This document shows, piece by piece, positions 1 to 48,800 of a stretch of 48,800 bases of DNA. The DNA is from a virus. Lineage: Duplodnaviria; Caudoviricetes. Below the pieces are notes generated by a model, which saw only the letters and a program-made list of their open reading frames with translations, was not told where the DNA came from and made no database searches. Position numbers and translations under genes: made by a program. How positions within the stretch are numbered: the stretch's first letter is position 1; every line of letters starts with the position of its first letter. Location of the stretch: positions 1-48,800 of the IMG/VR virus record IMGVR_UViG_3300005573_000129; one strand, 5' to 3'.

Positions 1-1
1 A

Positions 2-85
2 TATCTTGGCAATCCAAAGATTACTGCTGAAGAAGGGATCAAGAGAGTTGTTGAGCATAAATTAAAGAAGATGGGTAAACTATGA
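2..85 (+). CDS. 3' end of a gene truncated by the window edge, probably an NAD-dependent epimerase/dehydratase C-terminus
   Basis: Frame 2 reads YLGNPKITAEEGIKRVVEHKLKKMGKL*, resembling the extended-SDR C-terminal 'LG..PK..LEEGI.R.V' motif; its stop overlaps the next ATG (ATGA). Confidence 0.5.
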   Translation, partial: YLGNPKITAEEGIKRVVEHKLKKMGKL

Positions 86-576
86 GCAGAATTCCACCGA
101 TATATGGAGAAGATTATGAGTCTCAATGGGGAAAGATAGATTATACTGGGAAAATAGTTCTCGATATTGGAGGATCAACTGGGGATACTGCTGATTTTTT
201 CCTTCGTAAGGGAGCATTATTGGTAATCTCTGTTGACAATAATGCAGAGTATTCTAACATATGCAGAGAGAACTCTAAAAAATTTGGTCTTCCTATCCTT
301 TCTTTAAATCTTGATATGGGATGTGAAAAACGATGGGATAAACTGATTTCGATGTTTAGACCAGATGTTGTTAAATCTGATTGTGAAGGATGCGAACATA
401 ATCTTGCAAAGATTTCAAACGAATCTTTTAGGATTCCGAAAGAGTATATTATAGAAGTCCATTCAAAGAACATAGAAGATGATCTTACAAAGAGGTTTGA
501 AGCACATGGATATAAGTTAATAGATGTAAATGCTTGGGCAGACCCTGTTAAGATAATTTATTGGAAGAGGGATTGA
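82..576 (+). CDS. FkbM-like SAM-dependent methyltransferase
   Basis: VLDIGGSTGD SAM-binding motif I; DVVKSDCEGCE matches FkbM 'K.D.EG.E'; IIEVH. Confidence 0.75.
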   Translation: MSRIPPIYGEDYESQWGKIDYTGKIVLDIGGSTGDTADFFLRKGALLVISVDNNAEYSNICRENSKKFGLPILSLNLDMGCEKRWDKLISMFRPDVVKSDCEGCEHNLAKISNESFRIPKEYIIEVHSKNIEDDLTKRFEAHGYKLIDVNAWADPVKIIYWKRD

Positions 577-583
577 ACTTAAT

Positions 584-1045
584 ATGGGATATAGTTCTGT
601 TGGGATTATAGGGACAAGGCATGGATTAACACCACAACAACAGAGCACTTTGCATAGTTTTTTTGAAAAGAATATTTTTTCTTTAAAAGAAGCACATCAT
701 GGTGATGAGATAGGGACTGATTTAGTATTTCACAAAATTGCAAAGTCCTTTGGTCTTAAAATAATTATACATCCACCTGATAGTCCACTCAAAAGAGCAT
801 TTCTGAAAGGAAATGAAATATTAGAAGAAAAAAACCCAGATGAGAGGAACAAAGAGATTATAGACTTGGTGGATTTAGTTATAATAGCACCATCTGATAT
901 ATCAATGAAAAAGCCAAATGCATTCAACTTAAATACTGCTATATTGTATGCCAAGAAGATTAAAAAACCTATAATGATGCTGTATCCAGATGGGAAGTTT
1001 ACTATATTGACTATTAAAGAAATGAATTCTGGATATTCTATTTGA
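584..1045 (+). CDS. SLOG-superfamily (YspA/DprA-like) nucleotide-binding protein
   Basis: VGIIGTR, HHGDEIGTD, IIHP, RNKEIIDLVDLVI and T....A.K..KP pattern typical of SLOG folds. Confidence 0.65.
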   Translation: MGYSSVGIIGTRHGLTPQQQSTLHSFFEKNIFSLKEAHHGDEIGTDLVFHKIAKSFGLKIIIHPPDSPLKRAFLKGNEILEEKNPDERNKEIIDLVDLVIIAPSDISMKKPNAFNLNTAILYAKKIKKPIMMLYPDGKFTILTIKEMNSGYSI

Positions 1046-1049
1046 AAAG

Positions 1050-1598
1050 GTGGTATCTTTGAAAAATATTGGATTCATTGGATGTATGGGTTCTGGAAAG
1101 ACTACTATGGCTAATTTGGTATCGGAACATTTTGGGCATAAGAGAGTTTCTTTTGCAAGTGGTGTTAGGGAAGTAAAAGATATGCTCTTCAATGATTATC
1201 CAAATGAACGAGAGATACTTCAGAAAATAGGTATGGCTATGAGAAATATAAGCAATGATGTATGGATTAAATATCTATTCAGTAAATTGTCTGAAGATAA
1301 AAACTATGTGATAGATGATGTAAGGTTTATCAATGAAGTGAATTATTTGCTTGATAATGGTTGGTCGTTGTTTAAGTTAGAAGTGCCTACATCCGAAAGA
1401 ATTAGAAGACTTCAGAAAATTGGAAAATTCAAAGGTGATTTTGAAAATATATGGCACCCATCTGAACTTGAAGCTTTTAGCATATCAAAGGATGATTACG
1501 GAGACAAGATAGTATTCGTTGATAACACAAGACCTTTAGATATTGTATGGAAGGAAATTAAATCTGAAATATTAAATAGGAATAATTTAAAACCATAA
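1050..1598 (+). CDS. deoxynucleoside-monophosphate kinase-like P-loop kinase
   Basis: Walker A GCMGSGKTT, SFA, VIDDVRF.NE and H.SE motifs of phage dNMP kinases. Confidence 0.75.
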   Translation: MVSLKNIGFIGCMGSGKTTMANLVSEHFGHKRVSFASGVREVKDMLFNDYPNEREILQKIGMAMRNISNDVWIKYLFSKLSEDKNYVIDDVRFINEVNYLLDNGWSLFKLEVPTSERIRRLQKIGKFKGDFENIWHPSELEAFSISKDDYGDKIVFVDNTRPLDIVWKEIKSEILNRNNLKP

Positions 1599-1651
1599 TC
1601 GTAGAAATATTTAAATTGTCAACAAATGATAATTGAATAAGGTGAGAAATA

Positions 1652-2293
1652 ATGCCGTTGTCAAGTCTTGACATAGTTTTCTATTATACGAATAATGCTT
1701 CTCAAGCAACCAACACATTAAGCCTTGGTGGTTCTATTTCTTCAAATACAATTCCTGACAATGTCTCCAACAATATTTTTGATGATGTGACTGGTGATGA
1801 AGCTTCAACTGGAGATACAGAATATAGGGCAATTGCAGTAAAGGATACAAATTCTTCTTATGATATGCTGAATACTAAAGTGTATATTACAGGATATACA
1901 AGGGCTGGCAGTGCATATGACACTATAAGTTTTGCACTTGAACAAGTAACAAGTGGTACTATACAGCTAATTGCAGACGAAAGCACAGCACCGAACACAG
2001 TAAGGTTTACTACTCCAGTAGGTGTTGCAAACTGGACAGTAGAAGGAGCTCCTTCAGCAACACTAACGTATGGAACATTGCCTGCTGGTAATTGGTTTGG
2101 TCTTTGGTTGAGAAGGCAAGTCCCTGCTGGTGCAACTGCGTATAGCAACAGGTCTTGCACAATTATGATAGAATGCGATACTACTGCTTCTCCAATAGTC
2201 GGTGTGATACAGAAAGAATTTGCAGTCAATTGGTATGACGGTGGGTTTGGTCTAAAGCATTTGAATACAAAGTTCATTCCAAAATCAAGGTGA
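1652..2293 (+). CDS. putative virion structural protein (beta-rich, tail/fibre associated)
   Basis: Thr/Ser/Gly-rich; SLGG..S...NNIFDDV and 'WLRR.VPAGA' patterns; AAGGTGA RBS; TTTAAAT box ~1610. Confidence 0.5.
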   Translation: MPLSSLDIVFYYTNNASQATNTLSLGGSISSNTIPDNVSNNIFDDVTGDEASTGDTEYRAIAVKDTNSSYDMLNTKVYITGYTRAGSAYDTISFALEQVTSGTIQLIADESTAPNTVRFTTPVGVANWTVEGAPSATLTYGTLPAGNWFGLWLRRQVPAGATAYSNRSCTIMIECDTTASPIVGVIQKEFAVNWYDGGFGLKHLNTKFIPKSR

Positions 2294-2298
2294 CATGA

Positions 2299-2538
2299 TT
2301 GTCTCAAAACTGGGGAATACTACAATCTTGCAATAGATGCAGATACGGTAAATCCCACGAACCAATCCTTATTTTTTCTAAAGATAGAGGTCCAAGAGTG
2401 ATCTTGGACCATAATAAAAGAGATAAATACGTTAGAAAAGGTGATTGCATAGGATTTCAAAAATGTGGTAAATGTTTTGAAGTGGCTATAGATAAAGTAA
2501 AAGATTCAACTATTCCTTGTGAATGGAAAAAATTCTGA
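2299..2538 (+). CDS. small Cys-rich hypothetical protein
   Basis: CNRC, C and CGKC motifs; GGTGA RBS upstream. Confidence 0.5.
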   Translation: MSQNWGILQSCNRCRYGKSHEPILIFSKDRGPRVILDHNKRDKYVRKGDCIGFQKCGKCFEVAIDKVKDSTIPCEWKKF

Positions 2539-2594
2539 CTATTTGGATAATTTATATATTTGATATGCCAACATAATAATTTGGAGTTGATAAA

Positions 2595-3071
2595 ATGACA
2601 ACTGAAGCAGAGTTGGTTCAGCAAGTAAACAATTCTGGTAAAGTAATTAAACTAACATTCTTGGAAGAACATCCATCAAGAGATGGCGGTGTTGATCGTT
2701 TTTATGCTATACTTGTAGGCAACCCAGATACACCGACACTTGGCAGATATGAGTCGTTTTGCATAAGAGTTTACAATAAGGGGACTGCAAATGAGAGTGC
2801 TTACTTTAGGGATTCTATTCCTTCTCCATTGCTACAATTTCCTACAAATACAAGTACATTCAGTAGTGATTTGAGGGACTTTATAAATCAGAGAAAGTCA
2901 TCATTGTCAAATGTGGTTAAGATTACTATCGATTTCATAGATGAAGCTAATGAAATAGCAACAGCTACTGCTTGGAAGCTTACTACAGATACAACTGCTA
3001 TAACCAAAGAACAATATGTAGTTTGGAGAGAAAATGGGACTTTCTATATTAAAAAGTATTCTGCAAATTAG
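2595..3071 (+). CDS. hypothetical protein
   Basis: 158-aa ORF; TTTATATA box at 2551, GGAG RBS, T-rich terminator downstream. Confidence 0.6.
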   Translation: MTTEAELVQQVNNSGKVIKLTFLEEHPSRDGGVDRFYAILVGNPDTPTLGRYESFCIRVYNKGTANESAYFRDSIPSPLLQFPTNTSTFSSDLRDFINQRKSSLSNVVKITIDFIDEANEIATATAWKLTTDTTAITKEQYVVWRENGTFYIKKYSAN

Positions 3072-3074
3072 TCT

Positions 3075-3105
3075 AACTTTCTTATTATTTTTCTATTTTT
3101 TTGTT
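3075..3105 (+). terminator. oligo-T archaeal-type terminator
   Basis: Several T-tracts immediately after the stop at 3071. Confidence 0.45.
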
Positions 3106-3289
3106 TAAGTCTAATTTTAGGACTTTGTAATTTTATGAGGCATTTGTCTATCCATGTTGGTATATTTGGTTTAATGTAGAATTACAAGATAATGTTCAAG
3201 ATTAGTATTGATATAATTTTTCGATTCATTAAAACATTGGATTAATTATTTATAAGTTCGAGTAGCAAAGCCATTATTGTGGAATAAAG

Positions 3290-3634
3290 ATGTCAATTGA
3301 AGAAACCAATTATCAAGATAATGGAAGGACTTTGACAATTATCAGGATTGGTAAATGTAATGAATGTGGGTATTGTTGTGGATTTGAGAATGGGATTGTA
3401 ACAGAAGGTTCTTGTAGTCATCTTGATAAAAATGGTAAGTGTTTGACATATGATAAAAGATATCTTTATTGTGAAGAACATAAGACAGATCATCTTAATT
3501 GTATAAATTTTCCAATGCATCCGATTAGAAAGCTGAATCCCAAATGCAGGTATAAGTTCATAGAGAAAGAAAGTGGTGCTGAAATAATATCATTAGAATT
3601 TGCTGATGGGGAGTTTTTGACTAAAAATGCCTAA
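3290..3634 (+). CDS. YkgJ-like Cys-cluster (Zn/Fe-chelating) protein
   Basis: CNECGYCC, C.HL...KC..Y, C..FP and C motifs. Confidence 0.65.
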   Translation: MSIEETNYQDNGRTLTIIRIGKCNECGYCCGFENGIVTEGSCSHLDKNGKCLTYDKRYLYCEEHKTDHLNCINFPMHPIRKLNPKCRYKFIEKESGAEIISLEFADGEFLTKNA

Positions 3635-6600
3635 TAATTTTGGTAACATTAAGTTTCAGACACTTGATGGAAGAGAACTTGATGCTAAACTATATTGCCA
3701 TAGTGAAACTGTAAACATTAATGGGACGAATTATTATCTATTAAAATCAAACACTCCTGCTGATGGGTCTGGTGTTTCTCTTTCAGCTTCTACTGGTAGT
3801 GTTGCAAGAGTAGTATGGGGAAAGTTTGTATTTCCATTGTCTGATATTCGTAGCATTCAAAGTGCTACAATCAATGCGATTTATAGAGCATACACTACTG
3901 GCGGAACTGTTAATGCTGAAATAGACATTAAAATTTTGAAATCTGACAATACAGTAAGGACCACCATAGCAACAGGCGTGTCTAAATCTTCAAGCCTTGG
4001 GACTTCTTGGAGCACTCTTACTGGTGCTGATTATTCATTTAGTAGATATGATGTTGTCGACCAGACAGATTATTTAGAAATAGATTACATTGCAAATGTA
4101 ACTTCTGCAAAAATAGGTAAAACTGCATTTTTAAGAATAGACTCTAGTACATTACCAGAAACAGATCAAACAAGAAGCCAAGAATGGAATTTTTTGGGTA
4201 TTGTTAAAAAATATTTAGCCATTAGGCATAGTGTTTGTACCGCTAAAAAATATTTAGCTATTAGGCATAATATTCGTAACGTTGCAAAGCAAAGAATTTC
4301 TTTAAATTATAGTTCATATTATATTGGTTGGGCTTATAGAAAATCTCACATTATCCAACCAAGTAGTGGTGCTGGAACAAACTATCAAGTAAAGATTATA
4401 GTTCATTATGGGTCAGGCACAGACTCTGGGGAAAATGTCTATCTTAATTACCATTGCAGGTCTGACTTTGGCGATATTAGGTTTACAAAATCAGATGGTG
4501 TTACATTCCTAGATTACTGGATGGAAAGCTACACCGCTAGCGATAATGCGGTTTTCTGGGTTGAAATTGCAGACGACTTAAGCACAAATAATCAGACGAT
4601 TTATATTTATTATGGCAATACAAGTGCTACCACAACAAGCAATGGAGCAAGCACATTCCTGTTTTTTGATGACTTTGCAACTAATACGTTGGATAATTAT
4701 ACTGAAACTTATGACTCTGGTGGTTCACCAGCATTTTCATACGATGCTTCAGGTCAGAGAGTCGTGGGTTACACCACCGATGCAAAACAACATCATTTAA
4801 CGCATAATACTTTCACAGTTTCAGACCATAAAATAGGTGTTAAAATAATAAGCGGACAGGATGGAGGGATGTGCTTCAGGTTTGTAGACCAATACAATTT
4901 TTACCTTGTAAATTTCTATGATAGCAGTGACCCATCAACACCTAATTGTATTCGTGTCTGGAGAAGGGCTAGCGGAACATGGACTGAATTAGGCAATTAT
5001 GTAAGTATTTCAAACACAGCTGGGTCTGTTCATCAGCTTTATTTTGGCTTTTACGGGATATACCTTTATGTCTGGTGGGACGGTACCCTAGTAATAGACA
5101 TGCGTTTCCTCGGCACAATGTTTACAAGTGGAAAGTTTGGTCCTAGAATCAGCTCGACTCCTAGCACTAACCCATGTTATCACGATGATTTGAGAGTAAG
5201 TAAGTTTGTTGCCTCTGAACCCAATCATGGAAGTTGGGGAAGCGAAGAAACTCTTAATAAAATTACAAAAACGTTGAAGTTGTACCAAAACATTGTTGTA
5301 AAAGTATACGATAAGATTTCTGGCATATTTTCAGTATTGCAAGGATTACAAACTATCTATAAGAGTATTATTCAGCTGTTTTATATCCTTAATTTTAAAA
5401 GAAAGTCATATTCGATTTTGCATAGTTTAAGGAACAAAAGATATTCTACATTTACAGTAAAAGAAAAAATTCTAAATTCTGTACTTAAGCTGTTTAAACC
5501 AATTTGGAATTTAAGAAATGTGCTGTATGTGCTCAAGTCATTTATTTGGAAATCATACACCAAAACACTAAAACAGTACAAAATAATATTTGGATTAAGG
5601 AATAGAGTTTCAGATTCAATTAGATTAATCTACAATGTGAGGAATTTAATCTCTAAAAAATTTTATTTGATATATAAGCTACTTAACAAAGTATGCGATT
5701 CAGTTAAACCGATCTATTCTATAAGAAATAGAGTCTATGGATCGTACAGATTGCTATACAGTATAATTAACAGGATTTATGATTCTATAAAGTCGGTCTA
5801 TTCTATAAGAAATAGAATTTATAAGTCATATAAATTGCTGTACGGTGTAATTGGTAAGGTACTTGATTACATTAAATTAGCATTTACAATAAGAAATAGA
5901 GTCTATAAAACATCAAAGCTGTTGTACAGCATAATTAACAAGTTGCATTATGCATTAAGCACAAAATGGAACATAAGAAACATACTTCCAAAACGTATAG
6001 TGCAATTCTATTCTTTAAGGAATAAAACACTAAAGCTTTTTAGACTAATTTACAATGTTAGGACAGCAATCTTTGACTTAATTAAAACAGAATATAATAT
6101 TTTACATTCTGTTATTGCCAAAGTATCTACAAAATATGGCATTAATAATTTAGTTAAAAGTGCAATATCTAGTACTTACAATATATTCGGAAAGGCGATA
6201 TTAAGAACAGGAGTACTGTTATACTCCACTCTTAATAAGGTATATTCAAGACGGAGTTTATACTACTATATTAGGAATCTGGTAAGTGATTATGCAAAAT
6301 TACAATATAGCACTCTTAATTCTGTAAAAGATCATCTTACTATGATATGGAAAACACTGAATAAATCAGCATTATTGTTTAAGGCGAACTACAATATCAG
6401 GAACTTAATTAGCATTAGAAAAAGCATATTGTATTCTATTAGGAACTTGGTAAAAATTGCATTCAATGTAAAGTTTTCATTGAGGAACTTGATTTTGAAA
6501 TCTTTTGTTCCTATATATTTTGTATTGCATATAGTATACAATTCAATAATTCAGGCATATTCAATCAGGAATTTAATAATGAATCTAAAAGAATTGAAAT

Positions 6601-7664
6601 ATTCTATTAGTAAAAAGGTATATTATACATTTAAACAACTTTACAATATTAGAAATAGAATCTATGGGTTATTTAGAGTTAAGCATAATATTCTAAATCT
6701 CATAATTGCCAAGTTATTGCCTATCTACACAATTAGAAATATTGTATCGGAAGTTTTGAAGATTAGATATACAATTTTAGGGAAGGCAATTGCAGTCTTT
6801 AAGACTTCAATATATTCTATAAGGAATAGAGTCCAGATTGAAAGAACTGCCATATATGGGATTATGAATCTTGTACATGTTTCATTAAGCTCATTGTATT
6901 TGCTTTACAATAGAATCTCAAGGTCATTATCAAAACTTTATGGCATTTCTGGAATAATTTCAAAGATGTTAGTTGCTAATTGGAATATTTTATCCAAGAT
7001 ATACATTGGAGTTTCATTTAAATGGTCTTCACTATTATTTAGGAGAGTAAAACTTGCTGTAAGCTATGGCATTCGTTCTTTAATTAAGTCCATGCTAAAT
7101 GTCAGGCACAACTTAAGTGGCTTGATTGTAAAGGAATTATTATACTCTTGGAACATTCTAAATAAACGAATTAATTCAGTATCTGCTGTATTTAATGTTA
7201 GAAACTTAACTAAATTCATCATTTCTCTGTCTTATGGAATAATGAATTCTGTAGTTAACTTTGTAAGATCATCTTACAACATAATGAATAGAGTTTCTGA
7301 AATAATATCAGCAAACTATAATTTATTTAAAGTCATATATGCATCGTTACACAGCATTTTCAAGATTAAATCTTTAGTTAAGTCTATGCTTATATTGCAA
7401 CATGGAATCCTTGCTCGTATTAAGTATGAACTAAAGTCTTTATGGGATATAGGATATTTGAAGATATCTAAACTTTTAAAATTTGATTGGAATGTTCAAT
7501 ATGTAATAAAGAACTTAATAATTTCCATAAGGTCATTGCCTATTTATTCTACAGCAAAAACAAACATATTTGTATCTTATAGAAGATTGTTTAATAAATT
7601 AGTCATGTTGGAAAAAACTATTAAAGAAGTATCAAGAAGGTTATTCAGGAGGGTAGTAAAGTGA
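3627..7664 (+). CDS. large adhesin/tail-fibre-like protein: N-terminal beta domain, DUF2341 domain, long 14-aa-repeat shaft
   Basis: GWAYRKSH...NYQV...CRSDFGDIRFT...LDYW...IYIYYGN...FFDDF (DUF2341) at ~4324-5255; C-terminal periodic (Y/W/F)xI(R/L)NxV repeats. Confidence 0.7.
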   Translation: MPNNFGNIKFQTLDGRELDAKLYCHSETVNINGTNYYLLKSNTPADGSGVSLSASTGSVARVVWGKFVFPLSDIRSIQSATINAIYRAYTTGGTVNAEIDIKILKSDNTVRTTIATGVSKSSSLGTSWSTLTGADYSFSRYDVVDQTDYLEIDYIANVTSAKIGKTAFLRIDSSTLPETDQTRSQEWNFLGIVKKYLAIRHSVCTAKKYLAIRHNIRNVAKQRISLNYSSYYIGWAYRKSHIIQPSSGAGTNYQVKIIVHYGSGTDSGENVYLNYHCRSDFGDIRFTKSDGVTFLDYWMESYTASDNAVFWVEIADDLSTNNQTIYIYYGNTSATTTSNGASTFLFFDDFATNTLDNYTETYDSGGSPAFSYDASGQRVVGYTTDAKQHHLTHNTFTVSDHKIGVKIISGQDGGMCFRFVDQYNFYLVNFYDSSDPSTPNCIRVWRRASGTWTELGNYVSISNTAGSVHQLYFGFYGIYLYVWWDGTLVIDMRFLGTMFTSGKFGPRISSTPSTNPCYHDDLRVSKFVASEPNHGSWGSEETLNKITKTLKLYQNIVVKVYDKISGIFSVLQGLQTIYKSIIQLFYILNFKRKSYSILHSLRNKRYSTFTVKEKILNSVLKLFKPIWNLRNVLYVLKSFIWKSYTKTLKQYKIIFGLRNRVSDSIRLIYNVRNLISKKFYLIYKLLNKVCDSVKPIYSIRNRVYGSYRLLYSIINRIYDSIKSVYSIRNRIYKSYKLLYGVIGKVLDYIKLAFTIRNRVYKTSKLLYSIINKLHYALSTKWNIRNILPKRIVQFYSLRNKTLKLFRLIYNVRTAIFDLIKTEYNILHSVIAKVSTKYGINNLVKSAISSTYNIFGKAILRTGVLLYSTLNKVYSRRSLYYYIRNLVSDYAKLQYSTLNSVKDHLTMIWKTLNKSALLFKANYNIRNLISIRKSILYSIRNLVKIAFNVKFSLRNLILKSFVPIYFVLHIVYNSIIQAYSIRNLIMNLKELKYSISKKVYYTFKQLYNIRNRIYGLFRVKHNILNLIIAKLLPIYTIRNIVSEVLKIRYTILGKAIAVFKTSIYSIRNRVQIERTAIYGIMNLVHVSLSSLYLLYNRISRSLSKLYGISGIISKMLVANWNILSKIYIGVSFKWSSLLFRRVKLAVSYGIRSLIKSMLNVRHNLSGLIVKELLYSWNILNKRINSVSAVFNVRNLTKFIISLSYGIMNSVVNFVRSSYNIMNRVSEIISANYNLFKVIYASLHSIFKIKSLVKSMLILQHGILARIKYELKSLWDIGYLKISKLLKFDWNVQYVIKNLIISIRSLPIYSTAKTNIFVSYRRLFNKLVMLEKTIKEVSRRLFRRVVK
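4205..4269 (+). repeat. 39-bp-period tandem duplication (KKYLAIRH twice)
   Basis: taaaaaatatttagcYattaggcata at 4205 and 4244. Confidence 0.85.
5260..7500 (+). repeat. about 50 degenerate 14-aa (42-nt) coding repeats
   Basis: For example YSIRNRVYGSYRLL / YSIINRIYDSIKSV / YSIRNRIYKSYKLL; DNA-level similarity visible at 5700-5910. Confidence 0.8.
7261..7279. promoter_or_regulatory. 19-bp palindrome TTGTAAGATCATCTTACAA, one of 16 dispersed AAGATSATCTT sites
   Basis: Read directly; the same 11-bp core recurs throughout the window. Confidence 0.6.
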
Positions 7665-7990
7665 ATACTTTAACTTCAGGAGATGTAGAATATTTTTACT
7701 TTTACTTAAAAGATCAAAACCCAGAAACAGGTGAAATAACAGCACATGATTTAAGAGATGCTTCTACTATAATATTTAGGGCTATAAGATATGGCAGTAA
7801 AACCGTTGAATTGGAAGCCACTTGTAGTGTAGTTGATGCAACTTTAGGGCTTTGCAGGGTTTATTTTACAGTACCATTAGCTGTAGGCAACAATAACAAA
7901 TTTGAGAGTGAGATAGAAGTTATTTCTCCTTCAGAAAGAAAGACTTGGTTTAAAGACCTTGACTTTGTAGTAAGACCAGATTTAGGGTGA
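7661..7990 (+). CDS. BppU-N-like Ig-fold adaptor protein
   Basis: 'GD...F.L.D......DL..A.....A...G...Y.......E.E...' pattern; GTGA overlap with the fibre gene. Confidence 0.5.
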   Translation: MNTLTSGDVEYFYFYLKDQNPETGEITAHDLRDASTIIFRAIRYGSKTVELEATCSVVDATLGLCRVYFTVPLAVGNNNKFESEIEVISPSERKTWFKDLDFVVRPDLG

Positions 7991-7994
7991 TAAA

Positions 7995-10900
7995 ATGAAA
8001 GTAGTTAAATTGGAATTTGAAGATGTAGTAAAACTTTGGCATGGGGAAATAATGCCAGAAAAGGATACTGCATATACATTTGGCGATCTTTGTATTGCAT
8101 TGGATGGGGTATTGCTTGATAAGCCAATTGTTGTAGCAATAAATGAAGACAAAGTTTCTCAAATATCTTTAGAAGCACTTGAAGACGATAGCCTTGAATT
8201 ATTGCACAACTTGTGCCATATTATTGAAGAAAATTTAGACCATATACCTCAAATATGCAAATTGCACTTTGACATTGCAAGACATATGATCCAGAGGGGT
8301 AAATCCCACTCTGGAAATGCTTTTTGTGATCGTGTAGTTGAGCTTATAAAAGGTTCATTTGAAGATTATGTAAAAACACTTCCTAATTTAGATGATAAGG
8401 TATTAGCAGATGATCTTCGTATTGTTTATGGTTGGTATTCCACTATAAAAAGTGGGAAACAGCTTTACAAACATATTGGAGAAAAAAGAGAACCTATCAC
8501 TTTAGAATCACTTGAGGATTTAGCAGTTGAGATTGTAAAAGAAATGATAAAAAGAGGATTTAAATTCTCAAAGCCAGAAGATTATAAAACTAAAAGCAGA
8601 GAGCTATGGGAAAAGGTAATTGAGAGGGTTGGTAAAGATAAAATAATATTTGAAGGCTCAAGTTTACCCACTAATGTAACAGAAATTAACGTTGATTATC
8701 TTAAAGGGCTTAATAATGAAGAACTTGAAAAATTGTGGGAATGGCTACATAATAAGTGGAAAGAAGAATTTCCAGATGGTAAGATAAATGAGGATTTCCT
8801 GAATGCAAATATTCTTATCCAGATGGAGAGATTCAATAGAGGGCTTATAGATTATTCTTACAAAGACAAAGATGATCTTGACAGAGAATCAAGGTATTCT
8901 TGGCAAGAATATGGAGCTGTGACTCCTTTGTCTAAAAGAATAACACTTGAAGAGGCAATCAAGATAATACAAGATAATGGGCAAATTGTAATAAAAGGGG
9001 AACCATATGTTGGATATCTTTGTGGTGGAATAGTAAATAGAGGATATGTTGACGATCAAGATATAGATTTGAGGATTCAAGCAGATTATGATCCAAGAAT
9101 TATTAAGGCTTTGAAAGAAATGAAACCAAAGTGGTTTGCAGATAGGCTTCACATATTCTTTGATAAAGAAGGAGGGATTGGTTATTCAGTTCCAGTCTAT
9201 GCTTTTGGGTTTGATTTAGTGCCTAAAAATGAAATAAAGAAGAATTTTGAAGCCACTAATATTGAATACTTTTCGAGTATTACAGTAGGCAAGCCGGTTA
9301 TAGGGCTTAAGCCTAAAAGTGGATTTGGGAAGAATGAATTCTTCGATGTAAAAGAATGCTGGACTAAATGGGGTATTGAACACCCTAACTCTATTGTAGA
9401 AGAGAAAGTTGATGGAAGAAGATTCCAGATTCATATTGATGGCGATAAAGTCAATATGTTTTCAGAAGATACCCAGCAAGACAGAGCAAATCTATTTCCT
9501 GAAATAGTGGCAGAATTGAAATCTCTTGGCGTCAAAGATGCTATTTTGGATGGGGAAATGTTAGCATTTGAACTGCCTCACAATGTCTCTATTAAGAATG
9601 CATCTTCTAAACGGAAACTTGGAGATTTAATACCAAGAGAAGATACAGCAGTCATTACAGCTGGAAATGAGATTGATCCAGAATTTCGAAAGAAGCTTGT
9701 TTTGGTAATTTATGATATGATGTATCTTAATGGCAAAGACCTTACAGAGTTGCCTTATGAAGAGAGAAGAAAAGAATATCTTAACTTAATTAAAGACAAT
9801 TTGAAGTATATAGATGCGGTAAATGGGATTAAAGTAAGCAATATGCGTGAATTCTTTGAAGCAGTAGAGAAGATGAGGCGATTGAATGGCTCTGAAGGCG
9901 TTGTGATCAAAGATATAGAAATGAGATATCCTGTAAAGTTCTCTGGAGAGAATAGAACTGCAGATGCTTGTAAAATTAAGAATCTAAAGAGTATAGATTG
10001 CATTGTCCTTGATGCAATACAAAAGAAGACTCAAGAAGGAAAACCATTGCCTAACTATTTGTATGTGTCTGGAGTTCTTGTAAGCAAGTCTGAAGCAGAT
10101 CAGTTTGATCCAGAATATATCAAAGAGTATAAAGGAAAAACTTACTTGATTCTTGGGAGAACATATTCAACAGATGTGAAATGTGAGATTGGAGATATAA
10201 TTACAGTAATGCCAATCAGAATAAGGTTCTATGAATCTAATGGAAAGAAGAAAGTAACTTGGATGTTTCCATTGTTTAAAGAAAAGAGAGAAGACAAGAA
10301 AGAGCCAGATACTATTACAACTGCAAAAAGGATTGCAGAAGTAAAGACTTCTCCTTTAAGTGAGGATAATGAAATTATCAGAATAGAGTTGCAAACTTGT
10401 AAATATTATAAAGATGAAAATATATGTCCTCTTAAAAGAATCTTTAGAAAGACAAGAGATCAGTTGTCTGAAATAATTGTAGAGAAAGAGCATTTGAAAT
10501 ATCCAGTTAAATGCCCACTTGCACAATTGTATAAATGTAGATATCTTAAGCCGTATTATTATGAGATTTCTCCATTTGCTAAATATGTCATTGAAACAGA
10601 TGGAGAACTTAATTCATTATCATTGCCAAGAGAACTTAAGTTGTATGCACTGTCAAAATATATGGAATGCCCTAAAGGAGAGCATGAGTTTGTAATTGAA
10701 AGCCATATCTTGACATCTGAATACATTCCTAAAGATAAGCACATTCCAGCAAAAGGTTCTCAACATTTAGATTTTAGGTTTAAAGTAGACGGATATCTTG
10801 AAGGTTGGAGTATTGTAGGTGGCTCTGTAGATAATATGGTTACACCAACAACATTAATTGAAAACAAAGCTAAAGGATTTAGGGCAGAGGAGAAGGCACA

Positions 10901-12506
10901 ACAGTCCATAGACTGGTTATTCCCAAATATGAAAGCAGTTGGTAAAAAAGTAGATTCGTTGAAGCCGAATGACTATGTAGATGAAATGTTTGATGTTATA
11001 GTAGGCTCTGGAGAACCAAGAGGCAAAATGTTTGTGATTACACGTGGTAAAATAATATTTGGTGCTCAAAAGCCATATTTCCATGAGTACTTCCTTAAAG
11101 ATGAAGAGTTCTTTAAAGATTGGACTCGTATTGTTTTTAGGGCAATAAATGTTCCAGAGATTGATCCAGAAACTAAAGTAAAAACTGAAAGAGAGGACTT
11201 AATGTGGAGAGTAATGATACCAGAAGATCAGATGCCATATGCAATTAGTGATAGGGCTATGGAAAAAGGATGGAAACCGCCAATAAGCAATCCAGAGCCA
11301 TTTCCTAAAGATTTTGTGTTAAATAATTTCAAAGAACAATACGACAAATGGATTAATTGGAAGAAGACTGGAGAGTTTTCTGCTGGCAGAGTTGTGTTAT
11401 CTGTCCATTCTTATAGAGGACCATTGCATGTCAGAGGGATGTTTGTAAAATCATATTATTTATTCTTGGATGATGGTAAGAAATTAGCGAGATGTTTCAG
11501 GTTAAATGGGAATCCACTCTTTGAAGATGTCTTTGCAGTTGAAATTGGCAGGGTATCAAAGAAACTTATGGATTATGAAGGAGATACAAAGCCAGAATCG
11601 TTTTTCAACCCTACAAAAGAGATTGTTGGCAAAGTAGAGCATATGATAGATACAAAATCTGATATTGTTTCTCAAGTGGAAGATAACATTGAGAACATTA
11701 CTTTCAGTATAAAGTCTGGTGAGTTATCTGGCAAGTGGACTCTTGAGCAAGAAGAGAAAGGAAGCAATGTGTATCTTGTAAATATTGCCAATAAGCTATC
11801 TAAAGAAGGGAAATTTGCATACCAAAAGCATACAATAGTAAATGATGGTTATCACTTTGATTTAAGGATTGATTTAGGAGAACCATATCTAATAGAGTTC
11901 AATATTCCAAAAGATTTGCTTGAGTCTACTAAAGATGAATTCATAGATATTGTAAAGAAAAAGTGCAATGATAAATCTTGGCTAGATATTGAAAAGATTG
12001 AACATAGGAAAGTTGGCAAACTTGATACTATAGTAGAGCCAATTGATTCTGGAACTATTAATGTATTGGAAGAATCTGAAGATTTTATGTCTTTTGAACT
12101 ATATGGGAATAAATTAAGAGGTCTATTTGTAATTAAGAATGACACAGATGGTTGGAAAATTGCAAAGTCCTCAAGACCAAGGGCATTATCTAGATACGGA
12201 GAACCTGATGTAGGTCCTTACAAAGATTTCCCAATAGAAGACAAAAAGACTTGGGATTACTTTAGAGTATACCTATATGATCCAAGAGAGTTTACACATA
12301 ATGAAGATTACAAGAAATACATTGAAATTGAAATGCCAGAAGGAGTGCTTCCTTATATTGGGATTTACCATAGGCTTGGGTCTATAGGTGGAGCAAGAGT
12401 GTCTATGATAGATTTTAAGAAAGATATATGGAGTTATAGGGAAGCGATTAAATGGATAAAGGGTTCAAAATTACACCTTTGGAATGGTGTACAGAAGAGA
12501 GGGTGA
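7995..12506 (+). CDS. multidomain ATP-dependent DNA ligase with NTase-like and LigD 3'-phosphoesterase-like domains
   Basis: Ligase motifs I EEKVDGRR, III ILDGEML, IIIa VIYDMMYLNG, IV SEGVVIK, V CKIK; LCGG...DQDIDL (Pol-beta-type NTase); FVIESH..QHLDFRF and FAYQKH..YHFDLRID (PE); GGTGA RBS. Confidence 0.85.
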   Translation: MKVVKLEFEDVVKLWHGEIMPEKDTAYTFGDLCIALDGVLLDKPIVVAINEDKVSQISLEALEDDSLELLHNLCHIIEENLDHIPQICKLHFDIARHMIQRGKSHSGNAFCDRVVELIKGSFEDYVKTLPNLDDKVLADDLRIVYGWYSTIKSGKQLYKHIGEKREPITLESLEDLAVEIVKEMIKRGFKFSKPEDYKTKSRELWEKVIERVGKDKIIFEGSSLPTNVTEINVDYLKGLNNEELEKLWEWLHNKWKEEFPDGKINEDFLNANILIQMERFNRGLIDYSYKDKDDLDRESRYSWQEYGAVTPLSKRITLEEAIKIIQDNGQIVIKGEPYVGYLCGGIVNRGYVDDQDIDLRIQADYDPRIIKALKEMKPKWFADRLHIFFDKEGGIGYSVPVYAFGFDLVPKNEIKKNFEATNIEYFSSITVGKPVIGLKPKSGFGKNEFFDVKECWTKWGIEHPNSIVEEKVDGRRFQIHIDGDKVNMFSEDTQQDRANLFPEIVAELKSLGVKDAILDGEMLAFELPHNVSIKNASSKRKLGDLIPREDTAVITAGNEIDPEFRKKLVLVIYDMMYLNGKDLTELPYEERRKEYLNLIKDNLKYIDAVNGIKVSNMREFFEAVEKMRRLNGSEGVVIKDIEMRYPVKFSGENRTADACKIKNLKSIDCIVLDAIQKKTQEGKPLPNYLYVSGVLVSKSEADQFDPEYIKEYKGKTYLILGRTYSTDVKCEIGDIITVMPIRIRFYESNGKKKVTWMFPLFKEKREDKKEPDTITTAKRIAEVKTSPLSEDNEIIRIELQTCKYYKDENICPLKRIFRKTRDQLSEIIVEKEHLKYPVKCPLAQLYKCRYLKPYYYEISPFAKYVIETDGELNSLSLPRELKLYALSKYMECPKGEHEFVIESHILTSEYIPKDKHIPAKGSQHLDFRFKVDGYLEGWSIVGGSVDNMVTPTTLIENKAKGFRAEEKAQQSIDWLFPNMKAVGKKVDSLKPNDYVDEMFDVIVGSGEPRGKMFVITRGKIIFGAQKPYFHEYFLKDEEFFKDWTRIVFRAINVPEIDPETKVKTEREDLMWRVMIPEDQMPYAISDRAMEKGWKPPISNPEPFPKDFVLNNFKEQYDKWINWKKTGEFSAGRVVLSVHSYRGPLHVRGMFVKSYYLFLDDGKKLARCFRLNGNPLFEDVFAVEIGRVSKKLMDYEGDTKPESFFNPTKEIVGKVEHMIDTKSDIVSQVEDNIENITFSIKSGELSGKWTLEQEEKGSNVYLVNIANKLSKEGKFAYQKHTIVNDGYHFDLRIDLGEPYLIEFNIPKDLLESTKDEFIDIVKKKCNDKSWLDIEKIEHRKVGKLDTIVEPIDSGTINVLEESEDFMSFELYGNKLRGLFVIKNDTDGWKIAKSSRPRALSRYGEPDVGPYKDFPIEDKKTWDYFRVYLYDPREFTHNEDYKKYIEIEMPEGVLPYIGIYHRLGSIGGARVSMIDFKKDIWSYREAIKWIKGSKLHLWNGVQKRG

Positions 12507-12510
12507 TGGC

Positions 12511-12966
12511 ATGGTAGAAATAGAATTGCCATTGATCATTTCTTCTATTATAAGTACTTCAGCATTAGGAGTATCCATATTGTCATATTTGCATACAAAG
12601 TCCAGAGATTATAATGCAGAATGTCGTGAAATATATGATAGAATAAGTGAATTAGATAAATATACTCATACTGAAATAGTCAAATTAAATGAAAGAGTTA
12701 AAAGTGTAGAACGGTTTGTAGATAGTTGGTGGTCTATGATGGAAAAGGAGATGGCAACTGTATTAAAGCATCCTACAAAACAAGAGTTAGATGATCTTCT
12801 TGATAAATTTGTATCACATTCAATTACTACAAACGAGCTGTTGCAACTTAAACAAATTATTCAATCAGAGCTGAATAATTCAAGAGCTATAAAGGATTAT
12901 GGAAAGACAATAGCATTAACTTTCATAAACGTTTCTATTGATAGGAGATTAAATTGCAATAAATGA
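12511..12966 (+). CDS. membrane-anchored coiled-coil hypothetical protein
   Basis: N-terminal hydrophobic helix LPLIISSIISTSALGVSILSYL; start moved to ATG 12511 after GGGTGA. Confidence 0.55.
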   Translation: MVEIELPLIISSIISTSALGVSILSYLHTKSRDYNAECREIYDRISELDKYTHTEIVKLNERVKSVERFVDSWWSMMEKEMATVLKHPTKQELDDLLDKFVSHSITTNELLQLKQIIQSELNNSRAIKDYGKTIALTFINVSIDRRLNCNK

Positions 12967-13007
12967 TATATCTATGAGTATGCAATATCGTATTGCAGGA
13001 GTGAACG

Positions 13008-14111
13008 TTGATGGTAATGAACGAAGATGTTAAGAGTATTTTGCTTGAACTTGAAACTGAAAACGAAGAACTAAAGAAAGCTCTTGAATCTTATAAGCCA
13101 AAGATTTCTGATGAAGTTGGGTTTGGTTATAATTTTGTAATTCTATCAAAGTCGCCACTTAAGATTTCTGGTGTTTTACTATCTGAAGGTGTATGGAAAG
13201 GCATTAAGTACCTTTATGATGAAATGAAGAAAGCATTGCCTAAATTTAAAGGGCTAAAAGGTATGGTATTGCATGGTAAATCAGAAGAGTATAAGGATCG
13301 TGTAATAGGGAAGCTCACTAAAGTAACACCAAATGATATGTTAAAGTCACTTGTATTTGAGGCGATTGTTGATGATCCACAAGCTATTGAAGATATTAAG
13401 AATGGAGTATTTGATGCCGTTTCTTTGAAAATAGAAGCAGGTCAATTAGACACTTCAACTGTACCACCAGAAGGGAGGGATTATACCCCATATGAGTGGT
13501 CTTTGACAAGCACACCTGCTTGTGAAACTTGTTTGATATTTTCTGTTGATGAATTAAGTATTAATGCTAAAGAGGAGTGTGATGAAATGGGAATAAAAGA
13601 CAAAAAAATAGAAGAAAATACTACAGTTGTTTCTTTATCAGAAGAAAAGAAGGTAGAAGCACCTAAAGTTGAAACTAAACAGGTTGAACCAACTAAAGAA
13701 ACACCACCACCGCCACCACCTACAGACGCTCAACCCAAGCCTGTAGAAGAAAAACCTGTTGCTACTGTGCAAACAAAAGTTGAACAAATAACAGTAGGCA
13801 AGGAAGAAGAGAAAGTCCATACAGTCACTCCTACAGACATTAGAATTATAATTGAGACACCAGAGCATAGGTCAGAAGAAAAGAAGGTTGAAGATGTTAA
13901 AGCACAACCACCACCACCACCACAGCAACCTGAAGTTAAGAAGGAAGAACCACAAGCACAAGAGAAACCTGCTGTAGAAGAGAAACCTCTTACTATTGGC
14001 AGAATTAAGAAATATGCTAAAGAGAAGAATATTGACTTGGCTACGATATCAGCAGAGCTTTTGATAAAATCACTTGAAAGGCAACAGCATAATATGCAAG
14101 AAGAGGAGTGA
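13008..14111 (+). CDS. prohead (maturation) protease with Pro/Glu/Lys-rich scaffold-like C-terminus
   Basis: His in VLHG, Ser in DAVSL, EWSLTSTPAC (HK97/Mu-type protease motifs); lies upstream of the capsid gene. Confidence 0.75.
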   Translation: MMVMNEDVKSILLELETENEELKKALESYKPKISDEVGFGYNFVILSKSPLKISGVLLSEGVWKGIKYLYDEMKKALPKFKGLKGMVLHGKSEEYKDRVIGKLTKVTPNDMLKSLVFEAIVDDPQAIEDIKNGVFDAVSLKIEAGQLDTSTVPPEGRDYTPYEWSLTSTPACETCLIFSVDELSINAKEECDEMGIKDKKIEENTTVVSLSEEKKVEAPKVETKQVEPTKETPPPPPPTDAQPKPVEEKPVATVQTKVEQITVGKEEEKVHTVTPTDIRIIIETPEHRSEEKKVEDVKAQPPPPPQQPEVKKEEPQAQEKPAVEEKPLTIGRIKKYAKEKNIDLATISAELLIKSLERQQHNMQEEE

Positions 14112-14115
14112 TAAC

Positions 14116-14379
14116 ATGTCTACTCTTTATGATCTTCCTAAAGAAGAATTGATAAGAAAGATTAGAGACCTTGAAGACAAATTGGCTAAAGAAAGAGTAG
14201 AAAAAGAGCAATATCAGAAACAACATGAAACAACTCAAATTATAGATAGTTCATCTATTAGGAAGATCGTAGAAGAGGCTATCAAAGGGAATACTAAAGA
14301 GCTTTCTGATTCTACTAATGAAATGGTAGAAAAGACTGTAGACCTTATATTAAGATATTACAAAGAGAAAGGCGTTTAA
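14116..14379 (+). CDS. coiled-coil scaffold-like protein
   Basis: GAGGAGTGA RBS before ATG 14116; charged heptad pattern; lies between protease and capsid genes. Confidence 0.5.
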   Translation: MSTLYDLPKEELIRKIRDLEDKLAKERVEKEQYQKQHETTQIIDSSSIRKIVEEAIKGNTKELSDSTNEMVEKTVDLILRYYKEKGV

Positions 14380-14486
14380 TTTTTCAGGTCTATCGATAAA
14401 TTATTTAATTTTTTTAATTTATTTTTCTTACGTATATAAAAACTTAAATATAATACTTTATGTATTATTGCTTGGAGGAATCCATA

Positions 14487-15536
14487 GTGAAAGACATATT
14501 TGAACTTGCAAATACCACTACAACCGATGTTACTGCGATTACTCCAAAGGTAATCTCCGCTACTATTGAGGAGATTGCTCGTGCAAAGAGAGTATTCGCA
14601 CAATTCTACAAAGAGAATAGGGACTTGATGAATACTGGTGGAACTCAAGTAGAATTTCCGAAGAAGGGTTCTGGTGTTGTAGTCCAGACTGGTTTGAGTG
14701 CTGGAAGCACTCTTGACACTGGGAAGATAACATATGATGCAACTACAATTGCTATACAGAAGTCTGGAATAGGAATAGGGTTTAACGGTGAAGCACTCCG
14801 TCAGGTTAGAAGGGATATAATCAGGGATGCAATTCAGGAAGCTGGTGAAGCTTGGGCTGATTCGAGGGATACTCTTGCACTTGAAGCAATGTTCCCAACG
14901 GTTAATATTGTTGCTTCTGGAGCATCTACAATTACTGCTACTGGCACAATCATAATTGGCATTAAATCAACCATTGGTTCTGTTTCAAGTGTCATAATTG
15001 ACACGAACTCTGCTGTTGTGTTTGGTAGTGCTGGCACTGTTACAGCTTGGTACATTCCAACTACTGCTGGTGCAAGGACTCTATCTGCAGTTGGTGGAAG
15101 TCTAAGTCCGAAGGATATCCTTGCTGGTAGGACTTCGATTGTTTCATATAACTACGATCCAGATGTAATGATAATCAACCCGAAGAGGCTTGCTGACATA
15201 CTATACGATCCTGCTGTGAACTTTGTGCAGTCTTGGGCATATCGTGGTGAAGGACCTGCTGTTAACGGTGAGATTGGGCAGATATGGGGCATGAAGGTTG
15301 TCGTTACAAACAAGTGTCCAATATACGGTGTAATTATGCTTGACAGTGAGAACCTTGGATACAATGTTAAGAGGCTTGAGCTTGAGCTTAAGAAGGATGA
15401 GTACTCTGGCATGAAGACTGATTCGCTATACTTCTGGGGATTTGCTGAAGAGAACTTTGGCGTTGTCAATGACAGGGCTTACGGTGCTGTTGCAGTCAAA
15501 GGCACTTTTGTTCCTGAAGTGAATTCAACTCGATAA
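14487..15536 (+). CDS. major capsid protein (HK97 fold)
   Basis: GGAGG RBS then GTG 14487; ITPKVIS..IEE, VEFPK, PDVMIINP, GEIGQIWGMKVVVT; high-expression codon bias; position in the head module. Confidence 0.85.
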   Translation: MKDIFELANTTTTDVTAITPKVISATIEEIARAKRVFAQFYKENRDLMNTGGTQVEFPKKGSGVVVQTGLSAGSTLDTGKITYDATTIAIQKSGIGIGFNGEALRQVRRDIIRDAIQEAGEAWADSRDTLALEAMFPTVNIVASGASTITATGTIIIGIKSTIGSVSSVIIDTNSAVVFGSAGTVTAWYIPTTAGARTLSAVGGSLSPKDILAGRTSIVSYNYDPDVMIINPKRLADILYDPAVNFVQSWAYRGEGPAVNGEIGQIWGMKVVVTNKCPIYGVIMLDSENLGYNVKRLELELKKDEYSGMKTDSLYFWGFAEENFGVVNDRAYGAVAVKGTFVPEVNSTR

Positions 15537-15547
15537 GATGATCTTAT
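15533..15547. promoter_or_regulatory. 15-bp palindrome ATAAGATGATCTTAT overlapping the capsid stop codon
   Basis: Read directly; member of the dispersed motif family. Confidence 0.6.
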
Positions 15548-15590
15548 TTAAGTATAGGGTTTTGAAACCCTATACTTAAACTGATTTTTT
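15547..15590 (+). terminator. perfect 16-bp inverted repeat plus T-tract after the capsid gene
   Basis: tttaagtatagggttt-tg-aaaccctatacttaaa followed by ctgatttttt. Confidence 0.75.
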
Positions 15591-15647
15591 CATTTGCAAT
15601 ATTTATTAAGTCCTATACTTCTATGTAAGTTAGGAGGATATTTCATA

Positions 15648-16289
15648 ATGGTAAGCATTTCTCCTAATGACATAAGGCTAATTGTAGGATTAACACCTTC
15701 AGAAGCTCCAGATGAAGAGATAGAGCCTTACATTGAAGATGCCAAGAGAGAATGTTTGTCTGATTGCTGTATTTTTGTTAAAGATGAAGAAATTACTGCA
15801 TCAGAAGGCAATGAGAAACAATTTGAAGTTAACCATCAGTATATTGCAGATACAAACTTTGATGGGGAATGGGATTTTAATGATGTTTTAGTATATGGAT
15901 GGGTTGATAAAGATGATCCATCTACAAGAACAGAACTTGGTGTAAATTCAGTGGATGGTAGATATGGAATAGTTGAACTAACTACAGCACCATCTTCATA
16001 TGAAAAAGTAACTATTGATTATTGGTATTATAGGGATTATGCAGACCCATATCTTATGAGAAAGGCTTGTGCAATCCTTGCATCATACAAATATGTTCTT
16101 GCACAGTTCCTTTTAATTCCAGCAACTCTGTCTCATGGAGCATTACGATATAGATTTGAAATTCCATATCAAAATCTTTACGGTGAATATGAACGAGTAA
16201 AGAATCTTGCATTCCTTGAAGGCAGTAGAATAATCAGGAAAACTTCGAGTGATTCTGAACTTGAGCCAATAAGAGGCGAAATCAAGTGA
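15648..16289 (+). CDS. head-tail adaptor/connector protein
   Basis: AGGAGG RBS before ATG 15648; 'S..DIR....L.....D..I...I..A' N-terminus; directly follows the capsid gene. Confidence 0.6.
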   Translation: MVSISPNDIRLIVGLTPSEAPDEEIEPYIEDAKRECLSDCCIFVKDEEITASEGNEKQFEVNHQYIADTNFDGEWDFNDVLVYGWVDKDDPSTRTELGVNSVDGRYGIVELTTAPSSYEKVTIDYWYYRDYADPYLMRKACAILASYKYVLAQFLLIPATLSHGALRYRFEIPYQNLYGEYERVKNLAFLEGSRIIRKTSSDSELEPIRGEIK

Positions 16290-16648
16290 AAGCATTAGAC
16301 ATCATAATTTCAAAGGTTATTAGGAACTTTGGTATTGAAGTAATTCATAGACCTGTTAAAGAAATAGTAGATGATGAAACTGGAGAGAGGAGAGAAATAT
16401 TTGGCGAAGATAAATTGATCAAAGGGCAGTTATCTCAACTTACAGACTATAATGAAGATTATCAATTTGGTGGTCTTTTGCAGTTTGGAGATTATTTGTT
16501 TACTACATCTGCAGAATATGGGATAAATGCTGGTGATTATATCTACATAGGCAGTGAGTGGACTCGTGTAGTGTCCAAAAATTCAAGATTCATGAAAGGA
16601 GTAGAAAACTATGTAGAGTATCTATTGAGAAGATCGGAGATGAGATAG
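16286..16648 (+). CDS. head-closure (SPP1 gp16-like) protein
   Basis: 120 aa, beta-rich, 'I.AGD.I' motif; synteny. Confidence 0.55.
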   Translation: MKALDIIISKVIRNFGIEVIHRPVKEIVDDETGERREIFGEDKLIKGQLSQLTDYNEDYQFGGLLQFGDYLFTTSAEYGINAGDYIYIGSEWTRVVSKNSRFMKGVENYVEYLLRRSEMR

Positions 16649-17265
16649 TGCCTATCTCTATTAATGCAGATGTTACAAATTTAGAAATGACAATCTTTTT
16701 CTTGGATAGGCTTGACTCATTAATTCCAATTATTCAACAAGTTGTTAAAAAAGAAGTAACTGGATATTATTTAGAAATTTCATCAAAACTCTCTGCTTAT
16801 CTTAAGGGTTACGAGTATTCCTATAAAAAGGAAGAAGGCAAAGGAGATGACATTGGTTATACTATTAGGCAGTTAAGAGCAACAAGAGAAGTTTCAAATG
16901 CATTGAAGTTTGGGTATTCTGGCGATAATACGAAATTTGAAATACTTTTTGCTGTAAAGTCGAAAGAATTTGTCATATGGAATAAAACTGATCCTATCTA
17001 TAGAAAACTTGGTCAGGATCAACTTAAAGATTTTACAATGAGTTATTTGACAGCAGGTAAAACAACAGCAAGATGGAGGCAATATACTTGTGTCTTTCAA
17101 AAATACAAGGGTGGTGAAATTACTACTCCTGAAGGATATATGAGATTAATAGAACTTTCACCATGTGTGTTTAATGTAAACGAGAAATTCCTATACTTAA
17201 AGATTAAATTAAGGAGAACTTTAAGGGAATATTTGGAGGAATGGGTTGGTGCTTTCCCAAGATAA
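16648..17265 (+). CDS. putative tail-completion/neck protein
   Basis: Synteny; likely GTG start overlapping the preceding TAG. Confidence 0.4.
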   Translation: MPISINADVTNLEMTIFFLDRLDSLIPIIQQVVKKEVTGYYLEISSKLSAYLKGYEYSYKKEEGKGDDIGYTIRQLRATREVSNALKFGYSGDNTKFEILFAVKSKEFVIWNKTDPIYRKLGQDQLKDFTMSYLTAGKTTARWRQYTCVFQKYKGGEITTPEGYMRLIELSPCVFNVNEKFLYLKIKLRRTLREYLEEWVGAFPR

Positions 17266-18016
17266 GCTTTTAGAAAATGCTATGAAAGTTGTAAAGCCTT
17301 ACTTGTATCACCAAAATACGATACCTACTGATACATTATCTGTGATTGGGACTATTACGCAAGAATTTTATGCTTTCACAAATTCTTTGAGTTCTTATGC
17401 TTTTAATGTGGTTGAACCACCTTCTGGTAGCATTTCATTTAATTTTTCAAGTGGCACAATTTCTGTAAAGTCCACATTTATTCCAAATGTTGGTTGGAAT
17501 ACTGTTAATATTAATGAAAGGATTGTGTCACGAGATAAATGTACTATTCAAATTATAAGTAATGACTCTATAACGTATGGTGCTACCACTATCCCTTATA
17601 ACATAGAGACAAGTGTGAATGATGTTGTTAGCAACGTAGTAATGTCCCAAAATCCAATTTTTAAAGAGTGGTTGAGATTTGCATATCCTTATGAAGTTGT
17701 TTCAAGAGATTATTTGCCAAGATGTGTTATTGATGTTACTGAAAGGGCAGTAATCAATTATCCATATATCAACTATGATGTTTGGAGAGAAGAGCAAAGC
17801 ATACAGTTCCAAGTGTATTCTTTATATCCTAAAGAATTATTTGAAATTACAAAAGCAATAGAGAAAGCAATTATATCTAATAGAGAAAACATTGCAAATG
17901 AAATTTGTCTTATAGTTCCTTCTGGTACTTCTGGAATTGGTAAAAATATAGATGATATTTTATTCAAGACAATAACATTTAATATTAAGATACTTAACAG
18001 GAATATAACAGGGTGA
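17246..18016 (+). CDS. putative tail terminator protein with an inserted domain
   Basis: C-terminal half YP......LPR..I....IQFQVYS; lies directly upstream of the tail tube gene. Confidence 0.5.
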   Translation: MVLSQDKLLENAMKVVKPYLYHQNTIPTDTLSVIGTITQEFYAFTNSLSSYAFNVVEPPSGSISFNFSSGTISVKSTFIPNVGWNTVNINERIVSRDKCTIQIISNDSITYGATTIPYNIETSVNDVVSNVVMSQNPIFKEWLRFAYPYEVVSRDYLPRCVIDVTERAVINYPYINYDVWREEQSIQFQVYSLYPKELFEITKAIEKAIISNRENIANEICLIVPSGTSGIGKNIDDILFKTITFNIKILNRNITG

Positions 18017-18021
18017 ACTGA

Positions 18022-18969
18022 ATGGCAGGATGTTCTGATTATATCTCAAGAGCTGTAAAGATGGGATACAACTGGGATGGCTCACTTTTAAGTGCAAATA
18101 GTTGTACATTGTCTTGGAATTATCTAAAGTCTTTTAATGTTTCTATTAGAGAAAATATAGACAAAGCCGGTGTAATATCTGGAAGTCGTGATCAGGCAAG
18201 AATAGCAGTTCTTGGTGAAGAAACAGAAGTAGAGTTTGAACATGAGCTAATGTCTCCTTATCCATTGTATTTTGCACTTGGATCAATTAGTCCGAGTCCT
18301 ACACCTCCATTCTCGATATCAGTAGGTTCAACTTTGCCGACTATGACATTTGCAAGATATCTTGAGCCAGTTGAAACTGGAGAACAAAAACTGCTTCGTG
18401 TATGGGGAGCTAAAGTTGATTCTATGGAGTTTAATGTAGAAGCAAATGGTCTTGCTAATATTAGTGCAACTTGTTATGGGAATAGGGCTACTATTGATAC
18501 CTCTGGGACTATAACAGCTTCAATAGATTATACAAAAGACCCAGTATACTTTAATGACTTTACTATAAAAGTAGATACTCAAAGCATTGATGAAATCTCA
18601 AGGATATCATTCACTGTTAATAATAACCTTGAAAGGAAATATGCAATTTCAACTTCTGCTGGATATGGTGCCTATTGTATTCCAGAAGGATTCTTGGAAA
18701 TTGAAGGTAGGCTTGAGCTTGGTGGTAAAGCACTCGGTATGCTTGAGAAGGTACTGAATAGAACTGCTGGGCATACAATTGAGTTGATTATCGCTAAGAC
18801 TCATGGAGGGGAAGTGACTTCAACTATCACATTGCCTAATGTAATGTTCAATGAGTATCCAGAGAAAATAGAAGGAATTGAGCCATATAGTATAGAGATT
18901 CCATTCCAAGCAATACCAAGTTCTTCACAACCAGCTATCAAAATAGTGACTAATACTCTAATACTATAG
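18022..18969 (+). CDS. major tail tube protein
   Basis: 315 aa, beta-rich; GAKVDSMEF, ISFTVNNNLE, EIEG motifs of siphovirus tube proteins; GGTGA RBS. Confidence 0.75.
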   Translation: MAGCSDYISRAVKMGYNWDGSLLSANSCTLSWNYLKSFNVSIRENIDKAGVISGSRDQARIAVLGEETEVEFEHELMSPYPLYFALGSISPSPTPPFSISVGSTLPTMTFARYLEPVETGEQKLLRVWGAKVDSMEFNVEANGLANISATCYGNRATIDTSGTITASIDYTKDPVYFNDFTIKVDTQSIDEISRISFTVNNNLERKYAISTSAGYGAYCIPEGFLEIEGRLELGGKALGMLEKVLNRTAGHTIELIIAKTHGGEVTSTITLPNVMFNEYPEKIEGIEPYSIEIPFQAIPSSSQPAIKIVTNTLIL

Positions 18970-18982
18970 GAGAGTAAGTGGA

Positions 18983-19363
18983 ATGCCAGAAGAACTTACT
19001 CTTTCTAAATTACTTTTTAATGAGCCAGAAATTTTAGAAATACCTCCTTTTGGTAAGATTAAAGTCAGATTGCCTACAAATGGTCAAAGGCTTAAAGCAT
19101 ATAGCCTTGCTAAAAAGAAAGAGTATTGGAATGATTTGCCTGATGAAGAGAAAGATGCAGAGTTTGCAAGGAATTTGATTCCTTTTATACTTGAAGAGCC
19201 AAAAATTACACATGAGGACTTGGAAAAAATTCCAGCACCACATCTTAATGCTATAGTTGAAATGATACTCGCTTGGCTACTTAAAAAGGATGTAGAGCTT
19301 CGGAAAGAAAGGCAGAATGTATTTGATAGTTTTTTTCAAGTAGCGAAGGAAAAGCAAGCTTAA
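18983..19363 (+). CDS. tail assembly chaperone (gpG-like)
   Basis: Lies between tail tube and tape measure; T7 slippery run near its 3' end. Confidence 0.7.
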   Translation: MPEELTLSKLLFNEPEILEIPPFGKIKVRLPTNGQRLKAYSLAKKKEYWNDLPDEEKDAEFARNLIPFILEEPKITHEDLEKIPAPHLNAIVEMILAWLLKKDVELRKERQNVFDSFFQVAKEKQA

Positions 19364-19539
19364 TGTTTTTTGAAATATTAGAATTGATGAATTTTGATTG
19401 GAATAAGGCTGTGGAGGTGTTTTGCAACTATAATGATTACCAAATAGAGTTCATAAATAGAATGGTTAAGAAAAGGAATAAATTGAGAGAAGCAGAAATG
19501 AAGATGCAGGAGAAGAGGGCTAAATATGTCAGAAGATAG
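19330..19539 (+). CDS. tail assembly chaperone extension (gpGT-like, -1 frameshift; ATG-started ORF 19363-19539)
   Basis: The -1 frame is open from T TTT TTT C (19330-19337): SSSEGKASLMFFEILELMNFDW...KYVRR*; absent from the ORF track. Confidence 0.7.
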   Translation, partial: FFSSSEGKASLMFFEILELMNFDWNKAVEVFCNYNDYQIEFINRMVKKRNKLREAEMKMQEKRAKYVRR

Positions 19540-22447
19540 ATACTCAATTCCTATTTCTATTCGTTTTGAGATTACTGGAATTCCAGAGTTTAAGACTGGT
19601 ATTGAGAATATTAAGTCTATATTAGGCGAACTTAATTCTTACATTAAGGGCACTTACAGAGATACTGGTAAGATACTTGAATTAGCATCTGCATATGAAA
19701 ATCTTGCAAGTAAGCTTACATCTACAAAGAGTTCTTATTATGCATACTCTGATGCTGGCATTAAGGCATTTAAAGAGCTTGAATCAAAAGGTGCTGGCAA
19801 TTTAGCTTCTTTTATGGATTATCTTGAAACTATAAAAAACAAAGTCCCAGAAGTATATGAAGCATTCAAAACACAACTGCTAAAGTCAGGTCCTGCAAGT
19901 GGTAAAGTTTGGCAATTAATTACTAAAGAAGGGAAAGAATCTCTTTTAGAGCTAAAGAAAAGTGGTAAAGCTACTAATGAGGAGATTGAAGACTTTAAAA
20001 AATATGCCAAAATTGGTTGGGTAGCAGTAAGAGACCTTGGTCAAGCTTACAAGAAAGAAGGTAAGCCTCTAATTTCATATGCTGAAATGTGGAAAGACCT
20101 TTCTAATAAAATAGGTCTTTCTTCTGATGAATTAAAAATGCTGGAGGGTAGATTGCAAGGTGCTGGATTAAGTCTTGAAGAATTTCTTAATTTGAAAGCT
20201 ACAAAGAAGTCGCCATTTATAGGGCTTGAAAGCAATTTAAGGATTCTTGATCAGTTTAAAGAAAAAACTGGCATTGCATTTGATGAGATTGCAAAAGCAT
20301 TTCCTGATTTTAAGTTCATGCTTACAAAAAGAATTAGTCCAGAAACTTTGGATAAATTAATGGAAGCTTATACAAGAGAATTTGAGAATTTATCAGAGTC
20401 CCAACAAAATATAATTAGGAAGTATTGGTCTGGTCGTGGAATCAATATAGATGAAGTATCACAGCAATTCAAGCTTCTTGGCTATAGTATTAATACATTT
20501 GCTAAAAGTGGTAATCTGTTTACATCAGCATCTCAAACTATAAGTGAGAACTTTAAATTAATTGATGAGTTCTCAAAGAAGACTGGAATTAGTTTTGATG
20601 AGCTTGCAAGTGGAATCCCTAATTTTTCAGAATTAATGACTCGTAAGCTTAAGCCTTCTGATGTAGAGAGCATAATTACAGGGCTTACTAAAGAGTATGG
20701 GACTCTATCTGATGCTTCTAAAGAAGTTGTGAATAAGTTTTACAAAACTACAAGAGGCATAGATGTTTCAGGACTTGCTAAAGATTTAGCATCTTTTGGC
20801 GTTCCATTAGAACAAGCTGTAGGTGGATTCAAAGATGTAGATCGTGGGATGAGGACTCTAATCAGAAGCATGGCTACTGTTAGAGGATTTGCAGAGCAAA
20901 ACATGATCACTATGACGGACCTTTCTGCCATATATCCTGAACTTGGATCATCTATAATGACTGCAATTAAACCAGAAGCTTTGCTTGGTGGTATTATTAG
21001 GAAAACTGCAGATTATATGAGTCTTTCAATGGAAGAACAAAGAGCTTTAGCTAAATTCTGGGAATCTAAAGGAGTAGACATTACAGAAGCCTTTGTCGGT
21101 GCAAGAGGAATTGTTTATGGAACAAAAGAAGCTTCATTGGCATTAAAGCAAGTTCAAGGAGAACTTGGCTCTACTGGCATGGCAGTAATGCTGTTGGGCA
21201 GACAGATGCTTTGGGTAGGGCTTGGATCAATGTTTCTTTCTATGTCTATGGAAAGAGTCTTTAAATCAAATCTTAAGACAAAGCAAAGTGCATTGACTCT
21301 ATTGAGGACTGAAATAGCATTAACAGAACAAAAGAAACAATTGCGTGATATTATATCTGAATATGGTGCTGGTTCTGAAGAAGCAAGAAAAGCTATTACT
21401 GAATATAATCTTGCACAAGAACAAGCAAAAGTGCAAAATGAGTCATTGATCCAAAGCATTAGGTCTGAAAACCTTGCTATGGCTCAAATGGTGTTGTCTG
21501 GGTTTGGTCAAATCGTTGCTATGGGAACTATGATCAACCAACCAATAATGATGTTGAATGCTGGTCTTGGAAAAGTAATAGTCGGTGCAGAACAAGCTAT
21601 GGTCAAAGTCCAGCAGATGACTGCTGAACTAATGAAAATGTATGGCATCACAGATGTTGGTACTGCTAAATTAAATATGAATTCAATAGCAATGGCTCAA
21701 AATACAGAACAACTACAAACTAACATTCTTGCTAAAGAAGGAAATGCATTATCCACAAATACACTATCTGCATCAACGGAAATATCAAGCATGTCTAAAC
21801 AAATAGAAACTAATGCGACTGCACAGAATACAAGGGCTGAATTACAAGATGCTGTTGCAAAACAAGCTAATGCCAATTCAATATTATTCTTAATACCAAG
21901 AATAGCAAAATTACTCGGAATAAAGATGGCGTATAATCAGGTTACTGCTACGACTTTAATGCTTGAGAATTTGTTATGGGGTGCAATTACAATAGGCGGA
22001 ACTATGTTGGCTACTTATGCATTTACTGAATGGCAAACAAAAATGCAATCTGATGCTCTGAATGAGTCTACTAAAAATTTGAAAAAGAACATTGACAAAC
22101 TTCGTAAAGGTTCTGGAGTAGTTGATCTAAATGCAAGCATGGAGAAGTATAATAATACGCTATATGAATCTATTAAGTTCTCTAATACAATGTCTGGCTC
22201 TGTTAAAACATTAGAAATGAATGTGAATAGATCAATAAAAGCTACATTGCCACCAGAGAAGATTGCAATTGCAGAGTATAAATATCCAGAAATTAAAACA
22301 GCAGATACAGAGTTAGTGCAAAAGAATACTACAAGCATAGGGAGCATTATAATAAATGTAAACTCTTCAAACGGTGATCCAAGAGAAATAGCAAATGAAG
22401 TCAATTCAAGGCTAATCAAAAGATTGACTGCTGTAGGTGTTGCATAA
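19526..22447 (+). CDS. tail tape measure protein
   Basis: 973 aa, helical, Ala/Gly/Met-rich hydrophobic segments; C-terminal 'IIINVNS..DPREIA.EV' motif; synteny. Confidence 0.8.
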   Translation: MSEDRYSIPISIRFEITGIPEFKTGIENIKSILGELNSYIKGTYRDTGKILELASAYENLASKLTSTKSSYYAYSDAGIKAFKELESKGAGNLASFMDYLETIKNKVPEVYEAFKTQLLKSGPASGKVWQLITKEGKESLLELKKSGKATNEEIEDFKKYAKIGWVAVRDLGQAYKKEGKPLISYAEMWKDLSNKIGLSSDELKMLEGRLQGAGLSLEEFLNLKATKKSPFIGLESNLRILDQFKEKTGIAFDEIAKAFPDFKFMLTKRISPETLDKLMEAYTREFENLSESQQNIIRKYWSGRGINIDEVSQQFKLLGYSINTFAKSGNLFTSASQTISENFKLIDEFSKKTGISFDELASGIPNFSELMTRKLKPSDVESIITGLTKEYGTLSDASKEVVNKFYKTTRGIDVSGLAKDLASFGVPLEQAVGGFKDVDRGMRTLIRSMATVRGFAEQNMITMTDLSAIYPELGSSIMTAIKPEALLGGIIRKTADYMSLSMEEQRALAKFWESKGVDITEAFVGARGIVYGTKEASLALKQVQGELGSTGMAVMLLGRQMLWVGLGSMFLSMSMERVFKSNLKTKQSALTLLRTEIALTEQKKQLRDIISEYGAGSEEARKAITEYNLAQEQAKVQNESLIQSIRSENLAMAQMVLSGFGQIVAMGTMINQPIMMLNAGLGKVIVGAEQAMVKVQQMTAELMKMYGITDVGTAKLNMNSIAMAQNTEQLQTNILAKEGNALSTNTLSASTEISSMSKQIETNATAQNTRAELQDAVAKQANANSILFLIPRIAKLLGIKMAYNQVTATTLMLENLLWGAITIGGTMLATYAFTEWQTKMQSDALNESTKNLKKNIDKLRKGSGVVDLNASMEKYNNTLYESIKFSNTMSGSVKTLEMNVNRSIKATLPPEKIAIAEYKYPEIKTADTELVQKNTTSIGSIIINVNSSNGDPREIANEVNSRLIKRLTAVGVA

Positions 22448-24870
22448 TGGTAGATTATTATACTAAAGAATGGTTTGGGAGCATTAATATCTACCACGGA
22501 GGCTCTGTATTTGAGGTTACACCACATAATTTTGAGATCAATATGCCAAGCAATTCAGAGCCTTTTTCTTGTGAGGTAAAGTGGATTAATAATAACAAAT
22601 TAGGCAATACAATAGTCCCAAACTCTATTTATTGTGGAGATACTATTGAAATATATGCTGGAACACTGCCATCTTCTTCTACTTTATTGTTTAGGGGTAG
22701 AATATTCAAAATAGGCTCTGAATATACTGGAGATTACAAAGTCTACCCAGAGCATAAAATTACAGCATATGGGTTTTTGAAGGACTTAATGGGATACTAT
22801 AGAAGAGGAAATATTTCTTCTAATAAAGCTTCAACAATATTGACAAATCTTGCAATTGAACTTAAGAATAAAGGGGTTATATCTGATTATTCAATAAATG
22901 TAGTGTCTGATCCTACTGTCAAGAAAATATCTGGTGATAAATCATACCACGAAATAATAGAGCAAATTTGTAATGATGCTAACTTGTTTTATTATGTAGA
23001 TCACAATAAAGTGTTGAAAATAGGGAGTAAAGGCAGTGGAACTTTAAATGGTGTTTTAACTCCAGATTTCCAAGCTAGTATAGAATGGGATACAAGCAAT
23101 ATAATTAACACTCTAAATATTCTTGGAAGTCCTACATATCAGATTGGTAGTGATCTTGAGTATTCAGAAGATACTACAAATTGGACTGGTTATTATGGTA
23201 CTATCTATGGAGGCAATACTATATTAGCACAAACTACTGTATCATTAGATTCTACACTAGTATCTCCAGATGTTGGGGACTTTGGCATTAGAGTCCAAGC
23301 TATGTCTACAATTTGTGTATCTCTGATGAGAACATTTGATACTGCACTTGATCTCTCATATGGTGGAAACATACATTTTGTTTTGTCTAATGGATGCCGT
23401 AATAATCCATCAATATTAGCTTATGAAGTAACAAGGGCATTATTCCCTACGAGGAATGTTTATAGGTTGTGTGCTTACAATGATTATTTTAATTATTTCT
23501 ATACCACTATTACTGTATCTGGCGGTAGTTGGAAGAAAGTAATTACAAATCCTTTTGATTACTTTGATTTTGAAAATAGAATTGTATCTATGGATATTGG
23601 GTATAATAATCTTGATGATGTTAACTGGCTTACTATGGGAAATCCGTCTTGGAATAGCATTTCAGTAGTTGGTTGGCATTTGTTAGAGCCTCTTGGTTCT
23701 GAATATTCATTTTTGGTAATAGATGACTTCTATTTCAAAGACCAAGAACTTCATGTAAGTTATGCAAATAGTCAATCCGTATCTAAATATGGTGTAAGGG
23801 AAGGGCAACCAATTCGTGATTCTGATATTACATCTGAAGAAATAGCACAACTTATTGCTCAAAGGCTTGTAAATGCTTATTCTAAACCAACACTTAAGGC
23901 TTTGAATATTAGAGTTGATCCAGATAAAATCTGGAGTTTACCACTTGGATATAATGCAACTATTAGCGTAGGTGGCATAAATGCTGTTTCTGTAATAGAC
24001 AACATTAAGTTTTCATGTGATGGCAAAAACCTTTCTGGGGACTTGGACTTATCAGACGTATATGTTCCCAAGATAGAAAATATATTCAAAAAGATGAAGT
24101 CATTGCTTGACTATGTAAATTGGGATATAGGGAAATTCAAAAGCATTGCACAGCATTATGCTCTGCTTGATAATCCTACAGATTTGTATGGATGGGAAAG
24201 AGTTAGCAATGATTTAGGATTCGATTTAGAGACAAATTACCAAAAATATGATTTATTGAATTCTTCATCTGATTATGATATCCATTCTTATACTGGTTGT
24301 ACATTTGCAATAACATTTGGAAGGCTTACAGTGTATTCAAAGGATGGAAATGAGGCTTATGGTCTTGCCAAGTATGAAACATTTGACAATGATGAAACTT
24401 GGAGGTTAAGAGTACAAGCAAGAATGAATATGTCCGGAAGCATACCTACTTCGGTATTTGGTTGGGGATTTGCTTCTACGATTTATGTAGATGAGTATAG
24501 CTATTTCACAGTAGAGAATTTCTTGGGGTTGTTTGGAGTACCTAATGATAATTCAAGTTCAATTAGATTAAAGTTAGGATATAATTATACATATTCGGAT
24601 ACTGGTGGAACATTTAACTCATATACAGTAAAAGAATACCCTCTTTCTGATGGTGAATGGCATAATCTAGAGATTAGACATTATTACAATGAGGATTCAA
24701 ACACTTCAAGCATAGATGTATATGAAGATAATACAAAGTTATTCTCCATTGGTAATTTAACTCCTATAAGTGCTACTATAAAGCCAGCATTCTTCTCGTC
24801 TACATACTATACTCCAAGCACAGTATCGTTTGATATCAAGTATGCTACAGCATTGCAATATTGGGTGTAG
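22447..24870 (+). CDS. tail tip/baseplate-hub protein with carbohydrate-binding-like inserts
   Basis: LFRGRI..I, FYYVD..KVL, SVSKYGVRE...D.DI motifs of hub/Tal proteins; aromatic beta-rich C-terminus. Confidence 0.65.
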   Translation: MVDYYTKEWFGSINIYHGGSVFEVTPHNFEINMPSNSEPFSCEVKWINNNKLGNTIVPNSIYCGDTIEIYAGTLPSSSTLLFRGRIFKIGSEYTGDYKVYPEHKITAYGFLKDLMGYYRRGNISSNKASTILTNLAIELKNKGVISDYSINVVSDPTVKKISGDKSYHEIIEQICNDANLFYYVDHNKVLKIGSKGSGTLNGVLTPDFQASIEWDTSNIINTLNILGSPTYQIGSDLEYSEDTTNWTGYYGTIYGGNTILAQTTVSLDSTLVSPDVGDFGIRVQAMSTICVSLMRTFDTALDLSYGGNIHFVLSNGCRNNPSILAYEVTRALFPTRNVYRLCAYNDYFNYFYTTITVSGGSWKKVITNPFDYFDFENRIVSMDIGYNNLDDVNWLTMGNPSWNSISVVGWHLLEPLGSEYSFLVIDDFYFKDQELHVSYANSQSVSKYGVREGQPIRDSDITSEEIAQLIAQRLVNAYSKPTLKALNIRVDPDKIWSLPLGYNATISVGGINAVSVIDNIKFSCDGKNLSGDLDLSDVYVPKIENIFKKMKSLLDYVNWDIGKFKSIAQHYALLDNPTDLYGWERVSNDLGFDLETNYQKYDLLNSSSDYDIHSYTGCTFAITFGRLTVYSKDGNEAYGLAKYETFDNDETWRLRVQARMNMSGSIPTSVFGWGFASTIYVDEYSYFTVENFLGLFGVPNDNSSSIRLKLGYNYTYSDTGGTFNSYTVKEYPLSDGEWHNLEIRHYYNEDSNTSSIDVYEDNTKLFSIGNLTPISATIKPAFFSSTYYTPSTVSFDIKYATALQYWV

Positions 24871-24873
24871 CAT

Positions 24874-25089
24874 ATGAATTTAGCAATTTTATTGGCTTTG
24901 AAGAAAAGTAAACTTACAGAGTCAGATGCAAGTAAGATCATCTTACTTTCCAAGAATGTTAAAAGCTTAAATTTAGACTTTACAGGCATTGCTAAAGTAT
25001 CAAAACAATTTTTCATTAAGCTTAAAGAATTAAAGAAAGATGTGAATATCTATAATTTCAAAGGTGAGATATATGACGAGAGTTTGTAA
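24874..25089 (+). CDS. small STAS-like (DUF4325-like) protein
   Basis: LDFTGI..VS..FF..L motif. Confidence 0.4.
   Translation: MNLAILLALKKSKLTESDASKIILLSKNVKSLNLDFTGIAKVSKQFFIKLKELKKDVNIYNFKGEIYDESL
24930..24948. promoter_or_regulatory. 19-bp palindrome AAGTAAGATCATCTTACTT upstream of the terminase genes
   Basis: Read directly; member of the dispersed motif family. Confidence 0.6.
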
Positions 25090-25612
25090 AGTTTGTCAAA
25101 GTCCTAACAAAACAAAATATGAACTTATGTATACTGAAGAAGACAAAGACATTAGGCAAATTTGGAGATATGCTATGTCAGTAGGGGATACCAATGTATC
25201 ATATCAGTCTTTAAGTAGGCATATGAAAAATCATTTGATGAAAGAACTGGCATATCAAAGAGGAAAAGAGTCTGGCAGGAATGAAGTATTAAGCAAAGTC
25301 CTACAACAAGATATTGAAATTGCCAAAGAGATACGAGATCATTTGCAGATTATACATAAACAAATAGAGAAATACAAAGACAGAGATGATCTTGAGCCAG
25401 AAGAAGTTAAAATATTGCAAGATTGGATTAACCAAGCAAGATTGACAATAGAACAATTATTGAAGCATGAAGAAAGATTAATGCCACCAAAATCCAATCT
25501 TGAAGGAATTAGCAATAAATTATTGAAGCTTGTAGAAGATTTCCCTCCAGAGTATCTTGCCAAATTTACAGAAAGGCTTGGTGAATTGCTGAAAGATATG
25601 AGGAATGAATAA
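25073..25612 (+). CDS. probable terminase small subunit
   Basis: AAGGTGA RBS before ATG 25073; CKVC...SYQSLSRH..NH HTH/Zn N-terminus plus coiled coil; directly upstream of TerL. Confidence 0.6.
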   Translation: MTRVCKVCQSPNKTKYELMYTEEDKDIRQIWRYAMSVGDTNVSYQSLSRHMKNHLMKELAYQRGKESGRNEVLSKVLQQDIEIAKEIRDHLQIIHKQIEKYKDRDDLEPEEVKILQDWINQARLTIEQLLKHEERLMPPKSNLEGISNKLLKLVEDFPPEYLAKFTERLGELLKDMRNE

Positions 25613-25624
25613 TGGTGGAATTGA

Positions 25625-26938
25625 ATGTCAGACTCAAGCAAGATACTTGAAGAATTACAAGAGAAAGCTAAACTATTATTATGGTATAAAGATTCTTCTA
25701 TTTTTTTCAAGGATGTATTTGGAAGTGAGCCTTATCCTTATCAAAAGAAAGTATTGGAAGAATTGAAAGACCCAAGCATTCATAGAGTGCTTATAACTGC
25801 TTCTGGAGGATCAGGAAAGACTAAATTAGTAGCCTGTCATGCATTATGGTTGGCAATACCTTTTGCATTGCAAGAAAATCGTTCTGTTAGCATAGTAATC
25901 ATTTCAGGATCACAGAACCAAGCAAGGACTTTGTATGGATACATCAAGGAAGGGATAGAGAATACACCTTTATTGCAAAAGTATGTAGATGGTGAAATTA
26001 CTCAAAGTTTTACTAAATTCAAGAATGGCAGTTCTGTTTCAGCAGTCCCTAATTCACAAAAGGCTATTCAGAGTTTGCATAAAGATGTAGTAATTATAGA
26101 TGAACCTTGTCTTGCTGGGGACTTTGTAATAGATGATGCTAAAAGGATAGTAGTAAAAGACAATTCACTTGATAAGATCATCTTACTTGGAACACCATTT
26201 GTACCTCCTGAAAGCAAAGTGAAATCTACAAAGTTCATTGATATGTATATGGATAAAGAAAAGTTCCCAGAATGGAAGAGATACCATTGGAATGCTATGG
26301 ATTGCCCTAATGTTACAGCTGAACAAATAGAAGAAGCAAAGAGGACTTTGAGTGAGGAAATGTTTTCAATATTCTGGCTTGGAGAACCTTATTTTGTTGG
26401 TGAATCTTTGATTCCTTTTGATCAGCTTAAAGAGGCATCTTTGGATGTGAAGACTCAATATGATCCTAATTATCCTGCAGTTGCTGGCATAGACTGGGGA
26501 TACAAGCATGAGACTTCTCTTACAATAGCACAGAAACGGGATGATATTTGGTACGTAATCTATAATGAAGGATGGAGGCTTACTGAATATGAAGACTTGC
26601 AAGAGAAAGTCTATCATATATGCAAACAGTTCAATGTTGAAGTAATATATGCAGATGCTGAAGCAATTGGTGAGAATCAAAGGCTTGAATCTAAAGGATT
26701 GAGAGTAGTCCCAATACCTTTTGTAAAATATAGGACTCAATTGCAAGCTAATTTGCAGGTGTTGTTTGCTAAAAGAAGAATTAGGATAGATGAAAATATG
26801 ATAAAGCTGAAAGAGCAACTTCGTAAGTATAATTGGGATGTGAAAATTAATGATGATAGAGTAGATAGTCTGATGCTTGCTGTGAATAACATATTTGATG
26901 AGGAAAGTAGTAATATTCCGTTGTTAAGAATATTATGA
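25625..26938 (+). CDS. terL: terminase large subunit
   Basis: PYPYQ Q-motif, Walker A ASGGSGKT, Walker B VVIIDE, LGTP, RNase H GIDWG, YADA, DDRVDSL. Confidence 0.9.
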   Translation: MSDSSKILEELQEKAKLLLWYKDSSIFFKDVFGSEPYPYQKKVLEELKDPSIHRVLITASGGSGKTKLVACHALWLAIPFALQENRSVSIVIISGSQNQARTLYGYIKEGIENTPLLQKYVDGEITQSFTKFKNGSSVSAVPNSQKAIQSLHKDVVIIDEPCLAGDFVIDDAKRIVVKDNSLDKIILLGTPFVPPESKVKSTKFIDMYMDKEKFPEWKRYHWNAMDCPNVTAEQIEEAKRTLSEEMFSIFWLGEPYFVGESLIPFDQLKEASLDVKTQYDPNYPAVAGIDWGYKHETSLTIAQKRDDIWYVIYNEGWRLTEYEDLQEKVYHICKQFNVEVIYADAEAIGENQRLESKGLRVVPIPFVKYRTQLQANLQVLFAKRRIRIDENMIKLKEQLRKYNWDVKINDDRVDSLMLAVNNIFDEESSNIPLLRIL

Positions 26939-26958
26939 TAGAGCTGGAGGGACATTAG

Positions 26959-27939
26959 ATAGCTTCGCTTATCGGATGGAGATATAAGAAACAATTTTCT
27001 ATTATAGGATCAGGCTTTGCTGACCTTAGATATCAAATCAAAATTGTTGTTCACTATGGCTCTGGAACTGATAACGGGTCTGATGTTTATCTTAATAGAA
27101 AATGTAGATCAGACTTTGGAGATATTAGATTTACAGATGCTGATGAAAATTTATTGGATTACTGGATTGAAACTTATGTAGCATCTAATTATGCACTATT
27201 TTGGGTTGAGATAGCAAATAATCTTTCTTTTGGGAATACTCAAAATGCTATAATTTGGTATGGCAATTCTGTAGCAACTACAACAAGCAATGGAGCTAGC
27301 ACATTTATAGATTTTGATGATTTCTTGACTGACACGCTTGCGAACTACGTGCAGATAGATAGCGGTTGGAGCATAAATACAAATGCATCCGGATATTTGG
27401 TGTCACCAAGCTCAAGCGGGCAACAAGGATTCATATCTAAAGATGAGGGCTTAGCTAGGGTATACGCCCTTAGAGCTAAAGTCTATATGTCATCAGCTGA
27501 TGCTGGCATTGGTTTTATCTGGGGGACTGCTGGAGGAGGTGAGAGTAGCGTAAATGGTTATATTCAAAACTATTCCCCGTCTACAATAAGTAGTCAACTC
27601 ATGAAATATGATTCTGGCTCTCCGACAAATCTTGCAAATCTTCCAGCATTAAGTGCTGGTTGGTATCTAATGGAGTTGAGGTTAACTTTTTGGACGGTTA
27701 TAGCTGTTAGGGATACAACAGTGGATGCCACCGCAGATCACTCATCAATCACAATGATTTGGGGTGTAGGTTTTAGACAAAAAGCGGCTAGCACTAACAT
27801 AATTGATTGGTGGGCAGTTAGAAAATACGTTAGCCCTGAACCTTACATTTCTACTTGGTCTGGAGAAATTGAAAATAGTCAATTGCAATTAAGGAGCCAA
27901 TATGGCATCTACCCAAGGAATATCAGAGTTACAAAATAG
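26959..27939 (+). CDS. second DUF2341 adhesin-like protein; probable non-canonical (ATA) start
   Basis: Frame open from ATA 26959: IASLIGWRYKKQF...YQIKIVVHYGSGTDNGSDVYLNRKCRSDFGDIRFTD; GGAGG upstream; the first canonical start (TTG 27154) lies inside the domain. Confidence 0.6.
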   Translation: MASLIGWRYKKQFSIIGSGFADLRYQIKIVVHYGSGTDNGSDVYLNRKCRSDFGDIRFTDADENLLDYWIETYVASNYALFWVEIANNLSFGNTQNAIIWYGNSVATTTSNGASTFIDFDDFLTDTLANYVQIDSGWSINTNASGYLVSPSSSGQQGFISKDEGLARVYALRAKVYMSSADAGIGFIWGTAGGGESSVNGYIQNYSPSTISSQLMKYDSGSPTNLANLPALSAGWYLMELRLTFWTVIAVRDTTVDATADHSSITMIWGVGFRQKAASTNIIDWWAVRKYVSPEPYISTWSGEIENSQLQLRSQYGIYPRNIRVTK

Positions 27940-28558
27940 AGTCTAACTCGTATAGGGAATTGATCATAAATCCATTATTTTTATTTTTAATTCCACTTCT
28001 ATCCAAATAATATGATTTAATACCACAGGACTTTGGAACAAAATAGTCAAACTCATAGCTATCTCCAATATGGGTCAGTTCACTTTTATTGATTCCGAGG
28101 TCTTTGCATATTTTTAGGAATACTGGCTTGGACTTTATATCATTATACATAGACACTGTGGAAATTACTTTTTTGAATTTATTTGGCAACAATTTACAAG
28201 TTTCTATTAGGACATATTCTGGGGAATGAGAGCAAATTACTAATTCATATCTTTCACAAAGCCTATCAACGATATAAACCGCATCTTCAAAGACTTCTAT
28301 TCTATGCAACAATTTTTGGATAATTTCTTCCTTGGTCGTATTTAATTTGAATTTCTTTATCCAATAATTTAAATCATAGTATTTGACATTCCTGCATCCT
28401 ATGGATTCATATGATTTTTCTACAAAGTCCAAAGCACTAATCTTGTCTATATGTTTCTTTTCTGCTACCATTTGTGGTATGAGACTTCTGTAAAGATAAT
28501 TGTAGAATGACATTTTTATCAAAGTCCCATCCATATCAAATGAGATTACTTCAACCAT
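27929..28558 (-). CDS. HAD-superfamily hydrolase
   Basis: FDMDGTL motif I, K..P, HIGDSYEFD motif IV; GGTGA RBS supports ATG at 28558. Confidence 0.85.
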   Translation of the reverse strand: MVEVISFDMDGTLIKMSFYNYLYRSLIPQMVAEKKHIDKISALDFVEKSYESIGCRNVKYYDLNYWIKKFKLNTTKEEIIQKLLHRIEVFEDAVYIVDRLCERYELVICSHSPEYVLIETCKLLPNKFKKVISTVSMYNDIKSKPVFLKICKDLGINKSELTHIGDSYEFDYFVPKSCGIKSYYLDRSGIKNKNNGFMINSLYELDSIL

Positions 28559-28850
28559 ATTAATCACCCATAACAGTATCACCGATACTCTATAAAATTT
28601 CCTATTCAGGAAGATCATCTTACTTTATGGGAGTAATCCCAATCTTCCGAGGAGTCCACTTTACGCCATAGTAGCTACTACGAGTATCCCATAGCAAAAA
28701 AGAAAGATCATCTTACAAAAGGATGCCAACATTCCAAATTAGACCAAGGCTATCAAAAAAAAGTTATCTGCATTCCATTCCAATATATAATGAAGCTATT
28801 TTATCTTACATGGAAGATAGATTCAGATACGATTTCTCTTACATTTTTAC

Positions 28851-29065
28851 AGTAATCGTTTCGTTATATAATAATGTGTTACAGTATTATTCTTGAGTGG
28901 AAGAGCCACTAGTAATCGTTTTATTATATAATAATGAGGTACAGTATTTTTTGTGTGTGGAAGAGCCATTGATAATCGTTTTGCTATATTATAATATCTA
29001 AAATACTCCAAGCCCATTCCTTTTACTCAACGTTATCGTTTCTTTTTATAGTAATGAGGTGCAAT
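28851..29065. repeat. non-coding array with 60-bp period (two near-identical and two degenerate units)
   Basis: ATCGTTT recurs at 28855, 28915, 28975 and 29035, followed by TATA.TAAT-like blocks; units 1-2 also share acagtatt...gtggaagagcca. Confidence 0.8.
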
Positions 29066-29102
29066 GCAACTACATAGTTACATAATTTTGAATTTTATGG
29101 TA

Positions 29103-29846
29103 TTATGGTTTAGGCAATTGTGCTTTAGCATATAAGTTAGCCTCACGCCTGTTTTTAGCCAATTTTAAGCAATATTTTATAACATCATATTCGTTAACTA
29201 TTTTTATGTTTAAAATTTTCAATACCTCTATGTAAGTAAGAATAATAATATCCTCATAATCCCTTACAAATACCTCTTTATTAACGCCTAATTGTTGTCT
29301 TTTTGCAATTAGTTTAGGTATTACTTTCTGCCTAATATTTCCAAATTTCTTATCACATTTTGACCCTAAACAGGCATTAGGTAAATGCCTGTTGTTTGAC
29401 GGTAATCTCATTTTTATGTTTAGTTTTTTGCACAAATTAATGTAAAGCTTATCAGCTATTATCATGTCAGGTTTTTCTTTTAACAGAATTTTCTCTATTT
29501 CATTTTGGTTCTCACCAAATAAGAACCAAACTTTAGTTTGGTTTATGTTAGTTAACATGAAAATACCAATTCCTGAATTTAACTTACGTAATGATTTTGC
29601 TCTTATTGTATTTTCACACTTAAGAAAATGAAAATCAACATAAGAACCTATTAATTTTTCATCATTAGAGGCGAAAAGAGGCAATTCTTTCCGCCTTTTA
29701 ATTTGTTGACCGTATATGTTTTTAGCATATACGGTTTTAACGCCTAATTTCGCAATATTATACCTAATAGTCGATACACTTTTACCTGTAATTTCGGCTA
29801 TTTCATTTAGAGAATAGCCTTCACTTACCAATTCCTCTATTTTCAT
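29103..29846 (-). CDS. HTH protein with a degenerate integrase-core (DDE/rve)-like domain
   Basis: N-terminal GYSLNEIAEITGKSVSTIRY HTH; YVDF, KPDMIIADK and KCDKKF spaced like an RNase H-fold transposase core; GGTGA RBS on the minus strand. Confidence 0.5.
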   Translation of the reverse strand: MKIEELVSEGYSLNEIAEITGKSVSTIRYNIAKLGVKTVYAKNIYGQQIKRRKELPLFASNDEKLIGSYVDFHFLKCENTIRAKSLRKLNSGIGIFMLTNINQTKVWFLFGENQNEIEKILLKEKPDMIIADKLYINLCKKLNIKMRLPSNNRHLPNACLGSKCDKKFGNIRQKVIPKLIAKRQQLGVNKEVFVRDYEDIIILTYIEVLKILNIKIVNEYDVIKYCLKLAKNRREANLYAKAQLPKP

Positions 29847-30002
29847 TTTTTATTTCACCATGATTAATTATAATGATTATAGTATATATACATAATCATC
29901 ATCATTAGCACATCCTTATATAAGGTATTGATCATTTTTATGGATTAACACCCTTTACCTACCCTCTATTATTTTACAGGCGGAAATTAAAGGCACAATA
30001 AA

Positions 30003-30040
30003 TTTTATATGTATGTTATGCGTAGTATATCCTAAAGGTG
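30003..30040 (+). promoter_or_regulatory. archaeal-type promoter with GCGTA element
   Basis: TTTATAT box, atgcgtagtata, AAGGTG RBS. Confidence 0.5.
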
Positions 30041-30048
30041 TTAAAAAG

Positions 30049-30147
30049 ATGGAGAAAAGAATAATGTACCTCATAAAGAGAGACCAGAGGGAGAGTTTTT
30101 TATTCCAGAAGAGGCTAGACGAAAAGCTAAACAGGAGGTTTTTCTAA
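30049..30147 (+). CDS. 32-aa basic microprotein
   Basis: MEKRIMYLIKRDQRESFLFQKRLDEKLNRRFF*, with promoter and RBS upstream; not in the ORF track. Confidence 0.45.
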   Translation: MEKRIMYLIKRDQRESFLFQKRLDEKLNRRFF

Positions 30148-30148
30148 A

Positions 30149-30601
30149 ATGTCAACAATAACAAACTCTATTTTAGACAAATATGGATTTACCACTAAAA
30201 ACGGTATTACTAAAGCGACAATAAACGGAGACAACTTTATTGTTGAAATTTTTATAAACGGTGAAGACATGAGGCTAGAGTACACGGATTTTGATAACGG
30301 TGAAATTTTTAATCCAGAGTCGGCAAGTATTCACCTGTCTGATCTATCAGAAACTGATCTAAAGGAAATAGAACAAAACTATAACAACTATGTGCAAAAC
30401 TATGACTTAACCACAACATGGAATAATGGACGGATAACTGTTGAAAGATTTTTGAAAAATTTTGACTGTCATGTACAATTCTCTCATATACACACCTATA
30501 AGACAGTAGGTTTTACTATCAGGCAAATAAGCCCTAGAGACTTAAACAACATATTTGAAAATACACAGGCAGTAATTAGGGTAATGTCATATTTTCTATA
30601 A
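30149..30601 (+). CDS. hypothetical protein
   Basis: AGGAGG RBS; 150-aa ORF; T-tract after the stop. Confidence 0.6.
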   Translation: MSTITNSILDKYGFTTKNGITKATINGDNFIVEIFINGEDMRLEYTDFDNGEIFNPESASIHLSDLSETDLKEIEQNYNNYVQNYDLTTTWNNGRITVERFLKNFDCHVQFSHIHTYKTVGFTIRQISPRDLNNIFENTQAVIRVMSYFL

Positions 30602-30770
30602 TCTTTTTTTCTTTTTCTTTTTAGCAATACAAAAGTAGTTATTGCAAAATTTTGTTAAAGCCCTGTGTGTGTGCTGTATTTTAGCTTTTAAAATAGCTAA
30701 ATGGGTATTGCCTTTAAAAATAATTTAAAGCTCAAAAAATTTAAAGCTCAAAAAAAGAAAAAAAGAAAAA
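30602..30770. terminator. bidirectional terminator region between convergent genes
   Basis: T-tracts at 30605-30622, A-tracts at 30750-30770; direct repeat aatttaaagctcaaaaaa twice. Confidence 0.55.
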
Positions 30771-30773
30771 TGC

Positions 30774-31085
30774 TTATTCGCTATCAATAGTTTCAGCAAG
30801 TATATCCTTGAGATTTTCAATTACTGAAATAACGACCTCATCTGTCAGCTGTTTAGCGATGTTTATAATATCATCTTTTGTTTTTATGTACCACTGCCCT
30901 GTCTTGTAAAAGTTACCGAAGTACACACGACAAGCCCTTATATTGCCATTTCTGTCAGGCTCTAACTCTACCACGAGTTTTAGCCCTTTTATAGCCAATA
31001 GCAGATCGCTTAGAACGTTTACGTCTCCCCAAGTCAGGTTTTCCTTTATTTTCTGAATTTGTTCCTCAGAGAACACATTTATCAC
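30774..31085 (-). CDS. hypothetical protein
   Basis: 103-aa ORF; minus-strand TTTATATA box ~31110-31117. Confidence 0.55.
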   Translation of the reverse strand: MINVFSEEQIQKIKENLTWGDVNVLSDLLLAIKGLKLVVELEPDRNGNIRACRVYFGNFYKTGQWYIKTKDDIINIAKQLTDEVVISVIENLKDILAETIDSE

Positions 31086-31606
31086 CTACCATTATAATGT
31101 ACAAACAGATATATAAACTATACGCATATCATAAAGCATAAATATTACTGCAAATATTACTATAGGTGATATTATCCGTAGTAATTTTTGGATTTAGTAC
31201 TTGAGAGAGCTAATAACCTTCAAAAAAAGTTTTATTATTGTTTAAAGGCATTACCCGATCCTATATATTTAAAGAGAGCCGGTTTTATTGTTCAAAATAA
31301 GCGCCTATATTATTCCCTTCAAGTTTAGGATCACTCACCTATAGGATTATTTGCCCTGTATAATGGCATTTGTGTGATTCATTAGTGTTAACTATTTATT
31401 TCCACAGCTATAATATATCATCTAATAGGCTTTAATGGTAGATATAAGAGTTGTAGGGTTGTTTATATAGTACCCCCTATATTATCCCTCTCTATATGGA
31501 TAATTCTGTCCTTTATTATGGGTAAACTTCATAAATTGATCGAGTACAAGACCAAGAAGATGATCTTACCGCAAAAATCCGGTCTATAATCGATGATAAC
31601 AAAAGG

Positions 31607-31642
31607 CTTAAATATGATATGCGTATATTATATTATTGAGGT
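31607..31642 (+). promoter_or_regulatory. promoter with GCGTATATTATA element
   Basis: CTTAAATA box, atgcgtatattata, GAGGT RBS. Confidence 0.5.
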
Positions 31643-31649
31643 TGAGAAT

Positions 31650-31808
31650 ATGAGTGAGAGAGTAAAGTATGCCGTAAGTCTGATGAAGGAGTACGAAAAG
31701 AAGGCGAATGAGCTGAAGGAGTTTAAGGATTTAGTGGACACTGTGATAGTGTCGCTAAATTATCATGAGTTTAATGAATTTGTAAAAGAGGTTAAAAAGG
31801 CGGACTAA
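31650..31808 (+). CDS. small hypothetical protein
   Basis: Start moved to ATG 31650 after GAGGT. Confidence 0.5.
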   Translation: MSERVKYAVSLMKEYEKKANELKEFKDLVDTVIVSLNYHEFNEFVKEVKKAD

Positions 31809-31882
31809 ATGGCTTACTCAATTTTTTTCTTATGTGATATTATCACAGTCGTTAATCCTGTAGATTTACATGAGTCTAAAAG

Positions 31883-32362
31883 GTGAACACTATGAAAGTA
31901 ATTTTAAAAGTTGAAATTCCGAGAGCATTCAGATCAGTATGGCGTAATTTTATCACTGAACTGTTAACGTATAGTGATCAGGTTAATGACGATTCTATGC
32001 CTACTGTTACTTACTTTATGTTTTTAAATGGAACTCTTCTTAACATTGGTGATCGTTGGTTCTTTAGTGGACTTAAGTATAACAAGGGAAAGCCGGATAC
32101 TGTAGAAATTGATTATGAAGGCAGTCGTCAAGGTTTCGTTGATGGTTATTCATTGTTTAAGGCATATTGGGAAATTACACCACTGGAGTCTGGTAAGACA
32201 ATCTCATTTAGGATAACATTAGATGATGTTACTGTCGATTTCAATGCTACAGTCGAAGAATACATAGATGATGATGATTCACCATTCTTGAGAGAGCATT
32301 ATATTCGTTCAGAATATATAGAAGGAGAAGAATACGATGAAATTACAAACTTTTACTATTAA
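31883..32362 (+). CDS. acidic hypothetical protein
   Basis: 159-aa ORF with RBS. Confidence 0.55.
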   Translation: MNTMKVILKVEIPRAFRSVWRNFITELLTYSDQVNDDSMPTVTYFMFLNGTLLNIGDRWFFSGLKYNKGKPDTVEIDYEGSRQGFVDGYSLFKAYWEITPLESGKTISFRITLDDVTVDFNATVEEYIDDDDSPFLREHYIRSEYIEGEEYDEITNFYY

Positions 32363-32394
32363 TTTTTATTTAAATAATAAGGAGGCATGATAAA

Positions 32395-32763
32395 ATGAAA
32401 GAAATAGGAATTAATCTATTGAGTGAGGCTAAAAAACGAGGATTTAAGTCTTTTTTTGATTTAACGGAATATGATTCTGAATGGGTAAATGAAGCAACTA
32501 AAAAAGATGTATTGGAAATAGCAGAGAAATACAATTATAAAGTATTTGGCATTTCTATGTGGAATTGGAATATTGTAATTGGCGAAGACCTTAAGAACAT
32601 TAAAAGTTTTGATATAGACTATCTCTTTAAGCTTGAAGACTATGAAAAGCTTAAGTCGACAATAGATAAGTTTGAAGACTTAAGAATAAAGACGATTCCA
32701 TTTATTAATGAATTTGTTAGCACAATTGAAAACTTGAGCATTTTCAGCTGTATATGGGTGTGA
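32395..32763 (+). CDS. hypothetical protein
   Basis: AGGAGG RBS; 122 aa. Confidence 0.55.
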   Translation: MKEIGINLLSEAKKRGFKSFFDLTEYDSEWVNEATKKDVLEIAEKYNYKVFGISMWNWNIVIGEDLKNIKSFDIDYLFKLEDYEKLKSTIDKFEDLRIKTIPFINEFVSTIENLSIFSCIWV

Positions 32764-33677
32764 CTAAAATGAGCTCTGTTGAAAAAATAATAGATGAAAG
32801 CAATTTACCAAATACGATCAAATCTATAATTAAAGAGGGAATAGAGCTTAATGCTGACCCAGACATAATAATAAGCACGGTTTTGAAAGAGCTTGATAAA
32901 TTAGAAACTAAAGAATCTAACAATAATAACCCAATTTTAAAGCCTGCAAATGGGTATACAAAACTTGAAAGAGAAATAGCCAATATGCTAATTGAAAATT
33001 CAGGGTGTAGTATTTTAGATTCAGGTGCTGTTTATGGTAGGCATTTTGAGCATAATAGAAAAGTTGAGGACTTTAGAGAAAATCCTAAATTTTATGCCAA
33101 AGTTTACTCCGATGGCTCTATTGATTTCTCTATAGATACCTTTCATTTCCTTAATAGCCATTTAATCATTGATGATCTTTCTGAAAGATTGGACATAGAG
33201 CTTAAAATGTATTTGAACAACAAAACCAATGATCCCTATCCTCAAATTGAAAGACTTTCTAAATTCGCAGATGATCTTATTGATAGAGGCGTTTTCTATG
33301 GCTATTATGACTTTAACACCTATAACATGGATTCGCTATTGACTCAAGTGCTTCAAGGATTAATTTTAAAACGTTCAGAAGGTGATGAACATGGATATGT
33401 TATTTTGCAAATTCATAATGGATGTGATGTTAGATATGGCTATACATCTCCAAAGGTCTTTAAACTAAAGTCTATAATGGATTTTTGGATCGATCAAGAA
33501 GAGTATTCTGCATATTGTGGTTGTCAAGCTATGCATGTAAATGGTGGTGAAAAGTATTCAGACTATGGGAATATTTGCGGATTGCCAAAAGGATGGAAGG
33601 TTCATAAGAACAAAGATGAATATTTTCTAAAATGTGGTTTGTGTAAACAGAAAGTCAAGTTTACAGTAGGATTTTAA
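32754..33677 (+). CDS. viral protein of unknown function with C-terminal Cys motifs
   Basis: Conserved-looking blocks LDSGAVYGR, NTYN, QIHNGCDVRYGYT.P; terminal CGLC. Confidence 0.55.
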   Translation: MGVTKMSSVEKIIDESNLPNTIKSIIKEGIELNADPDIIISTVLKELDKLETKESNNNNPILKPANGYTKLEREIANMLIENSGCSILDSGAVYGRHFEHNRKVEDFRENPKFYAKVYSDGSIDFSIDTFHFLNSHLIIDDLSERLDIELKMYLNNKTNDPYPQIERLSKFADDLIDRGVFYGYYDFNTYNMDSLLTQVLQGLILKRSEGDEHGYVILQIHNGCDVRYGYTSPKVFKLKSIMDFWIDQEEYSAYCGCQAMHVNGGEKYSDYGNICGLPKGWKVHKNKDEYFLKCGLCKQKVKFTVGF

Positions 33678-33679
33678 AA

Positions 33680-34525
33680 ATGGTGGTGTTGAAGATGCAA
33701 AAAATAGAGGAGAAAAACAGAACGGACTTGCTAATTTTTTCAATAGACTCTTATCTGTTAAGGCAATTGCTTGAGTATGCTGAAAAAGAAATAGACAAAT
33801 TGGCATTTTTTGCTGAAGGCAATATTTTAAAAATGCGTCAATTATCTCCAGATCGTTCCAGTATGATTATATTTGAACTCAATAAAGGATATGACCCTGA
33901 TATGCTGAAGCAATTAGGTCAAAAGTCTATAGAGATTGAAGATATGCAGTCACTTCTTGATTTACTATCTATCTATAGAAAAAACAATTCTGAAGATTTA
34001 ATATTTAGAGTTTATAAAATGGGAGAATTTTATCATGCATCAATTGAATCAAGCAGGACTACTATAGAAGTCAGTGCTTATTGCAACGAGTACGCATCTC
34101 ATGGAGAACCAGCATCATATGGAAACAAATATTTCATTAATATTGGTATGGATGAGTTACAGGACTTGAAGAAATTTGCTAATATCTTGAAGAATCTTGG
34201 ATTAGAAACAATATCTATAAAAACAGATATGGTTGAAGGTCGTGTTTGTAGGATTATCTTTAGTGGTGATGGGTCTTGGTCATTGCCTATTTCAAAGTCA
34301 AGCGTCTTGGAACTTGTGTTTTATGCGGATGATATTGAGACAAATGTTAAAGATGGTATTTATGCTAAATTCCCAATTGAGAACTTCATGCATTTAATTG
34401 GATTGAAATCTCCAGCACTTTCTATTATCAATCTATTGCCAACAAAAGATGGTGGATATATTTTTGAAATATGTTATGAGATAGATGGTTATTTTGTAAA
34501 AGGATATCTTGCACCGGTGGAATGA
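33680..34525 (+). CDS. divergent PCNA-like DNA sliding clamp
   Basis: LKMRQLSPDRSSMIIFEL resembles PCNA 'l...D.srv.lv...l'; C-terminal KGYLAP resembles 'yylAP'; length about 280 aa. Confidence 0.65.
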   Translation: MVVLKMQKIEEKNRTDLLIFSIDSYLLRQLLEYAEKEIDKLAFFAEGNILKMRQLSPDRSSMIIFELNKGYDPDMLKQLGQKSIEIEDMQSLLDLLSIYRKNNSEDLIFRVYKMGEFYHASIESSRTTIEVSAYCNEYASHGEPASYGNKYFINIGMDELQDLKKFANILKNLGLETISIKTDMVEGRVCRIIFSGDGSWSLPISKSSVLELVFYADDIETNVKDGIYAKFPIENFMHLIGLKSPALSIINLLPTKDGGYIFEICYEIDGYFVKGYLAPVE

Positions 34526-34737
34526 ATATGGTATTGTCTAATGATGAAAATTGGAAAGGATACATTAATGTAGAGTATATAGACATAGATGGCAATAGAG
34601 CCGTATATCATTTTAAAACCGATTTTGTTCCTTGGTATATAGAGGATCGAAAAGAGCTTGAGAACTTTGTCATAAATAAATTAGCAAAGAAGAAAGGCAA
34701 AGATATTAAAATCATAGGGATTACGGTGAATGAATAA
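34522..34737 (+). CDS. small hypothetical protein
   Basis: ATGA overlap with the clamp gene. Confidence 0.5.
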   Translation: MNMVLSNDENWKGYINVEYIDIDGNRAVYHFKTDFVPWYIEDRKELENFVINKLAKKKGKDIKIIGITVNE

Positions 34738-34795
34738 CACACCCTTTTTTTAAGCACTCTATTTATATATTATATTACATAAAGAGGTGTATGGA

Positions 34796-34963
34796 GTGAA
34801 AACTATGAAACCGAAAATATTTGAAAAACGAGTTAATTTTTTGATTCCGGAAGAATATCTAAACCTTCTAAATGAAGAGGCAACACAAACACATACTACG
34901 GTGTCAAACATAATTAGAGATATGATCAGAGAAAGGTACAAAGACAAAATACAGCATTATTGA
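34796..34963 (+). CDS. ribbon-helix-helix (CopG/Arc-like) DNA-binding protein
   Basis: MKTMKPKIFEKRVNFLIPEEYLNLLNEEATQTHTTVSNIIRDMIRERY...; TTTATATA box at 34762 and GAGGTG RBS; not in the ORF track. Confidence 0.7.
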   Translation: MKTMKPKIFEKRVNFLIPEEYLNLLNEEATQTHTTVSNIIRDMIRERYKDKIQHY

Positions 34964-35121
34964 GTTTTTAAGTAAAAAAAAAAGTGGAGTACTATGAGAA
35001 AGATCATCTTCTATGTAACTATGCCGTTACAGTATTTGAAAAATTGCCAAAGTCTACACGGTCTTAAGGCATCTCTAAATAATAAGAGCCTGAGAACGCA
35101 TGTATATCGCTAAACATAAAA

Positions 35122-35158
35122 TTTATATATAAGAAGCGTATATTATAATATCAGAGGT
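35122..35158 (+). promoter_or_regulatory. promoter with GCGTATATTATA element
   Basis: TTTATATA, aagcgtatattata, GAGGT RBS. Confidence 0.55.
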
Positions 35159-35166
35159 TAAATTAT

Positions 35167-35409
35167 ATGGCTTCTAAAAACGAGTGGAGATGCCCTCACT
35201 GTGGTGGTGTTTTTGATCAATTTATTTATATTAGGAGAGATCATGTTCTTGGCGGATTCGTTGATCATGAATTTACAAACTATCTATCTGTAAATGATTT
35301 TCTTGAAGAATTCGAATTTTATTGCCCATACGATAATTGTGGGTATCAGTTGTCTGTTGAGGACTTTAAAAAATTCAATAAAGCCAATTTAGCAAAAAGA
35401 AAATGGTGA
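35167..35409 (+). CDS. Zn-ribbon protein
   Basis: CPHCG ... CPYDNCG. Confidence 0.6.
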   Translation: MASKNEWRCPHCGGVFDQFIYIRRDHVLGGFVDHEFTNYLSVNDFLEEFEFYCPYDNCGYQLSVEDFKKFNKANLAKRKW

Positions 35410-36431
35410 TCAAAATGTGTGAATGGTGGAGTTGTATTGTGCTTAAAGATGGTAGAGTATTCCATTCCATGAATACATCTTCTCATGAAAGGCTTTTGGC
35501 AGAAATTCAAGTAAAAACAGAAGATATGAGCAATGCATACGATTTTGATTCCCTTACAGAAAGAGATTATGTAGCTATCGAAATACTTCCTAAAGACTAT
35601 AGGTATGTTTTCAGTAACGAGAGAGAGAATTGGAAATATAAAGTAGATGAAGAGATGACTTTGCCAAAATGGTACAAAGACAACGAAGTAGAGTTTAGGC
35701 TTAAGGTATGGAAGGAATGGGAAAGAACTCATAATTTAATATTTTCAGATTTCTATCTCAACCTAATGACAAGTTATCAGCTTTTGGATTATGATGAAAA
35801 GAACGTCAGGAATGCAGAGTCTTTGGTGGATACAGTATTAGAGTATGCTTTGCTTAATTTGGAAATCAAAGATCGGACTGATACCAACATTAAATCAGAC
35901 ATTATGTCATCTCTTGGACTCGATTCCCAAATTGATGTTAGTTTAGTTTCTCGAAGTGATTTAGGACTAATATTCAAGTCATACCAAAACCTAAAATTGT
36001 TCACAGTAAAGACAGCAAAGGACTTTATCACAATGAGCATTTTCAATAGATACTCTCCAGAGTTTTTCAATGCTATAAATACATCTCTGAACTTTAAGAT
36101 AAAGGAAAGACTCTTGAAGAACAAAAAATTGCGTAATTCAATGTTAGAAAACCTTGTATATGATTCATTTTTCTTGAACAATTATTTCAATTCTGTAGTT
36201 GATATGCTGAAACTTTGGATTTGGTCTGGATTCGTTTACGGTCATACTTTCAATGACATAAGGAGATTTGCACGACTCTCTTTGAGGCATTTGATTCCAA
36301 ATGGTTTCTTGCCTTATTGGTTTGGAGTTAGCGATTATTCCACAGAAGATGATCTGAAGCCGTATGTTTTGGTTTATACAATTGATCGTGTTCATCTTGA
36401 TGAGGCATTAAAAATTGTAGGAGGTATATAA
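35403..36431 (+). CDS. hypothetical protein
   Basis: 342-aa ORF within an operon. Confidence 0.6.
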   Translation: MVIKMCEWWSCIVLKDGRVFHSMNTSSHERLLAEIQVKTEDMSNAYDFDSLTERDYVAIEILPKDYRYVFSNERENWKYKVDEEMTLPKWYKDNEVEFRLKVWKEWERTHNLIFSDFYLNLMTSYQLLDYDEKNVRNAESLVDTVLEYALLNLEIKDRTDTNIKSDIMSSLGLDSQIDVSLVSRSDLGLIFKSYQNLKLFTVKTAKDFITMSIFNRYSPEFFNAINTSLNFKIKERLLKNKKLRNSMLENLVYDSFFLNNYFNSVVDMLKLWIWSGFVYGHTFNDIRRFARLSLRHLIPNGFLPYWFGVSDYSTEDDLKPYVLVYTIDRVHLDEALKIVGGI

Positions 36432-36435
36432 AAGA

Positions 36436-37818
36436 ATGGAACTGATTTGGAGAGGTAAAAAACCTACTGTTGACAGGATTGGAATGCCATTCCAAATTGT
36501 TGAGACTATGAATGAGCCAAGATCACAAGCAATTGAGAATTGTTCTAATGTAGCTTCAGATAAATGGTATAATAAACTCATTTTGGGTGATAATAAATTA
36601 GCAATGAATTTTCTGTTAACGAATGGCTATGCAGGGAAGATTGATCTAATTTACATAGACCCACCTTTTGCTACAGGAACGGACTTTACATTGAACGTTG
36701 TGTTAGGCGAAGAGAATGCAACCAATAACGCATCAACAATCAAGACGAAGGCTTACACCGATACATGGGGTCAAGGTTTAGCTTCATATCTGCAAATGAT
36801 GTATGATAGGCTTGTTCTAATGAAAGAACTACTGAACGATACAGGCTCTATTTATGTGCATTTAGATTATCGAGTAATCCACTATGTAAAATTAATTATG
36901 GATGAAATATTTGGGAAAGAAAACTTTCAAAATGAGATTATTTGGTCATATAGAACTGGTGGAGTTGGGAAGAAGAAGTTTGGCAAAAAACATGATACAA
37001 TACTTCTGTATTCGAAAACAAGCAATTTTAAATTTAATCCATTAAAAGAAAGAATATACTATGAAAAACCATTCTTTAATCCTCTAAAAGATGAACACGG
37101 AAGATATTATGCAGATGTTCTTTTAAGAGACGTTATTGAAGGTGAACTAAACATAAATATTGATGGTAAATTAGAAAAAATTGATGTTAAACCAGTAATT
37201 AATGTATCTTCAGATAGGTTAGGATTTCCAACACAAAAACCAAGAGGACTACTAGAACTGATTTTGTTGGCTTCTTCTAATAAAGGCGATCTTGTTGCCG
37301 ACTTTTTCTGTGGTTCTGGCACTACTCTTGCAGTTGCAGAAAAATTAGGAAGAAGGTGGATTGGTTGTGATCTTTCTAAACTTGCAATAAACATAACCAG
37401 AAAGCGATTATTGGATATACCGAAATGCAAGCCTTTCCAGATATTGAATTGTGGCATAAAAGAAAATGGTGATAAAGGCTTTGGCTTAAATCATTTGGAT
37501 GTTGATTATCAGTTAAATGGAAAAGAGATTACAATTGAATTGAAGAAATTTACTATTGCGAATCAAGAGAATCTTCCAGAAAACATTAGGACAGGAATCA
37601 ATGATTTTGCATTAATTGATTATTGGTCAGTTGATTTTGACTATAAGGGTGATATTTTCAACAGCATGATGCAAGAATACAGAAGCAATAAAAATCCAAA
37701 GCTTTGCACAAGAATGAGATATACCTACGAAAATTCTGGAAAATATGACGTTCTTGTTAAAGCCATTGATGTCTTTGGGAATGAAACTAACAAACTTCTA
37801 CATGTTATGGTTGGTTAA
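36436..37818 (+). CDS. site-specific DNA methyltransferase (beta class, type III Mod-like), orphan
   Basis: LIYIDPPF, GSIYVHLD, FPTQKP, DFFCGSGTT, RRWIGCD. Confidence 0.9.
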   Translation: MELIWRGKKPTVDRIGMPFQIVETMNEPRSQAIENCSNVASDKWYNKLILGDNKLAMNFLLTNGYAGKIDLIYIDPPFATGTDFTLNVVLGEENATNNASTIKTKAYTDTWGQGLASYLQMMYDRLVLMKELLNDTGSIYVHLDYRVIHYVKLIMDEIFGKENFQNEIIWSYRTGGVGKKKFGKKHDTILLYSKTSNFKFNPLKERIYYEKPFFNPLKDEHGRYYADVLLRDVIEGELNINIDGKLEKIDVKPVINVSSDRLGFPTQKPRGLLELILLASSNKGDLVADFFCGSGTTLAVAEKLGRRWIGCDLSKLAINITRKRLLDIPKCKPFQILNCGIKENGDKGFGLNHLDVDYQLNGKEITIELKKFTIANQENLPENIRTGINDFALIDYWSVDFDYKGDIFNSMMQEYRSNKNPKLCTRMRYTYENSGKYDVLVKAIDVFGNETNKLLHVMVG

Positions 37819-37848
37819 AAATGGAGGTAAGAGGAGGGAATTTGAAAA

Positions 37849-38091
37849 ATGTATAAATGCCCATATTGTGAAAAGGAGATAGATAAACTTCTTTTTACAG
37901 GCATCCAGCATATAAGTGGATGGTACTTTGGCAATTCTTTTTACGACATAAATAGCTCTTCAGAGTCTTCAGTTGAAGAACCACACTATTATTGCCCAGA
38001 ATGTGATGCCTGTTTTGAAGATAAGTATGTAGAAGAATTTGAGAAAATAACAGAGTCAGAATTGCAACAAAGGGTTAGGGAAAGAAAATGA
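37849..38091 (+). CDS. Zn-ribbon protein
   Basis: CPYC ... CPEC; similar layout to 35167-35409. Confidence 0.6.
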   Translation: MYKCPYCEKEIDKLLFTGIQHISGWYFGNSFYDINSSSESSVEEPHYYCPECDACFEDKYVEEFEKITESELQQRVRERK

Positions 38092-38186
38092 TCCAGAACA
38101 CAAGGATAAAGGTAGAATGCCCAGAGTGTGGTAGAGTTTTTTGGATAGACTTGACCGATTTAGAAATTACAAAATATGAGGTGTAA
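38088..38186 (+). CDS. 32-aa CPxCG microprotein
   Basis: MIQNTRIKVECPECGRVFWIDLTDLEITKYEV*; ATGA overlap; fills the gap between neighbouring genes. Confidence 0.5.
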   Translation: MIQNTRIKVECPECGRVFWIDLTDLEITKYEV

Positions 38187-38189
38187 AAA

Positions 38190-38423
38190 ATGAATGTGTT
38201 ATTTAGTGATGTATTTCACAAAGCTGTGCTAGAGCTAAAAACTTCGTTGGATGGAGTAAACCATTGGGGAATTACATTCTATACAACAAATGGGAACATT
38301 ACTCTTTGGTTTACCGATGATGTAAAGGTTTCAGTTGATCCTGTGTTTGAAGACATGGTAGATTTCAACTTTAGCATAAAGGAGAAGAAGAAGAAGAAGA
38401 GCACAGCGGAGAAGAGAAAATGA
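38190..38423 (+). CDS. hypothetical protein with Lys-rich tail
   Basis: GAGGTG RBS. Confidence 0.5.
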   Translation: MNVLFSDVFHKAVLELKTSLDGVNHWGITFYTTNGNITLWFTDDVKVSVDPVFEDMVDFNFSIKEKKKKKSTAEKRK

Positions 38424-38686
38424 AGACCTTTAAGGATGAAATTTTAGAGAGTGTAAAAGACATCCCTAACAATTTTTACATATCAAAAGGAGTATTAATC
38501 AATCAGTATGGGACACATATGCTGATATTCAATACAACTAAAGAAAATGTTCCAAGAATCATTCAATTGGTATGTTCAAAGATTAGGATAGCTAAATATG
38601 TGGTACAAAAAGAAGATTTGTTCATAAAAGTAGCATTTATAATTCCGATAGGATTGTTGAGAAATAGTAAGTTAGTTGTTAGGTGA
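38420..38686 (+). CDS. hypothetical protein
   Basis: ATGA overlap. Confidence 0.5.
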   Translation: MKTFKDEILESVKDIPNNFYISKGVLINQYGTHMLIFNTTKENVPRIIQLVCSKIRIAKYVVQKEDLFIKVAFIIPIGLLRNSKLVVR

Positions 38687-47257: not shown

Positions 47258-48244
47258 ATGGGAACTCTGTATGAAGAATTGAAAAAAGCATCTCCTATCA
47301 GCATTAGTTTCCATGATGATGCTGATGGAGTCTATAGTGCAAGTTTGCTATTTTTTGTTGAAGGTATAGAAGTTAGGAAGGTAAAGACAGTGCCTTCAGA
47401 TGAAAGGATTATGGTAGAAAGTCCAAAGGTCTTTGGTGATTACAAGTATAGTGTTGCAGTTGATCTTGGAAGCCCATTAAACAAGAACTGGAATGGCATA
47501 GCAATAGACCATCATCCAAATCATCCAACGGATAGAAAATACAAACTCTTTTGGGATACTGTCCCTACTGGCTTGATTATTTGGAACCATTTGAAGGATT
47601 ATATACCAAAGTCTGAATGGTGGAGAGTTGCTGGCTCTCTTATGGGAGATGCTTCTATAGATTATCTTCCTGCTGAAATATGGGATGAATATCCTGAATT
47701 GTTTGATGAAAAGGGAATTTTGTATCGTGATAGGTATTGGAAGACAAAGATGTCAAGATCACCTTTGTATGTATTCTTGTCCTCTGGAATAAATGCAAGA
47801 TGCAGGCTTGGTGATCCTCTTGGTGCTTTGCAAATGTGCTTGAAGTATAAATCTCCTGTTGATGCAGTTCTTGATCCAGAAGCTATTAGTGCCAAGAAAC
47901 TTCTTGAAGTAGAAGAGACAAATATCCTCAAGCAACAGTTGCCAATTGAAGTCATAGGCAATAAGTTTGCTGTTACTAAAATAAGATCATCAAGACCAGA
48001 ATATTCAATGTCTGGCAAGATTGCTTCAACACTTGCATCACAGTATCCATTTTTGACTATTATAGTCTTGAATGAGTCTAATGGGGAAGTGTCTATCAGA
48101 GGAGTTCTTGCAAAATATGTAGCAGATAAGCTAAATGCAAATGGATTTCAAGCTGGTGGTCATCCAAGTGCTTCTGGATGTACAGTTCCTATTGAAAAGT
48201 TTGATGACTTTATGAAATTCATAAGAAGCCTTGGAGTAAGATGA
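47258..48244 (+). CDS. DHH/DHHA1 phosphoesterase (RecJ/NrnA-like)
   Basis: HDDADG, VDLG, IDHH, GD, SIRG, GGHPSASG. Confidence 0.85.
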   Translation: MGTLYEELKKASPISISFHDDADGVYSASLLFFVEGIEVRKVKTVPSDERIMVESPKVFGDYKYSVAVDLGSPLNKNWNGIAIDHHPNHPTDRKYKLFWDTVPTGLIIWNHLKDYIPKSEWWRVAGSLMGDASIDYLPAEIWDEYPELFDEKGILYRDRYWKTKMSRSPLYVFLSSGINARCRLGDPLGALQMCLKYKSPVDAVLDPEAISAKKLLEVEETNILKQQLPIEVIGNKFAVTKIRSSRPEYSMSGKIASTLASQYPFLTIIVLNESNGEVSIRGVLAKYVADKLNANGFQAGGHPSASGCTVPIEKFDDFMKFIRSLGVR

Positions 48245-48251
48245 TCTTACT
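48235..48251. promoter_or_regulatory. 17-bp palindrome AGTAAGATGATCTTACT over the DHH gene stop codon
   Basis: Read directly; member of the dispersed motif family. Confidence 0.6.
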
Positions 48252-48498
48252 TAATGGAAAAGTTTACAAGAATGAATTCAAACTGTATGAATGGGTGAAC
48301 AATATGGGCAAGATTTCGACAAGCGTTGTACTATCAATTGCGGTTGGAATCCTTTCTTTCGCTACAAAACTTGTTGAAGCAGGCAATTACATTGCAGGTG
48401 GAATACTTGGAGTAATTGGTGTTGTAATTGTTGCTTTGACAGAGTATCTGCGTGAGAAAGGTCTGGTAGAGACTGTTAAGCAAGCATTTGGCAAGTAA
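48241..48498 (+). CDS. small two-TM membrane protein (holin-like); real start may be ATG 48304
   Basis: Two hydrophobic helices and a charged C-terminus; GGGTGA RBS before 48304. Confidence 0.45.
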   Translation: MILLNGKVYKNEFKLYEWVNNMGKISTSVVLSIAVGILSFATKLVEAGNYIAGGILGVIGVVIVALTEYLREKGLVETVKQAFGK

Positions 48499-48800
48499 AT
48501 GTGGAAGAGATTTAGATGCGTAGAGTCTCTTTATTTTTTTCTAAATGCAATAAAGGAAGTATGTGCAAAGTATGCTTGTAACAAATTTTTTGGTAAATAG
48601 CATTAGTGGGGGTACACTAATGTATAGTATATGTGTCTATATCAAGACAGCATTATGCTTGAATATTCTGCAAAAGATGTGGTTAAAAATGAACAACTGT
48701 TATTATATATATATATATATAAAGTTCCGACCATAAGGGAGGAACTTATACACGTGAAGAGTATAGGAAAAATAGCACGGAGGATTGCTATGATAAAGAG

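Follow-up and report, generated by a model that had tools for sequence, protein, structure and literature searches.

A DNA ligase and phosphoesterase-like polyprotein in the head module of a tailed virus: a candidate packaged DNA repair cargo

Described systems and their relation to the viral polyprotein

The phosphoesterase (PE) domains of bacterial LigD and of stand-alone archaeal enzymes (3n9b, 3p43, 3p4h, 5dmp) form a barrel that carries a metal triad and an Arg (PMC3082917). The 3'-phosphatase step of LigD depends on Arg, Asp and Glu residues of its N-peptide. Replacement of the phosphate-binding His of CkoPE (His51; H51A) leaves <1% activity (PMC3082917). The barrel, triad and Arg recur in the viral polyprotein P0001 described here, which also has in common with LigD an ATP-dependent ligase with an OB domain. 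Unlike LigD, P0001 has a ligase followed by three PE copies, carries a minimal nucleotidyltransferase (NTase) instead of a PrimPol-type POL domain, and is encoded in a viral head module.

Structural-module ligases and packaged multidomain proteins are each already in print, as far as the portions of the two accounts considered here extend. In magroviruses, a ligase lies in the structural module, a position called unexpected (Philosof et al., 2017; PMC5434244); the portion considered names the ligase alone and mentions neither PE and NTase domains nor a linker motif or packaging model. Phage polyvalent proteins that end in an assemblin-like peptidase are large multidomain mosaics encoded beside virion genes, predicted to be packaged, peptidase-processed and injected, and archaea are described as poor in them (Iyer et al., 2017; PMC5512222). 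P0001 is likewise a multidomain mosaic adjoining virion genes, and its family again shows domains of the Pol-beta NTase, 2H and methylase kinds. In contrast to the polyvalent proteins as described there, the protease is a separate gene at the P0001 locus, and neither the hub domains (MPTase, ArdC, MuF, ART, SNF2) nor an embedded peptidase was found in P0001. The term 'DNA ligase' is absent from the main text of that account.

Processing of cargo by a head protease is documented in T4, where gp21 cuts head cargo at L/I-X-E and the cargo is then ejected (PMC9026906). As described for the T4 internal proteins (IP) and Alt, cargo and capsid protein at the P0001 locus have a short putative protease motif in common. 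The motif differs from that of T4, no sequence homology with the T4 proteins was seen, the cargo would be a repair polyprotein, and the T4 case is experimental whereas P0001 is known from sequence. The ASFV virion packages a ligase, Pol X and an AP endonuclease, according to the part of the source considered (PMC12172490), and so carries end-cleaning, filling and sealing enzymes that act before replication. The likeness is one of analogy only, as ASFV is a eukaryotic virus whose enzymes are separate proteins, Pol X and AP endonuclease standing where P0001 has a minimal NTase and PE.

A virus of archaea, ANMV-1 (KP703175.1), encodes an 866-aa protein (AJP62006.1) annotated only as an ATP-dependent DNA ligase. 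Like P0001, it joins NTase, ligase, PE1 and PE2 in one chain; unlike P0001, it is without helical repeats, Cys segment, PE3 and C-terminal domain. Its gene directly follows one read by eye as a portal gene (annotated MutT-like), and no paper treating ANMV-1 together with ligase was found. Among 50,697 phage records, three match P0001, one of them beyond the ligase core, and no cultured member was found.

Gene and domain organization

The window is the whole stretch of DNA that was analysed, 48,800 nucleotides of an IMG/VR virus record (IMGVR_UViG_3300005573_000129). No portal gene was found in the contig, a linear one that is about 45% complete. GGTGA, which we take to be an archaeal-type ribosome site, stands 5' of the P0001 ATG; the virus is tailed and likely has an archaeal host. 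The gene and its parts are as follows.

7995..12506, plus strand: 1503-aa polyprotein gene, P0001 (ORF call)
8166..8336, plus strand: helical repeat H1, His-rich (model, hhalign)
8346..8642, plus strand: helical repeat H2 (model, hhalign)
8676..8906, plus strand: helical repeat H3 (model, hhalign)
8928..8933, plus strand: linker mark LS, aa 312-313, predicted protease site (junction motif)
8934..9230, plus strand: minimal Pol-beta-type NTase; G344, D356 and D358 kept (conservation, model)
9276..9986, plus strand: ATP-dependent DNA ligase adenylation domain, motifs I-V intact (Pfam, model, conservation)
9987..10349, plus strand: ligase OB domain with motif VI, aa 665-785 (model)
10377..10574, plus strand: four-Cys segment ending YYY, low model confidence (alignment, model)
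10668..11189, plus strand: PE1, LigD-PE-like; H904, H924, D926 and R928 kept (profile, conservation)
11376..11789, plus strand: PE2, PE-like; metal ligands gone, conserved in the family (profile)
11802..12170, plus strand: PE3, LigD PE fold; H1279, H1287, D1289 and R1291 kept (model, conservation)
12198..12503, plus strand: C-terminal alpha/beta domain, no family assigned (found only ending PE-bearing relatives)

An earlier note on this DNA had read helical, NTase, ligase, Cys-rich and PE modules in one ORF, and profiles, models and conserved motifs agree with that series. Three helical repeats precede the NTase, the ligase adenylation and OB domains and the four-Cys segment, after which come three LigD PE-fold domains and the C-terminal domain; the OB domain and the ~100-aa C-terminal domain are additional to the earlier list. 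Signature motifs lie at nt 9018 (LCGG), 9054 (DQDIDL) and 9405 (KVDG).

H1, H2 and H3 form one repeat family (hhalign 95%, E 2e-8, for H1-H3; about 68% for the remaining two pairs). H2 is weakly like the T4 endonuclease V family (Pyr_excise E 0.1, 13 bits against a cut-off of 23; 2/10 members), a family absent from its PDB profile matches and top 50 fold matches, and the likeness to this glycosylase is a lead only. The four Cys residues (C802, C811, C840, C848) are invariant in 34/34 rows, and the segment probably binds metal.

Ligase and nucleotidyltransferase

The ligase core proposed earlier is complete. Seven motif residues (K471, D473, E521, D574, E634, K660, K662) are each kept in all 45 mapped sequences, query included, Pfam DNA_ligase_A_M matches aa 465-654 (E 8e-25), and motif VI (FPLFKEKREDK, aa 758) lies in the OB domain. 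Fold comparison of the model (aa 397-785) gives Z 20-24 with DNA ligases, among them T4 ligase (Z 23.5, rmsd 3.0, 282 aligned, over 435-782), and Z 10 or less with RNA ligases, which upholds assignment as a DNA rather than an RNA ligase. In relatives, inteins adjoin ligase motifs I, V and VI, and three more insertion places fall in PE1, which suggests that these active sites are working. Sequence and model together predict an enzyme that seals 3'-OH/5'-P nicks.

The Pol-beta-type signature, also noticed earlier, is retained across the family, with G344, D356 and D358 conserved in 45/45 sequences. The NTase model (aa 317-405) resembles the minimal NTase HI0073 (1no5) at a modest Z of 6.1 (rmsd 3.2, 85/102 aligned), Pfam Polbeta is matched by 2/13 aligned members (best E 0.009), and a profile search against the PDB gave no match. 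Pol-beta NTases usually have a third acid, the catalytic carboxylate, where P0001 has His386, a residue present in 40/45 sequences with a nearly invariant D390 close by. The domain is probably a nucleotidyltransferase of the minimal (MNT) Pol-beta kind.

Phosphoesterase domains

PE3 can be placed on the LigD PE barrel by model, with Z 17.2 to the eight-stranded barrel of 3p4h (rmsd 2.0, 116/118 aligned), and PE1 and PE2 by profile evidence only. PE1 matches 3p43 (E 0.0014) and, at E about 0.05, 3n9b, 2lj6, 3p4h and 5dmp; the alignment of PE2 to PE3 scores 96.8% (E 2.7e-10). As had been claimed, PE1 and PE3 carry the H-H-D-R set, that is, the metal ligands His, His and Asp with the phosphate-binding Arg, and PE2 does not.

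The further claim that PE heals 3' ends in the LigD manner lacks support in that form, since H-H-D-R makes up only four of six active-site residues. In PE1, the essential phosphate-binding His of LigD is replaced by Gln970 in 62/62 motif-bearing sequences and the Tyr by Trp974 in 30/30, equivalences mapped by sequence alignment rather than superposed coordinates; in PE3, the His position is variable and the Tyr position is Trp. K967 and E1031 of PE1 are invariant. Just before PE1, a conserved Y-M-E-x-P may hold the equivalent of the N-peptide Glu; no Arg-Asp pair is seen there. As no copy has the full LigD site, 3'-phosphatase healing by LigD chemistry is an extrapolation.

Triplication with a degenerate middle copy, as first described, stands as far as the three PE-fold copies go. 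It does not reflect decay within a single gene, because conservation of the inactive PE2 extends to ANMV-1 and to phage proteins fused to a protease. PE1 and PE2 are old, and PE3 is clade-specific. Likewise, the reported lack of POL and Ku is firm for POL, which Pfam/NCBIfam scans did not match in P0001; for Ku, the absence of a match is confined to a contig only about 45% complete.

Gene neighbourhood and linker motif

P0001 lies in the head module, upstream of these genes.

12484..12966, plus strand: 160-aa ORF, N-terminus hydrophobic, separating the polyprotein and protease genes (ORF call)
13008..14111, plus strand: prohead protease with scaffold-like tail; His89, Ser139 and Ser165 invariant (alignment, DUF2213)
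14460..15536, plus strand: major capsid protein, leader ending ..FELA.. (sequence)

The position just before the protease given earlier is thus right as to module but not as to adjacency, since one small gene intervenes, for which no homologue was found in the fetched loci. DUF2213 is matched by 5/13 protease members (best E 6e-4). Linkage to head genes recurs in relatives: of 22 distinct close loci, 18 have a protease no more than 10 kb downstream, and in 12 it is the next gene or at most two genes away. Kit and protease stand 4-8 genes apart in 6/15 loci, and one locus (L006) has no protease within 10 kb. Five distant proteins (P0036-P0040) are fused directly to an XkdF protease, a peptidase seen only there. 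The kit is split over separate genes in 18/22 related loci, so the single-chain fusion is dispensable.

Seven tested junctions of P0001 bear LS (312, 788, 824, 1268, 1398) or FS (426, 1128); the 824 site falls within the Cys segment, and no mark recurs consistently between H2 and H3. Across the family, L-[S/E/A] occurs in 192/244 domain-junction segments, compared with 87 after shuffling (maximum 105), 56 in random windows and 50/495 intra-domain control loops, in windows drawn after the motif had been noticed. LS is the sole dipeptide found at all seven junctions. A held-out set (33 of 42 new proteins), independent of that choice, has LS in 42/79, against 13.5 after shuffling (maximum 24) and 9/172 control loops; L[SEA] is present in 39/172 of these loops. 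All these counts concern a dipeptide among relatives that are not independent.

LS also stands at both flanks of the protease domain (..ILSK.., ..DELS..), whose closing Leu is invariant (13/13), and all 16 capsid leaders among the matches listed close with EL[A/G/S/P] or ENLS. In relatives with an S78-type protease, linkers and protease/capsid marks both become K-[S/A/D]. Junctions of L010, L013 and L015, three loci that are probably one clade and of which L010 is grouped by likeness, its protease being off the contig, have K[SAD] in 14/18 and L[SEA] in 2/18; in L013, L015 and L083, K-A, K-S or K-Q marks the ends of the protease and the leaders of the capsid protein. Loci L021-L078 (L062 apart), presumably magroviruses, encode ~850-aa relatives that precede protease and capsid genes. 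These have K-type linkers and PE domains whose metal ligands are gone (by eye), and an NTase search found no match in them. A putative cleavage motif thus appears to be common to cargo, capsid protein and protease, which makes it likely that P0001 is in the prohead and is cut by the protease.

Proposed mechanism and alternatives

The preferred reading, held with about even confidence, is that P0001 is a prohead-built, protease-cut cargo that leaves the capsid together with the genome and repairs broken incoming DNA. Linked to the head genes, it would be expressed late with them and co-assemble with the scaffold. The His/Ser prohead protease would then cut, probably at L|S, freeing ligase plus OB, NTase and PE units, which would be retained and ejected on the precedent of T4 Alt/IP. 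In the cell, the ligase would close nicks, while PE1 and perhaps PE3 would bind metal and strip some 3' block, by a chemistry that the Gln and Trp replacements make likely to differ from that of LigD. PE2 would serve as a partner that binds DNA without catalysis. In the weakest step, the NTase might either modify a host target or fill a gap of one base. Circularisation of the genome, also proposed in the earlier note, is a hypothetical further task. Selection would likely come from heat damage and host nucleases encountered before viral gene expression.

The motif and linkage evidence bears on packaging and cutting, not on ejection, and P0001 might instead seal nicks during assembly or inside the head. 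Some relatives come from bins of thermophilic archaea (Thermoprotei, Archaeoglobales), where DNA breakage would be frequent. Such a role is unlikely, given that the MBL hydrolases, 2H domains and DNA methylases that accompany the kit in relatives are obviously useful only in host cytoplasm, and that ATP supply within a sealed head is doubtful.

Two of these companions, MBL and 2H, could point to a packaged counter-defence kit whose main targets are nucleotide signals or the ends of RNA (tRNA), with the ligase as one tool. MBL domains of the RNase Z/PhnP/Apyc1 fold neighbourhood occur in 18/39 homologues and 2H domains in 3/5 distant ones, the NTase is minimal, and the PE site has changed from the DNA-specific LigD form. 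The OB domain with motif VI, a Z of 23 to DNA ligases, the absence of MBL and 2H domains from P0001 itself and the methylases among the cargo make this improbable.

The PE-fold repeats might also be structural inner-core or targeting domains, leaving the ligase as the only enzyme: PE2 persists across distant families without metal ligands, and triad-less magrovirus-like proteins still keep a G-x-Q..HEY strand motif that lies outside the LigD site. The conservation of H924, D926 and R928 (31/31 mapped sequences in one set and again 31/31 in a second), the fixed K967 and Q970 and the targeting of PE1 by inteins render this account quite improbable. Finally, an unpackaged late ligase complex for concatemers or packaging intermediates, compatible with gene position alone and with an incidental motif of just two letters, is highly improbable given the enrichment over shuffles and control loops, its replication in the held-out set, the L-to-K switch that tracks protease type and the direct protease fusions.

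The packaged-repair reading can be extended, doubtfully for now, to an old capsid-loaded heal/fill/seal kit common to archaeal and bacterial head-tail viruses. Its linkers would be re-tuned with the protease (Leu- or Lys-type), PE1 Lys/Gln/Trp would represent new end-cleaning chemistry, and repair before expression would be a defence against host nucleases. As part of the same tentative proposal, PE1 would clear 3'-blocked breaks that ligase cannot close, made by heat or by cuts of the PabI type, a group described as base-excision restriction enzymes (PMC4615327).

Implications

The protease-matched linker motif is new evidence for packaging, drawn from comparison of sequences. The P0001 locus offers a mechanism for a capsid-module ligase together with predictions of cut bonds, virion fragments and key PE residues. 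The altered PE site and the likely heat-stable ligase would be new enzymology, and the Leu/Lys motif switch could aid the prediction of hidden capsid cargo in uncultured viruses. In phages, methylases and ADP-ribosyltransferases are the main demonstrated examples of counter-defence before gene expression, and the ASFV repair set is a further one. If the proposal is true, tailed viruses deliver DNA repair enzymes before any of their genes is read.

Domain Architecture of the Polyprotein

The open reading frame described in the earlier note, with all of the motifs listed for it, is found in the sequence.

7995-12506, plus strand: 1503-aa polyprotein
13008-14111: prohead protease
14460-15536: capsid protein

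Structure models of aa 1-865 (mean pLDDT 80) and aa 792-1503 (mean pLDDT 81) show, after a leader (1-51) that models poorly, three helical repeats (H1-H3), an NTase, a ligase, an OB domain and a four-Cys segment, followed by three beta domains (PE1-PE3, LigD phosphoesterase-like) and a final domain of ~100 aa. Four of these parts (the Cys segment, PE1, PE2 and the C-terminal domain) were modelled only within longer chains, and their fold searches are weak for that reason. The helical repeats may resemble T4 endonuclease V, to which they gave weak matches only; an ESM Atlas search with aa 58-305 returned nothing, and a PDB profile search with the H2 alignment returned chance matches only. An ASCH-like domain noticed by eye in relatives receives no support from Pfam. 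The Cys segment (window 10377-10574) ends in an invariant YYY, and the scaffold tails of loci L001-L020, fetched from relatives, carry YYYGYPY repeats that are missing from the window's own scaffold.

The modelled ligase and OB domain match DNA ligases with Z scores of 20-24, and the seven catalytic ligase residues are kept in 45/45 sequences, as judged from pairwise mapping that misplaces a few residues (e.g., Q970, 28/32). Identity as an RNA ligase was rejected: Pfam RNA_ligase matches with an E of 3.6e-7, yet an OB domain is present and the fold comparison with RNA ligases gives a Z of 10 or less. The G, D, and D of the NTase are likewise kept in 45/45 mapped sequences. Its model reaches a Z of only 6.1 against a solved minimal NTase, a PDB profile search with its alignment gave chance matches only, and ESM Atlas scores were all under 0.9, with NTP_transf_2 in 12% of the members of one cluster. 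Intein-like inserts adjoin ligase motifs I, V, and VI, and others interrupt the NTase and, at three positions, PE1; such placement would be expected of working sites. The S78 prohead proteases of two distant relatives (L018:15405-16562 and L062:8164-9300) carry, by eye, an apparent Pol-beta NTase motif at the C-terminus, where the NTase would appear to have shifted from cargo to protease.

A Divergent Phosphoesterase Site

PE3 has the LigD PE fold (Z 17.2), and PE1 and PE2 are linked to it by profiles. The essential residues of the characterized enzyme CkoPE are His9, His15, Asp17, Arg19, and His51, with Tyr55 essential in part (PMC3082917). The LigD-type site proposed in the earlier note holds in part: by sequence alignment to CkoPE, the first four essential residues are kept in PE1 and PE3, but the equivalents of His51 and Tyr55 are not. 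At the His51 position PE1 has Gln in all 62 sequences where the motif was found, five distant protease-fused proteins have Glu, and PE3 shows no conserved residue; Trp occupies the Tyr55 position. PE1 instead has K967 and E1031 fixed. PE2 is without metal ligands but is conserved from ANMV-1 (KP703175.1) to proteins fused to an XkdF prohead protease, and is therefore under selection. PE1 and PE2 form an old unit, while PE3 is present in the window's clade and in the distant locus L019.

Linkage to the Prohead Protease

A full-length search recovered 39 homologues, 18 with an N-terminal MBL hydrolase and five with an XkdF prohead protease at the C-terminus; four of these five also carry DNA methylase and/or 2H domains. 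Gene order was compared in 22 distinct close loci (L001-L017, L020, L079-L081, and L083), leaving aside a duplicate of L004 (L082), loci that are too distant (L018, L019, and L021-L078), and weak matches to the ligase core only (L084-L086), two of which, L084 and L085, are cellular ligases surrounded by host genes. The gene is fused as in the window in three close loci, split into ligase and PE genes in 18, and seen as the ligase only in one. Within 10 kb downstream, 18/22 have a protease, of the window type in 15 and of the S78 type in three (L013 and L015 by Pfam, L083 by likeness), with four to eight genes intervening in six loci. Three of the other four contigs stop within about 4 kb; the fourth, L006, has none in 10 kb. 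The polyprotein is a real, well-conserved viral protein.

In seven of the 22 close loci, though not in the window, the ligase or PE gene has as its neighbor a gene of ~110 aa from the DUF2153 family (Pfam E 2e-8 in L001), which may belong to the viral head module.

L001:12999-13319: DUF2153-family gene
L003:14559-14894: DUF2153-family gene
L004:4279-4602: DUF2153-family gene
L005:9448-9813: DUF2153-family gene
L006:9084-9413: DUF2153-family gene
L007:2990-3340: DUF2153-family gene
L012:2-286: DUF2153-family gene

In L003, two major-capsid-like genes (8054-9115 and 17484-18554) flank the ligase and PE genes on opposite strands, and in L001 a capsid gene (3163-4248) lies upstream of them. Archaeal LonB-like protease genes occur in the head region of L002 (1-2145) and L005 (1295-3508), the latter directly after a portal gene. 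The ANMV-1 product annotated 'MutT-like phage hydrolase' (L087:1913-3193, AJP62005.1) may be a portal protein, judging by eye and from where its gene lies. Residues 1-90 of the homologue P0006 form a Cys/His domain, HIT-like by eye and with no Pfam match at E 0.01, that looks like another swappable cargo.

A Shared Mark at Domain Junctions

The junctions vary in length and fall mostly within low-confidence stretches of the models. Among 244 junction segments from 64 dereplicated sequences (L010, L013, and L015 excluded; Cys|PE1 junction left out), L[SEA] occurs in 192, against a shuffled mean of 87 (maximum 105) and 56 for random windows, for a motif of only two letters in related sequences. 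LS alone occurs in 127 vs. 29 and is the sole dipeptide found at all seven junctions; fifteen intra-domain control loops gave 50/495. In the window protein, five junctions carry LS and two carry FS. No consistent mark is seen at H2|H3, and one marked site falls inside the Cys segment. Since the first junction windows were chosen after the motif had been noticed, the count was repeated with three of these windows, kept as they were, on a further set of 42 proteins, of which 33 remained once nine near-duplicates had been dropped. LS was found in 42/79 segments vs. 13.5 shuffled (control loops 9/172) and L[SEA] in 60/79 vs. 37 (control loops 39/172).

The end of the protease domain has an invariant Leu (13/13), mostly as E-E/A/Q-L-S, and the last residues of the capsid leaders are EL[A/G/S/P] or ENLS. 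At the junctions of L010, L013, and L015, K[SAD] is found in 14/18 and L[SEA] in 2/18; K-A, K-S, K-Q, and similar pairs mark protease ends and capsid leaders in L013, L015, L083, and those distant loci that were inspected, and the linkers of XkdF-fused proteins are by eye K-type as well. Such a pattern would arise if the linkers of the cargo followed the specificity of the protease, comparable to T4 gp21 and its motif L/I-X-E (PMC9026906). Taken alone, the pattern could reflect cutting or targeting and fits both alike. In L021-L078, a raw count gives 99 small ORFs between a portal-like gene and the ligase that start W-x-x-[I/V/L]-[L/I/V/M]-K; these starts may correspond to capsid-targeting leaders that end in a K-type motif.

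Virus and Host

The window is a linear record of 48,800 bases, about 45% complete (CheckV). It encodes head and tail proteins, among them the major capsid protein at 14460, as well as a terminase (25625), an ERCC4 nuclease, and DNA methylases. A portal gene and terminal repeats were sought in this record and neither was found, because of its incompleteness. The terminase genes (25064-26938) are placed after the tail genes, not ahead of the head genes. A 1345-aa protein (3627-7664) is likely a fibre: it contains DUF2341 and a long stretch of basic, low-complexity repeats, each of ~15 residues. A 281-aa ORF (33680-34525) without a match in Pfam, PHROG, or NCBIfam gives the impression of a possible divergent sliding clamp. 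Relatives have been binned with Thermoprotei, Archaeoglobales, Aenigmatarchaeota, and Woesearchaeota; the closest relative is L079, whose capsid protein is 67% identical to that of the window. The host is likely an archaeon, unproven because the bins could merely include viral contigs.

A Probable Capsid-Borne Enzyme Cargo

The chain, or its two-gene version, would co-assemble into the prohead and be cut there into domains that remain in the head and enter the cell with the genome. In the cell, the ligase would seal nicks, while some kind of 3' block would be removed by PE1 and PE3. The role of the NTase would be to add a nucleotide or to modify a target. Packaging and cutting of the polyprotein are probable; for the whole model of DNA repair on entry, the balance stands level. 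Circularization of the genome by these enzymes, raised in the earlier note, would be a possible alternative to repair, on which the findings bear neither way.

Precedents are in print. Magrovirus structural modules hold an embedded, distinct ligase family (Philosof, 2017; PMC5434244), African swine fever virus (ASFV) packages a ligase, Pol X, and an AP endonuclease (PMC12172490), and polyvalent proteins have been predicted to be packaged and then processed by assemblin peptidases at their C-termini (Iyer, 2017; PMC5512222). The term 'DNA ligase' is absent from the main text of the last, and ligase is not mentioned in the passages of PMC11706807 consulted. The domain combination was not found described in the literature searched, which included few subscription papers; it could appear in the supplementary lists of Iyer (2017). 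The polyprotein is probably a novel form of capsid-borne enzyme cargo and is not strictly a LigD family member. It is distinguished by a free-standing protease whose motif is readable from the cargo, by a likely archaeal setting, and by the non-canonical residues that are fixed in its PE site.
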